Shown here piece by piece: positions 1 to 64,000 of a stretch of DNA of 64,000 nt. Both the position numbers and the translations under genes were made by a program. Every line of letters starts with the position of its first letter. Positions within the stretch are counted from its first letter, which is position 1. The notes under the pieces were generated by a model that was given only the letters and a program-made list of their open reading frames with translations, had not been told where the DNA came from and did no database searches. The DNA comes from Halobacteriales archaeon (lineage in GTDB: Archaea; Halobacteriota; Halobacteria; Halobacteriales; SKSH01): the NCBI GenBank assembly GCA_007118145.1, contig SKSD01000056.1, positions 19,851-83,850 of the forward strand. Reading direction: 5' to 3'.

Positions 1-494
1 GGACCATCGACCGTCACCTCGATGAGGACATGTCCGTGGGTGACAGCCTCACCACAGACCTTCTTTTCCTCGGGACCAACGCTCTCGACCGTCGCTTGCA
101 GTTTTCCTCCGTCGATCGACAGGCCATCTACAGTGAGTTCGTCATAGCAGGTGTTCGGCCCACTCACCCACGCGTATAGGAGCACAGCTTCGTCGAAATC
201 AAACTCGTCGATATCGATTTCATCCAGTCTGTCCTCGAGTTGCCTCGCGGTGAGGGCTGCCTCCAATCGGTCAGCTGAATCGATCAAGATTGCTCCACCG
301 CGCTGATCGGATGATGCATCACCGGTCGGGTGTGAGAGGGTACTGCCGAGCGGGTGCACCTTCGACTCGACGATTCCAGCGCCATCTTCACCGGGTTGTC
401 CACCGACACCGAGGCTATCGAGACAGCCTGCTATTCCACCAACGGCTCCAAGTCCAGCTAGCTGGAGGGCACGTCTCCGGGTGATTCGATTCAT
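1..494 (-). CDS. Tat-signal lipoprotein of unknown function (partial; 3' end lies outside the window)
   Basis: Absent from the ORF track because it runs off the edge. Minus-strand ATG at 492-494 gives MNRITRRRALQLAGLGAVGGIAGCLDS, which has a twin-arginine motif, a hydrophobic stretch and a lipobox Cys. I translated the frame by hand and it stays open to position 1. Confidence 0.7.
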   Translation of the reverse strand, partial: MNRITRRRALQLAGLGAVGGIAGCLDSLGVGGQPGEDGAGIVESKVHPLGSTLSHPTGDASSDQRGGAILIDSADRLEAALTARQLEDRLDEIDIDEFDFDEAVLLYAWVSGPNTCYDELTVDGLSIDGGKLQATVESVGPEEKKVCGEAVTHGHVLIEVTVDG

Positions 495-1043
495 ATGCGT
501 GGTTATGGGTGGAGATGATAAACCCCTGACTCTAGTACAAATGCTGATTTCAGCTAGCACGAGCATGATCGATAGGTGAGGTGACCGATCTGGAAACTCG
601 TCCCCGATCAGGCTCGGACCAGTGACAACATCAGTGGCAAACCCATGCTCTGCGAGTGTGGATGAACGTTGCAGAAAATTCAAATCCACATTGCGAAGCC
701 ATAAAATTATGGGTAGAAGTACACTGAAAAATACCTATCTCTCGATCAAGATGCTATTGTATTCTGTCATATATCTTCTTCAGACTGACCAAAACGTTGA
801 TTTATAAATAAACCAATATTTCTGTTACTCCTCTGGAATCGCCATTCGGCCTGCTAATTTCCCATATTAATGGAATATTATGTGCTATCATGACAAACGA
901 ACAATGCATTATATATCAATTATATTTCTTTTCCGAAATCCACGAATAATTGAATTTTCGTCGAATGGTACCGATGATATCGATAACCAATCGCTGATAT
1001 CCGCACTGCGGAGTTGAGGATTTACGTGGCCGGAAAAAGCAAG

Positions 1044-1065
1044 ATTATATGTTAGTTCCCACCTA
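1044..1065 (+). promoter_or_regulatory. TATA-like ATTAT plus GTTCCCACCTA element, 17 nt upstream of the GTG at 1083
   Basis: The same 11-mer GTTCCCACCTA, preceded by ATTAT, recurs at 4986-5005, 16 nt upstream of the ATG at 5022. Confidence 0.3.
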
Positions 1066-1082
1066 GTAGCAGACGAATAAAC

Positions 1083-1436
1083 GTGAAACTCAGACAGCCC
1101 ACTGACTTCCTTATCTTGGAAGCCTTACAACTTTACGGTCGAAACGTCGCACCGAATCTCGCAGCCCACATCGACAAGAGCCGTAAGAACATCAACACCC
1201 GATTACCTGTCCTTTTGGATTACGGTCTGGTTGATAAAATCGGCCCATCGGATAACTCCGGTCTTTATGAGGTCACCGAGAAGGGTGTCGTGGTCTTGCA
1301 ACTTCGTGACGCGTATAACGAGGTCGAAGATTTTGATGGGTTGGTCGACCGTCGCCTCCAGGCTAACGAAGGTTCTGCCGCGGCTGAGGTATTCGTCCGA
1401 GGCTCACGCAACGTCGAGGAATCGGACGACGAGTAA
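1083..1436 (+). CDS. winged-helix DNA-binding protein, phiH1-repressor-like
   Basis: 117-aa ORF with a GTG start. LILEAL...NLAAHIDKSRKNINTRLPVLLDYGLV...YEVTEKG fits the wHTH pattern of haloarchaeal/halovirus phiH1-repressor-like proteins. It has an acidic tail and follows a 460-bp AT-rich gap. Confidence 0.65.
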   Translation: MKLRQPTDFLILEALQLYGRNVAPNLAAHIDKSRKNINTRLPVLLDYGLVDKIGPSDNSGLYEVTEKGVVVLQLRDAYNEVEDFDGLVDRRLQANEGSAAAEVFVRGSRNVEESDDE

Positions 1437-1635
1437 CACGTTTCGTGCCTCTTTGAGACGTCTCACAGCTGTCAGTAGCGTCGTTTTGCTGGATCCGTTG
1501 ACACACTCAAGTGAGCTGTGGTGGACTCGGTCGTGAGCCACAGTATGTTCCCCTCCTCTCACGCCCCTATGAGATGGCCCTGGTCCACCGCTTTCAAAAT
1601 GGTTAAAGCCGATTCAGCACCCATGTCGAGGATGT

Positions 1636-1708
1636 GGGCCGGTAGGGTAGCCTGGCATCCTTCGGCCTTCGGGTGGCCGTAACCGCAGTTCGAATCTGCG
1701 CCGGCCCA
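1636..1708 (+). tRNA. tRNA-Pro (anticodon CGG)
   Basis: Cloverleaf folded by eye. Acceptor GGGCCGG/CCGGCCC, anticodon stem CGGCC/GGCCG, loop TTCGGGT (anticodon CGG), T-arm CGCAG-TTCGAAT-CTGCG. No encoded CCA. Confidence 0.85.
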
Positions 1709-1748
1709 CTATTCCAGTGCTGCGAAGTCTCTTGAGAGCGACTGCCGT

Positions 1749-2786
1749 TCAACCCGGTTGTGTCGGGACGTACGGACAGAGCGGATCTTGTGCGAGTGGG
1801 TCTCCCGAGGCCGCGAAGGCACGTGATCGACTCCCTCCGCAAAGCTCGTTGAACTCGCAGTCACCACATTTGCCCTTGAGGGAGGAGCGGTCGCGGAGGT
1901 GCTGGAAGAGCTCGCTCTCGCGATAGAGGGTCACGGGATCTGCATCCCTGACGTTCCCGACCGAATACGGGAGGAACCCAGAGGGGGTCACCTCGCCAGT
2001 ATGGCTGACGAACATGAACCCATCACCTGCAATAATCCCGTGAGAGCCACCGAGACCCTGTCGGGGTGACGGTTCGTGTTGCTCGATGATACGTCGATAC
2101 ATCGGTGCCTCAGTGGTTTTCACACCGAATGGCATCTCCGCAGCTGTTTCAGCCAACCAGATGAGACACTCCTCGGCTTGAGTCGGGGTCAGCCCTTCGA
2201 GTTCAACCCCCCGACCGACCGGGACGAGGAAGAATAATGCCCACATGACGGCATCGAGCGCGTTCACCCGGGTGGCGATCGCAGGGAGATCGTCGACCGT
2301 GTCCTGACAGACCGTCGTGTTGATCTGCAACGGTAGTCCGACCTCCTTCGCCCACGTCGCGGTACGGACGATCGAGTCGAAGCTCCCGTCCTCACCTCTG
2401 AAGGTGTCGTGGGACGTGCTATCTGGTCCGTCCATACTCAAAGCGATGCGTCTCACCCCGAGTTGCTTGAATGACCTGACCGTCTCTCTCGTGAGTGCAT
2501 CAGTGGCGCTCGGTGTGAGTGTGATGGTGAGTCCGGCTTCGGTCCCGTGCTCGATCAACTCGAAGAGATCTGGCCGCTTGAGGATATCACCACCAGTGAA
2601 CACCACGAGTTGTCGATCACTAAAGCGTGAGATCGCATCGAGGAGTGCCTTGCCCTCAGCAGTCGTGAGTTCGTTGGGATGTCGATCTGGTGTTGCATCC
2701 GCACGACAGTGGTCACATGATAATTCGCATGCCCGGGTCAACTCCCAGGCAATGATGAATGGCCGGTCGTCGGTATCGATGTGCAT
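1749..2786 (-). CDS. radical SAM / SPASM-domain protein (AhbC/AhbD/NirJ-like; subfamily unresolved)
   Basis: 345 aa. CELSCDHC (CxxxCxxC) lies near the N-terminus. The C-terminus has a Cys-rich region, CGDCEFNELCGG...CPY. Confidence 0.8.
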   Translation of the reverse strand: MHIDTDDRPFIIAWELTRACELSCDHCRADATPDRHPNELTTAEGKALLDAISRFSDRQLVVFTGGDILKRPDLFELIEHGTEAGLTITLTPSATDALTRETVRSFKQLGVRRIALSMDGPDSTSHDTFRGEDGSFDSIVRTATWAKEVGLPLQINTTVCQDTVDDLPAIATRVNALDAVMWALFFLVPVGRGVELEGLTPTQAEECLIWLAETAAEMPFGVKTTEAPMYRRIIEQHEPSPRQGLGGSHGIIAGDGFMFVSHTGEVTPSGFLPYSVGNVRDADPVTLYRESELFQHLRDRSSLKGKCGDCEFNELCGGSRSRAFAASGDPLAQDPLCPYVPTQPG

Positions 2787-2947
2787 CTTCGCTGTCAGGC
2801 TGCGCTTGGACAGGACTCCTATTCAAGTGTATATGCCATTCCCATCCCCTGAAAGCCGGGGGACTGAGTACGAGGTGATGCAGTGCTTGAGATGGTCGCC
2901 GAGAACGAGTCGAACCGGTTATTTGACAGCCTCCATTTCGAGAATTC

Positions 2948-3394
2948 ATGGAGCTGATTGAGGATTCACTCGATATATCGATTGACACATTCCTCGAGAG
3001 ACCGCAGTTTTGCTACCTGGCGAATGTCTCGCAAGATTGTGAGCCACGGGTGTCTCCACTATGGTACCTCTGGGAGGACGGGAGCATCTGGATCATCGCA
3101 GGTACTGAGAAATCATACTATCAGCGAGTGCTCGAGAACCCGCCGACGGCCATCGCCTTCATGGATTTCGATGTAACGACTGGTAGGGTACATCACGTGG
3201 GGATGCGTGGCACCTCGTCGATCGTCCCTTTAGATCAAGACCGAGTTGCCCGCCTACTCCGTCGTTACCTTGGAGACGAGACGGACCGCTGGGACCCGAG
3301 ATTCATCGATATCGACCCAGATCGCTGGCATCTCATCCGATTCGACCCTGAGACTGTCGTGGCTCGAGATCAATCGTTCGAACCGAGCCTTTGA
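2948..3394 (+). CDS. pyridoxamine 5'-phosphate oxidase (PPOX)-family protein
   Basis: 148 aa. The pattern PRVSPLWYLWEDGSIWI...VARD is typical of the split-barrel PPOX / F420-dependent family. Confidence 0.6.
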   Translation: MELIEDSLDISIDTFLERPQFCYLANVSQDCEPRVSPLWYLWEDGSIWIIAGTEKSYYQRVLENPPTAIAFMDFDVTTGRVHHVGMRGTSSIVPLDQDRVARLLRRYLGDETDRWDPRFIDIDPDRWHLIRFDPETVVARDQSFEPSL

Positions 3395-3431
3395 CGAGTA
3401 TGTGTACAATCGTCGATTGCCCCTCGTGTGT

Positions 3432-3854
3432 TCACAGCCCGCCACGACCACCGATACGTCGGTCGACATCGCCTGTCAACTTGAAGTAGCGACCACCACC
3501 GACGATGTCGAACGCGAAAAAGAGCATCGCCACTGATGCGCCGATGACGATGATCACCGAGACGATGTGGGTCAACGAGGTATGCCCACCGATGAGTTCG
3601 AGAAGATACGGGACAGGCACCGTGATGGCGACCAGCACGACCCCGAGTGCGATACCCTGTCGCCACCTGAGGGTGATGCCACCTACGGTGATCTCGGCAT
3701 AGGTCGAGCTCACGATGAACAACAGCCCTGCGATGACGAGAAGTACGAGCAGGCCGGTGTCGACCAACGACTCCGGGACACCATACATCGCCAACATCAC
3801 GATAGGGACGATGATGACGAGCACGCCGAGGTATCTGAATGCGGACTGCCGCAT
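3432..3854 (-). CDS. integral membrane protein (about 4 TM helices)
   Basis: 140 aa with four long hydrophobic segments. Convergent with the PPOX gene. Confidence 0.6.
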   Translation of the reverse strand: MRQSAFRYLGVLVIIVPIVMLAMYGVPESLVDTGLLVLLVIAGLLFIVSSTYAEITVGGITLRWRQGIALGVVLVAITVPVPYLLELIGGHTSLTHIVSVIIVIGASVAMLFFAFDIVGGGRYFKLTGDVDRRIGGRGGL

Positions 3855-3989
3855 GATACCTTCGCATTATCGGTGTATGCATTAAACCTTAGGAGACAGC
3901 AAGTCGCAACTCGATTCCCGCTGGTGATAGCAGTCGACGGTCGTGATTGCCCATACAGCAAAGTGTCTCTACGTGGTATCGTCGGATCG

Positions 3990-4934
3990 ATGAAGCGCCT
4001 CTTGCGGTACGTCATCTATCGCGAGCTCTACAGAGCGATGAGGGGCACGAATAAGGATACAACCGATAGCGAGAAGGCGAACGTCCGTCAGACGATCGAC
4101 GAGTTGGATGTGGAACGGCTCCCGTCAGCAGGTGAGTCACTCGAGTCGCCTGAGCAGGTCAAGGCGGTGTTGCAACAGATGGACCCGTTCGCCTTCGAGA
4201 GGCTGGTCGCCGATCTCTGGCAACGCATGGGATGGACGACAGAGATCCCACAACACGGCCCGGATGAGGGAGTGGATGTCATCGCCAAGAAGTCGATCCC
4301 GTACGACCAGACCACGTTGATCCAGGCAAAGCGGTACGGTCCAAACACCACGATCGGTTCACCCGAGATTCAGCAGTATGCAAGCCTGAAACGTCAGTAT
4401 GATAACGTCGACAAAGTCGTCATGGTCACGACGAATACGTTCACCGGGCAGGCGGTCGAGATGGCAGATCGTCTCAATGTCTAACTGGTCGATGGTGAAG
4501 ACCTCGTCGGACTGCTTTCTGCGTACGATGGTGCCGATATCATCGATGACCACGTGCCGTTTGTCACCCTTCAGGCTGAGGATGAGCAGGGGGTCTCTGA
4601 GAAGGAGCCTTCTGACGGTGTGGCGACGCCGTCGGCACCACTTGAACGAAGTAGGTGGTACTGGGGTGTGGTGGCGACGAGCGCACTGTGGGTCGCCTAC
4701 CTGATAACGGTAGAACCCCTTGGGGAGACGTCCATGATGGTGTTCGGTCTTCCTGCCTGGGTGATGTTACCGATCAGTCTCTATCTCGATGCTCGAGAGC
4801 TGGATGACTCGGTCGATTGGCCTGCCCATCTCTGGGCATACATCCTTATCGCGTCGATCCCGGTCATCGCCATCATCAGCGGTCTCATGTACCTCCTCAA
4901 GCGACACCAGGTGAGCGAGCGAGCGACATCGTAG
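3990..4934 (+). pseudogene. Mrr-type restriction-endonuclease domain fused to a C-terminal membrane domain, interrupted by an in-frame TAA
   Basis: ATG at 3990 gives MKRLL...FERLVADLWQRMGW...VDVIAKK...LIQAKRY...TTNTFTGQAVEMADRLNV, then TAA at 4482-4484. The same frame continues as LVDGEDLVGLL and on to ORF 4554..4934, which has two or more TM helices (4554-3990=564, a multiple of 3). Confidence 0.7.
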
Positions 4935-4985
4935 ACGCGTGTCTGGTATATCGGAGTTGATGCCCACCAAAGAAAAGGTATCAAC

Positions 4986-5005
4986 ATTATGTATGTTCCC
5001 ACCTA
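4986..5005 (+). promoter_or_regulatory. second copy of ATTAT plus GTTCCCACCTA, 16 nt upstream of the ATG at 5022
   Basis: Exact 11-mer match to 1055-1065, with near-identical spacing to the start codon. Confidence 0.3.
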
Positions 5006-5021
5006 AGCGATATTCACACAC

Positions 5022-5832
5022 ATGGACATAATCGACCGCATCAAACGTGGTATCACACTGACAATTGATAGCATCCACGTCCTCCGTCATCATCCACGGT
5101 TGATGCTGTTTCCGTTGGTAAGCGGTGTGACCGGTTTGTTGTTCCTTGGGATATTCTTCGGGGTGCTGTTCGGTGTGGTGCGTTTCACACTCAACGAGAT
5201 CATGGTGATCTTCTTCTTTATCCTCTATCTCGTCCTCACATTCGTCACGACCTTCTTCACGGCTGGACTCGTCCATCAGACCCGCCACGTCCTCGATGGT
5301 GGTCAACCAAGTCTCAAGGCAGGTGTCAACGCTGCCTGGGAGGTCAAGACACAGCTGTTCGTCTGGGCACTCATCGCCGCGACGATAGGGGTCATCATCA
5401 ACGGGTTGGAGAACTCAGATTCGAGGGCAGCACGGATATTTGGAACCATCTTCGGTTTCGCGTGGACACTGCTGACGTTCTTCATCGTCCCAGTGATTGT
5501 CTTTGAGGACACGGATGTGAAGGGGATGTTCACCCGAAGCATGGGTACCTTCAAACAGACCTGGGGTGAGACCCCCCATCAGCATGCTTGGTGTGCAACT
5601 CGTCTCAGTCGTCATCGCGATACCGGTGGTGCTCATCGGGTTGCTCTTGCTGTCCATCAACCCGATCCTCGGGATTGCAGTCATCCTCATCGGAATCTTG
5701 GTCGCCTTCCTCGTGGTGCAGACCCTTGAGGGGATTATCAAGACGACGCTGTACCTCTATGCCACTGAGGGTAAACGCCCTCAGGAGTTCGATAATGTCG
5801 ATTTCGACGAATTGGGAACTACTGCTGGATAA
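5022..5832 (+). pseudogene. multi-TM membrane protein (DUF6159-like) with a frameshift in a C6 run
   Basis: ORF 5022..5729 reads plausibly up to ...FKQTWGETP, then becomes low-complexity. ORF 5566..5832, one frame over, continues as PISMLGVQLVSVVIAIPVV with TM helices. The switch lies at CCCCCC (5572-5577); removing one C joins the two. Confidence 0.7.
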
Positions 5833-5912
5833 CCTCAGCTACGTTTGAGGCCAGGCGGTGGTGGCGTAGGCGACGATGCCTCGGCGAACGTGTGTGATCG
5901 GAACGGGTCCAC

Positions 5913-6074
5913 TCAGGAGGATGGTGGGAGTGTATATACCGCTATCTCAGTCGATTCACAGTGGGTACATGCAGTCTGTTCAGCGGTAAGTTTCGTCCCA
6001 CAGTGTCGACACTCGTAGATGGTCTCTGTGCGATCGACAAACCGGTCGATGACGGTGCCGAGCGACCGAATCAT
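5913..6074 (-). CDS. small zinc-ribbon protein (53 aa)
   Basis: Below the ORF-track length cut-off. Hand translation gives MIRSLGTVIDRFVDRTETIYECRHCGTKLTAEQTACTHCESTEIAVYTLPPSS, with two CxxC pairs. Confidence 0.55.
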   Translation of the reverse strand: MIRSLGTVIDRFVDRTETIYECRHCGTKLTAEQTACTHCESTEIAVYTLPPSS

Positions 6075-6455
6075 GGTAGCTCACCCGCTGTGTGCGTACC
6101 TCGGCCAATCAGACAGCCGTCGTTATGTGCCCACCAAGCGGCTTGGCGGGCTGTCGTGGCAGTCATCCCTTCACCCCTACACCATGGTATTGACACCATC
6201 TGCTTTAATACCTGTCCATGAAAAAGAGACAGGTCAGTTATCTATACTACATCAGGTATTGATATTCGAACACTCCCTCGGTGTCTGAGGTTACGTCCCT
6301 GCTAAATTCTGACGAATCTAATATATCAACTTGCTTTTATATATGGTAATTATATATAGTAATTAGCAATAACAATTTCAATGAGACCTTCGAAGACCCC
6401 CGTTAGCAGCGGCGTCAGAAAAACTATATCAATCGATAGAACCGAGGCCTGAGCA

Positions 6456-7727
6456 ATGGGTGAACGGTACGAGATCGTCATCGCAGGTGCTGGACCAGCC
6501 GGTGCTCAGTGTGCTCGCGATCTCGCGGCGCGTGGATACGATGTGCTCGTTTGCGAGACCGAGGCTGAGGATGTGTTCCCCCGGACGAGCAACAAGTCGA
6601 CTGCTGGTACGTTCCCCAGGATGACAGCAGCCTATGGTGTACCTGACGACGTGGTGATGAACTTCACCGATAGCGTCGTGCTCGAGTCGCCCAACGATTA
6701 CTACAAGGCAACACAGCCAGGTGCCGTGCTCGATTTCGGGGCGTTCAAGCGCTGGCTCGTCGCTGAGGGGCGTGATCACGGTGCCTCGTACCAATTCGAT
6801 GCTCGAGTGACCAAACCGATCACCGAGGGCGACGAGGTGCTCGGTGTGTATATCAACGGTGACGAGGAGGTCTATGCCGACATCGTCATCGACGCGACCG
6901 GCCCAGCCGCACCGCTTGCGAAGGCACTCGACGTGGTCAACCTCCGTCGGGAGAATCACGCGATCGGCATCGAGTACGAGATGGAGAACATCGAGGTTGC
7001 TTACGATGGCTATGCCGACCTGACGGATGCGATGATGCTCCGCCTCGACCATGATGTTGCCCCCGGCGGCTACGCGTGGATCTTCCATACCGGTGAGGAT
7101 ACCGCCAAGGTCGGTCTCTGTTACATCCAGAACGCCCGACATCTCGACTACGCCCAGGAGGGCCGCACCGTGGATGGCTACCTGGAGTACTGGCTCGAAA
7201 ACGACCCGAGACTTGTCGATGCGGTTGAGATCGAGGGGCGACAGCAACACCGCGGTTCCGCACACATCCAGCTCCCTGGCAGGATGAGTACCGACTCGTT
7301 CATGGCCATCGGTGACACGGTCCCCTCCGTCGATCCGGTGTGGGGTGAGGGTATCCACAAGTGCATGGAATCCGGTCGGGCGGCTGCCATCGTCGCCGAT
7401 CATGCCCTCACAGGCGAGCTGGACACCTCTGCCGAGACGATGGCGTTGTACGATGACCTCTGGCACGAGCGGGTGGCCCCCAATGTCAAGAACCGCATGA
7501 TGCTCGCCGAGTTGCTCTACCTCGCATCGAACGAGCGCTATGACCGGTTCATGCGCGACCTGAATCGATTGCCCAAGGAGACGCTCTCGAAGGCCAATGC
7601 CGGTGACAGGCTCGCCATGATGCGGTTGCTCCACCTCGAGGATGCACCACGTCTGTTCAAGTTCGCCAAGGAGCGTCTCGGCCTCGGAACCGGTTCACGC
7701 TTCGGTCAGCCGGGCTCACCAACGTAA
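6456..7727 (+). CDS. FAD-dependent geranylgeranyl-reductase-family oxidoreductase
   Basis: 423 aa. The N-terminus has VIAGAGPAGAQCARDLAARGYDVLVCE, a GxGxxG Rossmann motif. Length and layout fit the archaeal GGR family. Confidence 0.8.
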   Translation: MGERYEIVIAGAGPAGAQCARDLAARGYDVLVCETEAEDVFPRTSNKSTAGTFPRMTAAYGVPDDVVMNFTDSVVLESPNDYYKATQPGAVLDFGAFKRWLVAEGRDHGASYQFDARVTKPITEGDEVLGVYINGDEEVYADIVIDATGPAAPLAKALDVVNLRRENHAIGIEYEMENIEVAYDGYADLTDAMMLRLDHDVAPGGYAWIFHTGEDTAKVGLCYIQNARHLDYAQEGRTVDGYLEYWLENDPRLVDAVEIEGRQQHRGSAHIQLPGRMSTDSFMAIGDTVPSVDPVWGEGIHKCMESGRAAAIVADHALTGELDTSAETMALYDDLWHERVAPNVKNRMMLAELLYLASNERYDRFMRDLNRLPKETLSKANAGDRLAMMRLLHLEDAPRLFKFAKERLGLGTGSRFGQPGSPT

Positions 7728-7779
7728 TCAAGACGGCGGTTCCAGCAGGTTTTCAATATGGCTACCCAAACCGTGAGCC

Positions 7780-8352
7780 ATGGCAGACGAGTCAGCACTC
7801 AGGTGGGAGACACTCGACCGAGCGCGCTCACATACCTGTAGTGCGTTCGAGGTGTTCACCGACAGGGTGCGGCTCCCCGATGGCAGTGAGTCACGCTTTG
7901 ATTTCGTCCGTGAACCACCCAGTGCGGTCGTCCTCGGCCTGACGATGGACGAGGAGGTGGTCGTCGTCGAGGAGTACCGCCATGCCGTCGGACGCATCGC
8001 CCTCGGGTTGCCAGGTGGCTCTGCAGAGCCGGGCGATGAGGACATGAGTGAGACGGCTGCGCGTGAGCTGTACGAGGAGGCGGGGTATCGTGCAGCGATG
8101 TTCGAGGCTCTCCTCGTCGCCGAACCGGCCAACGGATTACTCGACTCTGTGCGATACTACTACGTCGCCAGAGGCTGTCGACATGTCGGCGAGACCGACC
8201 GAGATGCTGATGAATCGATGCGTGTCCGGACGATGCCGCTGTCTGAGTTGCTCGACCTCGTGCGACGTGGTGAGGTCCGTGACGAGCGGACCGTCACCGC
8301 GGCGTTGATGTACGATGCGAAGGCGCGAGCGCGGGAGGTAGAGTCTCCGTGA
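7780..8352 (+). CDS. NUDIX hydrolase
   Basis: Nudix box GLPGGSAEPGDEDMSETAARELYEEAGY. Confidence 0.85.
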   Translation: MADESALRWETLDRARSHTCSAFEVFTDRVRLPDGSESRFDFVREPPSAVVLGLTMDEEVVVVEEYRHAVGRIALGLPGGSAEPGDEDMSETAARELYEEAGYRAAMFEALLVAEPANGLLDSVRYYYVARGCRHVGETDRDADESMRVRTMPLSELLDLVRRGEVRDERTVTAALMYDAKARAREVESP

Positions 8353-8389
8353 TGGGTCAACACATCTGTTGCGCTGATGGACGAGTACC

Positions 8390-9844
8390 ATGACGGTCGG
8401 ATTCGAGGTGCGCCAGTCCGACGGTGCAGCACGCCTCGGTGACCTCCCGGTCCCTGGGTTCGACCAACCCATCGAGACACCCGCACTCTTGCCCGTGATC
8501 AATCCGAACATCACGATGCTCAGCGCGGCTGATATTGTCGATGAGTTTGATCCTGAGGTGTTGATCACGAACGCTTACGTGATCTACCAGAGTGACGAGC
8601 TCAAATCGAAGGCGCTCTCTGAAGGCGTCCACGGGTTGCTCGATGTCGACCTCCCGGTAATGACCGACTCGGGTTCGTTCCAACTTGCCGAGTATGGGTC
8701 GATATCGGTCGGTAACGATGAGATCGTCACGTTTCAGTCAGCCATCGGGTCGAACATCGTCACCCCGGTCGACCTGCCAACACCGCCTGATGCACCGCGA
8801 TCGGTCGCCAACGAGGAACTGTCGACGACGATATCGCGGATCGAGGCTGCACGCGAACACATCGATACCGACCGCCTCCTCTCCGGTCCGGTTCAAGGTG
8901 GGGGCTATCACGAGCTTCGCCACCGGGCGGGGATGCGTGCCAGGCAGACCGGTGCGGATATCTATCCGATCGGTGCGGTCGTCCCGCTGATGGAGGCGTA
9001 CCGCTTCGATACGCTGGTCGACGTGGTCGTTGCTGCCAAGCGCGGCCTCGGACCCGACGCACCGGTGCATCTCTTCGGAGCTGGGCATCCGATGATGTTC
9101 GCGCTCGCTGCAGCACTCGGTTGTGATCTGTTCGACTCGGCCGCCTATGCACTCTATGCACGTGATGGGCGGTATCTGACCCCCACCGGGACGTATCGCA
9201 TGGACGAGATCGATTTCCTGCCCTGTGCCTGTCCGATCTGTGCCCAACACGATGCAGTAACGCTAGCAGGGAACGAGCGGCTGCTCGCGAGGCATAACCT
9301 CCACGTGTCGTTCGCCGAGGTGCGACGGATCAAGCAGGCCATCCGACAGGGCTCACTCTTCGAGTTACTCGATATCCGCTCCAGATCGCATCCCGACCTA
9401 CTGGACGGCTACCGCCGTCTCCTCCAGCACGATACCTTCCTCGAGCGACACGACCGGGCAATCAAGTCCACCTTCATGTACGTCTCCGCTGAATCTGCCC
9501 ACCGACCCGAGGTGAACCGTCATCACTGGCGTCTGCGTGATTGGACCGTCGAGGGGGACGTCCTCCTGGCGAGCTCGGGCATCCACCTCGAGGATCGATA
9601 CGATGTCAGATGGGAGATACGCCCACCATTCGGGCCGGTCCCCCCCGGTCTCGACCATACCTATCCGCTGTCAGCCGAGATACCAGATCGCCTCGACACC
9701 GCTGCGTACGAACAGGCAGTCGAGGGTATCCGGGCACTCTCACACGGATCGACCGATGCACACCTCACGCTCGCACACGGTGACTGGCCAGCAACTGCAC
9801 TCGACAGACTGCCTGACGCCATCGAGACGGTTCGTGTTGAGTAG
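8390..9844 (+). CDS. tgtA: tRNA-guanine(15) transglycosylase (archaeosine TGT)
   Basis: 484 aa. TGT-family layout with the zinc motif LPCACPICAQH. It is immediately followed by arcS. Confidence 0.85.
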   Translation: MTVGFEVRQSDGAARLGDLPVPGFDQPIETPALLPVINPNITMLSAADIVDEFDPEVLITNAYVIYQSDELKSKALSEGVHGLLDVDLPVMTDSGSFQLAEYGSISVGNDEIVTFQSAIGSNIVTPVDLPTPPDAPRSVANEELSTTISRIEAAREHIDTDRLLSGPVQGGGYHELRHRAGMRARQTGADIYPIGAVVPLMEAYRFDTLVDVVVAAKRGLGPDAPVHLFGAGHPMMFALAAALGCDLFDSAAYALYARDGRYLTPTGTYRMDEIDFLPCACPICAQHDAVTLAGNERLLARHNLHVSFAEVRRIKQAIRQGSLFELLDIRSRSHPDLLDGYRRLLQHDTFLERHDRAIKSTFMYVSAESAHRPEVNRHHWRLRDWTVEGDVLLASSGIHLEDRYDVRWEIRPPFGPVPPGLDHTYPLSAEIPDRLDTAAYEQAVEGIRALSHGSTDAHLTLAHGDWPATALDRLPDAIETVRVE

Positions 9845-9885
9845 CAACCGGTATATTGACCGTTATCCGGTGGCAACCACGGCCA

Positions 9886-11646
9886 ATGACTGAGTTCTTC
9901 GAGGTCCTCGACCGTGATGGGGCAGCCCGGCTTGGTGAGCTCCGTTTGGACGAGCCATTGCAGACGCCGACGACGGTCGATGCAGTTCTCGAGGATGCTG
10001 GTTCACGCTGGGTGAATTCACGCGACGAACCCGAGGGGAGTTCAGCTACACTGACCATCCTCCCCCACCGGGGCATGCCGACAGGCACGCGAGGTGTTGT
10101 TCAGGAGGCGTTCGCCCCGTCGATACCTGACGTTACTTTCCCATCGGCTGCGGTCATCACGCCACATCTTGCTGACGACCTCGGCGCCGATGCCTACGTG
10201 TTGAGTGGCCTGACAGGTATCGATCGAGATCCCCGCCGTCTGGTCGAGGCGATCACCGAGACACGACGGGCGATCCCACCGGATACGGCATTGTACGCAC
10301 CTGGTATCGCCGAACCTGCATCCGTCGCGTTGCTCAGTTACCTCGGTATCGACCTGTTCGATACCGATCGTTCGGTCATCGCCGCCACACAGGGGCGCTA
10401 CCTCGTCTCGGAGGGTTCGATACCGGTCGAGGAGCTCGATGAGCTACCGTGTCCATGTGAGGTGTGTCGGCCGAGATCTGTGGCTGACCTCGATGTGGAC
10501 GCACTCACCCAGCACAACATCGCTCAGCTCGATGCCATGTTACGCCTCGTCCGCGAGCGTATCGGTGATGGTAGGCTCAGGGACTACCTCGAAGGTCAGG
10601 TGCGTCACCAACCCTGGTTGACCTCGGCGATGCGCCAGCTCGACCAGGAGTGGTCCTATCTCGAAGAACGCACCCCCGTCGCTCGCCAGTCAGCGATGAC
10701 GTTCACGACCGATGATGCACTTCATCGCGTCGAGGTGGTGCGTTTTGCCGATCGGCTCACCTCACGTTACCGTCCTCAGCTCGATGAGCACCCACTCGTA
10801 CTCGTCCCCTGTTCAGCGACGAAGCCATACAGTCAGTCACCGAGTCACCGTCACTTCCGAGAGGCGATCGATTTCCGCGGTCATATCGTCTCACTCACCA
10901 GCCCGTTCGGTGTCGTCCCCGACGAGCTGGAACTGGTCTATCCGGCACAGCACTATGACACGGCCGTGACTGGTCACTGGTCTGCGAGCGAGCAGGCGTT
11001 CGTCACTGATGTGCTCGAGGCATACCTCAGACGAGCGTCTTACCCACGGATCATCGCTCACGTGCCCGCAGAGGGGTACCGTAGCGTCATCCAGGAGGCT
11101 GTTGACCGGGTCGGTGGGTTCGACCTTACATTCACCGTGGTCGACCACCCGACCGATGATGACTCGCTGAGTCATCTGTCGAGTGCGCTCGAGGGTGAGT
11201 GGGCATATCGTCGGAACAGACGCTACCGTGCGATCGTGGCCGCCATAGCCGACATGCAGTTCGGACCGGGTATCGGTGCTGACCTGGTGAGCGGTGCCGA
11301 GATTGTCGGCCGTTACCCTCGGCTTCGACTCCGTGACAGAACGGATGAACAGCTGTTGACACTCGTCCCACAGTACGGTCAACTCGCGTTCACACTCGCG
11401 GGTGCACGCTGGCTGGCGGCGCATGACTCGGTCGACCATGTCGTAGCGATCGAGGGGTTCGTCCCACATGGGAGCGTCCTCGCACCGGGTGTCATCGATG
11501 CAGACCCAGCGATCCGTGTGGGTGATGAGGTACTCGTCGAGGGTCCTGCAGCGTTCGGTGTGGGCCGTGCCGCCATGTACGGAGACGAGATGGTGGAAAG
11601 TTCACGTGGCATCGCCGTCGATGTACGACACGTGCAAGAGCGATGA
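9886..11646 (+). CDS. arcS: archaeosine synthase alpha subunit ArcS (TgtA2-type, C-terminal PUA-like domain)
   Basis: TGT-like N-terminal half with LPCPCEVCR, plus a long C-terminal extension. I chose the ATG at 9886 (MTEFFEVLDRDGAARLG) over the upstream alternative start at 9856. Confidence 0.8.
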   Translation: MTEFFEVLDRDGAARLGELRLDEPLQTPTTVDAVLEDAGSRWVNSRDEPEGSSATLTILPHRGMPTGTRGVVQEAFAPSIPDVTFPSAAVITPHLADDLGADAYVLSGLTGIDRDPRRLVEAITETRRAIPPDTALYAPGIAEPASVALLSYLGIDLFDTDRSVIAATQGRYLVSEGSIPVEELDELPCPCEVCRPRSVADLDVDALTQHNIAQLDAMLRLVRERIGDGRLRDYLEGQVRHQPWLTSAMRQLDQEWSYLEERTPVARQSAMTFTTDDALHRVEVVRFADRLTSRYRPQLDEHPLVLVPCSATKPYSQSPSHRHFREAIDFRGHIVSLTSPFGVVPDELELVYPAQHYDTAVTGHWSASEQAFVTDVLEAYLRRASYPRIIAHVPAEGYRSVIQEAVDRVGGFDLTFTVVDHPTDDDSLSHLSSALEGEWAYRRNRRYRAIVAAIADMQFGPGIGADLVSGAEIVGRYPRLRLRDRTDEQLLTLVPQYGQLAFTLAGARWLAAHDSVDHVVAIEGFVPHGSVLAPGVIDADPAIRVGDEVLVEGPAAFGVGRAAMYGDEMVESSRGIAVDVRHVQER

Positions 11647-12284
11647 GTGAGATTGCCTACTGGTTCGACCTCGATGGCACGCTTGTCCACTATGACCGCC
11701 CGTTCCAGACGATGCTCGATGAGGCGTTCGGTACCGAACTCGATTCGGCCGTCTTCGAGACGTTCAGTCGGCGGGTCTTCATCGCGTTCGACGGGTTCGA
11801 GGAGGAGCCGTTCCGACGTGGGTTCGAGGCCATTGCAAAGGAACACGGTATCGAGTTAGACCCTGTAAGATTGGCAGAGACGATGCGCGGTGTCGAGATT
11901 CGGTCGACGAAGCTCGTCGAGGGGGCTGTCACGACGCTCGAGTCGTTCAACGAGCTCGGGAGGGTTGGCATCCTGACCAACGGTGATGGAGGGTTGCAAC
12001 GTGCCAAGCTCACCCGCCACGGTCTGGATGAACTCGTCGATGCGGTGGTCATCTCGAACGAGGTGCGCTCACGCAAACCTGACCCTGGCATATTCGAGGC
12101 AGCGACCGAGCGGCTACCGGCCGACACGCACGTCTTCGTCGGTGATAGTTTCGAGGAGGACGTACAGGGTGCGCTCGATGCCGGGTTCATCCCGGTACAC
12201 GTCCGCAATGATGATGGCCCACCTGTGAGCATCGATACTGTGGGAACACTCGGAGTGCTCCTTGGCGGTGTCGAAGGCCATTAA
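11643..12284 (+). CDS. HAD-superfamily hydrolase
   Basis: Motif I is WFDLDGTLV (DxDxT); the C-terminal motif is VGDSFEEDV. The start overlaps the arcS stop (ATGA). Confidence 0.8.
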   Translation: MSEIAYWFDLDGTLVHYDRPFQTMLDEAFGTELDSAVFETFSRRVFIAFDGFEEEPFRRGFEAIAKEHGIELDPVRLAETMRGVEIRSTKLVEGAVTTLESFNELGRVGILTNGDGGLQRAKLTRHGLDELVDAVVISNEVRSRKPDPGIFEAATERLPADTHVFVGDSFEEDVQGALDAGFIPVHVRNDDGPPVSIDTVGTLGVLLGGVEGH

Positions 12285-12308
12285 TCTGCTGACAACCAAG
12301 CACGTACG

Positions 12309-13385
12309 ATGAGTGAACCCTCACCGGAGGTGTACGAGCGTGGTCGGGGCATGGACGCGCATAACCTTGTCATGCGCGAGTTGCGTGGCGAGCGTGACGA
12401 GCAGTACGACCCCAGTGAGCCGACGCGGGTCTGGATTGACGAGGACAACACCCCCGGAGGGATCTATCAAAGCCTCACGATTATCCTCAACACGGGTGGG
12501 TGTCGATGGGCTCGTGCCGGTGGCTGTACGATGTGTGGGTATGTCGCAGAATCAGTCGAGGGTGGTCGTGTCTCTCACGAACACCTCATGGCACAGATCG
12601 AACACTGTCTCGAACACGAGCGCAGCCATGCCGACGAGGTCTCACCTCTGGTCAAGATCTATACCTCTGGGTCGTTCCTCGACGAGCGTGAGGTGGGGGC
12701 TGAGACACGCCAGGCGATCGCCGATACCTTCGCAGACCGTGAACGGCTCGTCGTCGAGTCGCTCCCAGATTTCGTCAAGCCCGCACGCCTCGACGATCTC
12801 GTCTTTGTCGGCCTCGAGGTCGACGTGGCCATCGGCCTCGAGACGGCGACCGACCGTATTCGTCGCGATTGTGTGAACAAGTACTTCAATTTCGCCGATT
12901 TCGAGGATGCCTGCGAGATAGCGAGTGAGCACGGCGCCGGTGTCAAGGCATACTTGTTGATGAAACCTCCGTTCATCACCGAGGCCGAGGCGATCGACGA
13001 TATGGTTCGATCGATCGAGCGCTGTGCCGAGGTATCGGGCTGTCACACGGTGTCGATGAACCCGTGTAACGTCCAGCGATACACGATGGTCGATGAGTTG
13101 CATTTCCGTGGGGGGTACCGGCCACCGTGGCTGTGGTCGGTCGCTGAGGTGCTCACACAGACCGCCGATATCGACGCCATCATCGTATCAGATCCAGTCG
13201 GTCACGGGAGTGACCGTGGTCCACACAACTGCGGAACGTGCGATACGGGCATCTATGAGGCCATAAAGGCCTTCAACCTCGACCAGGATTCCGCGGTGTT
13301 CGACCGAATCGAGTGTTCTTGTAGACACACGTGGGAGGTCGTGTGTGAGCGAGAGACGGGATACAACCAGCCATTGGTGCACTGA
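12309..13385 (+). CDS. archaeosine-biosynthesis radical SAM protein RaSEA (TIGR01210-like)
   Basis: 358 aa. Cys cluster GGCRWARAGGCTMCGY. The location beside tgtA/arcS supports the call. Confidence 0.75.
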   Translation: MSEPSPEVYERGRGMDAHNLVMRELRGERDEQYDPSEPTRVWIDEDNTPGGIYQSLTIILNTGGCRWARAGGCTMCGYVAESVEGGRVSHEHLMAQIEHCLEHERSHADEVSPLVKIYTSGSFLDEREVGAETRQAIADTFADRERLVVESLPDFVKPARLDDLVFVGLEVDVAIGLETATDRIRRDCVNKYFNFADFEDACEIASEHGAGVKAYLLMKPPFITEAEAIDDMVRSIERCAEVSGCHTVSMNPCNVQRYTMVDELHFRGGYRPPWLWSVAEVLTQTADIDAIIVSDPVGHGSDRGPHNCGTCDTGIYEAIKAFNLDQDSAVFDRIECSCRHTWEVVCERETGYNQPLVH

Positions 13386-13457
13386 GACCCCGATATTGCT
13401 CTTCGATTGTGATGTGTCGAATGAGTTAAAGATACAGCGTTCATATGGTAGTGTGAG

Positions 13458-14108
13458 ATGACTCGATTGGGCTCTTGGAAACTGGTGGATACGCTACCCG
13501 GTGAACACCTGGTCGAGGACACCATCCGACAGCTGTTCGATGGTGATGGGACGATCTATCTCGTGACCGGATTCTTCACCGGCAACGCCTATCGCTCACT
13601 GCGCGATGACATCGTCGGGTTCCTCGAGCGATCGCCTGACAACGAGTTGGTCATCCTGGCTAACCCATCTGCCGATCAGTTCTCGAAGACGGTCATCAAC
13701 GATCTTCGCAAGATCGAGCAGGGTGACCGACTCAAACTCCTCAAGTACCCACATGGGTTCCTCCATGCGAAGCTCTATGTCCGTGACGGGCCCGAGCCGA
13801 TGGCGATACTCGGCTCAGCAAACCTCACCCGAGGTGCCTTCGAGTACAACCTCGAACTCGGGATGGTCGTCGAGGGTGATGGCCCCGGGGACCCCACCAT
13901 CTCGCGTTTCGTTGAGTGGATCGAGAAGGTGATGAGCTACTCACGACCGATCGATCGCCGCGACCTCTTCTTCCTCAAACGTGTTGCGATGACGGTGACG
14001 AACTGGGTGAACAAGGGTCGACTGCTGCCGGCGAAGCATATCGCCACCAGGTTATCTCCGATCCTGCTCGTACTCCTCGGCGCGCTCGTCCTTTCCTGGA
14101 TCGTCTGA
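13458..14108 (+). CDS. phospholipase-D/nuclease-family (single HKD) protein with a C-terminal TM anchor
   Basis: HKD motif HAKLYVRDGPEPMAILGSANLTRGAF. Hydrophobic tail LSPILLVLLGALVLSWIV. Confidence 0.7.
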   Translation: MTRLGSWKLVDTLPGEHLVEDTIRQLFDGDGTIYLVTGFFTGNAYRSLRDDIVGFLERSPDNELVILANPSADQFSKTVINDLRKIEQGDRLKLLKYPHGFLHAKLYVRDGPEPMAILGSANLTRGAFEYNLELGMVVEGDGPGDPTISRFVEWIEKVMSYSRPIDRRDLFFLKRVAMTVTNWVNKGRLLPAKHIATRLSPILLVLLGALVLSWIV

Positions 14109-14116
14109 ATACGCTC

Positions 14117-14806
14117 TCAGACGGTCAGCGATTCTGCCACACCGGTGAGGATTCCCTGTCCGTCGGTGAGGCCGAGGTCGGGTAATGTCGCCCGCTCGGG
14201 ATGTGGCATCATCACGGCCACATGTGGGTGTCGCCCAAGTAGGCCGGCGATGTTGTCTCGAGAACCGTTCGGGTTCGCCTCGTCGGTCACCTCACCGTCG
14301 GCCGTGCAGTAGCGAAAGAGGATGCGATCGTCGGCAGTGAGACGGTTGAGTGTCTCATCGTCAGCCTCGAAGCGACCCTCGGCGTGAGCGATCGGTATCT
14401 CGAGTACATCACCAACCTCGAGGTTGGCAGTCCACGGTGAGTCGGTCGTCTCGACGCGGATATTGACATGCTCACACTGAAAGCGTGCACGCTCATTGAT
14501 GGTGAACGCACCGGGGGTGAGCCTCGCCTCACAGCAGACCTGCGCACCATTGCAGATGCCGAGGATAGGCGTGCCATCGTCCGATGCATGACGCACCTCA
14601 TCCATGATGGGTGAGTGAGCCGCCATGGCACCAGCGCGGAGATAATCTCCGTACGAGAAACCTCCGGGGAGGATGATACCACTGGTATCGTCGGGGAGGC
14701 CATCCTCGTGCCAGACGATCTCGCTGTCGAAGCCGAGGTGTTCGAGGGCGATGTAGGTATCGCGGTCACAATTGCTCCCACCGAAGCGGATGATGGCAAT
14801 CGTCAT
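14117..14806 (-). CDS. purQ: phosphoribosylformylglycinamidine synthase I (glutaminase subunit)
   Basis: 229 aa. MTIAIIRFGGSNCDRD, catalytic GICNGAQV, and C-terminal MPHPER. Confidence 0.9.
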   Translation of the reverse strand: MTIAIIRFGGSNCDRDTYIALEHLGFDSEIVWHEDGLPDDTSGIILPGGFSYGDYLRAGAMAAHSPIMDEVRHASDDGTPILGICNGAQVCCEARLTPGAFTINERARFQCEHVNIRVETTDSPWTANLEVGDVLEIPIAHAEGRFEADDETLNRLTADDRILFRYCTADGEVTDEANPNGSRDNIAGLLGRHPHVAVMMPHPERATLPDLGLTDGQGILTGVAESLTV

Positions 14807-15054
14807 CGTTCCTCGATCTCGACTGCATAGTCGTGGATCGTCGGGTTAGCGAGCAGGCGCTCTGCCATCTCATCGACGCGATCGGCAGCGTTCGAGGCGG
14901 AGTCTGCCTCGAGGTCGATCTCGAACCGGTCGGCACGTCGTAACTCGTCCACCTCGAACCCGAGGCGGCCGAGGGCACGCTCGGTCGTCTTCGCCTCTGG
15001 ATCGAGGACGCCAGCCTTCAGACGAACTGTCAACGTCGCCGTGTACTGCCCCAT
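14803..15054 (-). CDS. purS: phosphoribosylformylglycinamidine synthase subunit PurS
   Basis: 83 aa from the internal ATG at 15052-15054 (MGQYTATLTVRLKAGVLDPE...). 4-nt overlap with purQ. The longer 124-aa ORF has an implausible N-terminus. Confidence 0.85.
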   Translation of the reverse strand: MGQYTATLTVRLKAGVLDPEAKTTERALGRLGFEVDELRRADRFEIDLEADSASNAADRVDEMAERLLANPTIHDYAVEIEER

Positions 15055-15133
15055 GTATTGATGGCATGTGGCAGTGTGCTTAGCCCTTTTGACCCGGGTA
15101 CGATATGAGTCGAAACCGCAAGTCCACGGCCGA

Positions 15134-15955
15134 TCAGCTGCGTGCTTGCATGAGCTTGTCGTACCCCCTCGAGTCATGACTCGGCAGGACGATCACCTCC
15201 TCCTCTCGACGCCATCGGGCGATACGATCGAGGGTATCTCGCCCAGCCGCTAACCGTGTCGAGACACCGTCGACGCTGCCGGTATCGAGTTGAGTGAGTT
15301 GCATACAGGCATCGGCGGCGATGCATACGGTTGGACCATCACCCTCGACAGCGACCGAGCGATGATGTGCGGTGTGACCCGGAGTTGGTATGATCGACAC
15401 ACCATCAACGAGCTCGTACGAACGATCGAACGTCCCCACCGGGTCTCCGGTGAGCGAGACAGGTTCGGCACGCTCGGGGTCAGGCCTGAGTGACGGATGT
15501 TCTCCCCAGAAGCGGCCACGTAGCGACCCCGCGTAGTTGAACGCGTTCTCATCGATATAGATCGGGACGTTGGGAATGAGATCGATACCCTCAGCGTGAT
15601 CGGGATGGATGTGGGTGAGGAAGATCATATCGATGTCGTCTACCGTCATCCCGATCTCATCAATGCCGGTGACAATGCCCTCTGTCGCCCCCACCCGTGT
15701 ACGGTATGCGAGTGGATAGTAGAAGTGGTACGTTGGATACCGCCACTCAGCCGTGGGCTTCGGCCCCGTATCGACGAGAATCGTCCCAGCTGGGTGATCG
15801 ATCACCCAGACGTAGATGGGCAAGACGGACGTCCACGAGCGAGAGAGCATGGTGCGAAGATGTCGGAGGAGGATCGGCCCTCGGCCTGTCTGTTGTGCCT
15901 CCTTGATCCGAAAGCTCCCGGCGCGTATCGGGTGGACAGCGTCGATGGGCCGCAA
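15134..15955 (-). CDS. MBL-fold metallo-hydrolase
   Basis: HxHxDH motif THIHPDHAEG, plus a later PTPGHTAHH. Confidence 0.8.
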   Translation of the reverse strand: MRPIDAVHPIRAGSFRIKEAQQTGRGPILLRHLRTMLSRSWTSVLPIYVWVIDHPAGTILVDTGPKPTAEWRYPTYHFYYPLAYRTRVGATEGIVTGIDEIGMTVDDIDMIFLTHIHPDHAEGIDLIPNVPIYIDENAFNYAGSLRGRFWGEHPSLRPDPERAEPVSLTGDPVGTFDRSYELVDGVSIIPTPGHTAHHRSVAVEGDGPTVCIAADACMQLTQLDTGSVDGVSTRLAAGRDTLDRIARWRREEEVIVLPSHDSRGYDKLMQARS

Positions 15956-15959
15956 CGGG

Positions 15960-16997
15960 TCACCTCATCTCGAGACGTGTGGCGAGTCGCTCGATCACCG
16001 TGGTGAGTTCGTCAACCTCGAACAGGCCGAGAGCGGTGTATTGCTCTGCACCGGATGCGTACAGGTCAGCAACGATCTCGACCACATCGGAGGGAAGGGG
16101 GTTCGGATCAGCCGTACAGCGCCCCTTCCAGTCGACCTCGCCGGCCGCCTTCGCCGCAGTTTTGGCCGATTCGACCGCCTCGACCCAATCTGGGTCGAAC
16201 CTACGGTAGAACTGACGGACCACCTCTTTCGATACCTGCTGATTGTTGAAGGTGAAGCGGTTCTCGTCGAAGGTCCCGACAACATCCGCGACGAGGAGGT
16301 CACCCGCGTGATAGACTACCTCGATCTTGCCATCGTCGTGGTTGAATCCCGTCTCCTCGGCACGGTCGGTGATGACGCTGTTTACCGACCGTGCGAGAGT
16401 ATCGATCACATCAAGCTCGGCCAGTCCGGCTATTTCATCTGCCTCGTCCCTGTCGAGATACCGATCGGAACGCTCGAACTTCGTCGAGAACTCGATGATC
16501 GGCTCATCGAGCTCAACCGGTTCATCGGGCCACGTGTCGATGTCGAGGCCAACCTCGGTAGGCTCGCGTCGGCGTCTGAGACTCGAGCCGATCGGGACAC
16601 GGTTACGGAAGATCACCTCGAGAGGGACGACGTAGGTCGACCCTGCCGCCCCGTGAAAGGAATCGTAATCATAGCCGTCATCGGTCGGCGGTAACTCGGG
16701 CACGTTCGCCAGGTCGAACGACATGACCCTCGGCGGGTCATCACAGTCGACCAGGCCGACCGGGTCTACTTGATCACCTGGGAGCACTCCCCGATAGTGT
16801 GTCGCGATACCCTCTGCCTCGAGACGTTCGAAGTTGAACGCGCCCATGGTGCAAAGACTCTGTCCCTTGCCTGGGATGGTATCAGGCATCTGTCCCCAGT
16901 CGAACACGGAGTATGCATCCGTGAAGGTGAACCGGCCCACCCCGAGGGTCGCCTCTCCAGCCGGTTCGTCGACATCGATATCCTTGACGCTCGTCAT
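15960..16997 (-). CDS. purC: phosphoribosylaminoimidazole-succinocarboxamide (SAICAR) synthase
   Basis: 345 aa. GRFTFTDAYSVFDWG...GKGQSLC... fits the long archaeal PurC form. Confidence 0.85.
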   Translation of the reverse strand: MTSVKDIDVDEPAGEATLGVGRFTFTDAYSVFDWGQMPDTIPGKGQSLCTMGAFNFERLEAEGIATHYRGVLPGDQVDPVGLVDCDDPPRVMSFDLANVPELPPTDDGYDYDSFHGAAGSTYVVPLEVIFRNRVPIGSSLRRRREPTEVGLDIDTWPDEPVELDEPIIEFSTKFERSDRYLDRDEADEIAGLAELDVIDTLARSVNSVITDRAEETGFNHDDGKIEVVYHAGDLLVADVVGTFDENRFTFNNQQVSKEVVRQFYRRFDPDWVEAVESAKTAAKAAGEVDWKGRCTADPNPLPSDVVEIVADLYASGAEQYTALGLFEVDELTTVIERLATRLEMR

Positions 16998-17118
16998 CGT
17001 GTTTCACCTCGTCCGCCACCGTGTTCCATGCGGATGCGGCCGCCCGGGAGCACCAAAGCCGTTTTCCTCCAGTCCGCACTGCCTATCGACCCAGGTGATG
17101 AGGTGGCTTTCCCTCGGG

Positions 17119-17928
17119 TCACGCCTCGACAGGCGTGAACGGCTCGAACTCGTCGCTATCGTCCACGTCGATCTGGGGTTGTTGTGCCTCGACGAGATAT
17201 CTGAAGCTTACCGCCGTGATCCCGAAGAAGAACAGACCAATGAACGAGTTCAAGACGACGTTGACCGTCTGACCGATGAACGGATCGATCAGCTGTACCG
17301 TGAAGCCGATCGGAGAGATAACCATGGCCAGGACGAAGACCACCAGGTACAGGAAGAACACCTGCCATCGGTTACCCTTGGTGACTTCGGTCGACCGGCT
17401 CATCGCGCTGATGAACGACCGGTCCTCTATGGTGATACCCGTATAGTAGTAGATGAGCACGACGAAGATGAATATCCCTGGAATGATGAAAATGAGCAGA
17501 CCGACCAACCATGCGATGGCGAACAGGATACCGCCGATGATGAGGTTGAGCATGGCCGAGCCGAGATTGCGACTGACGAGATCGAACGAGAGTGGTTGGA
17601 TGGATGCTGGGTAGAACCATCTCAGGGCGGCGATACTTATCACAAGATAGCCCAGCCAGCTCAGCAACAACACCCCGACCGATGCGGCGAGGGGTATATC
17701 GAGCGCGTAGGGGAACATCTCATCGGGGTGGTCGAGGGTATCGGCGAGCTCGGGATCGTCCTCGATAGCCCGTTCCCAGATATCGAGATAGAAGTCGTAT
17801 AATGCAGAATCGAGCCCGATCAGGCCGAGGAGTGCGAAAATCAACGCGACACTGAGGAGCGTCATGCCCTGTCTGGTGAACAGCTTCTTCCCGGCCTCCT
17901 GTATCACATCAGACGTGTCGAATCCCAT
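17119..17928 (-). CDS. multi-TM membrane protein (DUF975-like) with an acidic C-terminal tail
   Basis: 269 aa with five or six hydrophobic helices. No recognisable catalytic motif. Confidence 0.6.
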   Translation of the reverse strand: MGFDTSDVIQEAGKKLFTRQGMTLLSVALIFALLGLIGLDSALYDFYLDIWERAIEDDPELADTLDHPDEMFPYALDIPLAASVGVLLLSWLGYLVISIAALRWFYPASIQPLSFDLVSRNLGSAMLNLIIGGILFAIAWLVGLLIFIIPGIFIFVVLIYYYTGITIEDRSFISAMSRSTEVTKGNRWQVFFLYLVVFVLAMVISPIGFTVQLIDPFIGQTVNVVLNSFIGLFFFGITAVSFRYLVEAQQPQIDVDDSDEFEPFTPVEA

Positions 17929-18244
17929 ATGTCTCGATGCAGGTCAGATATGCAAAAGCGTTCTGGATGGACCGATCCGACGGTATGGACCAATATTCCA
18001 TGAGTAGTACGAATGATATCGGTTGAACAGATGGTGCATAACCTTCCACAATTCCTCGTAGAAGATCGCGACCTCGATGTACGGGTCGTGTCTCGATGGC
18101 CGCCTTTGTCAAAGTGAGGACCGTACATGGTACGACTCCCCACAGGAGACTTCCCGCTGCATGACACGACGTATGGCAAGAGGTGTTCGACTCACAACAT
18201 AGAGCCAGCAGGCTTTTCGTCCCGGCTGTGAAATCCCTCAACCG

Positions 18245-19582
18245 ATGGGTCAGCAGGCTCGGCCGAAGATCACGTTCGAGTATACCCCCGAGACCGATCA
18301 ATCGTTCGAGAACGCGCTGGCGAAGGCACGCGATGGCGATCGACTCGATGTCGAGGACGCCGTTGCACTCCTGACGACTGGTGACGATGTCGAGGGTATC
18401 GATACCGACCGCAAGGAGGCAGTACTCGAACTGGCTGACCGACGTCGGGAGGAACGAGTCGGGGACGAGGTGACATTCGTCGTCAATCTCAACAATAACG
18501 TCACGACGGCGTGCAACGTCGGGTGTCTCTTTTGCAACTTCAAGGATCCAGCCGGTTCGTTCGAGACAGACTCAGATACCGAACATGATGGCTTCACGAA
18601 GACACCAGCTGAGTCACGTCGCATCGTCGATGAGGCGCTTGACCTCGGCATCTACGAGGTATGTTCGGTGTCAGGGCTTCACCCAGCGTTCGCACTGGAT
18701 GACGAACACCTCGAGGCACTCGATGCTGCTGCAGATCCCAGTCAGGTGAACTACCGCCCACCAGGTGCGTACGATGTCGATCCCGGCACGTACACCTCGC
18801 AGATGGATGCCATGAGCATCGACGGTGTCCACCTGCACTCGATGACACCCGAGGAGGCAGCCCATGCAACCCGAGGGTGGGAGCACGGCTATGAGGAGGT
18901 GTACCGTCGCCTCAGGGCTGCCGGACTCGATTCTGTCCCCGGCACTGCAGCAGAGATCCTCGTCGATGAGGTCCGCGAGGCCATCTGCCCGGGTAAGATC
19001 GATACACAGGGCTGGGTCGATGCGATGCGAGCCGCTGCATCGGTCGGCCTCGACATGACCTCGACGATCATGTACGGCCATGTCGAGAATGAGCGTCACC
19101 GTGCGATGCACCTCGAGGTGGTGCGAGACCTGCAGGATGAGACCAGTGCCATCACCGAATTCGTGCCGTTATCGTTCATCCATCCCGAGACACCGCTGTT
19201 TGAGCATGGCTACGTTGATGGTGGTGCGACGCATGATGAGGACGAGTTGATGATCGCTGTGAGTCGACTCTTCCTCGATAACATCGACCACATCCAGTCG
19301 TCGTGGGTGAAGTTCGGCGACACGTCTGGCTTGAAACTGCTCTCCTGTGGTGCCGATGACTTCATGGGGACGTTGCTCTCTGAGGAGATTACCCGACGTG
19401 CAGGTGGCACATACGGTGAAATGCGCACCGTCGCACAGTACGTCGACATGATCACGAGCATCGGGCGGACACCGGTCGAGCGGTCGACTGATTACCGCAC
19501 CAGGTGTGTGATCGATCCTGAGCTTACCCCGCACGGTCCGATACTCGGTCCACGGGCTGATGGGTCGCCGATGTTCACGTGA
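18245..19582 (+). CDS. cofH: FO synthase subunit CofH (radical SAM)
   Basis: 445 aa. CNVGCLFCNF radical SAM motif. Its partners cofG and cofC lie nearby. Confidence 0.85.
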   Translation: MGQQARPKITFEYTPETDQSFENALAKARDGDRLDVEDAVALLTTGDDVEGIDTDRKEAVLELADRRREERVGDEVTFVVNLNNNVTTACNVGCLFCNFKDPAGSFETDSDTEHDGFTKTPAESRRIVDEALDLGIYEVCSVSGLHPAFALDDEHLEALDAAADPSQVNYRPPGAYDVDPGTYTSQMDAMSIDGVHLHSMTPEEAAHATRGWEHGYEEVYRRLRAAGLDSVPGTAAEILVDEVREAICPGKIDTQGWVDAMRAAASVGLDMTSTIMYGHVENERHRAMHLEVVRDLQDETSAITEFVPLSFIHPETPLFEHGYVDGGATHDEDELMIAVSRLFLDNIDHIQSSWVKFGDTSGLKLLSCGADDFMGTLLSEEITRRAGGTYGEMRTVAQYVDMITSIGRTPVERSTDYRTRCVIDPELTPHGPILGPRADGSPMFT

Positions 19583-19690
19583 ATGACACCTTATGTCTCG
19601 ATATCCGACAGTCTCATTGACCACGAGAAGTTGGTCCTCTGGCGCGATCAGCTGACAGGTGAGTTGGGTCGATCATTCCATAGTCGGCGC

Positions 19691-20218
19691 TCACTGGTTG
19701 ACCTCGTCAAGCGGACCCTCTGATCGAAAAATCACCTCGTGGGAACATTCGTATTGCTCACCAGTCTCCTCGATAGCCATCGATACCGATACGACCGAGG
19801 GGGTATGCTCTCGGAAGGTAACGACATCGTAGGCATCGGGGGGACACGCGGCGATGTTGCCGTCTGCATCGAGGGTATATCCGGCGTGTACCTCGACGTA
19901 CCACTCATCATCCTCTCGCGCCATCGTCTGGATCCATGCCACATCGAGTACGTCCATCTCCAACCGTCGATTCAACGTCTCGAGGGCAGCATCTGCGGCG
20001 ATGGTCGCACACGCAGCTCCGACATCGTCAGCCTCGTCGATCATCTTCACCAGGTGCGTCTGGTCACCGGTCGCATCCCAGACACCCTCGGCGATATCAC
20101 ACTCATTCTCACCATTCTCCGGTGTTGGTTCCTCTTCATCGCCGAGAAGGTCTCCGACACACCCGGCGAGGAGGGTACTGCCGACCACTGCCGAACCCAA
20201 GAACACGCGTCGTTGCAC
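19691..20218 (-). CDS. Tat/lipobox lipoprotein of unknown function
   Basis: MQRRVFLGSAVVGSTLLAGCVG followed by an acidic mature part. Confidence 0.65.
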   Translation of the reverse strand: MQRRVFLGSAVVGSTLLAGCVGDLLGDEEEPTPENGENECDIAEGVWDATGDQTHLVKMIDEADDVGAACATIAADAALETLNRRLEMDVLDVAWIQTMAREDDEWYVEVHAGYTLDADGNIAACPPDAYDVVTFREHTPSVVSVSMAIEETGEQYECSHEVIFRSEGPLDEVNQ

Positions 20219-20399
20219 GGCCGTCTTTTCGGATGGATGGCTAAATATCTCCTGTCTGCGTCAAGTATGTGATTTTTCAGTGGTTCCACTGAGTATTGAT
20301 TACCGAGGTGACCGGTTGACAATCATCCACACTCGGACGTCACGATGGCGAAAACATACAGCCGTGAGGATTTTTTCACTGCCCATCATATACACGGGT

Positions 20400-20678
20400 G
20401 TGAACCATCTCGCTCGTCTCGATACCGACCGATACGCACTCCCTCAACATGCACGGATCATCGTCTATGACGGCAACGAGCGAGAGCTGATCACGATCTA
20501 TGACTGTGGTGTGGCACAAAAGCCACCCTCGGCGCAGTTCCTCGGTAACCTCGGACGGGTCGATGTCGAACACGAGCTCGAGCGAACACCGACCGGGTAT
20601 GCCGTCTCGTTACGCCAGTCGGCGGTGCTCGAACACCTCGGTGCGGATCACTACCGGGTCAGCAAATCCCCTGACTAA
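20400..20678 (+). CDS. hypothetical protein (start and strand uncertain)
   Basis: This 3' portion of track ORF 19854..20678 lies in an otherwise empty gap and translates plausibly (..LARLDTDRYALPQHARIIVYDGNERELITIYD..). Only GTG starts are available (20364 or 20400). A 65-aa minus-strand ORF (20376..20573) competes for the same sequence. Confidence 0.3.
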   Translation: MNHLARLDTDRYALPQHARIIVYDGNERELITIYDCGVAQKPPSAQFLGNLGRVDVEHELERTPTGYAVSLRQSAVLEHLGADHYRVSKSPD

Positions 20679-21841
20679 CCCGAGGGTCGGCTATCGAGGA
20701 TCGCCCGATAACGCTTTCCTTGCGAGGTATCAGCGGTGAGCGCCTGGCGAATTGGCTCGGTGAGGAACCTGCTCTCACCTGTCCCGAGGTTTGAGGGCAG
20801 GAACCGACCGTACACCGGCAGTCGTTCACGGAGTGGGACACATGCAAACGTAGCGATCGCCTCGAGTTCGTCGAGTGCAGGCCATGCGTAGGCGGGGTTG
20901 ACGTGATCGACCGTGACGGGTGAGACACCACCGAGATCGTCGATCCCGCAGTCGAGCAGATCTCTGACCGGTGCGAGGTTCGGTGGCACCTGGACGGACA
21001 CCTCATCGGGGAGGATGCCACGTGCCATGGCCACCACGTTACGGAGGGTGTCGAGTTCGGGCGAGCCACCTCGCCATCGGTCGTTCTCGACGACTGGCTG
21101 GACGATCACCTCCTGGATGTGGCCATAGCGCTCGTGTAGGGCACCGATCGCCAATAGACTCGTCGCCCGGTCAGCCATCGACTCACCGATACCGACGAGG
21201 ATACCGGTCGTGAAGGCGATATCGAGTTCGCCAGCCGTGCGGATCGTCGCGAGGCGTTGTGCCGGTGACTTTCCACGAGGTCCGGCGTGTGCCTGTACCT
21301 CAGCCGTCGTCTCTAGCATGACGCCCATACTCGCGTTGTACGGTGCGATCAGGCGCATCTGCTCCATGGTCTGATCGCCAGGGTTCGAGTGAGGTAGGAG
21401 ACCCTCCTTGAGTGCAAGCTCGCATACATCGCCGAGATACGCATGGATCGATGGGAAGCCCCACTCCTTCAGTTGTGCATTGATCCCTTCATAACGATTA
21501 TCTGGCTCGTCACCGAGGGTGAACAACGCCTCGGTGCAGCCAGCCTCGACACCGGTCTGGACGATTTCACGCACCTGGTCGGTGCTGAGCAGTCTCGCCT
21601 GACCCGGTGGATCGTAGAACGTGCAGTAGGTACAGGCGTATCGACAGGCGGTCGTGAGTGGGATGAAGACGTTGCGTGCGAAGGTTAACGCATCGGCAGG
21701 CTCGACATCGGTTGGGTCGATCGCCAGCGCCCTGCGGACACTGGTCTCATCGATATCGAGCTCGATATCATACCTCGCTGCATCGGGGATGTCGACTGTT
21801 GCCACTGCTAGGGGTGGTTGGGTCGGGGGACCTTCAATCAC
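20675..21841 (-). CDS. cofG: FO synthase subunit CofG (radical SAM)
   Basis: CRYACTYCTF motif. I chose the GTG at 21839-21841, which overlaps the cofC stop (GTGATTGA). The longer ATG-initiated ORF would overlap cofC by 120 nt. Confidence 0.8.
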   Translation of the reverse strand: MIEGPPTQPPLAVATVDIPDAARYDIELDIDETSVRRALAIDPTDVEPADALTFARNVFIPLTTACRYACTYCTFYDPPGQARLLSTDQVREIVQTGVEAGCTEALFTLGDEPDNRYEGINAQLKEWGFPSIHAYLGDVCELALKEGLLPHSNPGDQTMEQMRLIAPYNASMGVMLETTAEVQAHAGPRGKSPAQRLATIRTAGELDIAFTTGILVGIGESMADRATSLLAIGALHERYGHIQEVIVQPVVENDRWRGGSPELDTLRNVVAMARGILPDEVSVQVPPNLAPVRDLLDCGIDDLGGVSPVTVDHVNPAYAWPALDELEAIATFACVPLRERLPVYGRFLPSNLGTGESRFLTEPIRQALTADTSQGKRYRAILDSRPSG

Positions 21842-22457
21842 TTGCGTTCCTGGTGATACCGACCCGGCCGTTTTCGTCCTCGGAGAGTTGCACGTCACGT
21901 GCATCGAGCCATCGGTGCGTCGCACCCTCGGCGTGAAGCAGTACCTCGACGAGGTCATCCACCTCGTCGATATCGAGGCTGAGGCGATAGGAATCGATGT
22001 AGGTCACCTCGAGGGCTGCCTCCTCGGCGATAGCAGCGTGGTCTCGGATCGAACAGCCATGGAAATCCGTCGTGAAGGCGCCATCCCTGGTGACAAATGC
22101 GTTCGTCCCACCGCCGATACCCGGGGCGAGGACGACATCGCCCGGTGCACTCGCCAGGCGTTCGATCACGGCACCATCGACGAGAGGGAGGTCGGCCATG
22201 ACGACACCAAGTGGTGGTTCGTGTAACTCGAGCATCGAGTTGACAGCGGTGGTCAGCGGTCGCTCGTCGATGATGACGGTCGCGTCGATATCGATCGGTG
22301 CGGTCGTGAGCACGTATGGCCGGTGTTCCGTCTCGTGGATGGCCTCGAGCACATCGGTCAGCATGGCCTCGGCGAGGGCACGACGCTCTTCAGGATAGAA
22401 CAGTGATGACAGTCGGCTCTTCGGATCGACAGCATCGTACGGGACGAAGACGTCCAT
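21834..22457 (-). CDS. cofC: 2-phospho-L-lactate guanylyltransferase
   Basis: 207 aa. MDVFVPYDAVDPKSRLS...; the context with cofG supports the call. Confidence 0.75.
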   Translation of the reverse strand: MDVFVPYDAVDPKSRLSSLFYPEERRALAEAMLTDVLEAIHETEHRPYVLTTAPIDIDATVIIDERPLTTAVNSMLELHEPPLGVVMADLPLVDGAVIERLASAPGDVVLAPGIGGGTNAFVTRDGAFTTDFHGCSIRDHAAIAEEAALEVTYIDSYRLSLDIDEVDDLVEVLLHAEGATHRWLDARDVQLSEDENGRVGITRNASD

Positions 22458-22493
22458 GAGGTCACTCGCCCGACAACAGGTGACAGACCGGGT

Positions 22494-23675
22494 TTAAAAT
22501 AGCGGTTCGAGCTCGTCGTCCTGTGTGGAGACGAGATTCTCGAGGTTATCCTTGCTCTCAGCCTTGATGTCCTCGATGTTGTGCTGTGCCTCGATGGCCA
22601 CTTGTTGGAGCTCCTTGATTCGCGGGACGTTCGTCACGCCTGAGAGAAGGACGGTGCAGGCCACCTCGTTGGCCCGTCTGATCGGGTAGTCACCACCACG
22701 AACCTCCATCGACCCGGTCTGCTCCTCGGTCCATTTCCTGCCGTATTCGATGCCCTTGCGGTTGAGGTGTTCAGGCGGCCCACTGATGACGACCAGCGCA
22801 CGCTCGATACCCTGGAGTTCACATGGCAGGGTGAGTCGCCCGAGGACGGCCTTCCTCACGAGGCTGGTGATCCGGTTGGTCGTCGTCGCAGTATCGATCT
22901 TCTCAGCTGTCGACTTACCCTTGAAACGCGAGAGCAGGCCGCCACCGCTGTGTGGGTTTTCGATCGCCTCGTTGGCGTAACCAACCGTCGAGACACCACC
23001 GCTGCCCAGCGTGTTGATGATCTCGCTCGAGTCGACGATGCTCTCGCCGACTTCGTCGCCAGGGTCGATCTCACCGGCATTGAACAGGAGACCGAAACGT
23101 CGAACAATCTCCTCGTTGATGTCGTCGTAGCTGCTCTCGATCGATTCACCGGCTCGTCGCCAGGCGTCGTTGTCGAACACGAGGAGGTTGTCCACCTCAC
23201 CGACGAATGTCTGGAACGAGCGAGCTGCGTTGAGTGTATAGATGCCACCCTCGTCCGTCCCCGGCAGCACGCCGAGGCCGTAGACCGGCTCGGTGTAGAT
23301 ACGTTTGAGGTGTTTGGCGAGCACCGGTGCGCCACCACTGCCGGTCCCTCCACCGAGCCCGGCGATGATGAGGAACGCATCGATCTCGTGGACGGGGACG
23401 TGATCGAGGGTGCCCTGTATCTCATCGATATCCTCCTCGGCGATTTCGGCGCCGAGCTCGTTATCGGCACCGACACCGTGGCCCTTGACGCGGGTCTGGC
23501 CGATCAAGACACGGTTCTCGTCCGGAACGTAATCCAGACCGAGTAGGTCTGCCTTAGCGGTGTTGATCGCCACTGCCGAGGTGACGATCTTGCCACCTGT
23601 TCGATTGTCGTACTCGAGGAACTTATCGAGGATCTTGCCACCCGCCTGGCCGAACCCGATCATTGCGAGTTTCAT
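22494..23675 (-). CDS. cetZ: CetZ-type tubulin/FtsZ-superfamily protein
   Basis: 393 aa. MKLAMIGFGQAGGKI and the tubulin signature GGGTGSG. Length and C-terminus fit CetZ rather than FtsZ. Confidence 0.85.
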   Translation of the reverse strand: MKLAMIGFGQAGGKILDKFLEYDNRTGGKIVTSAVAINTAKADLLGLDYVPDENRVLIGQTRVKGHGVGADNELGAEIAEEDIDEIQGTLDHVPVHEIDAFLIIAGLGGGTGSGGAPVLAKHLKRIYTEPVYGLGVLPGTDEGGIYTLNAARSFQTFVGEVDNLLVFDNDAWRRAGESIESSYDDINEEIVRRFGLLFNAGEIDPGDEVGESIVDSSEIINTLGSGGVSTVGYANEAIENPHSGGGLLSRFKGKSTAEKIDTATTTNRITSLVRKAVLGRLTLPCELQGIERALVVISGPPEHLNRKGIEYGRKWTEEQTGSMEVRGGDYPIRRANEVACTVLLSGVTNVPRIKELQQVAIEAQHNIEDIKAESKDNLENLVSTQDDELEPLF

Positions 23676-23810
23676 GGTTGGCTGTCCACTGTCTCGTTAA
23701 CTCGCAAATATCCTTATATATGTTGTGTTGGTGCTATCAACGAGCAAGAAATTGTCAGACGGACGTCGGACAACTGTCGTTTCACCTGCCTGAGTGAACA
23801 GCTGACTCTT

Positions 23811-24722
23811 CTATTGCACACCGAGGTACTCGGCGAACGTCTTGAGGTCGTCGACGGTCCGACCGAACACATCGATATCATTCTGTGATGTAACGTTGTC
23901 CACCTCGAGCCCGCGCGCCTGATTCGCACCCAGGGGAAATCCAGGGATGTACTCGCCGAGGTACAAGCCAGCCTTTGCCACTGCCATCGGGATGGGGAAG
24001 AGTCTGGCAGGCTTACCTTCTGCCTCGTGGACGAGACGGACGATCTCCGCGAGTGTCAACACCTCCGGGCCACCGAGTTCGTAGAGCTGGCCGACGTGTT
24101 CGTCGCTGTCGAGTGATTCTGCGATCATCGCGACGAGGTCCTCACGCCATATCGGCTGGAACTTCGACTTACCACCACCTGGAAGGCCCGTGATATACGG
24201 CCACATGAGTCGGTTCATCATCGGTGGGTGTGAGACCCACCGGCTGAAGAAGGTGAACTCATCACCATCACCGAAGACGACCGAGGCACGGAAGATTGTC
24301 CAGTCGAGGTCGCTCGCCTTGACGAGTTGTTCCGAACGTCCCTTCGAACGTAACTGCTCTGTCGGTGCATCGATATCAGCCCCGATGTTGCTCATGTGGA
24401 CGTATCTCGACACCCCAGCAGAGGTGGCCTCCTCGAGGAGGTTTGCTGTGCCTTGCACCTGTACCTTCTCGTGTGTTATTGACCGAGGTGTTTTGAACAG
24501 TGGCGAGAGGTCGACCAGGTTGATGACCACATCGAATCCGTTGAGTTTACCCTCGAGCGTGGCTGGTTCGGTGACATCCCCCTCGATGGCATCGACACCG
24601 TCAGGAAGGTCGGACGCATCCGGTGTCCGAGCCATCGCGGTGACATCGTGCCCCTCCTCGACAATGGCTGCACACAACCCCCGACCGATGAAACCTGTTC
24701 CACCAGCTACCAAGACATTCAT
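23811..24722 (-). CDS. NAD(P)-binding SDR/epimerase-family protein (NDUFA9-like)
   Basis: MNVLVAGGTGFIGRGL Rossmann motif; 303 aa. Confidence 0.75.
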   Translation of the reverse strand: MNVLVAGGTGFIGRGLCAAIVEEGHDVTAMARTPDASDLPDGVDAIEGDVTEPATLEGKLNGFDVVINLVDLSPLFKTPRSITHEKVQVQGTANLLEEATSAGVSRYVHMSNIGADIDAPTEQLRSKGRSEQLVKASDLDWTIFRASVVFGDGDEFTFFSRWVSHPPMMNRLMWPYITGLPGGGKSKFQPIWREDLVAMIAESLDSDEHVGQLYELGGPEVLTLAEIVRLVHEAEGKPARLFPIPMAVAKAGLYLGEYIPGFPLGANQARGLEVDNVTSQNDIDVFGRTVDDLKTFAEYLGVQ

Positions 24723-24847
24723 GTCGGTGAATAGGAAGGCTCGGCCTGTAAGGATACCGACGGTCGAGGGACGGTCACCCGCGTCGGTGTCTCGCGGCAG
24801 CTAACCGTAGCCATGAAGTATTAGCTCCAGTTTTCGATAGCACAGAT

Positions 24848-25678
24848 ATGGACGATATCGGCCGATATATTGAAGAAAACCGTGCTCACTGGGATGAACT
24901 CGCAGAGCACCACCCCGACACCGATTCCTACGACGTGGAGGCATTCCTTGAGGGTGACTCCACGCTTCGTGATCTCGAGGTCGAAGAGCTGGATGCGAGT
25001 GGTGAACGGATGTTGCACCTACAGTGTCATTTCGGTCTCGATACCCTCTCATGGGTGCGCGACCATGACGTTGCCCACGCGACGGGAGTTGATTTCTCAC
25101 CAACCGCCATCGATACAGCCCGCGAACTACGTGATCAAGTTGGACTCAGTGAATCGGAGGTTCGCTTTCTCGAGAGTGATATCTATGAACTTGATGCCCG
25201 CCTCGGGGAACCATTTGATATCGTCTTCACCTCGTATGGAACGATCTACTGGTTGCCTGATCTGACCGAGTGGGCACGGCAGATTGATGCACATCTTGTA
25301 CCTGGTGGGACGTTCTACATGGCAGATGGTCACCCGATGGTGGGTGTGTTTCACCATGAGAGTACGGCCGATGACCTCAGGGTGACATACCCATATTTCA
25401 ACACCGAACCGATCACCGTCGACCAGGATGGCAGTTATGCAGGATGGGATTTCGGCCTAGAGCATACACGCTCGCATGGATTCGCCCACCCCATTGGGGA
25501 AATAATCACGGCTATCGTGGACGTGGGTCTCGAACTGGTGTTCCTCCATGAGCACCCGTGGTCATTCTTCCAGCAGTTCGACGCGATGGAGCGTGACGAG
25601 AATGATCGATGGTACCTCCCAGGTCTCACGCATGACCTCCCGTTCACGTTCTCGATGATGGCGAGAAAACCCGCCTGA
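24848..25678 (+). CDS. class I SAM-dependent methyltransferase
   Basis: 276 aa. LHLQCHFGLDTLSW is a variant motif I, followed by DIVFTSYGTIYWLPD. Confidence 0.7.
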   Translation: MDDIGRYIEENRAHWDELAEHHPDTDSYDVEAFLEGDSTLRDLEVEELDASGERMLHLQCHFGLDTLSWVRDHDVAHATGVDFSPTAIDTARELRDQVGLSESEVRFLESDIYELDARLGEPFDIVFTSYGTIYWLPDLTEWARQIDAHLVPGGTFYMADGHPMVGVFHHESTADDLRVTYPYFNTEPITVDQDGSYAGWDFGLEHTRSHGFAHPIGEIITAIVDVGLELVFLHEHPWSFFQQFDAMERDENDRWYLPGLTHDLPFTFSMMARKPA

Positions 25679-25714
25679 TCTTCGTCTTTCGAACCAATCA
25701 GTGATTCGTCGCGG

Positions 25715-26152
25715 CTACCTCGGGATCGGGGGTTCGACGCCGAGTTGTCTGACCAGGTCGAGGATGTTTCCGAGGAAGTGGCTGTGAACGACCTGACCGT
25801 CATTGACTACGACATAGCCAGCGTACTCGAACGTGATTTCGTTACCTGTCGGCTCGATACCGCGCCACGTACCCTCGTGCGTCCCCGTCTCCTTCCTGAA
25901 GATGGCGACCCGATCGTCCTCAGCGATGAGTTCGGTCGACTCACCGGCGAGGTCGGGGAACGCCTCCCAGTATTCCTGCCACAGGTCTTTCATCCCCTCA
26001 CGTCCCTCGATGCCCTCACCGGTACCCGATCGATAGATACCCGTCGTGTGGTCATCTGAGAGATACTCGTCGAAGACGCTCAGGTCATGATTGTCGATTC
26101 CCTCAAGGAACTGTTCTACGATCGCCTTGTTGTCAGCTAGTGTTGATGCCAT
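25715..26152 (-). CDS. SnoaL-like / ester-cyclase-family protein
   Basis: Starts at the internal ATG 26150-26152 (MASTLADNKAIVEQFLEGIDNHD...). The longer track ORF would overrun the neighbouring small gene. Confidence 0.65.
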   Translation of the reverse strand: MASTLADNKAIVEQFLEGIDNHDLSVFDEYLSDDHTTGIYRSGTGEGIEGREGMKDLWQEYWEAFPDLAGESTELIAEDDRVAIFRKETGTHEGTWRGIEPTGNEITFEYAGYVVVNDGQVVHSHFLGNILDLVRQLGVEPPIPR

Positions 26153-26162
26153 GATGTTGTGT

Positions 26163-26336
26163 TCAGAGGATTTGGAGGTGTTGCTCTCTGAGCTCGTCGT
26201 CGGTGAGCTGTTGACCATGTACCTCCGCCATGTGTCGTTTCGCTAGTGCTATCGCCTCTGTTTCGTTCTCAGACTGGATGATGAACCGGCAGTCAGCAGC
26301 CTGGTTCTCACAGTCGAGTCGGTGTGCCTTTGCCAT
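26163..26336 (-). CDS. DUF1059-like small protein (57 aa)
   Basis: Below the track cut-off. Hand translation gives MAKAHRLDCENQAADCRFIIQSENETEAIALAKRHMAEVHGQQLTDDELREQHLQIL, which matches the C..x..DC..F...E.E......H....H pattern of that family. Confidence 0.6.
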   Translation of the reverse strand: MAKAHRLDCENQAADCRFIIQSENETEAIALAKRHMAEVHGQQLTDDELREQHLQIL

Positions 26337-26476
26337 GTGTTGCCACCGCGTGGCGAGTTAGAACACAGCCCATGAGACCACATAGCTATCTCGTGCGACA
26401 GCCGCACCGACTGCCGGACAGTCAGGTGGTGCACGATTCGCAACCGGTGACGGTTCTACGCAGGTTGGGGGACAGT

Positions 26477-26863
26477 TCAGGCGACGCGGATATCTCGCTC
26501 GACCAGTTCGACGTAGAGTAACTCGTCTTCGAGCGACTTGATCAGCTGTGTGCGAGCGATCTCGAGGTGTTCAACCGCATCGATGAGGATTGGTGCCACG
26601 GTCGGGTGGCGTCGAACCTCGCTATCGAGGTAGGTCTCATCAAGGAGTGACTGGAGGAGTTCGCCCATCTCCTCGGTATCAGCAGGTACGCTCACTGGTT
26701 TACGATACGGTAGCTCGTGAAGATTGAGCTGTGTCTTGTGGTGCTTGAGATGTGTGTTGAAGCTCCCAATAGCCTTGTTATACGCCAGACTCTCCAGGCG
26801 TAACTGGTCGAAGACGAACTGTTCATCAACACGTTCGGGGTTTTCTGCGGTTGTGTTCGTCAT
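26477..26863 (-). CDS. hypothetical protein
   Basis: 128 aa from the ATG at 26861-26863 (MTNTTAENPERVDEQ...). Acidic composition; no motif recognised. Confidence 0.5.
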   Translation of the reverse strand: MTNTTAENPERVDEQFVFDQLRLESLAYNKAIGSFNTHLKHHKTQLNLHELPYRKPVSVPADTEEMGELLQSLLDETYLDSEVRRHPTVAPILIDAVEHLEIARTQLIKSLEDELLYVELVERDIRVA

Positions 26864-27132
26864 GTGTATTGCCCCTCGGGATGTCCCATCACCGAGTCGC
26901 ATGCGAGTCAGCTCGCATACCATTGCTCGTGTAGCCAAGGCTTGTGCAACCCCCCATAAAATAGTGTGTGGGTGGTTACCGCACGTGATAATATGCTGGC
27001 GATGGATGCTACCTACCCCGGCCTATCCTTTATAAAGTATATATACTCTGCTAGGAGAGTTGCACTGTTGATCGGACGAGCAACACGACCAGCGGTGAGA
27101 CAGCAGTGACCGACGTCGACTCAACACCTTCG

Positions 27133-27654
27133 ATGGAGCGCATCTTACTGCTTGGGCCACCTGGTTCAGGTAAATCAACCCTGGCGAAACGGCTCGGGAG
27201 TGAGCTTGAGCTCCCGGTCATCCATCTCGATGAGCACTTTTGGGAGCCAGGATGGACGATGCCACCGGAGGTGGAGTGGATCGAGACACAGCGTGCACTC
27301 ATTGACCGTCACGACAGGTGGATCATGGACGGCAACTACGACAGCACGCTCGAGGTACGTCTTCCGGAGGCAGATACCGTGATCTTGCTTGAGTTGGGCC
27401 GTTTGCGTAGCCTGTATCGCATCGCCAAACGTTGGTGGGACCACCGTGGTGCGGTTCGCGAGGACATGGCCGATGGGTGTCCGGAACGGTTCGACCTTGA
27501 GTTCGCCCTGTATGCCTGGTCGTTCAAGGAGCGCGAACTCCCCGAGATCAAGGAGAAGATCGACCAATTTGGCTCAGATGTCGATACCATCACACTCGAT
27601 GCATCATCTCCGGAAGCGCTCGAGGAGTTTATCGAACGGTACACAGCTCAGTGA
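27133..27654 (+). CDS. P-loop NTPase/kinase (topology-modulation / adenylate-kinase-like)
   Basis: MERILLLGPPGSGKSTLAKRLG contains a Walker A motif. An upstream GTG at 27106 is an alternative start. Confidence 0.7.
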   Translation: MERILLLGPPGSGKSTLAKRLGSELELPVIHLDEHFWEPGWTMPPEVEWIETQRALIDRHDRWIMDGNYDSTLEVRLPEADTVILLELGRLRSLYRIAKRWWDHRGAVREDMADGCPERFDLEFALYAWSFKERELPEIKEKIDQFGSDVDTITLDASSPEALEEFIERYTAQ

Positions 27655-27753
27655 GTCACTCCACCCCGACATTTTTAGGGACATCTCCCAAAACTCGGGA
27701 CTCGTGACCCCCGACTTATAGCGGGGTGTCGAACCCACACATGGTGAAAAACC

Positions 27754-28860
27754 ATGCGTACAACCCCCCATTCGAACCGTCGAACGTTCCTCAAAGCAGC
27801 CGGAGTCGGTGGTGTTGCACTCCTCGCAGGATGTGTCGCCGCACCGGCGCAAGAGCCAGAGAACGGTAATTCAGATCAACCGACACAGACACCATCCAAC
27901 CAGCCGGTCGAACTCGAACCACCTCGCGAGCTTGAGATCGACTCGGTCGCTGCTGACCCCACCGGCATCCCACCACCGGTCGATTGGGACGAACCGCGGC
28001 ACCACGAGATTGAGCTCTTCACCACTGAGCGTATCGCGGAGGTCGAACCAGGCGTCACGTTCCAGTACATGACGTTCAACGACCAGATCCCCGGTCCGAT
28101 GATCCGGGTACGCCGCGGTGACACCGTCCACTTCACCCTCGAAAACCCTGAGGACCAGGGCATGTTGCACAACATCGACTTCCACGCAGTCTACGGTCCG
28201 GGCGGTGCCGCCGTGCACACGAACGTCCTCCCCGGGGAGACAGCCGAGGTTGAGTTCAAGGCGATGTACCCCGGCGTGCACATCTACCACTGCGCGGTGC
28301 CAGACATGGACTACCACATCAGCGCAGGCATGTTCGGGGCCATCCTCGTCGAGCCTGAAGACGGCCTGCCGGAGGTCGACCGCGAACTCTACTTCGGCCA
28401 GCATGAGCTGTATACGAACGGCAGTGCCGGCGAAGAGGGTCACCACAGCTTCGACATGCAGTCGATGTTCGATGAGGATCCGACCTACGTGTTGCTCAAT
28501 GCCGAGGCATACGGTTTCACCGAGAATGGCAAGCAGGGCCCGGTCATCGTTGAAAAGGGCGATCGCATCCGCGTCTTCCTCGCCAATGGTGGGCCGAATC
28601 TGACTAGTGCGTGGCACCCCATCGGAAACGTGTGGACGAACCTCTACCGTGATGGTGACCTCGTATCAGCTCCCTCCCGGTACGTCGAGACGACGCCTGT
28701 TGCACCAGGAACGGTCGCTGCTGCTGAGATGGACACACCGGTTCCCGGACCCATCAAGCTGGTCGATCACGCACTCAGCCGGGTGCGAGCCAAGGGGCTG
28801 CTCGCGGTGATCCAAGTCGAGGGCGAGGAGGAGCCGGATATCTACAATCCCAACCCATAG
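27754..28860 (+). CDS. nirK: copper-containing nitrite reductase, Tat lipoprotein
   Basis: SNRRTFLKAAGVGGVALLAGC is a Tat signal with lipobox. Copper ligand motifs HNIDFH and YHCAVPDMDYHISAGM, plus later WHPIG and LVDHAL. Confidence 0.85.
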   Translation: MRTTPHSNRRTFLKAAGVGGVALLAGCVAAPAQEPENGNSDQPTQTPSNQPVELEPPRELEIDSVAADPTGIPPPVDWDEPRHHEIELFTTERIAEVEPGVTFQYMTFNDQIPGPMIRVRRGDTVHFTLENPEDQGMLHNIDFHAVYGPGGAAVHTNVLPGETAEVEFKAMYPGVHIYHCAVPDMDYHISAGMFGAILVEPEDGLPEVDRELYFGQHELYTNGSAGEEGHHSFDMQSMFDEDPTYVLLNAEAYGFTENGKQGPVIVEKGDRIRVFLANGGPNLTSAWHPIGNVWTNLYRDGDLVSAPSRYVETTPVAPGTVAAAEMDTPVPGPIKLVDHALSRVRAKGLLAVIQVEGEEEPDIYNPNP

Positions 28861-28879
28861 GTAGCCAAATACCTCGTGT

Positions 28880-29149
28880 TCATCCCTCGATTTTGTTGAT
28901 GATGGAGACCGCCTGCGACTGAGCCCGCGCCTTGCCGACATGCTTCGGTATCAAGATGGACTGAACGACCCACTCGTCAGTCCCCTTTCGCCGCCCGGTT
29001 CGGACACGACATCCCTCGGAGATCGATGAGGCTGCATTCGATGCCCAGATCGGCGTGCGAATATCGACGAACTCGTCTGGGTCGCGAAACCGGACGTGAT
29101 AGTATGCACCCTCGAGTTCGACCAGCTTCGGTTTGGGGACACTTTCCAT
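28880..29149 (-). CDS. hypothetical protein (89 aa)
   Basis: Starts at the internal ATG 29147-29149 (MESVPKPKLVELEGAYYHVRFRDPDEF...). The longer ORF would overlap tmk. Confidence 0.45.
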   Translation of the reverse strand: MESVPKPKLVELEGAYYHVRFRDPDEFVDIRTPIWASNAASSISEGCRVRTGRRKGTDEWVVQSILIPKHVGKARAQSQAVSIINKIEG

Positions 29150-29332
29150 ACGAAGGCATCGAAGACTGACCCCATAACCAATAGCATTGGTCTGATACCG
29201 AGACAGTCTCTCTGCGTCAGATACCAGCTCATCACCCCGTGTCGATAAGTTCCGGAACATACGGTCACTACACAAGTCAATCGGTGAGAATCGCGTCTGC
29301 TTTAAGGGGCGTGAGTGACCAATCAATCAGGT

Positions 29333-29914
29333 ATGTTGGTCACGCTTGAGGGGCTCGATGGGAGTGGGAAGTCAACGGCGTGTCGACACCTTCGCGAGTG
29401 GTTTCAATCGGCTGTGTTCACACGCGAACCGACCACCTCATGGTACGGTGATGCGGTCCGTCGATCGGTTGATGATTCAGACGCAGATCCGGTAGCGGAG
29501 TTATTCCTCTACTGTGCAGATCACGCCGCTCATCTCAGCGAAACCATCATCCCGGCGCTCGATGATGACCGCTTGGTCATCTCAGACAGATACGTGGACT
29601 CACGTATCGCGTATCAGGGTGTGACCTTGCGTGACCGGATCGACGATCCAGCGAGGTTCGTCCGCGAACTACATGAACCGTTCACTGTCATGCCCGATCT
29701 CACCTGTTTCATCGAGGTTGACATCCCTACTGCCGTCCAGCGCAGTGGCGGTGCGACGAAGTTCGAACGACGTCCCTTCCTCGAGGCGGTCGCAACTGAG
29801 TACGACCGGATCATCGATGCAGAACCACAACGGTTCACCATCATCGACGGGGAGCAGGATATCGATGGGGTCGTGACTGATCTCGTTGAGGTGATCCAGG
29901 CGCATCATCCATGA
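29333..29914 (+). CDS. tmk: dTMP (thymidylate) kinase
   Basis: MLVTLEGLDGSGKST P-loop and DRYVDSRIAYQG. An upstream GTG at 29315 is possible. Confidence 0.85.
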   Translation: MLVTLEGLDGSGKSTACRHLREWFQSAVFTREPTTSWYGDAVRRSVDDSDADPVAELFLYCADHAAHLSETIIPALDDDRLVISDRYVDSRIAYQGVTLRDRIDDPARFVRELHEPFTVMPDLTCFIEVDIPTAVQRSGGATKFERRPFLEAVATEYDRIIDAEPQRFTIIDGEQDIDGVVTDLVEVIQAHHP

Positions 29915-30028
29915 CGCGGGTCCACAAGATAGATACCCTTGGTCTTCGGTTCAGTGAATAACAGTCGCAGTGTGGAACCAGTTTCGCGCAGATACGATCA
30001 CCACAATGTGCTCACTGCTACCACTACC

Positions 30029-30337
30029 ATGGCACAAGACGATGAGCTGACCGATGAGCGATCACACCAGACCGATGTATCGAAGCCTTGGTCAGCTGAG
30101 CGTCGGCCAAGTGAGGTGATCATAGAGGAGCTATCTTCTCTATCGGGCATCGACCCTATCGATCTCCCGGTCCTCTACGATTACGTCAACCCCGAGGCAC
30201 TCGATGCACTCATGCTGTCGGAGTCTACCCATAGCGACAACAGCATCAGGGTGACGTTCGAGTACGATGGCTACATCGTCTCGTGTCACAACCAGTTCGG
30301 CATCAGTATCGAGGAGCTATCCGATTCTGACGGTTGA
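30029..30337 (+). CDS. HalOD1 (haloarchaeal output domain 1) protein
   Basis: Starts at the ATG at 30029. ...IDPIDLPVLYDYVNPEALDAL...IRVTFEYDGYIVSCH... is the typical HalOD1 pattern. Confidence 0.65.
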   Translation: MAQDDELTDERSHQTDVSKPWSAERRPSEVIIEELSSLSGIDPIDLPVLYDYVNPEALDALMLSESTHSDNSIRVTFEYDGYIVSCHNQFGISIEELSDSDG

Positions 30338-30380
30338 CCGGGTGAGGACACGATCCGGACGCTCATCGGGGTGATCTCGA

Positions 30381-31364
30381 TCACGAGTTGTTCATTTCCA
30401 TCGCATCCATCTCGTACTCAAGCGTCTCCGCAAGTCCTTCACGAAGCGGTCGGTGGTCGAGACCCAATGCCTGTGTCGCCTTGGTATTATCTCCCCAGTA
30501 GGTGACACCTCCGAGGAGCCCGAGTGCCTCCGAGGTATACTGCGGAGGTGGCTGATAGAGCCGCTCGATAGGTGCGATGACCCGGGCAAGTACTCTAAAT
30601 ATAGCTGGAGAGACTGTCCGGGGTGGATCGATACCTGTCAGTGAAGCGGCCAGTTCGAACACGTCAGCTAAGGTGTACGGCTCCCCGGCGATGATGTACG
30701 TCTGGCCAGGGGTGCCTTGTTCCATCGCGCTGATGATACCGGATACGGTGTCCTCGACGTGTCCCCAGCAAAAACCATTCTCCCCGGGGATGACCGATAA
30801 CCTCTGTTGAAGGTATGCCTCCCAGAGCAACCACGTCGGCCCGCGATCTCCGGGACCGTACACCGCACCGGGTTGGACGATGATGAGCGGGAGGCCGTCA
30901 TCGATCATCGGCTCGGCCACCTCGTAGTGTGCCTCCCACTTTGTCCGGTCGTACAGTGAGAGATGCGGGCCATCGTATCGGAATGACTCATCGACCACCT
31001 CACCATGGGTGTTCGAGAAGACGGCGAGCGAGCTGGTGTACACGCCCTTATCGATATTGAGCTCGGCCATCACCTCGAGGACGTGACGTGTCCCCTCAAC
31101 GTTGACCGCCTCGGCGGTCGCAACGTCATCGACGCCGACCTTATACCAGGCCGCGAGGTGGAAGACACCGTCGACACCGGCCATGGGTTCACGGAGGCTC
31201 GCCTTGTCAGTGATATCGCCGACCGCGAGGTGGGCATCCGCTGGCAGTGCGTTCGCTCGTGACGGGCCACGCACGAGCGCGGTTACACGATGCCCGTCAT
31301 TGACGAGCCTCTCCACGAGGTGGCTACCGATGAAGCCCGTCGCGCCGGTCACGAGGTAGTGCAT
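30381..31364 (-). CDS. NAD-dependent epimerase/dehydratase-family protein
   Basis: Starts at the internal ATG 31362-31364 (MHYLVTGATGFIGSHL). The 83-aa upstream extension is Ser/Pro-rich and overlaps the next gene. Confidence 0.8.
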   Translation of the reverse strand: MHYLVTGATGFIGSHLVERLVNDGHRVTALVRGPSRANALPADAHLAVGDITDKASLREPMAGVDGVFHLAAWYKVGVDDVATAEAVNVEGTRHVLEVMAELNIDKGVYTSSLAVFSNTHGEVVDESFRYDGPHLSLYDRTKWEAHYEVAEPMIDDGLPLIIVQPGAVYGPGDRGPTWLLWEAYLQQRLSVIPGENGFCWGHVEDTVSGIISAMEQGTPGQTYIIAGEPYTLADVFELAASLTGIDPPRTVSPAIFRVLARVIAPIERLYQPPPQYTSEALGLLGGVTYWGDNTKATQALGLDHRPLREGLAETLEYEMDAMEMNNS

Positions 31365-31380
31365 GGATGGCGTATCACCC

Positions 31381-32244
31381 TCAGCCACGTAGTCGTCCGG
31401 TCTCCATGGCGTAGTATACCCCGGCAACGGCGATGAGATAGAGGATGAACAGCGCGAAGAATGCCCAAGTGACCGGGTTGTCCATGTCGAAGTCACCCCA
31501 TGTGCGGGCGGCTCCGATGAGGAACAACGCGAAGGCGATGAGCTGTGTCTCGGCGACGATCCGTGCTGCTGCCCATCGTTCGTCGAGGCCGACCAACAGG
31601 TTGGACAGGCCAAAGAGGACGAACCACCCGAGCAAGATCCTCGAGGTGAGCGGTGAGACCGCCCATGGCCAGTGGTCGATGAGCGGCTGTGGCTCGATGA
31701 ACAATACGATCGACATCACCGTGAGGCCGATACCTGTGACAGCGCTGATGCGTCTGATACGCCTCGGGATCCGTACGATATCTGGCCCAAGCTCCTTCGG
31801 ATCGGTGCGACGGTTGAGGTACCATACGGCTGGGACGAGTACCGGAGAAACCACGTACAGGAACGCCCACGCATAGAAGCTGACGTGCTCGTGATTGAAG
31901 TTACCCCAGTGGAGGTACGTTGCGATCCCCATGAACCACACGAAGCCGGTGATACCAGGGAAGACGTGACCGACGCGGTGGAACTTATCGACCGTAGCCA
32001 CACGGTAGAAGAAGTAGGCACCAGTGCCGTAGCCAGCACCCATGAAGATCGGCGTCATGTTGGGCTGGATCGTCCACGCGAAGAGTTCCTCCGTCCGGTC
32101 GGGCAGGCCGAACAGGATGACGAACGCGACCGCAAGGATTGGGATGATGACCCGACCTAACCACCGCGTCACAGGCAGGACGCGGTCGTCCTTGGTCGGT
32201 TGTGCACCGAGGCCGAAAAACTGTTTGACGCCTGCCATGCTCAC
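31381..32244 (-). CDS. integral membrane protein (about 7-8 TM helices), unknown function
   Basis: 287 aa with repeated hydrophobic helices. Sits 16 nt upstream of the epimerase gene on the same strand. Confidence 0.6.
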   Translation of the reverse strand: MSMAGVKQFFGLGAQPTKDDRVLPVTRWLGRVIIPILAVAFVILFGLPDRTEELFAWTIQPNMTPIFMGAGYGTGAYFFYRVATVDKFHRVGHVFPGITGFVWFMGIATYLHWGNFNHEHVSFYAWAFLYVVSPVLVPAVWYLNRRTDPKELGPDIVRIPRRIRRISAVTGIGLTVMSIVLFIEPQPLIDHWPWAVSPLTSRILLGWFVLFGLSNLLVGLDERWAAARIVAETQLIAFALFLIGAARTWGDFDMDNPVTWAFFALFILYLIAVAGVYYAMETGRLRG

Positions 32245-32385
32245 CTCGACTGTTCCCGATCTGCCATGGCATGGCTTACGGCTGCCTGCGTCCGTTCGTC
32301 ACCATACCTCATGCCACTGAGTCCCATCATATGGGGAGAGATGTTACTCTGATAGATAACTGCACCCGAAGTGATGCGGATTCGT

Positions 32386-33002
32386 TTAGCGAGACGTGAT
32401 CGTCCGCGAACGGTCCATTGGTCGGGTATCTTCGTCGAAGAGGATGTCAATGCGGTCGTCAACGGTGTAGGTGTCCTCGATGATACCACCAGCTGATGCG
32501 GTGACCTCGTGTTCGATCTCGATCCCCTGGAACTTCGTCTCGTCGTGGGTGTCGCTTCGAAGGGTGAATCCGATCGACGTGGTCCCACGGCCAAGTTCGT
32601 CGAACGATTCGATCTCGAGGATACTCCAGTCATGGTCGCGATAGAAGTTGGTCTCGCCGTAGGCCACGCCTGGAACGCGCAGGTCGATCGAGCCCGGTGG
32701 TGAGCCACCCCAGGCACCATCATCACCGAGGGGTCGGAGGCGGAGGGTGGCCGAGGTGAGCTCGGTATCGCCTGGTTGTACGATGGTACTTAGATGAGGT
32801 AGATCTATCCGATATCGTGGGCGTACTCGGGAGAGATGACGAGCAGGTCATCGTCTTCCTCGGTGTAGGTGAGTGTCACGCTGTATGCACCGTGGTCGAC
32901 CTCTGGATCGGCCAACACAGTCTCAGCATCGATTGAGAGACACCCGCCACGTGTGACTGTCGAGGTGGAGGCCGCCAGTGCAAGGTGCGCTCGCCGTCGC
33001 AT
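32386..33002 (-). pseudogene. Tat lipoprotein gene, apparently split by a 1-nt frameshift near 32805
   Basis: The upstream ORF reads MRRRAHLALAASTSTVTRGGC...SPEYAHDIG and stops at 32805-32807. The next frame is open from 32847 and reads ..DLPHLSTIVQPGDTELTSATLRLRPLGDDGAWGG.. on into track ORF 32386..32667. That frame has no ATG/GTG/TTG before 32667. Confidence 0.45.
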
Positions 33003-33101
33003 GGGTTCCTTCGCATCAGAACGTCTGGCACTCAGCCATTCCAACACCCCGTTATGTGACTCACCACAGGATATGAATCGGTGTCACGCCAGCTAGCGCC
33101 A

Positions 33102-33422
33102 TCATGATCCATAGAGCTGCTCGTCAACCTCCTCGGGTGACTCAACCCATACGAGGTCGATCGTCGCCCCGAGGGCGAAGGGGATGATGATAGCCACGAT
33201 GGTGACGATATAGGTATCTTGCAGATCGAACCCCATGTGGAAGACACCGCTGAGGATGAGCGTCGAAGCGAGGAGGGCCATCGTGACGAACAACAGGCCG
33301 AATACGGCCGACCCGACTCGTGTGTCGAGCAAGAGCCTGAAAAACCGCGTGCCAAGTGCGGCGATCATCGTGTTGATGGCCATCAACAGCAACAATCCAA
33401 ACACCTCTCCGGCAGCGACCAT
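33102..33422 (-). CDS. small membrane protein (3 TM helices)
   Basis: 106 aa, hydrophobic throughout, with an acidic tail. Confidence 0.55.
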   Translation of the reverse strand: MVAAGEVFGLLLLMAINTMIAALGTRFFRLLLDTRVGSAVFGLLFVTMALLASTLILSGVFHMGFDLQDTYIVTIVAIIIPFALGATIDLVWVESPEEVDEQLYGS

Positions 33423-33493
33423 ACGTGTATCTACGTTCGAGCGGGTTTTTGCCTATCGGAACGGCTTTGGCCGGGCGGTCTGGCATATTGGGT

Positions 33494-34531
33494 ATGTATC
33501 GTGTGCTCGAAGATCGCGGCTTGGAGGCGACCGGCCTCGACGAGGGAGATGCGCGCGAACTCTATCGACACATGGCTCGCGCCAGACGCTTTGATGAGCG
33601 CGCGCTCAACCTGCAACGCCGAGGTTGGATGAGTGGCTATCCACCCTTCAAGGGTCAGGAGGCATCACAGGTCGGAGCGGCGTATGCAATGGCAGAGGAT
33701 GACTGGCTGTTTCCCACCTATCGATCGAATGCGATGTTACTGACTCTCGGGGTGGCGATGGAGGATATCCTGCTGTTCCGCCGAGGTTTCGGGGAGTTCC
33801 ACCGCGAGACGCGCACACAGCCGATCTTCCCCCAAGCGGTACCGATCGCGACGCAGATACCACACGCGACAGGTGTGGGTATGGCAGCGAACTACGTCGA
33901 TGCCGACCATGGGGTGGTCTGTTACTTCGGTGATGGCGCGACGAGTGAGGGCGATTTCCACGAGGGGCTCAACTTCGCCGGCGTGTTCCAGACCCCGACG
34001 CTGTTTTTCTGTGAGAACAACCACTGGGCGATAAGCGTGCCACGTGAGCGCCAGACAGCAAGTGATACACTTGCCCAGAAGGCCATCGCCTACGGGTTCG
34101 AGGGTGAGCAGGTAGACGGTACCGATCCACTCGCCGTGGCCGATCTCGTCCGGACGACCCTCGATGAGGTACGCACCGGCACGCCGTTTATGATAGAGAG
34201 TCTGACCTATCGCCATGGTGCACACACCACAGCTGACGATCCGTCTCGATATCGTGAGGCAAGTAATGTGGATGACTGGCGCATGCTAGATCCGCTTGAG
34301 CGGTTTGAAGGCTACCTACTTGAGGAGGGTATCATCGACGAGGCAGAGGTGACTGACTGGGAGGACACAGTCAATGCGGAGCTCACCGAGGCGGTCAACG
34401 TAGTGGAGTCCATGGAACCACCCCCACCAGGTGATATGTTCGATGATCTATTCGAATCGCTACCGACACCGCTTCGACGTCAACGTGACGACGTACTCAC
34501 ACGTATCGAGCGATCTCAGTCGACTGAGTGA
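33494..34531 (+). CDS. thiamine-diphosphate-dependent 2-oxoacid dehydrogenase E1 alpha subunit
   Basis: Starts at the ATG at 33494 (MYRVLEDRG...). YRHMARARRFDERA..., and the TPP motif GDGATSEGDFHEGLNFA. Confidence 0.8.
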   Translation: MYRVLEDRGLEATGLDEGDARELYRHMARARRFDERALNLQRRGWMSGYPPFKGQEASQVGAAYAMAEDDWLFPTYRSNAMLLTLGVAMEDILLFRRGFGEFHRETRTQPIFPQAVPIATQIPHATGVGMAANYVDADHGVVCYFGDGATSEGDFHEGLNFAGVFQTPTLFFCENNHWAISVPRERQTASDTLAQKAIAYGFEGEQVDGTDPLAVADLVRTTLDEVRTGTPFMIESLTYRHGAHTTADDPSRYREASNVDDWRMLDPLERFEGYLLEEGIIDEAEVTDWEDTVNAELTEAVNVVESMEPPPPGDMFDDLFESLPTPLRRQRDDVLTRIERSQSTE

Positions 34532-34577
34532 CCGATTTCACCCGACCCTTTAGGTTGTCCGGTCACGACATATTGGT

Positions 34578-34793
34578 ATGCCACCCCACCTCATCGAACG
34601 CATTCGCACGTTGCTGAGGGGGATATTCCCATCCGATACTGACAGCGAGGATGATGACAGTCACTTCACCCCCTCGTTGCTTGATGCCGGTGTGTTGTTC
34701 GCACACGGGAAGGGAAACGAGGCAGAGCGAGAGATCGATCGTATCAGACAACAGGCTGAGCAACTCGAAGACCAACACAGGGACCAACCATGA
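34578..34793 (+). CDS. small acidic hypothetical protein (71 aa)
   Basis: ATG-initiated and acidic (SDTDSEDDDSH...). The overlapping minus-strand ORF 34563..34823 looks less protein-like. Confidence 0.4.
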   Translation: MPPHLIERIRTLLRGIFPSDTDSEDDDSHFTPSLLDAGVLFAHGKGNEAEREIDRIRQQAEQLEDQHRDQP

Positions 34794-34878
34794 GACCATA
34801 GTCTGGATACCGCGAGTGGCCAACTCACCGGCTAGTGTATGCCTATCTATTGCTACGATGTGTGAAGATACGCCTTAG

Positions 34879-35766
34879 ATGAACATCCTCGTCACTGGTG
34901 CCACGGGATTCGTCGGATCTGCACTCATCCCAGCGTTACTGGACACTGGTCATCAGGTGACTGCCATGGTTCGAGACATGTCGAGATACGATCCCCCTGA
35001 GGGTGTACAAGTCGTCGAGGCAGATCTGCTCGATGCGGCAAGCCTCGAGGGTGTGTTCGACGGTATCGATGTGGTGTACTACCTCGTCCACTCACTGCAG
35101 GCTGGCGAGCGCTTCGCCGAGCGTGACAGACAGGCCGCGACGAACTTCGCTGATACAGCGACAGCTGCCGGGGTCACCCGGGTGATCTACCTCGGCGGCC
35201 TCGGGGAGACAGGTACCGAGCTCTCTGAGCATCTACGCTCTCGTCAGGAGGTCGAGACTGTCCTCGCTGACGGTGGATACGCCTTGACGACGCTGCGAGC
35301 TGCGATCATCATCGGTGCTGAAAGTTCGAGCTTCACGATGATTAGACAGCTGGCTGGTCGCCTGCCCGTGATGCTCACCCCGAGGTGGGTGCGCACACCG
35401 TGTCAACCGATCGCTCTTGCGGACGTACTCGGCTACCTCGTCGGTGTGTTGGACATCCCAGAGACAGCAGGTGAGACGTTCGAGATCGGTGGTCCGGAGG
35501 TGCTGTCGTACGAGGAGATACTCAAGGTGACGGCAAGACACCTTGGCAAGCGTCCGATTATCATCCCCATTCCTATCCTCTCACCTGCATTGTCGGTGTA
35601 CTGGGTCGATCTCGTCACCGACGTGCCGAAGGCCGTTGCGCATCCGCTCATCTACGGACTGAAAAACCCAGTAGTAGTATCGGATAACCGTATCCGTGAA
35701 CTCGTTCCGATCGAGTTGACACCGTTCGATGTGGCCGTCGAGCGAGCACTCGGTGCCCCCTCCTGA
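34879..35766 (+). CDS. NAD(P)H-binding NmrA/SDR-like protein
   Basis: MNILVTGATGFVGSAL; 295 aa. Confidence 0.75.
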   Translation: MNILVTGATGFVGSALIPALLDTGHQVTAMVRDMSRYDPPEGVQVVEADLLDAASLEGVFDGIDVVYYLVHSLQAGERFAERDRQAATNFADTATAAGVTRVIYLGGLGETGTELSEHLRSRQEVETVLADGGYALTTLRAAIIIGAESSSFTMIRQLAGRLPVMLTPRWVRTPCQPIALADVLGYLVGVLDIPETAGETFEIGGPEVLSYEEILKVTARHLGKRPIIIPIPILSPALSVYWVDLVTDVPKAVAHPLIYGLKNPVVVSDNRIRELVPIELTPFDVAVERALGAPS

Positions 35767-35825
35767 GATGTCGCTGTGAGCAGCCGCAAGCTGGGGTGTT
35801 GAAACCCGTTAGCGAGTATGCACGA

Positions 35826-36395
35826 TCAGCAAACGAACGTCTCGTGACAGGCGACCATGGTCGAGATGACACTGGATCTGAAATGGTCATCGTCGACGAT
35901 CTCGAGGTTGGTCGATGAGCTGTTGCAATCGAAGAGATCGCAGGGAACTCTGAGCCCGTGTTCGGTACCTGCATCGGGGAGACGCACCTTCACGAGATAT
36001 CTCGATGGTCGCAGGAGTGATACTTCGAGATACTCGTCATGATTGAGGTCATAGAGCTCGTGATGGGTCACCTCGTCCTCGAGGACGTCGAAGACACCGA
36101 ACTCGACCGGCTGCGCATCAGCTGCGTTGATGACCCTGATGCCATGTGGGCCGAACGCATCGTCGACACCCTCTCGCGACCCGAGTTCGATTCGTTCGGT
36201 CTCATCCCAGTCCTCCCATCGGTCCTCGATGCCCTCATCATCGTTCACAGGAAACTCGTCTGGATCTTCGGGGAACGTCATCGATTGTTGTGCAGGTGAG
36301 GAGGAGTTTGATAGGTGGCCAAGACAGCCTGCCATGGAGGTGACCGAGCCAGCTGCGACGCCGGCGATGACCTGTCGGCGGTTGAGACGAGGCAT
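35826..36395 (-). CDS. Tat/lipobox lipoprotein of unknown function
   Basis: MPRLNRRQVIAGVAAGSVTSMAGCLG followed by an acidic mature region. Confidence 0.65.
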   Translation of the reverse strand: MPRLNRRQVIAGVAAGSVTSMAGCLGHLSNSSSPAQQSMTFPEDPDEFPVNDDEGIEDRWEDWDETERIELGSREGVDDAFGPHGIRVINAADAQPVEFGVFDVLEDEVTHHELYDLNHDEYLEVSLLRPSRYLVKVRLPDAGTEHGLRVPCDLFDCNSSSTNLEIVDDDHFRSSVISTMVACHETFVC

Positions 36396-36509
36396 ATATA
36401 TTGGATGACAGTAGCGTCCGTGATAAGCCTCCGGCAGAGTGAAAACCGATTTTCAGTCAACGTCTTCGATCACGGGTCGTCGTCGGTCAGGCACCCGAAG
36501 GATGGTGTC

Positions 36510-36740
36510 TCACTCGAGTGCGATGTACGTCTTGGTGTCGAGTACGCCATCGAGCGTTTGTACTCCACTCGAGACCACATCGAGGACGTCGTGCACCTCG
36601 TCCACCTCTACCTCGGCGATGATGTCGTACTCCCCGGCGACAATATGTGCCTCGACGATCCCAGTTATCCCCTCGAGCGAGTCGAGGACGCCTGCAGATG
36701 CACCCGCACCGGTCTTGATCAGGACGAACGCGTAGACCAT
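36510..36740 (-). CDS. stand-alone Lrp/AsnC ligand-binding (RAM) domain protein
   Basis: 76 aa from the ATG at 36738-36740. MVYAFVLIKTGAGASAGVLDSLEGITGIVEAHIVAGEYDIIAEVEV... Confidence 0.75.
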   Translation of the reverse strand: MVYAFVLIKTGAGASAGVLDSLEGITGIVEAHIVAGEYDIIAEVEVDEVHDVLDVVSSGVQTLDGVLDTKTYIALE

Positions 36741-36824
36741 CTCTCCTGATGGTACTCGCCACCGGGGCAAAAGCGTTCAGCCACAGCGGAGCTTTATTTG
36801 CCTGGCTCGCCAAGCAGGTACTAC

Positions 36825-37508
36825 ATGCGGTTCGTGATCATCGGCGCTGGTCGTGTCGGCCTTCGAACGGCACGTGTGTTGCAAGAGGAGGGGCATGATG
36901 TCGTCCTGGTCGAGCGCAACCAGGGTCGTGTCGAACGTGCACGCCGAGGTGGGTTTTCCGTCATCGAGGGTGACGGCTCTCGCGAGCAGGTACTCGAGAG
37001 TGCCGGCATCGATAGGGCCGATGCACTCGGCGCACTCACGAGTGACCTCAACGTCAACTTCGCCGCCTGCCTCATCGGGAAACATCACGGCTGTCGCACC
37101 GTGATGCGCATCGACGAGGATTACCGCGAGGATATCTACCGCCGCTATGCCGAGCAGGTCGATGAGATCGTCTACCCCGAGCGTCTCGGGGCGATCGGAG
37201 CGAAGAATGCCATGCTCGGTGGTGATATCAGGGCGATCGCCGATATCGCACAGAACCTCCAACTCGTCGAACTCACGGTCACGGCGAACTCGCCCACACA
37301 GGGATACACCATCAGCGAGGTACAGCTCCCGGCAAACGCACGGCTGTTGGCCATTGCCAAACGTGGTGAGTCAATCGGCCTACCCGATCCGGATCTGTCG
37401 CTCGAGGTCGGTGACCGACTGGTCGTCCTGGCTGATTTCGATGTGCTCGAGGATGTCCGTCAGATCGTCGTCGGCCCGGAGGATGCCATCCTCTCTGCGA
37501 GTGAGTGA
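36825..37508 (+). CDS. trkA: potassium-transport NAD-binding protein TrkA
   Basis: MRFVIIGAGRVGLRTARVLQEEGHDVVLVE (RCK-N domain) plus a C-terminal RCK-C-like segment. Confidence 0.8.
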   Translation: MRFVIIGAGRVGLRTARVLQEEGHDVVLVERNQGRVERARRGGFSVIEGDGSREQVLESAGIDRADALGALTSDLNVNFAACLIGKHHGCRTVMRIDEDYREDIYRRYAEQVDEIVYPERLGAIGAKNAMLGGDIRAIADIAQNLQLVELTVTANSPTQGYTISEVQLPANARLLAIAKRGESIGLPDPDLSLEVGDRLVVLADFDVLEDVRQIVVGPEDAILSASE

Positions 37509-37510
37509 CC

Positions 37511-37741
37511 ATGGTCACCGTCTACGTCATGATCAAGGCAAACACGGGCGAAGCCGACCGGCTACGCCGTGAGATCGAGGAGCTTGATGGCGTCGACCGC
37601 GCATATATCGTCGCCGGTGACGTCGATATCGTGGTGCGTGCCAGACTCGAATCCACCGCAGATGTGAAGGATCTCGTCGCCGATGGGATGCATGCGATCA
37701 GCGGCGTGGCCGATACGAGCACCTACATCGCGATGGGCTAA
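37511..37741 (+). CDS. stand-alone Lrp/AsnC ligand-binding (RAM) domain protein
   Basis: MVTVYVMIKANTGEADRLRREIEELDGVDRAYIVAGDVDIVVRA... The ATG lies 2 nt after the trkA stop. Confidence 0.75.
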   Translation: MVTVYVMIKANTGEADRLRREIEELDGVDRAYIVAGDVDIVVRARLESTADVKDLVADGMHAISGVADTSTYIAMG

Positions 37742-38229
37742 CCCGAGGACTGGGTGCCGTGTTTGCCCCTGCCGATGGCTGTCTCGAGTAGGTCGCCAAG
37801 CGGTGTATCATACGTGTAGCCGGGGATCGCCCCCTGAACGTACGTCCCGATGGCGTACTCGATGAGTGCCTTGGCATCATCGACGGCTGTACTCGGTGTG
37901 TCCGACTCGATGGTGTACGTGACGACTACCTCGGTGTCAGATCGTCCCACCTCTGCCCCCGCAGCGGCCGTGCTTCGTGTCACATCGTATCCCTCCAGCA
38001 GTCGTCGTTCGAGCGTGTCGAACCAGGCATCCTCGACGACAGGCGATGGTTCGTCATCGGTGACCACTTCACCTAGTGTCGGTATCCACACACGTACCCT
38101 GAGGGTGCTACCATGGACGGACACCGATGACTCCAGTGCTGCGCTGGTGAGTCGGAACGTCCCATCATCAGCCTCAAAAGTCGGATGTGACTCGAGTGCA
38201 TCGGTGAGTGCGACCTCCACATCTCCCAT
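37738..38229 (-). CDS. acidic hypothetical protein of haloarchaeal character
   Basis: 163 aa with an acidic composition. No motif recognised. Confidence 0.5.
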   Translation of the reverse strand: MGDVEVALTDALESHPTFEADDGTFRLTSAALESSVSVHGSTLRVRVWIPTLGEVVTDDEPSPVVEDAWFDTLERRLLEGYDVTRSTAAAGAEVGRSDTEVVVTYTIESDTPSTAVDDAKALIEYAIGTYVQGAIPGYTYDTPLGDLLETAIGRGKHGTQSSG

Positions 38230-38433
38230 ACAATATCGACCTCAGGCTGGGCGTTTCATGGTTTCGCTACGGCAACGTGTGGCAGTGTGCAGGTGCGCTC
38301 GGTGTTCATTCCTGGTGAGTGATTCCCGGTTAGGTAATGATTGATGCACATGCAAGGATGGCGTGGCGAGCTTTCGGCCGATCTAATCGGCCTGGGGTAT
38401 CTGATGGGCGTGGTCGAGAGATCCGTAATAATT

Positions 38434-38480
38434 ATATTAGTGTATGCTAATATTAGCGTATAGTAATATGAGTATGCTCA
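38434..38480. promoter_or_regulatory. three imperfect AT-rich direct repeats of about 16 nt spanning the arsR promoter and start region
   Basis: ATATTAGTGTATGCTA / ATATTAGCGTATAGTA / ATATGAGTATGCTCA, back to back. Candidate ATGs at 38444, 38468 and 38474 lie inside them. Confidence 0.4.
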
Positions 38481-38842
38481 CATCAGATGATGATGCAAGT
38501 GTCGATGGGGTTTGTCAGAACACACGCTGTTGTGTGGCTGAACATCCCCTCACTGAGGATGGACTGGCTGAGGATATCCGCGTCCTCGGAGCCCTCAGCA
38601 ACGAGACCAGATATGAGGCACTTCGACTGATTGCTCAGGCCGACGATGGTGTCTGTGTCTGTGAGTTGCAACCAGCACTCGGTGTGACACAGGGGGCGGT
38701 CAGTCAGGCACTCTCGCGGTTGTATGGAGCTGGATTGGTGACTCGACGGAAGGAGGGGCGCTGGCGATATTACGAGGCAGCTCCGAAGGCACACACACTG
38801 TTGGATATCCTCGACGAGATCCGTGGTGGTGAACATGCGTGA
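38468..38842 (+). CDS. arsR: ArsR-family metalloregulator
   Basis: LGALSNETRYEALRLIA...VCVCELQPALGVTQGAVSQALSRLYGAGLV. The start is uncertain (38444, 38468 or 38474). Confidence 0.8.
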   Translation: MSMLTSDDDASVDGVCQNTRCCVAEHPLTEDGLAEDIRVLGALSNETRYEALRLIAQADDGVCVCELQPALGVTQGAVSQALSRLYGAGLVTRRKEGRWRYYEAAPKAHTLLDILDEIRGGEHA

Positions 38843-39653
38843 GGAGTCGACTCCCTCTGCTGAGCTCGATCACGATGACCACCGTATCAGTGTAAGAGAA
38901 CGGTACGCATCGATCGCCACCGAGGGGGCGACATGTTGCGGTGATTCGACCTCACCATCGCAGGAATGTTGCGGTCCCGAGGTGAAGGGATACACCTCTG
39001 AAGATCTCGAGGCGGTGGCGGTGGAGATGAACCTCGGTTGTGGCAATCCGGTGGGACTGGCGAGCCTCGATGATGGGGATACCGTCCTCGATCTCGGTTC
39101 AGGAGCGGGTTTCGACTGTTTCATCGCGGCACAGGCTGTCGGAGAGGAGGGGACTGTCATCGGTGTGGACATGACCACGGAGATGGTCGACCGTGCACGC
39201 AGTGCTATCGATGAACACAATATCTCGAATGTCGAGTTCCGTCTGGGCGAGATCGAGCAGCTCCCGGTGGCAGATGCCTCGGTCGATGTCATCATCTCAA
39301 ACTGCGTGGTCAACCTCTCACCAGACAAGCCGCAGGTGTTTGCCGAGGCGTTTCGGGTACTCAGACCTGGGGGTCGACTCGCCATAGCAGATGTCGTCTC
39401 GATGGTACCACTCCCACCTTCGGTTCGTGGTGATCCAACCTCACTCGCTGCCTGTATCGCAGGTGCATCGACCGTGTCCGAGCTCGAATCAATGCTCGTC
39501 GAGGCGGGATTCACCGAGATCACTGTCGAACCACAACGCGATAGCGAGACGTTTATCACCGAGTGGGATGTCGAGCGCGATTTGAGCGAGTACATCGTGT
39601 CGGCACACATAGAGGGTCGAAAACCAGATACAGCGAGTTCATCGAACGGCTGA
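38835..39653 (+). CDS. arsM: arsenite S-adenosylmethionine methyltransferase
   Basis: Cys pairs CCGDS...CCGPE and SAM motif VLDLGSGAGFDCF. The ATG overlaps the arsR stop (ATGCGTGA). Confidence 0.8.
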   Translation: MREESTPSAELDHDDHRISVRERYASIATEGATCCGDSTSPSQECCGPEVKGYTSEDLEAVAVEMNLGCGNPVGLASLDDGDTVLDLGSGAGFDCFIAAQAVGEEGTVIGVDMTTEMVDRARSAIDEHNISNVEFRLGEIEQLPVADASVDVIISNCVVNLSPDKPQVFAEAFRVLRPGGRLAIADVVSMVPLPPSVRGDPTSLAACIAGASTVSELESMLVEAGFTEITVEPQRDSETFITEWDVERDLSEYIVSAHIEGRKPDTASSSNG

Positions 39654-39820
39654 TGCTGCCTATTAACGCAACCAATCAGAATCCCTGGGGCTGTCGCGGT
39701 TACTCCCCGGCTACCTGATGTCTGAGGGAGTTAGCACGATCTTCCGGAAATCTTCATCATGACTGTTGAGGGTCAACCCTCACCATTCAACCAAATAGTT
39801 AAATAATTGTTCACCGTTCA

Positions 39821-39838
39821 TTCAACTGGATGGTTGAA
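39821..39838. promoter_or_regulatory. palindrome TTCAAC-N6-GTTGAA overlapping the ATG of the second ArsR gene
   Basis: ttcaactggatggttgaa is a perfect 6-bp inverted repeat. A related CATTCAACC lies at 39784-39792. Confidence 0.4.
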
Positions 39839-40168
39839 CGACCAGAGGACGATGCCGATCTGGACTCGATATTCCAGGCACTGGCCCATCCCACTCGGCG
39901 GGCACTCATCGAGCAACTCGCCGGTGGACCGGCGAACGTGTCGACGCTTGCAGAACCACATGACATGTCGCTCGCGGCGGTGTCAAAGCACCTGCAGGTC
40001 CTCGAGGAAGCCGGCCTCATCGAGGTCGAACCAGAGGGTCGGGTGAGACGCTGTCATCTCGATGGCACACCGCTGAGTGCAGCCTTTGGCTGGCTCACGC
40101 GGTACCGCATCTTCTGGGAAGACCGGTTCGACGCACTTGAAGACCATCTGGAGCAGGAACACCAATGA
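39830..40168 (+). CDS. ArsR/SmtB-family transcriptional regulator
   Basis: IFQALAHPTRRALIEQLAGGPANVSTLAEPHDMSLAAVSKHLQVLEEAGLI. Confidence 0.8.
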   Translation: MVERPEDDADLDSIFQALAHPTRRALIEQLAGGPANVSTLAEPHDMSLAAVSKHLQVLEEAGLIEVEPEGRVRRCHLDGTPLSAAFGWLTRYRIFWEDRFDALEDHLEQEHQ

Positions 40169-40235
40169 CATCAATTCCATACGAAGCGGTACCGCAGACG
40201 AACTTCCCTGATGCCCCCATCACCGAGGTCCGACC

Positions 40236-41162
40236 ATGACCGATGTCGATACCTCTGCGACGAGCCTCACCGTCCGCCGCGTGATCGACGCCCCTCAAGC
40301 ACAGGTATGGAGGGCGTTCACCATTCCAGACGAGTTAGCATCGTGGCAATCGATCGGCAACCTCGAGGTGATCGTCCACCAACTCGACGTCACCGTCGGT
40401 GGCCAGTTGGCGCTCACACATGATCACGGATCGATGCGAGTCGAGATCGAGGGGGAGTACCTCGAGGTGAGCGAGCCCGAACGGCTCGTCCACACCTGGC
40501 GCATGGTCGAGGGACCTCTCGGTGATGATGAGACTCGAATCACCGTCGAGCTCACACCGGTCGACGGTGGGACCGAGGTCGTCTTCACACACGACGAGAT
40601 CGACCCTGAGGTGTTCGACGCAGCCCACGTCGAAGGGACGGCGGCTGGCTGGGTGAGCATGCTCAACCGGCTGGCGGCCACCATCGACGGTGGGTTCGAC
40701 TACAGCGTGTACGATACGACAATTGAGCGGACGTTCGACGCACCGGTCGAGCGTGTCTGGCAGGCGTGGACAGATCCCACGGAGGTATCACAGTGGTGGG
40801 GTCCGACTCACTTCACGGTGCCACACTGCGAGATCGAGCTCAAGTCTGGTGGCACGTACGAGATACACATGGCCGATCCCGAGGGGAACATCTACCCTGA
40901 TAACGGTGAGGTCGTCGAGCTAGACGAACCCGAACGGCTCGTCCTCCTGAGCAGGGCTTTCGAGACGACAGATGGTCACCAACTCGAGGTGTTGAACACA
41001 ATCACCTTCACCGGCCGTGGTGAACAGACAGACGTGACACTCGAGGCAGAGGTGCGCAAAGCCTCGCCAGCGATCGATGACGCACTCGGTGGGATGGAAC
41101 TAGGCTGGAAGCAGAGCTTCAGTAAGCTCGACACACACCTGGATGTTGAGATGAGTGTCTAA
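40236..41162 (+). CDS. tandem SRPBCC (AHSA1/Aha1-like) domain protein
   Basis: Two halves each begin with the family pattern: RRVIDAPQAQVWRAFTIPDELASW and ERTFDAPVERVWQAWTDPTEVSQWW. Confidence 0.75.
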   Translation: MTDVDTSATSLTVRRVIDAPQAQVWRAFTIPDELASWQSIGNLEVIVHQLDVTVGGQLALTHDHGSMRVEIEGEYLEVSEPERLVHTWRMVEGPLGDDETRITVELTPVDGGTEVVFTHDEIDPEVFDAAHVEGTAAGWVSMLNRLAATIDGGFDYSVYDTTIERTFDAPVERVWQAWTDPTEVSQWWGPTHFTVPHCEIELKSGGTYEIHMADPEGNIYPDNGEVVELDEPERLVLLSRAFETTDGHQLEVLNTITFTGRGEQTDVTLEAEVRKASPAIDDALGGMELGWKQSFSKLDTHLDVEMSV

Positions 41163-41274
41163 CATGAATGACGACCATGTGGTCGCAGGTGGACAGGCGA
41201 CGTTGAGCGCCTCCGTTGGCCACCTGAGGGTGCGGGGATCGCCGATGGTAAACACACCTGCGCGATAGGTGCGA

Positions 41275-41361
41275 TGCGAGGGATGGGATTCGAACCCACG
41301 ACGGGGCTACCCCCAGCGGGTCTTAAGCCCGCCGCCTTTGGCCTGGCTCGGCCACCCTCGC
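41275..41361 (-). tRNA. tRNA-Leu (anticodon UAA), long variable arm
   Basis: The reverse complement gives GCGAGGG...GCGGG-CTTAAGA-CCCGC, variable arm TGGGGGTAGCCCCGTC, T-arm GTGGG-TTCGAAT-CCCAT, and CCCTCGC-A. Confidence 0.85.
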
Positions 41362-41419
41362 GAGTCAAGAGACGACCTCTGGGTTAGAGTACTTGGGGTA
41401 TCCGTCCGTCGCCTCGTCG

Positions 41420-41722
41420 CTAGCTATCGGCGAAGGCGTATAACATCGTACCGATTACGACCATCCCGATCCCGACGAACATATAGAGATCGTACCCCTC
41501 GACGACCCAAAACGGTGTGAGGATGAAGATCAGACCGAAGGCGACGATGTTGAGCGAGAGGACCTTCCTCGAGCGAAGCGGTATCGCTGCGAGCATCACG
41601 AGGACGAACAGCAAGACGAGTACATGGCCTGCGTGATAGTCGAAGAGGAACTGGTCGATCACCGCAAGTGGGGCAAGCTGGTTGACGAGACCGACCCCTG
41701 CGAGTGTCGCAGCCGTCATCAC
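41420..41722 (-). CDS. small membrane protein (3 TM helices)
   Basis: 100 aa, hydrophobic. Confidence 0.5.
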   Translation of the reverse strand: MMTAATLAGVGLVNQLAPLAVIDQFLFDYHAGHVLVLLFVLVMLAAIPLRSRKVLSLNIVAFGLIFILTPFWVVEGYDLYMFVGIGMVVIGTMLYAFADS

Positions 41723-41773
41723 GTGAGAGATGCGTCCGTGTCACTTTGAACGTTCCGTATTTCGGATGGCAAC

Positions 41774-42808
41774 TCACTTGGTGAAGAAGGTCTCGCGTCC
41801 TGGCCAAGTGAGAATGATTGCTGACGTGGCGATACCACCGATGAGGACGGTCAACCAGTAGACAGCGAAGCGATACAAGATGGCGATCGCCGTCGCCTGT
41901 GCGATCGAAACACCGGCGATGAGGAAGAGCAGCCCAGCGATGGTGAACTCCACTCCGCCGAGGCCGCCTGGAAGTGGGACGATGAAGCCGAGTTTGCTCA
42001 GGGCGATAATGAGCATGGCAAGGAAGATCGATAGCTCGATACCCATCGCATACGCGGTGACCACGATCGGGAGCATGAGGAATATCCACGCTGTATGGCC
42101 GTAGATGAGCCCGGCGATGAGCATCGGGCGATCGTCCAGGACGGTATCGACCGTCTCGTAAAATCCAGAGACACGCTCTCGTAGCCCGACCGCAGTGAAC
42201 TCCTCACCATACGCGATCCCCAGGCGGTTGAGCAACCAGCCGATTGGTGATAAAATGATGATGACGAGTCGTTCGGTGAGATGTCGCTTGAACAGTACCA
42301 GCCAGAACATCAGGATGAGGAACGCGATGATGACGGCCGAGCCGAGGAGGTATATCTCGACGTTGGGAAACGGAGCGGCACCGAGGGCGACGTACGCCAA
42401 GCCGACCGCACCGAAGGTGTAGTACGGCGAGTAGGTAAACAGATCCGCACTGATGATGGCAGCCAGGTTTCGCTCGTAGTCGGCCTCGGTGAACGACGAG
42501 ACGTACAGGGCGATCGCCGGTGTCGCCGTGACCTGCCCGTATGGAGAGATATACTTGAAGAACTTCGCAGAGAGGAAGATACCAGAGATGGTGATGCGAG
42601 AGAGGTCGTGCTTGAGCACACCCAGGAGATGCACCCAGACCATACTCCTGAGGCTGAGGGCGATGACAGTCAGACCGAACGCGAGGGCGTAGGTGGTGGC
42701 ATCAGTCCGGTTGACCGCGTCGATGACATCATCCCAGCCAACGAGCGTGACGAACAATGCCAGCACGCCGATGGCGATGGTGAATCCCAGGATGACGCGT
42801 TTTTTCAT
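41774..42808 (-). CDS. flippase-like / UPF0104 (lysyl-PG synthase TM-domain-like) membrane protein
   Basis: 344 aa with about 8 TM helices. MKKRVILGFTIAIGVLALFVTLVGWDDV... is typical of that family. Confidence 0.65.
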   Translation of the reverse strand: MKKRVILGFTIAIGVLALFVTLVGWDDVIDAVNRTDATTYALAFGLTVIALSLRSMVWVHLLGVLKHDLSRITISGIFLSAKFFKYISPYGQVTATPAIALYVSSFTEADYERNLAAIISADLFTYSPYYTFGAVGLAYVALGAAPFPNVEIYLLGSAVIIAFLILMFWLVLFKRHLTERLVIIILSPIGWLLNRLGIAYGEEFTAVGLRERVSGFYETVDTVLDDRPMLIAGLIYGHTAWIFLMLPIVVTAYAMGIELSIFLAMLIIALSKLGFIVPLPGGLGGVEFTIAGLLFLIAGVSIAQATAIAILYRFAVYWLTVLIGGIATSAIILTWPGRETFFTK

Positions 42809-42985
42809 GTCAACTGTCCGTTACTGTAACCAACTTTGCTGCCTCCCAAGAACCTTCCTTTCTGGCTGTGAGACACACGGTTATCACCCGATCGTGGTGG
42901 CCGTGGTGTTCAACGTGACCTCTGGAGTCATCCCTGTAGACCCTTGAGTCGGGTGGGAGCCGGCCAGGTCGAGACATCCGACTCC

Positions 42986-43928
42986 CTAGGTGGACATCTC
43001 GCCAGTGATGACCCATAGATCGAATCCGTCTGCCTGTTCGTCCACCTGCAGATGGAGCGATCCATCACCGACGGCGAGGGTGAATCGCACCTGGATCGGG
43101 TCGGTCGATCGCACGTCTTCATCGAAGTCGAATGCCTCCCATTGGTTCGAAGAAGTTAATCCCGTGTCGTGACAGCAAGGCAAACACCTCGGTGTTCGCG
43201 ATGAGACCGCTACCGAAGATGCCTTGACCATCTTCGATGCAGTTGGTACACCGCGTTTGATACTGCGTGGCGAATCGATTGTCACAGGTAGGACAGATTT
43301 CCTCGCTCGTCTCATGCTCTACGCAGACCGTCCACCACTGCTCTATCGCCGCCAAGGACGCCGGACACGTGCCGGCTGCCCGGGCCATCAGCTGCAGATT
43401 TCCCCACGACAAGGTCGCCTGGTGTGCCTCCTTGGGCGATCGCACCATCACACCAGCTGGTCGGCGGCGCCCCGTCAAGGTGGCAGGATTTGCCCTCGAC
43501 GGTCGACTCACGCACCTTCCAGTGATACGGACCAGTACCTTCGGTGCAATAATACTCCAACATCTCCTTTGCGTAGGTAACCACTACCGGAGCATCACAG
43601 AACGTACACGGTACATCGATTTGTGTCGGATCGATGCTCGGGTCCTCAATAACTACCCCACTGAGGACTGACTTGATGACACGAGATCTCTAACGGCGAA
43701 GCGAGTATCCTTCCTCGTTCTTACGGACAGAATGACCGACTAGCTTTTCGAGGTGGGTGTTGAACTGGCCACCCTGATGGCTGCCCACTTGATCCCCTAT
43801 CTCGATGAACGAGATCAGTCCGTCTGCCTCGCCTAGCCCCCGAGGATCTCAATACGGCTCGCGTTGCCCAGCAACGAGAACGCATCGTCGGGCGAAAGTG
43901 TGAGCGACCCACCCGACTCGGTTGACAT
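42986..43928 (-). pseudogene. decayed wHTH (ArsR-like) regulator with a Cys-rich C-terminal half
   Basis: MSTESGGSLTLSPDDAFSLLGNASRIEIL, then a frameshift at the C5/G5 run 43837-43841. Next LGEADGLISFIEIGDQVGSHQGGQFNTHLEKLVGHSVRKNEEGYSLRR, an in-frame TAG (43690-43692), then RSRVIKSVLSG...CTFCDAP...YYCTE. Two more frame changes lead into track ORFs 43119..43511 and 42986..43315. Confidence 0.7.
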
Positions 43929-44077
43929 ATGGGTGGTTGATTGACGGCCTCCATAATAAGTAGCTATTGCTGAAGTTTGATTTCTGTCGACTCAGCAATT
44001 CGATGGTAACCTTAAGTCGTCCGTAGTCGGGTCATACATGGGTGATATCAACGACGATGGTTTCGTCCCGCCGTGTC

Positions 44078-44287
44078 CTATCCGACGAACACTGAGAGGA
44101 CAAGCCCCATGACGAAGATCCCGATGATGATACTGACCGCGTAGGCAATCATGAACCCGAGGGTCAACGCGATGGTCCGGAAGTATTGAGGTTTACCGAC
44201 GAACCATCCGATGAGCATGAGGTACACGGGGAGGAGAACGATACCGAAGATTACGTACAGACCGATGTGGGCGACCTCGTGTGTCAT
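44078..44287 (-). CDS. small membrane protein (2-3 TM helices) translationally coupled to the NrfD-like gene
   Basis: 69 aa. The start overlaps the upstream stop by 4 nt. Confidence 0.55.
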   Translation of the reverse strand: MTHEVAHIGLYVIFGIVLLPVYLMLIGWFVGKPQYFRTIALTLGFMIAYAVSIIIGIFVMGLVLSVFVG

Positions 44288-45591
44288 GCTTCCACCTCGG
44301 ATGGTTCGATTTCAACCAATGGAATCACCTTCGAGGCGAGCAGGAAGCCCAGCGCAACGAGGACGATCGTGCCAGAGAACAGTATCCACTCAGAGAGTGT
44401 CGGAGCGTACCATCCTGAGGGATATAGATTCGTCACCGGTGGGGAGGTGGGATGCATCAGGCCCTCCACGACGAACATAACCTTCTTGTTGAGGATAGTC
44501 ACCGCGAGGACCCCTGCGACCACGCCGATTGCGGCCACGTTGAAGAACCGCTCGGGCCACGCGATCATCGCGAACAGAGCGATGACTGACCCGATGAGGC
44601 CGGCGATGGCTATCCAGAAGAAGTGAAGCTCCAGCATGCCCGCCGTCATGGCCGCGATGTTCACTGGAGGCATGTAGTACCCGGTGAGGACGTTGTGTAG
44701 GGTGAACCAGAGGGTTCCGAGCGCGAGGAACGCCATAACGATAGCGAGATCGCGGAAGATGTGATCGTCGATGAAGTCGTGCCATCCGTAGGCGTATCTG
44801 ACAACCGCCGCTACGATGACGACACCTGCAACGGCACTCGTGAGCGACTCGGTCAACATGGCCGCACCGGCCGCAGCACCGAACCACCCGGGTTGGGCAC
44901 CGATGAGGCTGAACAACCAGGGAACGACCCCGCCAGAGAGCAGCGGGACGAGTGCGAGGATTGCAACTGCCATCCACCAAAGGATCTGCTCGATCTTCTC
45001 GTCCTCTGCCTCCGAATAACCCACGGTGATGAACGCGTAAATCGGGGTGAAGTACCGTGGCAATTGATCGCGGAGAGCGGCGATCTCAGAGCGGAGTGAG
45101 AGCGTCATATACGTCAGGGAAAGGACCAGGTACATCGACAACACCGCAATGTCCCACGCCAGGGGGGAGTGATGAACAGTCCACGGCCACATAATGATCG
45201 TGTTAAAGATTCGATCCGGTCGACCGAGATCAAGTACGACGTTGAACGCAGCCATGGCAAGTGCCAGCACGGTCAACACCTCTGCAATACGGGCGATGAC
45301 CTGGTAGCGATCGATACTGAGGACGCGCACAGCTGCGGAGATTGCGATACCTCCGTGAGCCACGCCAATCCACCAGACGAAGCCACCGATGTACAGCCCC
45401 CATGGGACCTCGCCAGAGATGCCCCAGTCACCGAGTCCAGTCACTGCGAATATGCCGTATGTGAGCTGATGGCTCCATGCCTCTAACGCAATCAAGATCC
45501 AGAGGAGCAACAGTCCGAGTACGATCCAGAACTGCCTCGTCGTCTCCTTAAGAGGCTGTAAGACCTGTTCTGCGTCGATCTCTTCGGTCAT
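44284..45591 (-). CDS. NrfD/PsrC-family polytopic membrane (quinol-interacting) subunit
   Basis: 435 aa, many TM helices, with the DLGRPDR motif typical of NrfD/PsrC proteins. 4-nt overlap with the FeS gene. Confidence 0.75.
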   Translation of the reverse strand: MTEEIDAEQVLQPLKETTRQFWIVLGLLLLWILIALEAWSHQLTYGIFAVTGLGDWGISGEVPWGLYIGGFVWWIGVAHGGIAISAAVRVLSIDRYQVIARIAEVLTVLALAMAAFNVVLDLGRPDRIFNTIIMWPWTVHHSPLAWDIAVLSMYLVLSLTYMTLSLRSEIAALRDQLPRYFTPIYAFITVGYSEAEDEKIEQILWWMAVAILALVPLLSGGVVPWLFSLIGAQPGWFGAAAGAAMLTESLTSAVAGVVIVAAVVRYAYGWHDFIDDHIFRDLAIVMAFLALGTLWFTLHNVLTGYYMPPVNIAAMTAGMLELHFFWIAIAGLIGSVIALFAMIAWPERFFNVAAIGVVAGVLAVTILNKKVMFVVEGLMHPTSPPVTNLYPSGWYAPTLSEWILFSGTIVLVALGFLLASKVIPLVEIEPSEVEA

Positions 45592-46811
45592 TCTGATTCA
45601 CCCCCGGCGAGTTCATCGATGTAATCATAATCACCATCTTGCATCCCGTGATCCTCATAGGCAACCGGGCCCTGGATCGGGTCGGCGTTCTTCGACGGCT
45701 CCATGCCGATAAAGACGATATTGGGGTCATTCCCCTTCTCCTCAAGTAGTTTGAACTGATTCGCCTCCCCCTTCTCTTGGAGGTACCGTCGTGGATCGCT
45801 GTGGGGATTGTTCATGTCGCCGAAATGGATTACACCGAACGGACATGCCTGCTCACAGGCTGTCGTCCCACGAAGCTCGGGGTCATCGGCGTCCTGGCGA
45901 TGGACGCAGAATGTGCATTTCCCCATGACGCCAGCCGGGGGAGGACCACCGACGGGTTTACCGTCACGTCCAATCCTGTCACCATCGAACCCGTCAGATA
46001 TCTCTTCGTTAGGCTCATCGCTGCCGAGGTAGTTGACCCCGTACGGACAGGCCACTTGACAATATCGACAGCCGATACACAGGTCGTAATCTGTCAGCAC
46101 AACGCCGTCCTCAGTCCGTTTGTACCGTGCCTGTGTCGGGCATACATACGTGCAGGTGGGTTCAGAGCAGTGCTGACAGTGACGGGTGAGATATCCCTCC
46201 CGCGTCCCGCCCGCATGCTCGTCCTCGTAGCGAAAGACGTACGGCCAGTGCACGCCGATGTCGGTATCGTTCTCCTCCTTACATGCCAGCGAGCACTGGA
46301 GACAGGCGACACAGCGTTCAGTATCGACCACCATCCCAAGCTGTTTTCTGTGAGGTATCTCGTCGATAATCCCCTCGTCGGTTACCTCACCGTCGATATC
46401 GTCTCGGATCTCTGATTCGCCGCCGAGGGTGTCCTCGAGCGAGGCATCAGTCCCGATACAACCGGCAAGACCCGTTGTCCCGGCAATCGATAGGCCACCA
46501 AGTGCTTTCAACACGCGCCGTCGGGACCGCCCGTCCGTATCGGGAACCTTGGGGAGCGGTTCGGATTCGTCACTTTCTCGCCCCGCCGACCGTCGTGTAG
46601 GGCGTTCGTCGATACCGAACTCCGACTGGACTGCCTCCGTGTACCGCTCATGGAATTCGGCCTTCGAGAGCCCCCCTTTCGCGATGCTCAGGGCGTCCTC
46701 GGCCATCTCTCTCCCAAGCTGGATGTCGAAGCCGCTACCGTCCAGTTGCTCTTCGACCCAGTCGTCCCAGCCTGGTTCATTCGGGTCAGGGGGTAAGTCC
46801 ATGGATTCCAT
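45588..46811 (-). CDS. NrfC/PsrB/DmsB-type 4x[4Fe-4S] protein with a Tat motif preceded by a ~95-aa N-terminal domain
   Basis: Four Cys clusters: CVACLQCSLAC, CQHCSEPTCTYVCP, CIGCRYCQVACP and CTFC...CEQACP. GRSRRRVLKALGGLSIAGTTGLAGC lies at residues ~94-118. Confidence 0.8.
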   Translation of the reverse strand: MESMDLPPDPNEPGWDDWVEEQLDGSGFDIQLGREMAEDALSIAKGGLSKAEFHERYTEAVQSEFGIDERPTRRSAGRESDESEPLPKVPDTDGRSRRRVLKALGGLSIAGTTGLAGCIGTDASLEDTLGGESEIRDDIDGEVTDEGIIDEIPHRKQLGMVVDTERCVACLQCSLACKEENDTDIGVHWPYVFRYEDEHAGGTREGYLTRHCQHCSEPTCTYVCPTQARYKRTEDGVVLTDYDLCIGCRYCQVACPYGVNYLGSDEPNEEISDGFDGDRIGRDGKPVGGPPPAGVMGKCTFCVHRQDADDPELRGTTACEQACPFGVIHFGDMNNPHSDPRRYLQEKGEANQFKLLEEKGNDPNIVFIGMEPSKNADPIQGPVAYEDHGMQDGDYDYIDELAGGESE

Positions 46812-47104
46812 TCAGCAAGTCACTGGCTCCAACTTATGTGCGAAGGACCGAGAAACAATCTTTGAAAACTACAGTCTTTTATAACCTCTGCAGTGCCGTG
46901 GATACTTACCGTCGGTCTGGCGATGTCGTAACGTGGCGTTGCGAAGCTGGCCGGTTATTGAAAGTAACCGAGCGCAAGCCCACGGCTTCAGCCGTGGGAG
47001 GCTGTCAATCTCACCCGGATGGACCGCCATTTCTGGCGTCGATTTAAAGGTCTTAATACTACAAACAAGAGGTTTCCTGGCGCTGTCTCCATTATTCGAC
47101 GAGG

Positions 47105-48445
47105 ATGAGTGACAATAACGCTTCCCCGGAAGGAGATGAGCCGGGAGTCGGTTCGGCGATTGACCTCGTGAACCGCGATGGTCCGGTAGATAGTTCACGA
47201 CGAAAATTCATGCTGGCCGGCGCTGCCACCTGGGCGTCGATATCTCTAGCGGGGTGCACGGATTTGTTGAGCAACGAGGAGGAACCCGAGGAGACGGTAC
47301 CCCATTTCGTCGTGACCGACGAGGTATTTGCTGGATCGGCAGGTATCCCCGAAGGTGCGGAGGGATTTTTCGTCCCAGGCCAACCGCTCAGAGCATTCAT
47401 CCCGGGGATGCAAGCGGTATTCAAAATCGGCGTCTGGGATCCAGAAACGGGTGCCATCGTGAGCGACGTCGCTCTCGACGAGGTCTTGGTCGATCTCGAT
47501 AGGGCCGAGGAGATCGAGCTCATCTTCGCACGCAACGACCGAGAATGGACCGGTGACTGGAACATCCCCGAAGATGAGGAAACTGGGACCGTGACGTATG
47601 AGGTCAGCGTCACGAACGCAGCGGAATTCACCCAGGTTGGGATCGCGGAGAACGAGCTAGAAATTGTCGACTTTCAACCACTGTTCACGAGCTACGTAGT
47701 GACCGACGACACGTACGCGACGGAGACCAGAGCAGGCGGGTACGTCCAATCGTGTCTACCCCAACACAATTTTTCCTCAGATATGGCCATCGGGTTCGAC
47801 ATCGGCATCTACGATGGGTCGACCGGGGACCCGGTCGGGCCCGATACCGTCGATGAGGTCGTCATCGAGTTCGAGGTGGGCGAGCCATCGACGATGGAGC
47901 TCGAGTGGGACGAGGACGACGAGCTCTGGAACAACGTCTGGAGGGGCACCCCGGACGATTTCACCGGGACGCTCACCTACGAGGTGCAGGTGACCAACGA
48001 GGCTGAGTTTAACCAGGTAGGCGTCTACCAGGGGTCGGTCGAGATTATCGACGCAGCAGCCGATCCGACAGCGACGTACGTGGTGACGGATGATACGTAT
48101 TCGACCGAGACCCGGGCAGATGGGTTCGTGCAGTCATGCTTGCCCCAGCACACGTTCACCCCCGAGATGCCAGTCGGGTTCGACATCGGCATCTACGATG
48201 GGTCGACTGGGGACCCGGTCGGGCCTGATACCGTCGACGAGGTGGTCATCGAATTCGAGGTGGGCGATCCATCGACGATGGAGCTCGAGTGGGACGAGGA
48301 CGACGAGCTCTGGAACAACGTCTGGAGGGGCATCCCGGACGATTTCACCGGGACGCTCACCTACGAGGTGCAGGTGACCAACGCGGGCGAGTTCTATCGC
48401 GTAGGCGTCTATCAGGGATCGTTCCAAGTCATCGAAGAGCCGTAG
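47105..48445 (+). CDS. Tat lipoprotein built from three ~128-aa repeats, unknown function
   Basis: DSSRRKFMLAGAATWASISLAGC. A GTG at 47168 would give a canonical signal (MNRDGPVDSSRRKF...). Units 2 and 3 are near-duplicates. Confidence 0.7.
   Translation: MSDNNASPEGDEPGVGSAIDLVNRDGPVDSSRRKFMLAGAATWASISLAGCTDLLSNEEEPEETVPHFVVTDEVFAGSAGIPEGAEGFFVPGQPLRAFIPGMQAVFKIGVWDPETGAIVSDVALDEVLVDLDRAEEIELIFARNDREWTGDWNIPEDEETGTVTYEVSVTNAAEFTQVGIAENELEIVDFQPLFTSYVVTDDTYATETRAGGYVQSCLPQHNFSSDMAIGFDIGIYDGSTGDPVGPDTVDEVVIEFEVGEPSTMELEWDEDDELWNNVWRGTPDDFTGTLTYEVQVTNEAEFNQVGVYQGSVEIIDAAADPTATYVVTDDTYSTETRADGFVQSCLPQHTFTPEMPVGFDIGIYDGSTGDPVGPDTVDEVVIEFEVGDPSTMELEWDEDDELWNNVWRGIPDDFTGTLTYEVQVTNAGEFYRVGVYQGSFQVIEEP
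47693..48445 (+). repeat. in-frame tandem duplication, period 384 bp
   Basis: 47792-47999 versus 48176-48383 differ at 7 of 208 positions by my count. The 5' ~100 nt of each unit are much more diverged. Confidence 0.85.
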
Positions 48446-48620
48446 CCAACCTAGAGGTGTCGACGCGTAGCAGCGATAGTGCGTCGTCTCCATCCATGCG
48501 AGTTAGCCTATGTTCCAGTCTGTCTGGCGGCTTTTGCAGGAGCCTTGGAATGTGTCTTAAATAAGGCTGTAATATCGGTACGAACGACCATTGGCGTTTC
48601 CAGATAATCTGGAATCGACA

Positions 48621-49280
48621 ATGGATGCCCACCAGCGAATGGATCACGTCTCCGAGGATTCAACCGGAGAGGCGATTCGAACGACGGTCGATAAGGTTGT
48701 CGCGGCAGGGCAGTTACTCGCCTCACCGCGAAAGTGTGCCACCTGGCACGAATGCTGGCTTTACGACGGTCTGACCATTCAGGATATCGCCGAGCATACC
48801 GGTATCCCACAAAGCACCACGTACGACCTCACTCGGGAGATGACCGCCGAGGGAAGCCTCTTCAGCGTCGGAACCACGGCATCGAACGCCTCCATCATGA
48901 AACCCACTTCGATGCAGTTTTTCGTCTCAAGCCATCCAGAGGGGATTGGGCCCCAATACAACGTACACAGCACGTTGATCGGTGTACTCGGACGAGGCAC
49001 AACGACGGATGATGTTGAGACGTTTCTGGAACGAAACAACTACACCCAGCTTTCGGAGGCAATCACCGGTGTCCTTTCTATCCTCTCCAACGAGGACATC
49101 GAGATGCCTCTCGAATCGCATTTCGGATGGATGAAATCGATTGATGCCCGTCTCATCGAGGGTCACATCGCGGCAGTCCTCGAACTCGAATCACACGCCC
49201 CTGGAATCGAATGGGTGTTTCCCCTCAATCCCAGGATTCAGCCTGCATCCGGTGATAACGACCGAGAGGTGATCCCATGA
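48621..49280 (+). CDS. putative HTH transcriptional regulator
   Basis: LTIQDIAEHTGIPQSTTYDLTREMTAEGSL is HTH-like. I prefer the ATG at 48621 over the TTG at 48591. The family is not identified. Confidence 0.5.
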   Translation: MDAHQRMDHVSEDSTGEAIRTTVDKVVAAGQLLASPRKCATWHECWLYDGLTIQDIAEHTGIPQSTTYDLTREMTAEGSLFSVGTTASNASIMKPTSMQFFVSSHPEGIGPQYNVHSTLIGVLGRGTTTDDVETFLERNNYTQLSEAITGVLSILSNEDIEMPLESHFGWMKSIDARLIEGHIAAVLELESHAPGIEWVFPLNPRIQPASGDNDREVIP

Positions 49281-50443
49281 GACCGGACCTCGACCATGGA
49301 TATGCACCTGATGAGCCTCGGACTCATACAACCGACACACCAAGGATAACTGCAGAATCATTATCGGTGAGTCCCACACGCCGGACCTTTCTCACCACAG
49401 TTGCCCTCGGGGTTGGGGCTGTCAGCGGTTGCCTGGGATCAAACCGATCTGATGACTATCGATCAGTGACGTATCGCCATCGGTTCGATCGAAGTGGGAT
49501 TGGGTCTGCGGTGTACGATGGAGGGGTTGAACTCGGATCGTGGGAGGCGCACGAGCTCGATGTCGAGTTCAAGATATCCTCCGGTTCGAGAGCGGCGGCA
49601 CAATCGGTCGATGGCGGCCAGGATGATTTCGCGAACGCCGAAATCGCAGCGGTGTTGTCGCTGATTGATGCAGGTGCGCCCTTGACGATACTCGCCCAAG
49701 AGACCACGCCGATGGGTGGGGTGATTACGCTTCGTGAGACGGGTATATCCTCATGGACTGATTTGGCAGGGGTCGAGGTGGGGCGGTTTCCGTGGGGCGT
49801 CACGGGGCAACTGGCGGAAGCTGCGATTACGTCCGAGGGAGGTGACCCCAATGCGGTCGAGTGGCGTAACGTCGAACCCGGTGCACACATTCAGTTACTC
49901 TTGGAGGGAGCCATCGACGGGGCCGTCGCTTACTATCCGCAAGCCGTAACTCGCCTTGAGTTGGCTGGCCATGAGACGCAAGTCCTGCCACTTGGGACCG
50001 TGCTCGATCACCTCGGTAACGCCCTCATCACCCGTCAGGAGATCGTTGACGAGCACCCGGAGGTCGTCGAACGATTTGTTCGTGGATGGCTCGATGCCCA
50101 TGACACGTTCATCTCACGGACCGACGACGTCATCGACGTTCATCGAGATTTGGTACCTAATTTCGATGAAACAGTCGAGCGAGAAGTCCTGCCACTGATT
50201 CTCGCCTCGCGAATCGCACCCGAGACCGACCTCGAATCGGGTATGGGCTGGACGCCGATTGAACGGATGACCAATACGCTGGATATTCTCGAGCAAATCG
50301 ATATGCTCTCATCGGCTGATACACCGGAGACTTACTTCACGAACCGGTTCATCGAAGAGTCACAGGATCGGGCGATAGATATTGCTGAGCGGTATGCACA
50401 GACGCTCGAACAGGATTATGATATCGAACCGACGGCAGTATGA
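49277..50443 (+). CDS. ABC transporter substrate-binding lipoprotein, NitT/TauT (NMT1/SsuA-like) family
   Basis: TRRTFLTTVALGVGAVSGCLG is a Tat signal with lipobox. The ATG at 49277 overlaps the upstream stop (ATGA). A GTG at 49367 would give a conventional signal peptide. Confidence 0.7.
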   Translation: MRPDLDHGYAPDEPRTHTTDTPRITAESLSVSPTRRTFLTTVALGVGAVSGCLGSNRSDDYRSVTYRHRFDRSGIGSAVYDGGVELGSWEAHELDVEFKISSGSRAAAQSVDGGQDDFANAEIAAVLSLIDAGAPLTILAQETTPMGGVITLRETGISSWTDLAGVEVGRFPWGVTGQLAEAAITSEGGDPNAVEWRNVEPGAHIQLLLEGAIDGAVAYYPQAVTRLELAGHETQVLPLGTVLDHLGNALITRQEIVDEHPEVVERFVRGWLDAHDTFISRTDDVIDVHRDLVPNFDETVEREVLPLILASRIAPETDLESGMGWTPIERMTNTLDILEQIDMLSSADTPETYFTNRFIEESQDRAIDIAERYAQTLEQDYDIEPTAV

Positions 50444-51234
50444 ACACGATCGACGGTACCAAGGTGTGGTCGGGCATCACCAGGTTCATCCCACGTTCCT
50501 TACACGAAGCGACGTGGCCACTGGCGATCCTGATAGTGCTTATCGGCGCCTGGGAGGTGGCCATACCCGTCCTCGACGTCCCTGGATACATCCTTCCCCC
50601 ACCATCGGCCGTTGCCTCGGCGTTTGTTGACCACCACCCAACCATTTTCGACGCCTTACTCGTCACGCTGCAGGCATTCGCCATCGCATTCGGTTTGACG
50701 GTCCTCACGGGGTATGTGCTTGCCCTCGCAATGTACGAGTGGACGCCCCTTGAGAAGACGGTATATCCGTACGTCATCGCCGCTCGGGCCATCCCGATTG
50801 TAGCGTTGATTCCAATCTTTGTTATCTGGTTCGGCTTCGGGTTTCGGTCGATCGTGATAATCAGCTACCTCATCAGCGTCTTCGCCATGGTCGTCAACTC
50901 ACTCGCTGGCTTCAAATCGACTGATCCGAAGATCATCGAGATGCTCGACAGTTTCTCTGCGTCTCGTTGGGATCGCTTTCGCCATGTGCACCTGTATGGC
51001 TCGATGCCGCTCGTCCTGGCGGGCACAAAGATTTGCGTCATTCTTGCATTCACGGGCGTCATCGTCGGAGAGTTCCTCATCGGAACGGAGGGGATCGGCT
51101 ATCTGATCATGTCATACAATAGTACGTTTGACACGGCGCCGATGTTTGCTGGCATCGTGACTATCGCCGTTACCCAGTTAAGCCTCTTCGGCGCGGTTGT
51201 GCTGCTTGAACGGTCCCTCATCACCTGGCGATAA
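50440..51234 (+). CDS. ABC transporter permease (NitT/TauT family)
   Basis: 264 aa with about 6 TM helices. ATGA overlap with the SBP gene. Confidence 0.75.
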   Translation: MNTIDGTKVWSGITRFIPRSLHEATWPLAILIVLIGAWEVAIPVLDVPGYILPPPSAVASAFVDHHPTIFDALLVTLQAFAIAFGLTVLTGYVLALAMYEWTPLEKTVYPYVIAARAIPIVALIPIFVIWFGFGFRSIVIISYLISVFAMVVNSLAGFKSTDPKIIEMLDSFSASRWDRFRHVHLYGSMPLVLAGTKICVILAFTGVIVGEFLIGTEGIGYLIMSYNSTFDTAPMFAGIVTIAVTQLSLFGAVVLLERSLITWR

Positions 51235-51261
51235 CGACACCGTTTCGTTGTCACCTGCCGA

Positions 51262-52035
51262 TTAGGTGGTGAGCAGGCCAAGTTCGGCCCGAAGCTCCTG
51301 CTTTAACGCACCGTAACGCCGTGAAGTTTCAATCTCTCGCCGTCGATCGGATCGGGGACGATCGAAGTTGAGGGGAATGTATCTGAGTACCCTGCTCGGA
51401 CGATGCGAGAGAACCACGACGCGGTCGCCCAGAAGTAGCGCTTCATCGATGTCGTGTGTTACAAAAATCACGGTCTTATCGCCGTCCCACAATTGGAGTA
51501 ACTCAGATTGCATACGGTCTTTGGTTTGGGCATCCAAAGCCCCGAACGGTTCGTCCATCAGGAGGACAGCCGGATCCGTTGCGAGTGCCCGTGCCAGCCC
51601 TACACGCTGTTTCATTCCCCCCGAAAGATCGGAGGGATACGCGTCGATCATGTCGGACAGACCCACCCGTTCGATCCACTCCTTCGCTATAGCTGTCCTC
51701 CTTTTCGCCCCATAGCCATGTTGCACGGTTAACCCGAGGGCGACGTTCTCAAGGACGGACTTCCACGGGAGCAGGACGAACTCCTGGAACACCATCGAAA
51801 TATCCTCACGTTGGCCATCGACCGGGTCGTCATCGACGGTGATCCATCCGGAGGTTGGCTCGACCAGCCCAGCGATGGCCTTCAAGAGGGTCGTTTTTCC
51901 ACAACCAGACGGCCCGAGAACGACTAGGAACTCATCTTCATCGACTGCAAATGATAAGTCGTGTAACACGGGATCTGGCTGGTGATTCGATTGATAGGTG
52001 TAGGAGACGTCGGAGAGGGTGATCGAATGGCCCAT
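51262..52035 (-). CDS. ABC transporter ATP-binding protein (NitT/TauT family)
   Basis: Walker A GPSGCGKTT, signature LSGGMKQR, Walker B LLMDEPFGALD. Confidence 0.85.
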   Translation of the reverse strand: MGHSITLSDVSYTYQSNHQPDPVLHDLSFAVDEDEFLVVLGPSGCGKTTLLKAIAGLVEPTSGWITVDDDPVDGQREDISMVFQEFVLLPWKSVLENVALGLTVQHGYGAKRRTAIAKEWIERVGLSDMIDAYPSDLSGGMKQRVGLARALATDPAVLLMDEPFGALDAQTKDRMQSELLQLWDGDKTVIFVTHDIDEALLLGDRVVVLSHRPSRVLRYIPLNFDRPRSDRRREIETSRRYGALKQELRAELGLLTT

Positions 52036-52038
52036 GAA

Positions 52039-52623
52039 TCAACCCTCTAGCTGATGCGCTCGCAGGCACCCCTGCGTATCTGAAGCATCTTCCTCATCGC
52101 CCTGACGTTCGTGGAAATATTGCTCGAGGTTCTCGAAGTATCGATTGACATCGGACTCCACGATCGGTCGCAATAACCCTGGCGTGAGGACGGCGGATCC
52201 TCCCTCGAAGGTGAGATTCGCCCGATATGCGAGTTCGGTCGCCTCATCAGAGGATCGCGACATCTGGAGTGCTGCCGTACCGGTGAATACCGAGTGTGTC
52301 CGGGAATCATAGGCGTCGCCCTTGATCACGACCCAGTTCGGTTCTTCTTTCTCCACAATTTCTACTGTCCCATCGATGCTGAGGGTGAGCCGACTGACCG
52401 ATCGGGTGACATCGAGTGAATACCTCGTATCAGATTGGCGTGTGATGTCATTCGATCCAGGGATGCATGTCGCCAAAAACGCAGGATCCTCAATCTGACG
52501 CCAAAGGTCATCCCGATCACCCTCGATGACGACCCGATCTTCGAACACGAGTTGACGCCCTGTCTCCACTGCTGTCGCCTCCATGACCTCGGCTGCTTCA
52601 GACGCTCGATCACCCTCAGTCAC
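52039..52623 (-). CDS. CoxG/SRPBCC-family protein
   Basis: 194 aa. ...DLWRQIEDPAFLATCIPG...LTLSIDGTVEI... fits the CoxG pattern. Its stop is 3 nt from the ATPase start. Confidence 0.6.
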   Translation of the reverse strand: MTEGDRASEAAEVMEATAVETGRQLVFEDRVVIEGDRDDLWRQIEDPAFLATCIPGSNDITRQSDTRYSLDVTRSVSRLTLSIDGTVEIVEKEEPNWVVIKGDAYDSRTHSVFTGTAALQMSRSSDEATELAYRANLTFEGGSAVLTPGLLRPIVESDVNRYFENLEQYFHERQGDEEDASDTQGCLRAHQLEG

Positions 52624-52698
52624 GATACACCACCCTTGGGGACGGATTTTCCGGGTGTACTATCCGAGTTCCACCTGCGTCACGTGAACACCGTATGC

Positions 52699-54144
52699 TC
52701 ATTGTTCCGTGATCTCGAATGCGAGATGCATGGCCGGAAGTGCTCGCACCGGGTGATTGTTCTGATACGAGAGGTGTGCTTTTTCGCCGACATCCGGAAG
52801 CTCTTCTTTGGTCTCGAAGAAGCTTGGGTACACGTCGATGAAGTGCCATCCCGGTTCGCCACATGCACGCAGCTTCGTTCGAACCACCCCAACGTCCTTT
52901 TCCATGTCGACCCCACACACGTAGCCAAGTGAGCGATTGTCATATACGAAGAAGTAGGCGTTCTCGTAAGTCGGCCAACCGATGCCCGTGAGTTCGATGT
53001 CGATTTCCGTTCCGACCGGCCCACTCGTCGGTTCAAACGTGACGATATCCGGTTGCATGACGAAGCCTGTCACGGCCACTTTGGTCCCGCCGACCTCTGC
53101 GACGATTGGCCGTGTCCCCCCCATTCCATTTGGAATGGTCAGATCGAGCGAGAACGCCCCGGATTCATCGGTCGTCACCGTGGGAAGTACATCCTCGCGT
53201 GGTTCGGGCTCGATGGGGGTCCCCGCCACGCGGTTTCCGACGTGGGTATACCATGTAAGGTCGACCGTTGTACTGGGTGGGAACGCTCGGCCGTGAAGAC
53301 GTGCCGAGGTGCCGGGTTGACCGGATGTCGGCATGATCTCAAGTGTCGCATCGGATTCCACATCGAGTGATGGGAGATGTGAGGCAAGTGGCTCTTCGCT
53401 CACGAGCGAATCCATTGATGTCGACTCAGGCGGGTTTTCCGGTGGTTCCACGGTCACCGTCCATACGGATTGTCGCCCCCCTGCTACAGGCCCGAACGGC
53501 GATTGTGTGTTATTCTGGAGAAACGGGACGCCTCGGAGATTTCGCCACACTTGAATCACGTGATCTCCGGGTGGACCGGTGGCACGAATCTTCGCCGTCG
53601 CCGTGCCGTTGTTCATCGTTCCGGTCATGAATCCAACTACCCCGTTGTCCCAGGCGATTTGGTAGTTGTTCGTGATAGCATTCGGCCCGAGGCCGTAACC
53701 TGTGATGGTGAACGAGTCCCCCAGTTTCGCTCGCGTGGTGTCGAGTTCGAACCAGGGCACTATCGTCACTGAGGTCTTGGCCACTACCTCCCCGGCGGTC
53801 GTCTGTAGCTCGATCCGATGGTCGCCGCCGTAATCCTCGGGGAGTGCCCACTCGTAGGTGACGGTCCCATACGCATCCGTAGAAATTGTATCGATCACCT
53901 CAGAACGGTGTTGGAACTGTGGTCCGATGACCTCGTTCCCTTGCACGATGCCCCAGCCACCCCTGGCGGTGTGCCAGACGATGTCGAGTGGTTCGTCGGG
54001 TGGTAGCTCGCGACCATGGAGGGTGATGTGATCACCGATGTAGGCGGTCGAATCACTCACCACCGCGGTACCTCTGGTTGCATTCTGGGTGTGCTCATCC
54101 AGCTTCGAAGCTGTCTCTGATGATAGACCGGGATTCTTCCTCAT
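52699..54144 (-). CDS. 481-aa protein of four Ig/IPT-like repeats with no signal peptide, unknown function
   Basis: A repeating pattern recurs: GDHITLHGRELPP, LGDSFTITGYGLGP, GQPGTSARLHGRAFPP, GPVGTEIDIELTGIGWP. The N-terminus is polar with no hydrophobic segment. Confidence 0.6.
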   Translation of the reverse strand: MRKNPGLSSETASKLDEHTQNATRGTAVVSDSTAYIGDHITLHGRELPPDEPLDIVWHTARGGWGIVQGNEVIGPQFQHRSEVIDTISTDAYGTVTYEWALPEDYGGDHRIELQTTAGEVVAKTSVTIVPWFELDTTRAKLGDSFTITGYGLGPNAITNNYQIAWDNGVVGFMTGTMNNGTATAKIRATGPPGDHVIQVWRNLRGVPFLQNNTQSPFGPVAGGRQSVWTVTVEPPENPPESTSMDSLVSEEPLASHLPSLDVESDATLEIMPTSGQPGTSARLHGRAFPPSTTVDLTWYTHVGNRVAGTPIEPEPREDVLPTVTTDESGAFSLDLTIPNGMGGTRPIVAEVGGTKVAVTGFVMQPDIVTFEPTSGPVGTEIDIELTGIGWPTYENAYFFVYDNRSLGYVCGVDMEKDVGVVRTKLRACGEPGWHFIDVYPSFFETKEELPDVGEKAHLSYQNNHPVRALPAMHLAFEITEQ

Positions 54145-54427
54145 CGTTACGTATTGAGAGTGTATCCACCGTGGTCGGTGCTTCGCTGGGATATTAAGGC
54201 CTTTAAGAACACCTCGATCAGCGCCCAGCGAGAGGTGATGTGACGACTGGTGGTCAACGGTGATACTCCGGCATCCTACCCTCGACAGGTATCACGCAAC
54301 AAGCCCACCGGTGGTTGTGAGCTTGTGTGTCCAAATGAACCAATGTCGACAGCGACCACACCACCGTCGATCCCGCGAATCCATCGGAGATCGGTTCACC
54401 GTGTACGTTGCCTCGCTGTGGTATCTG

Positions 54428-55303
54428 TCACGGAGGGCTACCGCCTGGCCAATCCTCCTCCGCAAATTTGCCACTTTCCAGGGAGAAGTCGTCACGAGGG
54501 AAACCCTGACAGGTCAGTGTGTATCCGTCCTGTAACGCTGCATCGTCCAGATATTCGTAGTCGTTCACCTCCAGATGGACGAGCTCGCGGGTGTCGCCAT
54601 CGACCTGTGCGAGGCATTGTCCACACCAGCCCTCGCGACAGCGATATGGCAGTTCGAAGCCGCGTTCTTCGCCCGCGACTAGGAGACTTTGATCCTCCGG
54701 GACCTCTATTGTCCAGCGTTCGTTCACGTAGTCGATTGTGTGTGTCGCCTCGATTGTGCCATCGACCTCATCGTCATCGTCGTCATCGACGACGAGCGCC
54801 CCAACCTGACCGGTCTGGAGGGAGAAGTCGCTTCGAGGGTAGCCCGTGCACGTCAGCACATATCCATCCTCGATGGCGCGGTCGTCCAGCGGGTCGTACT
54901 TGTTGATAGTCATGTGGACGAGCTCGTGACCGTCACCGTCAACGCGGGCGAGACACTGTCCACAGAAACCCGTCCTGCAGAAGTAGGGAAGATCCCAGCC
55001 CTGTGCCTCCCCGGCCTCTAGCAGATTTTCATTCCCGGCCACCTCGATGGTATCCTCTTCGTTCTCGAATGTGATGTCGAACCGGTCCTCGATACCTACG
55101 ATTGGTGCCTCCCGAGGTGACGGCTCGCCGAACACACCTAAACAGCCGGCCAACGCAAACGAGCCACCCGCGGCCATCAATCCGAGGACTTCGCGACGAT
55201 GCGAAGTGAGTGGAGTAGCGTCGCATGAGTTACCCTTGTTTTTACAGGAGCGACCGTTTTGACAGTGGCCCTCCTCACCGTGGCAGTTCCGCTCCTCGTT
55301 CAT
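54428..55303 (-). CDS. Tat lipoprotein with two plant-type [2Fe-2S] ferredoxin domains and a Cys/His-rich pre-signal segment
   Basis: SHRREVLGLMAAGGSFALAGC. Two copies of C-x4-C-x2-C...C: FCRTGFCGQC...LTCTG and RCREGWCGQC...LTCQG. The N-terminus is NCHGEEGHCQNGRSCKNKGNSC. Confidence 0.75.
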   Translation of the reverse strand: MNEERNCHGEEGHCQNGRSCKNKGNSCDATPLTSHRREVLGLMAAGGSFALAGCLGVFGEPSPREAPIVGIEDRFDITFENEEDTIEVAGNENLLEAGEAQGWDLPYFCRTGFCGQCLARVDGDGHELVHMTINKYDPLDDRAIEDGYVLTCTGYPRSDFSLQTGQVGALVVDDDDDDEVDGTIEATHTIDYVNERWTIEVPEDQSLLVAGEERGFELPYRCREGWCGQCLAQVDGDTRELVHLEVNDYEYLDDAALQDGYTLTCQGFPRDDFSLESGKFAEEDWPGGSPP

Positions 55304-55619
55304 ACGTCCACTACGGGACGCTAATGGCGTTGCAATTAGCCTTTAGTATGAAGTCATATTTGTACGGCCACCAGTCACGAACGCATCGCCGTGATTGTCC
55401 CGTCCGATAGGGGAACCGATATACCACGCAGTGTTGATACCCGATAGGCACTGTCAGGTGCTCTCTCCAATCGTGTTACTCATAGCACCGAAGCCGTGCG
55501 CCACCGGAACTCAGCGAGGGCGAGAACGGATAAATCGTCTGAACGATGCGAGGTCGCCCTCGCCGAACCATGTGCAATCCCATCTGACCTGGTCTTACGA
55601 CAGGTTTCTCACACGTCCG

Positions 55620-55961
55620 CTAGGCAACGTCTGAGGTTTCTTGGGAATCTTGTCTGGCCGAACCCTCTATTAAAGGACCCCATAGGGCAGCTGTGAGGCC
55701 GTTACTTCTTTGCTCCAGTGCGGAGAGGTTTTCGGAGACGGTTTCGCTTTCAAGGAACTCTCGACACCCCGTGAGGTTATCGAACACGAACACCAGTTTG
55801 TACCGATTGGTCTCCACGTCGTACTCGCGATACAAGCGAAAGCCATGTACACCAACGGAGGTACCAAGACCAGTAGTCACCTCTGAGAACCACGGGACCC
55901 TAAACTCCTCATCAACCAGCTCGAACTCGATCTCATAGATGATCGCGCCATCGAGGTTCAT
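55620..55961 (-). CDS. hypothetical protein (113 aa)
   Basis: ATG-initiated with plausible composition. No motif recognised. Confidence 0.45.
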   Translation of the reverse strand: MNLDGAIIYEIEFELVDEEFRVPWFSEVTTGLGTSVGVHGFRLYREYDVETNRYKLVFVFDNLTGCREFLESETVSENLSALEQRSNGLTAALWGPLIEGSARQDSQETSDVA

Positions 55962-56077
55962 GACTGGTGAGCAGTGGTCGCAAGGGGGGTCGTGGTGACT
56001 GACACGGACGTACCTTCGAGCAAGGACTCAGTCAATCTCTGGCTGGATACTTGATGGTTTTATTGCTAATGTACAGC

Positions 56078-56737
56078 TCAGGGAACGTTACCATCTACTC
56101 TATAGAGCGCACGAACAAGCGTTGATTCGGCTGAGTTGAGTCGCTGTGAGACCGCCGATTGCGATACCCCGATATGCTCGGCGAGTTCGGCAAGATCTGC
56201 CCTGCGGGGACTGTCATAATAGCCTGATTCAATAGCAGCCTCGATGGCTTCACGCTGTTTCTCCGTGACGAGGTCAGCATCGAGTTCGAGCGTTCTCGTC
56301 CCATCGGTTCGATCTTTCAATGGTAGGATGCTTTCGAGCGTGACGACCGCTCCTCGCGCTCGAAGCCCTTCGATGATATCGCGGAGGATTTGGCGATTGG
56401 GCACCGTCACAGCAACGAACAGGCAATCGGCGCGAAACGACCTGATATCAACGACACAATCCGTCTCGGAAAATACCGGACAGACACAGTAGTCAGTTAC
56501 CGTCGAAGCGACGAATCGTCTCCTACACTCACCATCGTCAGAGACCTTCACCTCGGCCCGACACCCAGGGGTAGTCTCACCTTTCGGCCTCACATCGTTT
56601 CGATGGATATCGTCACCTCGCGGCCCACTGTCGAGTATTGCACATGCTGCCTCCGACGAAACTTCGACACATAGGCGAGCAGTCAGTGACCGGTCGCTGT
56701 CTCGATCCCTACTGGAAGGAGCGGTCCGGGAGGCCAT
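56078..56737 (-). CDS. Bat-type (HTH_10) transcriptional regulator
   Basis: C-terminal LTEKQREAIEAAIESGYYDSPRRADLAELAEHIGVSQSAVSQRLNSAESTLV. Confidence 0.8.
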   Translation of the reverse strand: MASRTAPSSRDRDSDRSLTARLCVEVSSEAACAILDSGPRGDDIHRNDVRPKGETTPGCRAEVKVSDDGECRRRFVASTVTDYCVCPVFSETDCVVDIRSFRADCLFVAVTVPNRQILRDIIEGLRARGAVVTLESILPLKDRTDGTRTLELDADLVTEKQREAIEAAIESGYYDSPRRADLAELAEHIGVSQSAVSQRLNSAESTLVRALYRVDGNVP

Positions 56738-56922
56738 ATACAGGGAAGACTTCCACGAAGTATGAAATACCAGCTGCCAGTTTTCATCTGGTGGGAACGT
56801 GGTTTGATCGGATCACAATCGCCCAAATCCCGAGGATCACAGATGGAGCATGAATCGGATGGGTGCAGCGCTAGAACGATGCCTGATCACGGTGTTAAGG
56901 AAGGTACCTCCACGCCGAGGGC

Positions 56923-58119
56923 TCAGAATCCCGTCCCGAGGTAGGTCTGTGACCTGGGGAAGAGTTCGTCAAGTGTGTCGATGACCGACTCGGCTGCATC
57001 GAGGCGGTGCAAATCAGCCAGGTGTCGGGCCGAACGATGACCCACCGCGAGCTGGGTGAGGTGTGCGATGTCGATCCTGGCGTCGGGATCGTTCGTACGC
57101 TGTTCACAGCTCGTCTCACCGTCTGACACCTCGAGGTGGAACGTCCCGTCGTTCCAGTCGACGAGCTGGTCGGACACCTCGATGGTGACCTCGGCGTCGA
57201 CCTCGGGCTCACACAAGGCGGGCAGTGAGCGGGTGATATCGACCAGTCGGGCCATCGCCCCGGTCTTCAGCGTGGCTTCGATCTCCTCGGGATCTGATGC
57301 GAGATCGAGCACTGCCACATCGGTCGGTAGGCTCCACGTGACGGTTGTCACCTGCGAATCGTGATTGGTGAGGAAAGCCAGAATGGCGAGTAACCCCTCC
57401 AGGTCGAGGTACGCGAGGTCGTACACCTGGAGTGTTCGTTCACCCGACTCACCATCGATGACGTAGGTGAGGTAGGCACGAACCTCCCCGTCGACCTCCC
57501 AGGCGTAGACGTATGGATCTGTCCTCCACGACTCAAAGACGCGATAGCGCCACCACTCATCTGACCTGGTGACCGAGAGGGTGTATTCGGAGACGTAGTG
57601 CTCGTAAACGGGGGAGATCTGATCGAAGTCGTCAGCGTCGAGCTGGCGGAACGCACCTTGCTGATCGCGCTCGTCCCTGGCGAAGGCCAATGCGGATGGT
57701 TCACACGAGTACCTGATCCAGTCTGCACATGACTCCCAGCCCATCTGCCGATAGAATCGATACCTGAATGGCCACAGGAGCGCGACGATGTCTCCGCGGT
57801 CGCGGTACTCCTCAAGGGCGTTTCTCAAGAGCTTCGTCACGTACCCCGAGCGCCGGTGTTCTGGCGGGGTCGCGACGGCCGAGAGTCCCGGTGCGGGGTG
57901 GTACCTTCCCCTGATGTTGGCATCGAACCAGTGGTGTGCACAGACACTCTTGAGCTCACCATCGTCGAACAGTCCTCGTCTATCGCCGATATTGGCTCGC
58001 TCGATGTCGTGCTCCTCCGTGTCGTACTCGACCGGCCCTGAGCTAGGGCTGAAGGCATACTTGGTGAACTCGAAGTAGGCCTCACGGTGTTCGTCACCGA
58101 GCGGTCGATACGTGACCAT
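56923..58119 (-). CDS. Eis-like GNAT N-acetyltransferase with a C-terminal SCP2-like domain
   Basis: 398 aa. The N-terminus (MVTYRPLGDEHREAYFEF...) and ...RRSGYVTKLLRNAL... fit the GNAT acetyl-CoA site pattern. Confidence 0.7.
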   Translation of the reverse strand: MVTYRPLGDEHREAYFEFTKYAFSPSSGPVEYDTEEHDIERANIGDRRGLFDDGELKSVCAHHWFDANIRGRYHPAPGLSAVATPPEHRRSGYVTKLLRNALEEYRDRGDIVALLWPFRYRFYRQMGWESCADWIRYSCEPSALAFARDERDQQGAFRQLDADDFDQISPVYEHYVSEYTLSVTRSDEWWRYRVFESWRTDPYVYAWEVDGEVRAYLTYVIDGESGERTLQVYDLAYLDLEGLLAILAFLTNHDSQVTTVTWSLPTDVAVLDLASDPEEIEATLKTGAMARLVDITRSLPALCEPEVDAEVTIEVSDQLVDWNDGTFHLEVSDGETSCEQRTNDPDARIDIAHLTQLAVGHRSARHLADLHRLDAAESVIDTLDELFPRSQTYLGTGF

Positions 58120-58314
58120 ATCGGATGTGGTTGTACCTGGAGTAATACGATTTCGATTACGAGAGATTTTGGGTATTACTTGCCGTAAATCGACTGTTAT
58201 GACCGGTTACCGCAGGCTCAGCGATGGAGACTGTAGCTCCCTGACTCACATGGTTCGTGATTCGGTGGTTTCGCAATTCTTATGCAGGGTTCAGCGGTTA
58301 GTCAAGGGTGCTGA

Positions 58315-58385
58315 GCGCTGGTAGTGTAGCGGTATCACGTGACCCTGCCACGGTCGCAACCCGGGTTCAAATCCCGGCCAGCGCA
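58315..58385 (+). tRNA. tRNA-Gly (anticodon GCC)
   Basis: GCGCTGG...TGACC-CTGCCAC-GGTCG...CCGGG-TTCAAAT-CCCGG-CCAGCGC-A. Confidence 0.85.
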
Positions 58386-58820
58386 ACTGGAGGAATGGTT
58401 CAATTCTGTGTTTCCATACCAACGAGAGAGCCATCGAGTTGACGGTACACAACCTGGACGGGCCTCTCCCCTCGCCAACCCGTTCTTGCATGGTGGCTAA
58501 AACCCTCGAATGCATCGACCTGAGGTGCCTGGCACCCGGTTCGACGTGGCCGTGGTCGGACAGTGCTGGATACCCAACCCGAACTTCGCCTGGGACGACA
58601 TCGTGCCGGGTAAAACCGATTGGACCTCCCGGTTGCGTGGTCTGTATGGCTGTCCCGACAGGTGTTCTTTCAGCGAGATTGCCGGTGCTCAGTGATTGCA
58701 ACCCCGCCCTAGACCCGGAGGATATGATGACTACCAAACAGATGCATACGTCCGCTATCTCCCACAGTAGCCGTTCAGATGGGGTAGAAGCTTTCCGGCT
58801 GCCCCTCGATTGTCGAATCC

Positions 58821-59870
58821 ATGTCGGTAGATCATCAAAGCGGCTCGTGGTTCACTGAGGAACAGGCGATGCTCACGTTCGCACTGATGAGCGTATTGCT
58901 GGCCGCTCTCGTCATCAGACCGTACCTCCAGTTCATCCTGCTGGGGATGATCCTCGCCTACATCCTATGGCCGATCAGGGCGCTGCTGCTCCAAAGGCTG
59001 GAGCGGACACTCGCTGCACTCGGATTGACCGTGATGACAATCGTGGTGATCATGGTCCCGCTAGGCTATCTCCTCATCGAGGCAGGATTGGAGATGTTGG
59101 AAATTATCGATGAGATTCGTGCCGGGGAACTCGACTTAGCTGATGTCGAGGCACAATTGGCATTACTGGGCATCGAGACTGATCTTAATGCGATGTTCGA
59201 GACGTACAGCGATCAGATTGCAATGGGACTGGAGATCCTAGCATTCACGCTATTCGGTTTCATACGCACCATTCCGCACCTCTTCATCGGTCTCACAATC
59301 ACGGTCTTTGTGCTGTTCATCCTGCTTCGTGACGGTGACCGATTGCTCGCATGGACTCGATCGATTCTCCCGATCCGAGATGAGATACAGAACGAACTAA
59401 ACGAGCGCCTTGACCGACTCACCCGAGCATCGGTCATTGGTAACGTGGCGGCAAGCCTGATTCAGGCCGTCGCGTTGGGGGTGGGGTTGTGGTTGCTTGG
59501 TTTCGATAAGGTGTTCTTCCTCACCGTATTGACCTTCATCTTCGCGCTACTGCCGCTTGTCGGTGCCTTCATCGTGTGGATACCGCTTGTGTTCTATCTC
59601 GTGGCCATCGGCGATACATCTGCAGCGTTGCTCTTGACCGTTCTCGGGATGGTCGTGAGCCTCTCTGATTTCTACACCCGACCGCTTGTCATCGGCCACA
59701 GCGCGGCGATCAACTCAGCGATTATCGTCGTTGGTGTCTTCGGCGGGATTGTTACCTTCGGGGCGATCGGCCTGCTCGTCGGTCCGGTCATCTTAGGTGG
59801 TGCGAAGATCTTCGTCGAGGTGCTTATCAGGGAGCGAAACTCTGATAGAAGCCACAACGTCGCGACCTGA
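58821..59870 (+). CDS. AI-2E (PerM/YdiK) family transporter
   Basis: 349 aa with about 8 TM helices. The conserved ...RASVIGNVAASLIQAV... region fits this family. Confidence 0.7.
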   Translation: MSVDHQSGSWFTEEQAMLTFALMSVLLAALVIRPYLQFILLGMILAYILWPIRALLLQRLERTLAALGLTVMTIVVIMVPLGYLLIEAGLEMLEIIDEIRAGELDLADVEAQLALLGIETDLNAMFETYSDQIAMGLEILAFTLFGFIRTIPHLFIGLTITVFVLFILLRDGDRLLAWTRSILPIRDEIQNELNERLDRLTRASVIGNVAASLIQAVALGVGLWLLGFDKVFFLTVLTFIFALLPLVGAFIVWIPLVFYLVAIGDTSAALLLTVLGMVVSLSDFYTRPLVIGHSAAINSAIIVVGVFGGIVTFGAIGLLVGPVILGGAKIFVEVLIRERNSDRSHNVAT

Positions 59871-59943
59871 TCTGGCCCATTCTATCCCTCGAATTCGGTG
59901 ACGTGTCAATGATGATATACTCACTTCCATCGGAGAGCAGAAC

Positions 59944-59966
59944 AAACATGAGCGCATCATGTTTTT
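59944..59966 (+). terminator. hairpin plus T-run downstream of the AI-2E gene
   Basis: AAACATGA-gcgca-TCATGTTT followed by TT, giving a T5 run at 59962-59966. It lies about 75 nt after the stop. Confidence 0.35.
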
Positions 59967-60130
59967 ACAGGAGGTACTTCGCGAAGTACACCTGTCATTC
60001 CAGGCCGATTGTTCCCTGGAACACGTTCCTCTCATCGCCATGCTGATGAGCAACTTCGTGACCGTATAATTTGCATACCTGGTCATGTCGACCTACAGTG
60101 GGACACCTTTCTTCGAGGTTTTACACGGTT

Positions 60131-60874
60131 CTAACCCTCGTCAACGGTCACTGTGTGTTCAGCGATATGAAGGAACATGACGGGTGTTGAACCCGCGGTG
60201 AAGTCCAGGACGCGTTGCTCAACCGATTCGTCATAGTTGATCTGATCGTTCCCACCGAGGGTGACGCTCCTTGCATGGATCGATCCAGTCAGGTGGAAGT
60301 TCCCGTTGATATCGACATCGGCGTTACTGGCGTAGACAATCGCATCTAGTTCGACCGTCCCACCGCCGCTGGTCCCATCATCAAAGCCCTCACCAATTAC
60401 GAAGGCGTTTCTGTAGCCCTCGGGATCTTCGTTCGTGGTGTAGACCTTGGCATTACCCTGGAATCCGAGATTGCCGGCAACATAGTAGGTTACAGTGTTT
60501 TCGCCGTCACCGGTGACCATGATCTCGTGGTTTGCAAGGTCGAAGTCGCCGCCAATGACGAGCTCGACATCGCCGTCGGTCGTGTCGATTTCGATGTCAT
60601 CCGACAACTGCACATCCCCATCGAAGTAGTACGTGCCATTGGTGATTGTACATGAGCCCGTGATCCCTTCGGTAGCGTTCACGCAATCGACTCGGTCATT
60701 GTCGTTGTCGTCCGCAGCCTCTATGAGGTGACCGTCAATCATCGATCTGGTGTCGATTAAGAACTCGACTCGCTCGATGTCACCGTCAATTGTCGGGTTA
60801 CCACGAATATGGTAGTCATTCTGGTAGGTGATAGCGGTATCTGGTGTCACCTCGCTAATCGATTCGAGTTCCAT
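60131..60874 (-). CDS. beta-helix-like repeat protein associated with the pilin-like gene
   Basis: 247 aa. Repeats resemble archaeal pilus-locus accessory proteins: GDVELVIGGDFDL, VTYYVAGNLGFQGNAKV, DAIVYASNADVDINGNFHLTGSI. It has no hydrophobic segment of its own. Confidence 0.55.
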   Translation of the reverse strand: MELESISEVTPDTAITYQNDYHIRGNPTIDGDIERVEFLIDTRSMIDGHLIEAADDNDNDRVDCVNATEGITGSCTITNGTYYFDGDVQLSDDIEIDTTDGDVELVIGGDFDLANHEIMVTGDGENTVTYYVAGNLGFQGNAKVYTTNEDPEGYRNAFVIGEGFDDGTSGGGTVELDAIVYASNADVDINGNFHLTGSIHARSVTLGGNDQINYDESVEQRVLDFTAGSTPVMFLHIAEHTVTVDEG

Positions 60875-61653
60875 CGTAAGGTGTTGTTCTCGTGATCAAT
60901 CGACACCGTACCGGTACCGCGGTCATCGAAGTATGCATACCAGCCCTCGTAGTGTTCGCTCTGGATTTCCAGCTTGACACTACCGTTTTCGACCGGATTG
61001 TCGTACGGGATGGCCAAGGTTTCGTAACTAGCTGTTGCATTAGGGAACTGCATGGAGCGGTCCTCTCCCGGGGCGATGTGGACGCTCGTCGCACCGCCAC
61101 GAGAGCCCGCCCCATCGAGGTTGATGATCGCGAGGTTTGCCGTCAGGCCGCGATAGACGAACGGGGGTGGAGCGATTACCTGCGTGGATCCATCCTCGGC
61201 GCGGTAGATGGCTCCACCCTCGAACGCGTACGTTCGATCAGCCATTGAAATTGTCAGTGAACCGAGGTTAGCCTCGTACAGGACTTCCTCAGCATCTGGA
61301 TTTGTAGCGTCGTATCCCGCGTGAATTACACGTATTGTGGTCGCGTCTGGGTTGATGGATAGGTGCGCTGAGTTGGGTGACTGAAGTGCCACGGTTCGAG
61401 CAGTTTCACCATTCATTCCGACACCGACGGCAGCCGACCTGAGTGAGAACATCGACTCCTCGATGGCTCGGTCGATCGCCTGGTCCTGTGGCGAGGCGAA
61501 GGCATTTACTGCGATCATCGCGACCACTCCAGCAGCGATGAAGATGATGCCGATGATGATCACACCCGCAAGGACCTCAGACTGCGCTCTCCGCCGTGAT
61601 TCGTGGTTGGCTGATTCAATCGACTGTCGGTCCCCCCCGACAGTTTTCACCAC
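60847..61653 (-). CDS. archaeal type IV pilin-like protein (class III signal peptide; DUF7289-like)
   Basis: RRAQSEVLAGVIIIGIIFIAAGVVAMIAV is a prepilin-type N-terminus; 268 aa. Confidence 0.65.
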   Translation of the reverse strand: MVKTVGGDRQSIESANHESRRRAQSEVLAGVIIIGIIFIAAGVVAMIAVNAFASPQDQAIDRAIEESMFSLRSAAVGVGMNGETARTVALQSPNSAHLSINPDATTIRVIHAGYDATNPDAEEVLYEANLGSLTISMADRTYAFEGGAIYRAEDGSTQVIAPPPFVYRGLTANLAIINLDGAGSRGGATSVHIAPGEDRSMQFPNATASYETLAIPYDNPVENGSVKLEIQSEHYEGWYAYFDDRGTGTVSIDHENNTLRWNSNRLAR

Positions 61654-62127
61654 TGTATAATGAGACGCACGTCAGGTCGGTATAATACCGACAATTATTG
61701 GCGCTGGATTTGAGTCATTCAACGCCAATATTCCAGGATTTCAGTGTCTCAGCGTGCGGATGGGTAACATGGGTGTCGCAAGACGTTAATACGGGAACTC
61801 TTCTTGGCAAGGAGCTAGACAGGTGAACGTGATGGATGGAATGACAACGCGAGGAGCGCTTTCTCTATCACAACGCAGATGTGCTCGAAGTGAGTGTCTT
61901 TAGAAGCTATGTTGTGGCTGTCGACGCTACCGGTCGGAGGACGACCTCTTCGTGCCAGGCGAGGTTTTGTTGTCGAGCCTAAAATTGGACCAATCACGAT
62001 AATCTGACGGAAAGCGAGATTTTTTGAACCCATTGACAGTTGAGGATTCCTAGACTTCGCGCAAGTGATTGTCAGCGATCCCTTCAATCCTGCAGGTATA
62101 TTAAAGGCCCGCAATACTCCACTAGAC

Positions 62128-62508
62128 ATGCCAGGAGACGAAGATATCACGACCTTCCATCGGTTGCAGATGCGGTTGTTCGAAGCATTCACACAGCCGG
62201 GTGATCCAACTGTGGTCGATCAACTCTACTCGGAGGACTTCTTCTCGATCAACGCAGATGGGAGCACCTCCGATAAACAGGGTGCCATTGAGATGGTCGA
62301 TGAAGGGGTGTTCCCGACCTCCGAGGAGGTGCAGGTCGAGGAGACGATGGTCCGCCGCTTCGGTGATAGTGCCGTTGTCACAGGCCGATCGAGATGGGTC
62401 AACTCAGACCCGGATCCAACCGTGACCGTTGGCCATACACAGATCTGGGTCCAGGAGAACGGCGAGTGGCAGCTGGTGGGGTGGCAGGGGACGCCTATTC
62501 CTGAGTGA
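62128..62508 (+). CDS. NTF2-like (SnoaL/DUF4440-type) protein
   Basis: ...SDKQGAIEMV...VVTGRSRW...HTQIWVQENGEWQLVGWQGT fits the family. I prefer the ATG at 62128; the track start is 62065. Confidence 0.6.
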   Translation: MPGDEDITTFHRLQMRLFEAFTQPGDPTVVDQLYSEDFFSINADGSTSDKQGAIEMVDEGVFPTSEEVQVEETMVRRFGDSAVVTGRSRWVNSDPDPTVTVGHTQIWVQENGEWQLVGWQGTPIPE

Positions 62509-62699
62509 GAGCGAACTGACCTATCAGAACTCCCTTCATCTCGGTATCGGAGCCTAGGAATAGGGATCTCGGAGGACATCGATCTGACACAAGGGTTACC
62601 TATTCACTCACAGGATCTGTTTTCTTCCGGTATCCCTTGAGGCTTAACCGAGTTTCCAAAACGATTAACCAATAACTGCGAGAAAAAGGATTCGTTTAG

Positions 62700-64000
62700 A
62701 TGGCTGTCGATGTTGCATTGTCGCTCGATCTCGCCATCATCCTCTTGGCAGCCACGGTTGCAGGTTTTCTCGCCAGACAGACCGGCCAACCGACCATCAT
62801 CGCCTATATCATCGCTGGCGTCGTGATCGGTCCAGTCGCCCTCGGGCTTGTCGAGGTGACCGAACTCACAGAGACACTGGCTGAACTCGGTCTCGCGTTC
62901 TTACTCTTCTTACTCGGTATCAAGATGCGTATCGACGAGGTCAAGCATATCCTCGCACCCATCGTCAAGATCTCGTTACCGCAGATGGTAGCGGTAGCGG
63001 CGGTCGGGTTTGGTATATCGTACCTCCTCGGGTTCGGCATTGTCGAGTCGATTATCATCGGCCTGGCGGTCATGTACAGCTCGACCGCGGTCGTCATCAA
63101 GATGCTCAACGATATGGGCGAGGCGACCACGCTCCACGGTAAGATCGATGTCGGGGTGTTGCTGGCACAGGACATCGTCGTCGTCATCCTCCTCGCCGTA
63201 CTGGCAGCGGGTAGACCAGAGAGTGCAGTTGAGGTGGCGACAACGCTGGCCGTTGTATTGACCCTCGTGGCGATCATCACAGTCGCCGCCCTCGCGGCAT
63301 CGAAATATGCCCTCCCGGAGGTGTTCCGACGTGTTGCAGATAACAAACAGATCTTCTTCCTCGTCGCCATCTCGTGGGCATTCCTCTTCGTCTTCGTCTC
63401 TGACGAGATCAACCTCTTCCTCGAACCGTTCGGTATGCAGGCGTACCTATCGATAGAGATGGGAGCGTTCCTCGCCGGGTTGGCAATCGCTCAGTTGCCA
63501 TACAGCAAGGACCTCAAGGACAGGGTCAACCCACTGACCGACCTGTTCGTGATGATCTTCTTCGTGTCGGTCGCCCTGCGGCTTGATGCGGAGCAGTTAC
63601 TCTTCTACTGGGAGGAGGCGGTCATCGCGGCGGTCGTCTTGATAATCGCAAAGTTCGTCATTTTCTTCGCACTCATCAGCTGGCAGCGATTCGACAGCGA
63701 GACGACGTTCCTCGGGAGTCTCTACATGATCCAGGTGAGCGAGTTCGGAATCGTTGTCGGGGTAGCGGCACTGCAGGGCGATTTCATCGACGTTGAGGTG
63801 CTCGGGTTTCTCACACTTGTGGCGCTCCTCTCGATGAGTGTCTCAGTCTACTTCTTCGAGTTCGGTGATCGACTGTATCGCCTCAGCGACCCGTATCTAT
63901 CGCGATTCGAGGCCGAGGAGACGTTCACCGAGGACGAACGAGTGTACGACGGTCACGCTATCGTCATCGGTTTTGATGACATCACGCGTAACGTCCTGGC
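62700..64000 (+). CDS. Kef-type cation:proton antiporter (CPA2) with the start of a C-terminal RCK domain (partial; runs off the window)
   Basis: Absent from the track because it is edge-truncated. I translated it by hand from the ATG at 62700: MAVDVALSLDLAIILLAATVAGFLARQTGQPTIIAYIIAGVVIGP... with no stop through 64000, ending ...HAIVIGFDDITRNVL. Confidence 0.8.
   Translation, partial: MAVDVALSLDLAIILLAATVAGFLARQTGQPTIIAYIIAGVVIGPVALGLVEVTELTETLAELGLAFLLFLLGIKMRIDEVKHILAPIVKISLPQMVAVAAVGFGISYLLGFGIVESIIIGLAVMYSSTAVVIKMLNDMGEATTLHGKIDVGVLLAQDIVVVILLAVLAAGRPESAVEVATTLAVVLTLVAIITVAALAASKYALPEVFRRVADNKQIFFLVAISWAFLFVFVSDEINLFLEPFGMQAYLSIEMGAFLAGLAIAQLPYSKDLKDRVNPLTDLFVMIFFVSVALRLDAEQLLFYWEEAVIAAVVLIIAKFVIFFALISWQRFDSETTFLGSLYMIQVSEFGIVVGVAALQGDFIDVEVLGFLTLVALLSMSVSVYFFEFGDRLYRLSDPYLSRFEAEETFTEDERVYDGHAIVIGFDDITRNVL

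Follow-up and report, generated by a model that had tools for sequence, protein, structure and literature searches.

Described counterparts of parts of this locus are the Psr/Phs-like molybdoenzymes, three-subunit CISM complexes with a small transmembrane (TM) subunit, and, for one of its genes, Mo-CODH, in which CoxG acts as a menaquinone-extracting shuttle (PMC12202499). Compared with the Psr/Phs-like enzymes, the eleven-gene block studied here keeps NrfC, NrfD and the small TM subunit, and carries g11 instead of the molybdenum (Mo) subunit. Rather than being one fixed operon, the block combines two conserved modules. The first, M1, consists of g11 (a Tat lipoprotein, 2x[2Fe-2S]), g3 (NrfC), g2 (NrfD) and g1 (a small TM protein). 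The core of the second, M2, consists of g4 and g10, which in the haloarchaeal clade of the window are joined to a NitT/TauT ABC importer, CoxG and an HTH regulator. The parts of the block are real and conserved, and it is here that a quinone-linked FeS membrane complex meets a widespread, uncharacterised beta-sandwich pair and a solute importer.

Results

An ORF check of the window, the whole 64,000-nucleotide stretch of DNA that was analysed, confirmed all eleven genes at the positions and on the strands given by the initial annotation, including the 4-nt overlaps at g1/g2, g2/g3, g5/g6 and g6/g7 and the 3-nt spacing between g9 and g8. The domain identities proposed there were recovered by Pfam and NCBIfam matches and by signal-motif checks. 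A twin-arginine motif and a lipobox were found in g3, g4, g6 and g11, while CxxCH was not found in any of the 13 proteins checked.

With regard to M1, g1 (44078..44287, minus strand) encodes a 69-aa protein with two hydrophobic segments, assigned as a two-TM small subunit. The NrfD-type membrane subunit g2 (44284..45591, minus strand; Pfam NrfD, 7.7e-18) has about 10 TM segments and no cysteine, and its nearest homologues, at 55-98% identity, are all haloarchaeal. The NrfC-type protein g3 (45588..46811, minus strand; Pfam Ferredoxin_N, 7.1e-25, and Fer4_11) begins with Ferredoxin_N, followed by the twin-arginine motif (SRRRVL at residue 96) and lipobox (LAGC at residue 115); 4Fe-4S dicluster domains are present, and 16 cluster cysteines in four Cys clusters correspond to four [4Fe-4S]. 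Its top NCBIfam matches, DsrO (1.6e-38), ArrB and QrcC, each fall below the family cut-off. The Tat lipoprotein g11 (54428..55303, minus strand), with HRREVL and LAGC, contains two plant-type [2Fe-2S] domains (Pfam Fer2 twice, 4.3e-26; NCBIfam fdx_plant, 1.1e-34) and two Cx4Cx2Cx29C motifs. A DmsR_N/HTH_10 regulator (56078..56737, minus strand; Pfam HTH_10, 1.5e-19; DmsR_N, 2.8e-6) also belongs with the block, though it lies beyond the range of the initial annotation; its homologues are found beside M1 in L067, L068 and L070 and ahead of g10 in L059, L065 and L003.

Elsewhere in haloarchaea, M1 occurs as a stand-alone four-gene operon adjoining DmsR-like regulators. The order 2xFer2, NrfC (with Ferredoxin_N), NrfD and a 70-aa protein, with an adjoining DmsR-like regulator, is shared by Halalkaliarchaeum sp. 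AArc-CO and Natronorubrum daqingense, whose identities to g11/g3/g2/g1 are 54/61/73/58% and 47/50/55/49%, respectively. A g1 homologue lies directly 3' of NrfD in Halalkaliarchaeum (L067; 58% identity), Natronorubrum (L068) and Halovivax (L070), and in these three genera M1 stands without g4, g10 or ABC genes inside 10 kb. In Halovivax, an EB_dh haem-b domain protein sits where 2xFer2 would be, which suggests that the distal carrier of M1 is interchangeable. Halodesulfurarchaeum and Halapricum have the order 2xFer2, NrfD, NrfC and g4-like, the latter being the final gene of the operon. Orthologues of g11 are located upstream of NrfC or NrfD in L067, L068, L065 and L059, and all those inspected retain the RR motif and the lipobox. 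As the exported 2x[2Fe-2S] protein is a conserved operon partner of NrfCD (L067, L068, L065), the outward quinone-FeS-2Fe-2S chain put forward initially is the natural reading of these genes.

The observation of an NrfCD pair without a classical catalytic subunit in the block was also borne out. A Mo subunit beside nrfCD in relatives had been regarded as the mark of a remnant operon; no such subunit accompanies the close relatives of M1 (55-98% identity), and only distant ones (~40%) have one there. In Dehalococcoidia and Bathyarchaeia (38-40% identity), a Mo subunit whose best match is PhsA is encoded together with an FeS subunit, NrfD and a 72-77-aa protein, and these Mo-enzyme operons also contain g1 relatives at 36-39% identity. 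This distribution reflects origin, not decay, and argues that M1 is a derived Mo-free complex in which g11, in M1 operons of other genomes, takes the position of the catalytic (molybdopterin) subunit.

Neither core protein of M2 gave an above-threshold match in Pfam or NCBIfam. The three repeats of g4 and the four Ig-like repeats of g10 described initially are supported by repeat identities and by AlphaFold2 beta-sandwich models; Foldseek searches with these models returned generic Ig/MG arrays only, with TM-scores <=0.3, and matched neither protein to a characterised family. The Tat lipoprotein g4 (47105..48445, plus strand) was modelled as three beta-sandwich domains (pLDDT 71) with low-pLDDT loops at 208-219 and 338-346. 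Its repeats 2 and 3 are 81% identical, and repeat 1 is 35-38% identical to them. According to the alignment and the model, an invariant cysteine, C217 (QSCLPQHNF), lies on a low-confidence loop; the first repeat of three-repeat g4 proteins is without it. The conserved cysteine has a Met or His 4-12 residues downstream, at positions that vary between clades.

The 481-aa protein g10 (52699..54144, minus strand) was modelled as four beta-sandwich domains (pLDDT 84, pTM 0.81) and represents a 2+2 internal duplication with halves that are 32% identical. Its 236 haloarchaeal homologues, at 53-69% identity, are all annotated as hypothetical. Throughout the family, D1, D2 and D4 each contain one invariant His and D3 a nearly invariant one (>=90%), and in domain 4 the Cys of GYxCGFN, the Asp of YDN and the His of DHP are invariant or nearly so. 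A sequence check found neither twin-arginine motif nor lipobox in g10. Lipoprotein signals are carried by bacterial homologues and by some that look haloarchaeal; haloarchaeal g10 proteins are otherwise without signal peptide.

In 70 of 80 soil-metagenome loci (70 of the 71 with room upstream), homologues of g4 and g10 sit side by side in the same orientation, and in soil bacteria the pair stands alone. The pairing also occurs in Bacillales L074, in L075 and in L072, a haloarchaeal-type MAG with Tat-lipoprotein signals on both homologues; in bacteria and in L072, the gene immediately preceding the g10 homologue encodes a single-repeat g4 homologue. Within the window, the two genes share an identical 15-nt motif, located 47 nt upstream of the g4 start codon (TTAAAGGTCTTAATA, 47044..47058, plus strand) and 48 nt upstream of the g10 start codon (TTAAAGGCCTTAATA, 54192..54206, minus strand), and no other window site matches it with <=2 mismatches. 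In Haloferax sp. YSSS75, a copy with 1 mismatch precedes the g10 homologue by 50 nt; this copy is the sole match with <=2 mismatches in 1.24 Mb of loci.

The remaining genes comprise the importer and its neighbours. The HTH protein g5 (48591..49280, plus strand) has an IclR-like N-terminus (Pfam HTH_IclR, 3.9e-6), and a 65%-identical homologue adjoins the g4 homologue in Halorubrum sp. DTA98 (L007). The NMT1/SsuA-type substrate-binding Tat lipoprotein g6 (49277..50443, plus strand; Pfam NMT1, 7.2e-22; TRRTFL and VSGC) matches SsuA_fam of NCBIfam below cut-off (8e-15), its nearest PDB sequence being a taurine-binding protein (1.8e-6). It is followed by the ABC permease g7 (50440..51234, plus strand; Pfam BPD_transp_1, 3.3e-22; ~6 TM segments). 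The NitT/TauT-type ATPase g8 (51262..52035, minus strand; Pfam ABC_tran, 7e-35) has a taurine ATPase as its top NCBIfam match (2.1e-70, below cut-off), and g9 (52039..52623, minus strand) is a CoxG/SRPBCC protein without signal peptide (Pfam COXG, 8.5e-17, above cut-off). Public gene calls place the starts of g5 (219 aa; start ~48621) and g9 (181 aa) later by 10-13 codons. Haloarchaeal g10 is accompanied by CoxG, DoxX, the NitT/TauT ABC importer and sometimes CoxLMS: of 36 well-flanked haloarchaeal loci with a g10 homologue, 28 have a CoxG gene no more than 10 kb from it, and 32 contain one or more of CoxG, DoxX and NrfC.

The gene-neighbourhood check set beforehand showed that the block genes co-occur in related genomes. 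Several haloarchaeal genera have M1 and M2 interleaved, in two arrangements (that of the window and that of L034), and the modules are adjacent in L024, L038, L042, L059 and L065. A single co-oriented string of genes for NrfC, NrfD, an Ig-like TM protein, a g4-like and a g10-like protein is present at four bacterial loci, three from Chloroflexia and one from Bacillota. What counts against a link is that NrfC is near g10 in only 2 of the 36 well-flanked haloarchaeal loci and in none of the 80 soil loci. In the proteome of H. formicicum, the g10, SBP, g4-like, NrfD and 2Fe-2S proteins were all detected. Spectral counts under sulfur/thiosulfate/DMSO were 0/0/6 for the g10 homologue and 0/0/5 for the SBP, which were thus seen in DMSO-grown cells only, and 8/11/1 for the g4-like protein. 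These counts, though low, do not suggest co-regulation of g10 and the SBP with the g4-like protein.

The interpretation given initially is therefore partly supported. A single eleven-gene unit is contradicted by M1 alone in three genera, by g10 without NrfC in 34 of 36 loci, by g4-g10 alone in soil bacteria and by the detection of the two halves under different growth conditions. The ATPase orientation, once considered the main link, is outweighed by conserved synteny, the bacterial NrfC-NrfD-g4-g10 operons and the shared g4/g10 motif. The linkage of ABC importer, CoxG and g10 stands; these form one operon in Halapricum and Halodesulfurarchaeum (L059, L065). In most genomes, M1 and M2 are not neighbours.

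Discussion

M1 most likely conducts electrons between the menaquinone pool and the outer side of the membrane, with the g4-g10 pair as its client. The best explanation overall, to which we assign an even chance, is that of two repeatedly joined modules, M1 being the conduit and g4-g10 a likely electron-exchanging partner. M1 would derive from a Psr/Phs-like molybdoenzyme under a DmsR-like regulator, the Tat-exported lipoprotein with two [2Fe-2S] clusters having substituted for the molybdopterin subunit. The predicted wiring would run from the menaquinone pool through NrfD and g1 and the four [4Fe-4S] of NrfC to the outer-face ferredoxin, which is an order of parts and not a direction of flow. 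The potential of a plant-type [2Fe-2S] cluster is usually far lower than that of menaquinone, so the genes cannot tell in which direction electrons flow. M1 would act as a conduit and not as an enzyme that has a substrate site of its own.

The g4-g10 pair is a self-standing extracytoplasmic cassette in bacteria and, where M1 and M2 interleave, probably exchanges electrons with M1. What weighs against such exchange is that neither g4 nor g10 shows a recognisable redox cofactor motif. In haloarchaea, g10 lacks a signal peptide and shares a transcript with genes for cytoplasmic proteins, so the protein may not be on the M1 side at all; it could be a hitchhiker co-exported with the Tat-bearing g4, or act at the cytoplasmic face with CoxG/DoxX.

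It is also conceivable, although unlikely, that the block brings together two unrelated neighbouring systems, M1 serving another extracytoplasmic partner and M2 taking up and processing an aromatic or hydrophobic small molecule, with g4-g10 in a non-redox role such as binding or capture. The separate occurrence of both modules and their appearance under different conditions in H. formicicum are consistent with this, as are several neighbours of g10 in other haloarchaea that suggest a link to aromatic compounds: a 4,5-dihydroxyphthalate decarboxylase homologue (PDB 9jp7, 4.9e-44) in 20 of 36 haloarchaeal loci, CoxLMS with XdhC and MocA in 8 of 36, an O-methyltransferase in L065, and a 323-328-aa ORF just downstream in L049 and L052, which on scanning in L049 gave weak, below-cut-off methyltransferase matches. 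However, M1 and M2 have been co-located independently in at least four haloarchaeal lineages with differing gene orders, single NrfC-NrfD-g4-g10 operons exist in two bacterial phyla, and g4-like ends the 2Fe-2S, NrfD, NrfC operon of Halapricum and Halodesulfurarchaeum.

Sulfur handling is improbable. The loop cysteine of the g4 repeats would carry sulfane sulfur as in SoxY/Sud, and M1 would reduce or oxidise sulfur without molybdenum. The g4-like, NrfD and 2Fe-2S proteins of H. formicicum occur in sulfur- and thiosulfate-respiring cells and much less with DMSO, but the counts are small. The PhsA match of the nearest Mo-containing M1 relatives and the sulfonate/taurine family of the importer point the same way, as do several g10 paralogues in the sulfur-respiring genera Halodesulfurarchaeum, Halanaeroarchaeum and Halapricum and the presence of DoxX, a relative of the thiosulfate:quinone oxidoreductase subunit DoxD, close to g10 in 22 of 36 haloarchaeal loci. 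Nevertheless, aerobic soil metagenomes commonly contain g4-g10 without sulfur genes in the vicinity, three-repeat g4 proteins lack the cysteine in repeat 1, and the block contains no rhodanese, Sox or Dsr genes.

There is a similarly small chance that g4 and g10 are extracytoplasmic Cu/Fe binders whose bound metal is reduced by electrons from M1. Periplasmic Cu/Fe chaperones such as CopC, PCuAC and P19 are usually small beta-sandwich lipoproteins, the conserved His, Asp and Cys of g10 and the Cys with downstream Met/His of g4 could serve as ligands, and genes for an HMA P-type ATPase or a CDF protein are found close to L070, L072 and L074. Yet neither protein matches CopC, PCuAC, P19 or cupredoxins in sequence or fold, the Met/His positions of g4 differ among clades, and the importer is not of a metal type. 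Finally, a non-functional, decaying Psr-type enzyme that has lost its catalytic subunit, as the Mo subunit at the matching position in distant relatives might suggest, is strongly disfavoured and highly improbable, since g2, g3, g1 and g11 show 47-98% identity among several genera of haloarchaea and retain all cluster cysteines and signal motifs, the 2xFer2 gene is consistently in the Mo subunit's place, and the NrfD and 2Fe-2S proteins were detected by proteomics.

Gene content of the block

This analysis revealed that the eleven genes at 44078-55303 (g1 to g11) represent two modules brought together in this lineage rather than a single fixed pathway, and that the block is not an ordinary one. 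The first module, M1, comprises g11, a Tat lipoprotein with two [2Fe-2S] domains, g3 (NrfC), g2 (NrfD) and g1, a transmembrane (TM) protein of about 70 residues. The core of the second module, M2, consists of g4 and g10, which are built from three beta-sandwich repeats and four beta-sandwich domains, respectively. The other genes encode an IclR-like HTH protein (g5), the SBP, permease and ATPase of an ABC importer (g6, g7 and g8) and a CoxG protein (g9).

All eleven open reading frames (ORFs) were found where the initial annotation had placed them, with the same overlaps and gaps, and family scans bore out the NrfD, NrfC-type, HTH, SBP, permease, ATPase and CoxG assignments and the two Fer2 domains. 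The proteins that had been left without a family, g4 and g10, gave no Pfam or NCBIfam match above threshold. The reported absences were also reproduced: a pattern check detected no CxxCH motif in 13 proteins, no Molybdopterin domain was found in the ORFs of the block and its flanks, and no ORF of the window is big enough for such a subunit. The earlier interpretation survived in part: the proposed link of the importer to CoxG and g10 was retained, whereas the single eleven-gene pathway was not.

In the MAG assembly GCA_007125235.1, contig SLDP01000010.1 matches the window exactly, and the nearest relatives of the window are haloarchaeal. No description of this gene cluster was found in the main texts of the literature searched, the sole useful source being a proteome table for Halodesulfurarchaeum formicicum. 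A DmsR_N/HTH_10 regulator (Pfam) lies just beyond the block, at 56078-56737. Between g11 and this DmsR-like regulator lies a 113-residue ORF (55620-55961, minus strand) that matches no family and lacks homologues in all other fetched loci; it is possibly not a genuine gene.

An NrfCD module with a putatively exported di-[2Fe-2S] lipoprotein

With regard to the parts of M1, g2 belongs to the NrfD family (PF03916, 7.7e-18, above the cut-off), has about 10 TM segments, and its closest homologues, at 55-98% identity, are all haloarchaeal. The protein g3 is of the four-cluster NrfC type, with Fer4_11 and related domains, an N-terminal Ferredoxin_N domain, four Cys groups and an RR motif; it matched no NCBIfam equivalog at its cut-off. 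Two PF00111 (Fer2) domains are present in g11, and a pattern check located Cx4Cx2Cx29C twice, at residues 109 and 222. Its best NCBIfam match is the plant-type ferredoxin TIGR02008 (1.1e-34; 118 bits against a cut-off of 81), and the Pfam scan found no Fer2_2 domain (PF01799). An RR motif, a hydrophobic stretch and a lipobox Cys occur in g3, g4, g6 and g11, which are predicted from these patterns to be Tat-dependent lipoproteins; neither the motif nor the lipobox was found in g10. Ahead of the twin-arginine motif, residues 1-27 of g11 (55223-55303, minus strand) form a Cys/His-rich stretch, CHGEEGHCQNGRSCKNKGNSC. Orthologues from Halalkaliarchaeum and Natronorubrum have similar Cys-rich stretches, which are absent from the Halapricum and Halodesulfurarchaeum proteins, and the Natronorubrum NrfC also begins with a Gly/Cys-rich stretch.

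In Halalkaliarchaeum sp. AArc-CO (locus L067) and Natronorubrum daqingense (L068), the order is DmsR-like regulator, 2xFer2 lipoprotein, NrfC with Ferredoxin_N, NrfD and 70-residue TM protein. Orthology to g11, g3, g2 and g1 was borne out by tblastn, and neither locus has a g4, g10 or ABC gene within 10 kb. H. formicicum and Halapricum hydrolyticum show the order 2xFer2, NrfD, NrfC, g4-like, and in the window seven other genes separate g11 from g3-g2-g1. The RR motif and lipobox are kept in all g11 orthologues inspected. A molybdopterin or multihaem catalytic subunit is also missing from the close relatives L034, L065, L067 and L068. In the more distant Dehalococcoidia and Bathyarchaeia relatives, at 38-40% identity, a molybdopterin subunit that matches PhsA best is encoded together with an FeS subunit, NrfD and a small g1 homologue. 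A NarJ-like chaperone is additionally encoded at the Dehalococcoidia locus (L069), where its Nitrate_red_del domain was found, and no such match was obtained for a NarJ/DmsD-type chaperone among the proteins of the block and its flanks.

Because of the haloarchaeal gene orders and the molybdopterin subunit in the relatives at 38-40% identity, M1 is interpreted as a conserved, Mo-free descendant of a Psr/Phs-like molybdoenzyme whose catalytic subunit has been replaced by the exported di-[2Fe-2S] lipoprotein. The alternative raised earlier, that M1 is a decayed remnant operon, was rejected on the grounds of conservation and proteomic detection.

In Halovivax, a protein of the EB_dh (haem-b) type is found instead of the 2xFer2 gene. 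The module of Halovivax gelatinilyticus (L070, 4891-9736) consists of NrfC with Ferredoxin_N, NrfD and the 70-residue protein, with a divergent 525-residue EB_dh protein and DmsR-like regulators on both sides. Three bacterial NrfD homologues (P0289, P0291 and P0292; 27-29% identity) are 687-717 residues long, much longer than g2, and P0289 carries a Big_1 Ig-like domain, which fits the Ig-like TM protein after NrfD in a Chloroflexia operon. In a Bacillota MAG (L061, 12210-16446), the genes downstream of NrfC-NrfD-g4-g10 are a Rex-type-looking regulator, an 878-residue ORF with a twin-arginine N-terminus, likely a molybdopterin oxidoreductase as read from that N-terminus only, and a second NrfC-like gene (39% identity to g3 by tblastn); these may be a separate respiratory operon.

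The g4-g10 cassette

AlphaFold2 models g10 as four beta-sandwich domains (pLDDT 84, pTM 0.81) and g4 as three (pLDDT 71). Foldseek searches of both models against the PDB returned only generic multi-Ig arrays (MG domains of complement and alpha-2-macroglobulin), whose TM-scores did not exceed 0.3, and neither search pointed to a catalytic or metal-binding fold. Comparison of g4 and g10 with PDB chains by sequence and by profile gave nothing meaningful, hhalign detected no relationship between the two profiles, and the bacterial g4-like and g10-like proteins had only sub-threshold TIG matches in Pfam at E-values up to 1. An invariant His is found in each of domains 1, 2 and 4 of g10 and is nearly invariant (at least 90%) in domain 3; domain 4 also has a GYxCG(FN), YDN, DHP cluster. 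In g4, an invariant Cys lies on a low-confidence loop of the model, where the repeat begins.

The 236 haloarchaeal homologues of g10 (53-69% identity) are all labelled hypothetical. A profile search covering 1.84 billion cluster representatives added about 50 full-length families from outside the clade (around 500 residues; clusters at 50% identity). All of those inspected have Sec or lipoprotein signals, and three acidic, haloarchaeal-looking members have Tat-lipoprotein signals. A missed upstream signal peptide on haloarchaeal g10 was considered and dismissed, the ORF being already maximal and the longer database versions being miscalled starts with no RR motif.

In the window, g4 and g10 are on opposite strands, 4.3 kb apart. 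Elsewhere they form a pair: in Chloroflexia a single-repeat g4-like lipoprotein precedes the g10 homologue, itself a lipoprotein; in a haloarchaeal-type MAG (L072) the two genes are spaced by 4 nt and both products bear Tat signals; and the pairing recurs in a Bacillales genome and a soil contig. A metagenome scan with a 7-sequence alignment as query identified at least 566 relatives in metagenome contigs. Of the 80 loci retained, 70 have a g4-like gene as the immediate upstream neighbour in the same orientation; room for an upstream gene exists in 71 loci, of which these 70 are all but one. No further neighbour is shared by more than 6 loci. We refer to g4-g10 as a very common, uncharacterised two-gene cassette. 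A Nitrososphaerales MAG (L064, 8554-14074) encodes a distant g10-like protein (613 residues, signal peptide, 30% identity, E 2e-20) directly upstream of apparent Rieske and cytochrome b genes, a reading based solely on the N-termini of their products.

Genomic context of g10 in haloarchaea

Neighbours were counted in 36 haloarchaeal loci with at least 5 kb on each side of g10. CoxG is nearby in 28 of them, DoxX in 22, a g4-like gene in 21 and a 4,5-dihydroxyphthalate decarboxylase homologue (PDB 9jp7, 4.9e-44) in 20. CoxLMS with XdhC/MocA was found in 8 loci, as was a DmsR-like regulator, and NrfC in 2. Of the 36 loci, 32 have CoxG, DoxX or NrfC, singly or in combination. In Halapricum and Halodesulfurarchaeum, g10, CoxG and the ABC genes belong to one operon. 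Because of these operons and the neighbours in the 36 loci, the link between importer, CoxG and g10 is regarded as real; the orientation of the ATPase gene had been named as the main physical link between the two halves of the block, and the tie rests on much more than that.

The g10 homologues of two Halapricum loci (L041, 7258-11425; L052, 6411-11428) directly follow an AmmeMemoRadiSam gene set, comprising a radical SAM protein (TIGR04337, 1.5e-102) and an A+B fusion. An ORF of 323-328 residues follows g10 in L049 and L052, the one in L049 having only weak, below-cut-off methyltransferase matches, and a family-3 O-methyltransferase gene lies within the g10-ABC operon of H. formicicum. A proteomic study of haloarchaea reducing Fe(III) in culture reports a DoxX family protein, Hlac_0953, that was up 12.6-fold (PMC13104607).

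A shared upstream motif

A 15-nt motif, TTAAAGGyCTTAATA, was spotted by eye and then tested. It occurs as an exact match in the window, and only at 47044-47058 (plus strand), 47 nt upstream of g4, and at 54192-54206 (minus strand), 48 nt upstream of g10, the chance expectation being 0.25 sites at up to 3 mismatches. A copy with 1 mismatch is located 50 nt upstream of the g10 homologue of Haloferax sp. YSSS75 (L026, 9931-9945), the sole such match in 1.24 Mb of fetched loci. The looser form TTAAAnnnCTknATA is confined to loci with DmsR-like regulators, where it is found 57-77 nt ahead of the point at which the tblastn match to the g10 homologue starts. A 9-mer comparison among intergenic regions gave nothing, and a scan with sigma-70 promoter and terminator models, which are not applicable to archaea, gave fewer sites than shuffled sequence.

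Coupling of the two modules and possible mechanism

In favour of coupling, single operons with NrfC, NrfD, an Ig-like TM protein and g4-like and g10-like genes occur in Chloroflexia and Bacillota. In haloarchaea, the genes of M1 and M2 are interleaved in one order in the window and in another in L034, and they are adjacent in Halapricum and Halodesulfurarchaeum. The upstream motif described above also speaks for coupling. Against coupling, each module occurs alone far more often than together with the other. The spectral counts of H. formicicum grown with sulfur, thiosulfate and DMSO also count against it: the g10 homologue (0/0/6) and the SBP (0/0/5) were seen only with DMSO, whereas the g4-like protein (8/11/1) was seen mainly with sulfur and thiosulfate, and there were only traces of NrfD (1/1/0) and of the 2Fe-2S protein (1/0/0) (Table S11, PMC5437934).

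The analysis establishes which parts are present and what topology is predicted for them, the conservation of the M1 operon, the existence of the g4-g10 cassette and the recurrent juxtaposition of M1 and M2. A mechanism may be proposed: M1 would relay electrons along four [4Fe-4S] and two [2Fe-2S] clusters, connecting menaquinone with the outer face, and g4-g10 would be its client where the modules are linked. Haloarchaeal g10 appears to have lost its own signal; it could either be co-exported with the Tat-bearing g4 or have a role at the cytoplasmic face with CoxG and DoxX. The signal-less PaoB and PaoC are exported by hitchhiking with PaoA.

There are three hints as to the chemistry, none of them decisive: the neighbours of g10 (CoxG, DoxX, O-methyltransferases, decarboxylase and Mo hydroxylases) would fit quinones, catechols or aromatic compounds, the Psr/Phs ancestry and the proteome would fit sulfur, and the His and Cys residues that are conserved would fit a metal. 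It is conceivable, though on balance improbable, that g4-g10, which has no known cofactor motif, is a new type of extracytoplasmic redox or terminal module and forms with M1 an undescribed Mo- and haem-free respiratory complex. This joint reading would have g4-g10 plug into NrfCD with or without the exported di-[2Fe-2S] ferredoxin, DoxX, CoxG, or IorAB/CoxLMS, which we regard as rather doubtful. It would also assign to the exported lipoprotein ferredoxin the role of bacterial c-type cytochromes, a proposal that we hold to be similarly unlikely.

Comparison with known systems

The prevailing view is that NrfCD modules require a catalytic subunit of the molybdo or haem type. M1 shares with the Psr, Phs, Ttr, Dms and Nrf complexes (CISM) the NrfD-type quinone-interacting anchor and the outward, Tat-dependent four-cluster FeS subunit, and with the Mo-enzyme operons of Dehalococcoidia and Bathyarchaeia the small TM subunit g1. 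It differs in that no molybdopterin or multihaem catalytic subunit and no NarJ/DmsD-type chaperone was detected in the block, in the two-domain plant-type [2Fe-2S] lipoprotein at the A-subunit position and in the haloarchaeal Ferredoxin_N extension of NrfC. No architecture like M1 is among the complexes of a 2021 review of NrfD complexes (PMC8076601). A conserved haloarchaeal NrfCD with an exported double [2Fe-2S] ferredoxin as sole distal partner would add a new member to the quinone-linked complexes. It would also suggest a route for haloarchaeal electron transfer outside the membrane with no reliance on c-type cytochromes. Qrc (QrcABCD) and alternative complex III resemble M1 in concept, as an NrfD and FeS core joins the quinone pool to a periplasmic carrier and not to a site of substrate conversion. 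These electron hubs employ cytochromes c of the multihaem type together with a Mo-like subunit that is inactive, whereas the block has neither CxxCH proteins nor a Mo-like subunit, and its carrier is the di-[2Fe-2S] lipoprotein.

In the periplasmic molybdenum hydroxylases PaoABC and IorAB, the small subunit resembles g11 in its Tat signal and two [2Fe-2S] clusters, and both proteins are exported, g11 by prediction. However, g11 has two PF00111 domains and no Fer2_2, and the window has no Mo or FAD subunit. Homologues of g4-g10 adjoin IorAB-like genes in L075 and CoxLMS genes in L004 and other loci, and the recurrent attachment of g4-g10 to quinone-linked redox modules offers a concrete handle on its function.

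The NMT1-fold g6, the BPD_transp_1 permease g7 and the TauB/SsuB-like ATPase g8 all have their best matches among the NitT/TauT importers (taurine, sulfonate, nitrate, HMP and phthalate). All NCBIfam matches are below the equivalog cut-offs, so the assignment is at family level only, with no substrate. In contrast to these importers, the g8 gene is convergent to those of the SBP and permease and lies alongside CoxG and g10.

The CoxG of Mo-CO dehydrogenase is a quinone shuttle (PMC12202499), and g9 belongs to the same family (PF06240, 8.5e-17; 61.6 bits against a cut-off of 22.2). In contrast to Mo-CO dehydrogenase loci, the window has no CoxL, CoxM or CoxS, and g9 lies 3 nt from the ABC ATPase gene and adjoins g10. 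A second SRPBCC protein is encoded 3 kb from the block, at 39830-41162 (plus strand), where an ArsR-type HTH gene is followed by the gene of a 308-residue protein with two AHSA1/SRPBCC domains.

Follow-up and report, generated by a model that had tools for sequence, protein, structure and literature searches.

Plant-type ferredoxins are known as soluble intracellular carriers. What might such a protein do as a tandem that is predicted to be held outside the membrane by a lipid anchor, with genetic ties to a quinone-linked module, and what purpose might a cluster of Cys residues serve ahead of its export signal? Both questions are raised by one gene in a 64,000-nucleotide stretch of haloarchaeal DNA (here called the window; features are given in Table 1), and it is this location that makes the protein unusual. 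As judged from its sequence, the gene product is an exported, lipid-anchored precursor with two plant-type [2Fe-2S] ferredoxin domains. We infer, with somewhat better than even confidence, that it serves a quinone-linked NrfC/NrfD complex as its outward-facing electron-transfer module, and that its leader acts before export.

The ferredoxin precursor and its export signal

The first-pass annotation, made from the letters alone, had described two [2Fe-2S] domains, each with C-x4-C-x2-C and a distal Cys, joined by an acidic linker. All of these elements are present: the ligands are C109-x4-C114-x2-C117...C152 in domain 1 and C222-x4-C227-x2-C230...C265 in domain 2, the linker is VVDDDDDDEVD, and domain 1 shares 56% identity with domain 2. 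The Pfam scan that it had proposed yielded two Fer2 (PF00111) matches (E = 4e-26; 91 bits, cut-off 21), and the plant ferredoxin model TIGR02008 (fdx_plant) scored 118 bits (cut-off 81); Fer2_2 (PF01799) had no match in the protein at E values up to 1, both domains being matched by PF00111. AlphaFold2 and Foldseek gave two beta-grasp ferredoxin folds (pLDDT ~90) with TM ~0.8 to cyanobacterial and plant ferredoxins. All eight ligand Cys are invariant in an alignment of 30 sequences that are 40–96% identical to the window protein, and the mature regions of 30 family members average 8.1 Cys per protein, that is, the ligands only. The protein shares its fold, its C-x4-C-x2-C...C ligands and 33–42% identity per domain with PetF-type ferredoxins (PF00111, TIGR02008), but it has two tandem domains (its relatives have one or three), these are preceded by a twin-arginine (Tat) signal and lipobox, and 34 residues rather than the 29 of PetF separate the third and fourth Cys. 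It thus departs from the classical soluble single-domain ferredoxin (~100–130 aa, no signal) in having both a second domain and a signal.

Residues 34–54 read SHRREVLGLMAAGGSFALAGC, with the codons checked by hand on the sequence. The RR pair (residues 36–37) is followed by an uncharged stretch, V39–G53, which ends in the lipobox L-A-G-C (L51-A52-G53-C54; the Cys54 codon is nt 55142..55144, minus strand). RR, Gly53 and Cys54 are invariant in the 30-sequence alignment, Leu51 and Ala52 are conserved in at least 90%, and the arrangement of RR and uncharged hydrophobic core is conserved in homologues, as expected of a Tat signal. An RR at 36–37 comes later than in most Tat signals and may lie outside the positional window of TatFind; rule-based predictors may miss such motifs. 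Within the first 60 codons, in-frame ATG, GTG or TTG occurs at codons 1, 42, 43, 51 and 57 only; since there is none between 1 and 42, the RR can be translated solely from the ATG at 55303. The earlier proposal that the segment ahead of the RR is translated is therefore borne out, provided that the RR is used. At its end the signal matches the archaeal lipobox [LVI][ASTVI][GAS]C (PMC12462473) in residues L51–C54, and Tat is the main route for haloarchaeal lipoproteins, which carry thioether-linked archaeol (PMC12462473). The signal and lipobox of the ferredoxin represent this ordinary haloarchaeal lipoprotein route, and its predicted export and lipid anchoring are well supported.

Table 1. Positions in the window of the ferredoxin gene, its parts and its neighbours.
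Feature	Position	Strand	Remarks
Whole ferredoxin precursor ORF, 291 aa + stop	54428..55303	-	ATG start at 55303
Leader ahead of RR, residues 1-35; Cys7, Cys14, Cys20, Cys27	55199..55303	-	
Twin-arginine codons Arg36, Arg37 (CGT CGC)	55193..55198	-	invariant in 30 sequences
Hydrophobic core and lipobox EVLGLMAAGGSFALAGC; mature protein predicted to start at lipidated Cys54	55142..55192	-	
Ferredoxin domain 1, ~residues 72-170; Cys109, Cys114, Cys117, Cys152	54794..55090	-	Fer2, alignment, fold
Acidic disordered interdomain linker VVDDDDDDEVDGT	54755..54793	-	pLDDT <50, residues 175-183
Ferredoxin domain 2, ~residues 184-281; Cys222, Cys227, Cys230, Cys265	54461..54754	-	Fer2, alignment, fold
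NrfC/DsrO-like 4Fe-4S protein, putative partner	45588..46811	-	own RR (~residues 96-98) and lipobox
NrfD/DsrP-like integral membrane protein, presumed quinone-interacting subunit	44284..45591	-	
69-aa hydrophobic protein, two apparent hydrophobic stretches (by eye)	44078..44287	-	directly after nrfD-like gene
DmsR_N/HTH_10 transcription regulator	56078..56737	-	conserved, adjoins ferredoxin gene
Tat lipoprotein with three Ig/macroglobulin-like repeats	47105..48445	+	conserved accessory; divergent from nrfC-like gene
Accessory block	49277..54144	.	NMT1-type ABC transporter, CoxG-like and 481-aa proteins
NMT1-type ABC transporter	49277..52035		accessory block
CoxG-like protein	52039..52623	-	accessory block
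481-aa protein, no family match	52699..54144	-	accessory block

Homologues of the protein number ~40 and are exclusively haloarchaeal, and their database names are generic ('ferredoxin' or '2Fe-2S iron-sulfur cluster-binding protein'). A pattern scan of a genome collection found 14 loci; it relies on exact peptide patterns and so suffices for taxonomy but not as a census. A tblastn search of a plasmid collection returned single-domain cytoplasmic ferredoxins only and no full-length relative. The precomputed match of two homologues to PF24042 (DUF7351) was set aside, since it scores below the cut-off and lies over the ferredoxin domain instead of the leader. In the Halodesulfurarchaeum formicicum genome paper the orthologue appears in a list, under the name 'soluble [2Fe-2S] ferredoxin', and is not discussed. 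When H. formicicum respired sulfur or thiosulfate, traces of the orthologues from this locus were detected in its cells: in sulfur, thiosulfate and DMSO cultures the spectral counts were 1/0/0 for HTSR_1558, 1/1/0 for HTSR_1557 and 8/11/1 for HTSR_1555, and the proteome evidence for the ferredoxin orthologue is a single spectral count. The open-access literature yielded nothing on exported tandem ferredoxins, haloarchaeal NrfCD modules, Cys-rich leaders ahead of the RR or the H. formicicum locus tags of this locus; neither there nor among database names did we find a functional description of the family, in agreement with the earlier statement that no characterised example was known.

A Cys-rich leader ahead of the twin-arginine motif

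The leader has the pattern C-x6-C-x5-C-x6-C and also His8, His13 and His35, just as had been noticed at first reading. Given the 0.59% Cys of the local background, the binomial probability of four Cys in 35 residues is 5e-5, and over 30 family members the segments ahead of the RR hold 94 Cys in 939 residues (10%, compared with ~0.6% in neighbouring genes, a 17-fold enrichment). Two to four leader Cys are found in 27 of 29 homologues, with variable number and spacing; two Cys columns, with which Cys20 and Cys27 of the window protein align, are invariant in 23 leaders that share just 30–49% identity with one another. The family's third leader Cys is replaced by Leu32 in the window protein, and its two extra Cys further upstream offset this loss, so that the count stays at four. 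The segment is Cys-rich rather than Cys/His-rich as first described: the Cys are conserved, while the His are not, even in a 95%-identical homologue, and the spacing varies. In addition, the Halapricum and Halodesulfurarchaeum subclade has the same system and retains the lipobox with zero leader Cys; thus, the Cys cluster is not essential to the system in general. AlphaFold2 predicts the leader to be disordered.

An exhaustive profile search with the leader alone against 1.84 billion representative proteins found it solely on exported proteins with Fer2 domains. Looser Cys/Gly-rich stretches precede the RR in 30 of 118 homologues of the NrfC-like protein encoded nearby (below), and one related protein has the same leader, signal and ferredoxin domain fused to a Rieske domain, typically an extracytoplasmic redox domain. 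Strict complementarity between leader Cys on the ferredoxin and on the NrfC-like protein was considered and rejected as a tendency rather than a rule: Cys ahead of the RR are absent from six of eight linked NrfC-like proteins, but they occur on both proteins in Natronorubrum daqingense and on neither in two lineages. These patterns suggest that the leader is a selected, translated portion of the signal peptide. Its role is probably a cytoplasmic one that precedes export, and this is the weakest step of our explanation. A conserved Cys cluster before an export signal is described nowhere that we found in the open-access literature; if functional, it would represent a novel element of Tat signal peptides and bear on how cells ensure that Fe-S proteins are loaded before export.

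The closest working analogy is with the Tat signals that bind dedicated chaperones (TorA-TorD, DmsA-DmsD, NapA-NapD and HybO-HybE), which likewise have a role before export and coordinate cofactor loading with transport; those signals, however, are not Cys-rich, and no chaperone gene is conserved at the ferredoxin loci. An Mrp/ApbC-type Fe-S carrier was rejected as a dedicated maturation partner, as its gene follows the operon in two loci alone (L003 and L028).

Linked genes and a putative quinone-linked complex

At every locus examined that has sufficient flanking sequence (~13 lineages plus the window), the ferredoxin gene is linked to nrfC-like, nrfD-like and ~70-aa genes, and not to genes for the photosystem I or ferredoxin-NADP reductase partners of PetF. 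These loci include Halalkaliarchaeum sp. AArc-CO, H. desulfuricum, N. daqingense, Halovenus and Halapricum genomes, H. formicicum and four metagenome contigs. In the window the three genes lie 8–11 kb from the ferredoxin gene, and the accessory genes in between are part of the same conserved set. The accessory block is complete in L010 and L021, and L005 and L023, where the sequence ends inside the ATPase gene, show just the ABC-transporter part of it; a 70-aa ORF occupies the equivalent position after the nrfD-like gene in L001, L003, L005 and L023–L027. The Ig-like lipoprotein gave no usable clue to a substrate, its AlphaFold2 model being three beta-sandwich repeats with only generic macroglobulin/Ig matches. 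CopA and TRASH regulator genes adjoin the ferredoxin locus in two lineages only.

The NrfC-like and NrfD-like proteins match the Pfam models Fer4_11 and NrfD above their cut-offs. The best model matches are DsrO, ArrB, QrcC and TtrB for the former and DsrP for the latter, at scores that place them in none of the named subfamilies (DsrOP, Qrc, Ttr, Arr, Psr, Nrf): DsrO 132 bits against 200 and DsrP 74 bits against 350, with all other equivalog scores lower and far below their cut-offs. Ahead of its own RR the NrfC-like protein carries a 65-aa PF16947 domain, which had no match among solved structures. Genes for a molybdopterin subunit or a cytochrome c were found neither among 18 ORFs (40–64 kb) and 10 of the largest ORFs (1–40 kb) of the window nor in related loci. 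The NrfC/NrfD/70-aa core has >1,100 homologues, and elsewhere it occurs with an EB_dh domain protein (L027) or with no outside module (L028), which indicates that the core is modular and its partners exchangeable.

The first-pass annotation had proposed an extracellular di-cluster electron carrier. Export, anchor and ligands stand by sequence, but the linkage to NrfC/NrfD throughout suggests that the protein is probably not a free carrier; membership in an NrfC/NrfD-type complex is most likely, on the basis of gene linkage, which does not itself prove physical association. We propose the following course of events. The precursor would be made from the ATG at 55303 with its 35-residue Cys-rich leader, and the two clusters would be inserted in the cytoplasm, where the leader may bind metal or Fe-S or dock a maturation or proofreading factor such that export follows cofactor loading. 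The folded precursor would then be moved across the membrane by the twin-arginine pathway, Cys54 lipidated, and the signal peptide cleaved off together with the leader. The mature, acidic ferredoxin would reside on the outer face of the membrane with the four-cluster NrfC-like protein, the NrfD-like protein and the 69-aa subunit, in a complex that links the menaquinone pool to an extracytoplasmic partner by electron transfer. Such a complex would be free of haem and molybdenum, with the two-cluster ferredoxin in place of the multihaem cytochromes c of bacterial NrfCD-type modules. The potentials of plant-type [2Fe-2S] clusters are usually very low, a poor fit to quinol oxidation unless the clusters are tuned.

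Known NrfCD-type modules with a periplasmic cytochrome c are DsrJ-DsrOP, ActA/ActE-ActBC (alternative complex III), QrcA-QrcCD and NrfB-NrfCD. As in these, a Tat-exported four-cluster protein and an NrfD-family protein are encoded together with a membrane-tethered, multi-centre electron-transfer protein of the outer face; unlike in these, that partner has [2Fe-2S] clusters and not haems, no molybdopterin subunit was found at the window locus, there is an extra ~70-aa membrane subunit, and the NrfC-like protein has the PF16947 domain before its RR. A precedent exists in PaoA (YagT), from the periplasmic aldehyde oxidoreductase of E. coli: it is a Tat substrate with two [2Fe-2S] clusters, of which a Fer2-type domain holds one. 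PaoA, however, combines Fer2 with a helical Fer2_2 domain as a subunit of a molybdo-flavoenzyme, whereas the window protein has two plant-type Fer2 domains, and no molybdenum- or FAD-subunit genes were seen among the neighbouring ORFs scanned in the window. We know of no Cys-rich leader ahead of the RR in halocyanins, the lipid-anchored blue copper carriers. These resemble the ferredoxin in having a Tat signal, a lipobox, a place on the outer face of the membrane and a role as one-electron carriers (PMC8305020, PMC12462473), and differ from it in cofactor and fold.

Alternative and further readings

Cytochromes c are largely absent from haloarchaea, and a bc1 complex from many of them; an outer electron wire built on ferredoxin would illustrate how such organisms form respiratory branches without haem c. 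It is unlikely, in our estimation, that two linked readings both hold, namely that the Cys ahead of the RR are an Fe-S or metal export checkpoint and that the NrfC/NrfD/70-aa core is a haem-free quinol:acceptor oxidoreductase. On the former, the Cys may be a previously unrecognised cis-acting site on the signals of archaeal Fe-S proteins that couples loading to Tat export, with the ferredoxin family and roughly one in four of the NrfC-like partners examined as candidates. On the latter, the core with its exchangeable modules could replace bc1 in haloarchaea without one. The bc1 complex is absent in about a third of haloarchaea, a gap that is an open problem (PMC8305020), and the unstudied core is a candidate to fill it.

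Our preferred reading, an outward-facing module of an NrfC/NrfD complex with a leader that acts before export, must be weighed against others that place or use the ferredoxin differently. It might be a free extracytoplasmic reductase or shuttle that hands its electrons straight to an outside acceptor (sulfur, polysulfide, Fe(III) or Cu(II), for instance), with NrfC/NrfD serving to recharge it or being unrelated. The flexible acidic linker and lipid tether would suit a swinging carrier, the gene cluster is found in sulfur-respiring haloarchaea, copper ATPase and TRASH regulator genes are neighbours in two lineages, and an Ig-like lipoprotein, which has a conserved Cys, is often encoded nearby; nonetheless, we regard this as improbable, since it is the nrfC/nrfD linkage that is universal, while the copper genes and the Ig-like lipoprotein are not (L001, L003 and L026 have neither in the 6–8 kb of flank examined), and the family is also present in N. 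daqingense and Halalkaliarchaeum sp. AArc-CO, which we take to be aerobes. There is very little chance that the protein is an ordinary soluble cytoplasmic ferredoxin with a fortuitous RR and lipobox, as its database names and the H. formicicum paper would have it: RR, hydrophobic core and lipobox do not vary within the family, no start codon removes the signal yet keeps the rest, and the haloarchaeal ferredoxin model NF041393 scores 81 bits, below its cut-off of 150.

Two further explanations concern the leader. If the signal were left uncleaved, the hydrophobic segment would be a single-span anchor and the leader a lasting cytoplasmic metal or Fe-S site. Uncleaved Tat signal anchors have precedents among Rieske proteins, conserved leader Cys imply a lasting function, and the folded-looking 65-aa domain ahead of the RR of the NrfC-like protein seems wasteful if discarded. 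This arrangement is nevertheless doubtful, because it is physically implausible that a redox link should span the membrane without haems, the lipobox is retained in clade members that have no leader Cys, and its invariant Gly-Cys leads one to expect lipidation and cleavage, in line with reports on haloarchaeal lipoproteins and halocyanin (PMC12462473). Alternatively, the leader Cys could be functionless, either as tolerated composition of a disposable n-region or as mere tuning of charge or translation, as their varying number (2–4) and spacing, their absence from two subclades and the predicted disorder of the region might suggest. This we consider quite unlikely in view of the 17-fold enrichment over local background, the two columns that stay invariant in otherwise divergent leaders, the replacement positions by which the window protein keeps its count, and the independent recurrence of the trait in NrfC-like partners.

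A predicted exported tandem ferredoxin

The ferredoxin gene reads directly as encoding a predicted precursor of 291 residues, in which a Cys-rich leader is followed by a Tat signal, a lipobox and then two [2Fe-2S] domains. Its codons were checked by hand for residues 34–54, SHRREVLGLMAAGGSFALAGC, which hold the twin-arginine (RR) motif and the lipobox Cys. In-frame ATG, GTG or TTG codons occur within the first 60 codons only at positions 1, 42, 43, 51 and 57, so that any RR-bearing product starts at the ATG at 55303 and includes the Cys-rich segment, in agreement with the first-pass annotation, which had seen no start codon between that segment and the RR. The RR, hydrophobic core and lipobox that it described are confirmed by the codons, and RR, the lipobox Gly-Cys and all eight cluster-ligand Cys are invariant in the family alignment. 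Its tandem [2Fe-2S] domains also hold up: Pfam Fer2 (PF00111) matches twice (E = 4e-26), and all eight ligands are in place (C109, C114, C117 and C152 in domain 1; C222, C227, C230 and C265 in domain 2). The two domains are 56% identical to each other and are joined by the linker VVDDDDDDEVD. The fdx_plant model TIGR02008 gives 118 bits, above its cut-off of 81, and the haloarchaeal ferredoxin equivalog 81 bits, below its cut-off of 150. An AlphaFold2 model built with 30 homologues has two confident beta-grasp domains (pLDDT about 90), with residues 1–66 and the interdomain linker disordered; in Foldseek and PDB sequence searches the only matches were ferredoxins of cyanobacteria and plants with a single domain (TM about 0.8, 33–42% identity), none of them tandem.

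Features of the window discussed in the text
Feature	Position	Strand	Remark
Ferredoxin gene	54428..55303	-	
Arg36 and Arg37	55193..55198	-	CGT CGC
Lipobox Cys54	55142..55144	-	TGT
C-terminal tail	54431..54460	-	EEDWP(G/S)GSPP
NrfC-like gene	45588..46811	-	
NrfD-like gene	44284..45591	-	
69-aa gene	44078..44287	-	
446-aa Tat lipoprotein gene	47105..48445	+	three Ig/macroglobulin-like beta-sandwich repeats (model)
Accessory block	48591..54144		HTH protein, NMT1-type ABC transporter, CoxG-like protein, 481-aa protein
368-aa ORF	27754..28860	+	Cu-oxidase_3 and Cu-oxidase_2 domains

Among 5.8 billion proteins searched, 38 are relatives, and about 29 of these are full-length tandem proteins with 40–95% identity; the database names are generic, and every source organism named is a haloarchaeon (Halalkaliarchaeum sp. 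AArc-CO, Natronorubrum daqingense, Halapricum hydrolyticum). Most members are tandem, and there are also single-domain (P0032–P0034), triple (P0002) and C-terminal Rieske fusion (P0040) forms, every architecture having the RR and lipobox. The mature part averages 8.1 Cys per protein, essentially just the eight ligands. The C-terminal tail is found in the window protein and in the relatives nearest to it (P0001, P0003–P0005), and is absent from the remaining members.

The cysteine-rich leader

When sequences are anchored on the RR, 27 of the 29 homologues have two to four Cys within the 26–42 residues ahead of it, usually as C-x5-C-x5-C-x4-C or C-x5-C-x4-C, with the final Cys 3–4 residues before the RR and Asp or Glu often following a leader Cys. 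Cys makes up 10% of pre-RR residues (94/939) versus 0.59% in twelve neighbouring non-Fe-S genes, a 17-fold enrichment. The window leader has Cys at 7, 14, 20 and 27 and His at 8, 13 and 35; the segment had been called Cys/His-rich, and the Cys part of that description is a family trait while the His is not conserved. When 23 leaders that are just 30–49% identical are aligned on their own, the Cys20 and Cys27 columns are invariant. The window protein has Leu in place of the third family Cys and two extra Cys upstream, so that four are kept, a replacement pattern that suits selection on thiol number more than on exact geometry. In the single-domain forms the leader Cys have C-x2-C spacing.

An exhaustive search of 1.84 billion representative proteins with a leader-plus-signal profile gave only 15 proteins at E below 1e-3, and since all genuine matches carry ferredoxin-domain cargo, the leader is specific to that cargo family and not a general trait of haloarchaeal Tat lipoproteins. 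None of the other Tat lipoproteins of the window has pre-RR Cys. We found no precedent for a Cys-rich pre-RR leader in the open-access literature searched.

Looser Cys/Gly-rich stretches with 2–8 Cys occur in the pre-RR extension of 30 of 118 homologues of the NrfC-like 4Fe-4S protein encoded nearby (for example SACSCDDGNCACGTGGCACGSGKC in P0128; others include P0116, P0121, P0135, P0138, P0162 and P0180), either at the extreme N-terminus or between a PF16947 domain and the RR. Six of the eight NrfC-like proteins linked to a Cys-leader ferredoxin lack such stretches; N. daqingense has pre-RR Cys on both proteins, and two lineages have them on neither. The window NrfC-like protein carries a 65-aa PF16947 ('Ferredoxin_N') domain at residues 10–72, then its own RR at about 96–98 and a lipobox. 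This conserved domain, which has no sequence match in the PDB, is presumably cytoplasmic and folded upstream of the Tat signal. Together, the Cys stretches and PF16947 indicate that Fe-S proteins of this system repeatedly have additional cytoplasmic elements ahead of their Tat signals.

Bacterial Tat signals that bind chaperones offer an analogy, and by it the leader might act before export, in transient binding of metal or an Fe-S cluster or in docking of a maturation or proofreading factor; we favour this reading over the others but regard it as somewhat short of probable. If the signal instead remained as an uncleaved anchor, the leader would be a permanent cytoplasmic site. Alternatively, it might have no function at all: the Halapricum and Halodesulfurarchaeum subclade keeps RR and lipobox with a leader devoid of Cys. 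Codons, conservation and cargo distribution argue for a leader that is translated, under selection and confined to Fe-S cargo.

The NrfC/NrfD neighbourhood and a proposed electron path

Genes for an NrfC-like protein (360–450 aa) and an NrfD-family membrane protein lie within a few kb of the ferredoxin gene in each locus examined with enough flanking DNA: Halalkaliarchaeum sp. AArc-CO (L001/L002), Halalkaliarchaeum desulfuricum (L026), N. daqingense (L003/L004), Halovenus (L007, L008), Halapricum (L009–L011), Halodesulfurarchaeum formicicum (L021) and metagenomes (L005/L006, L023, L024, L025). In the Cys-leader clade a gene for a hydrophobic membrane protein of about 70 aa joins the set, the common order being nrfC, nrfD, 70-aa gene, ferredoxin. 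A DmsR_N/HTH_10 regulator gene is usually also present, which suggests control by oxygen or redox state. In the window the ferredoxin gene is set apart from the other three by about 8 kb of accessory genes; this arrangement (44078..56737), unlike the usual operon, suggests rearrangement.

Of the named subfamilies, the nearest models are DsrO, ArrB, QrcC and TtrB for the NrfC-like protein and DsrP and HmcC for the NrfD-like one, and every score falls far short of the equivalog cut-off. Neither molybdopterin-subunit nor cytochrome c genes were found among the ORFs scanned. With more than 1,100 members at E below 1e-20, of which many belong to Natrialbales, the NrfC-like family is large; it also occurs without the ferredoxin, next to an EB_dh-domain protein in Natronosalvus vescus (L027) and with no extra module in Natronorubrum bangense (L028). 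This distribution makes the NrfC/NrfD/70-aa unit look like a modular core that takes different outward-facing modules, the tandem ferredoxin being one of several that can be exchanged on it. In Halapricum (L010) a shorter, 340-aa polytopic membrane protein, not detected with the window NrfD by tblastn, is encoded between the ferredoxin gene and nrfC (11110..12132), and the NrfC-like protein has no lipobox; the subclade without leader Cys thus differs in several subunits at once.

We infer function here from sequence, conservation and gene linkage. Tat transports folded, cofactor-loaded proteins; NrfD-family subunits are quinone-interacting membrane subunits, and NrfC-type subunits are electron relays on the outer face (Psr, Dsr, Qrc, ACIII and Nrf systems). 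Haloarchaeal hosts generally lack cytochrome c. The mature ferredoxin would be tethered outside the cell, where it would carry the electron wire of the NrfC-like protein further, towards a partner outside, and fill the role of the multihaem cytochromes c (DsrJ, ActA/ActE, QrcA, NrfB) of bacterial relatives. In haloarchaea most lipoproteins use Tat and receive archaeol on the lipobox Cys (PMC12462473). The extracellular di-cluster carrier of the first-pass annotation is partly supported by the export and anchor signals and the tandem domains, and gene linkage sharpens it to a putative outward module of an NrfC/NrfD core.

Fer2 domains, Tat lipoproteins and NrfCD modules are each already known, and PaoA is a precedent for a Tat-exported protein that holds two [2Fe-2S] clusters, although its second domain is different and it is part of a molybdoenzyme. 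Three things appear to be new: the use of a tandem plant-type ferredoxin as a predicted exported lipoprotein, its constant association with an NrfC/NrfD core free of molybdenum and haem, and the Cys cluster conserved before the RR. More widely, though with low probability, the core with exchangeable modules might supply the quinol-oxidising step missing in haloarchaea without bc1, an open issue (PMC8305020); as a family, the ferredoxins are too rare to offer a general answer.

Accessory genes and expression

The window accessory set comprises the Ig-like Tat lipoprotein and the accessory block. Halapricum hydrolyticum (L010) and H. formicicum (L021) have the complete set alongside their ferredoxin and NrfCD genes, and two metagenome contigs (L005, L023) have its lipoprotein-to-ATPase part, their sequence ending inside the ATPase gene. 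The 446-aa lipoprotein has no family match; one Cys (C217) is invariant in it, and homologues occur in sulfur-respiring haloarchaea. The 481-aa protein has neither a family match nor a signal peptide. Elsewhere in the window the genes are ordinary chromosomal ones, for example those for archaeosine tRNA-guanine transglycosylase, CetZ and SAICAR synthetase.

In the published H. formicicum proteome the ferredoxin orthologue HTSR_1558 is entered as a soluble ferredoxin, with no discussion of the gene cluster. The spectral counts on sulfur, thiosulfate and DMSO are 1, 0 and 0 for HTSR_1558, 1, 1 and 0 for the NrfD-like HTSR_1557, and 8, 11 and 1 for the Ig-like lipoprotein HTSR_1555. These counts are trace-level evidence of expression during sulfur respiration. 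For the 481-aa protein and the ABC-transporter binding protein, detection was limited to DMSO-grown cells.

Copper-handling genes (a P-type ATPase with HMA domains, an HMA chaperone and a TRASH-domain regulator) adjoin the ferredoxin/NrfCD cluster in two unrelated lineages (L005, 10582..13618; L010, 4950..8681), and the window and the other loci lack them. The product of the 368-aa multicopper-oxidase ORF of the window could be a copper-dependent redox enzyme located in the same cell envelope.
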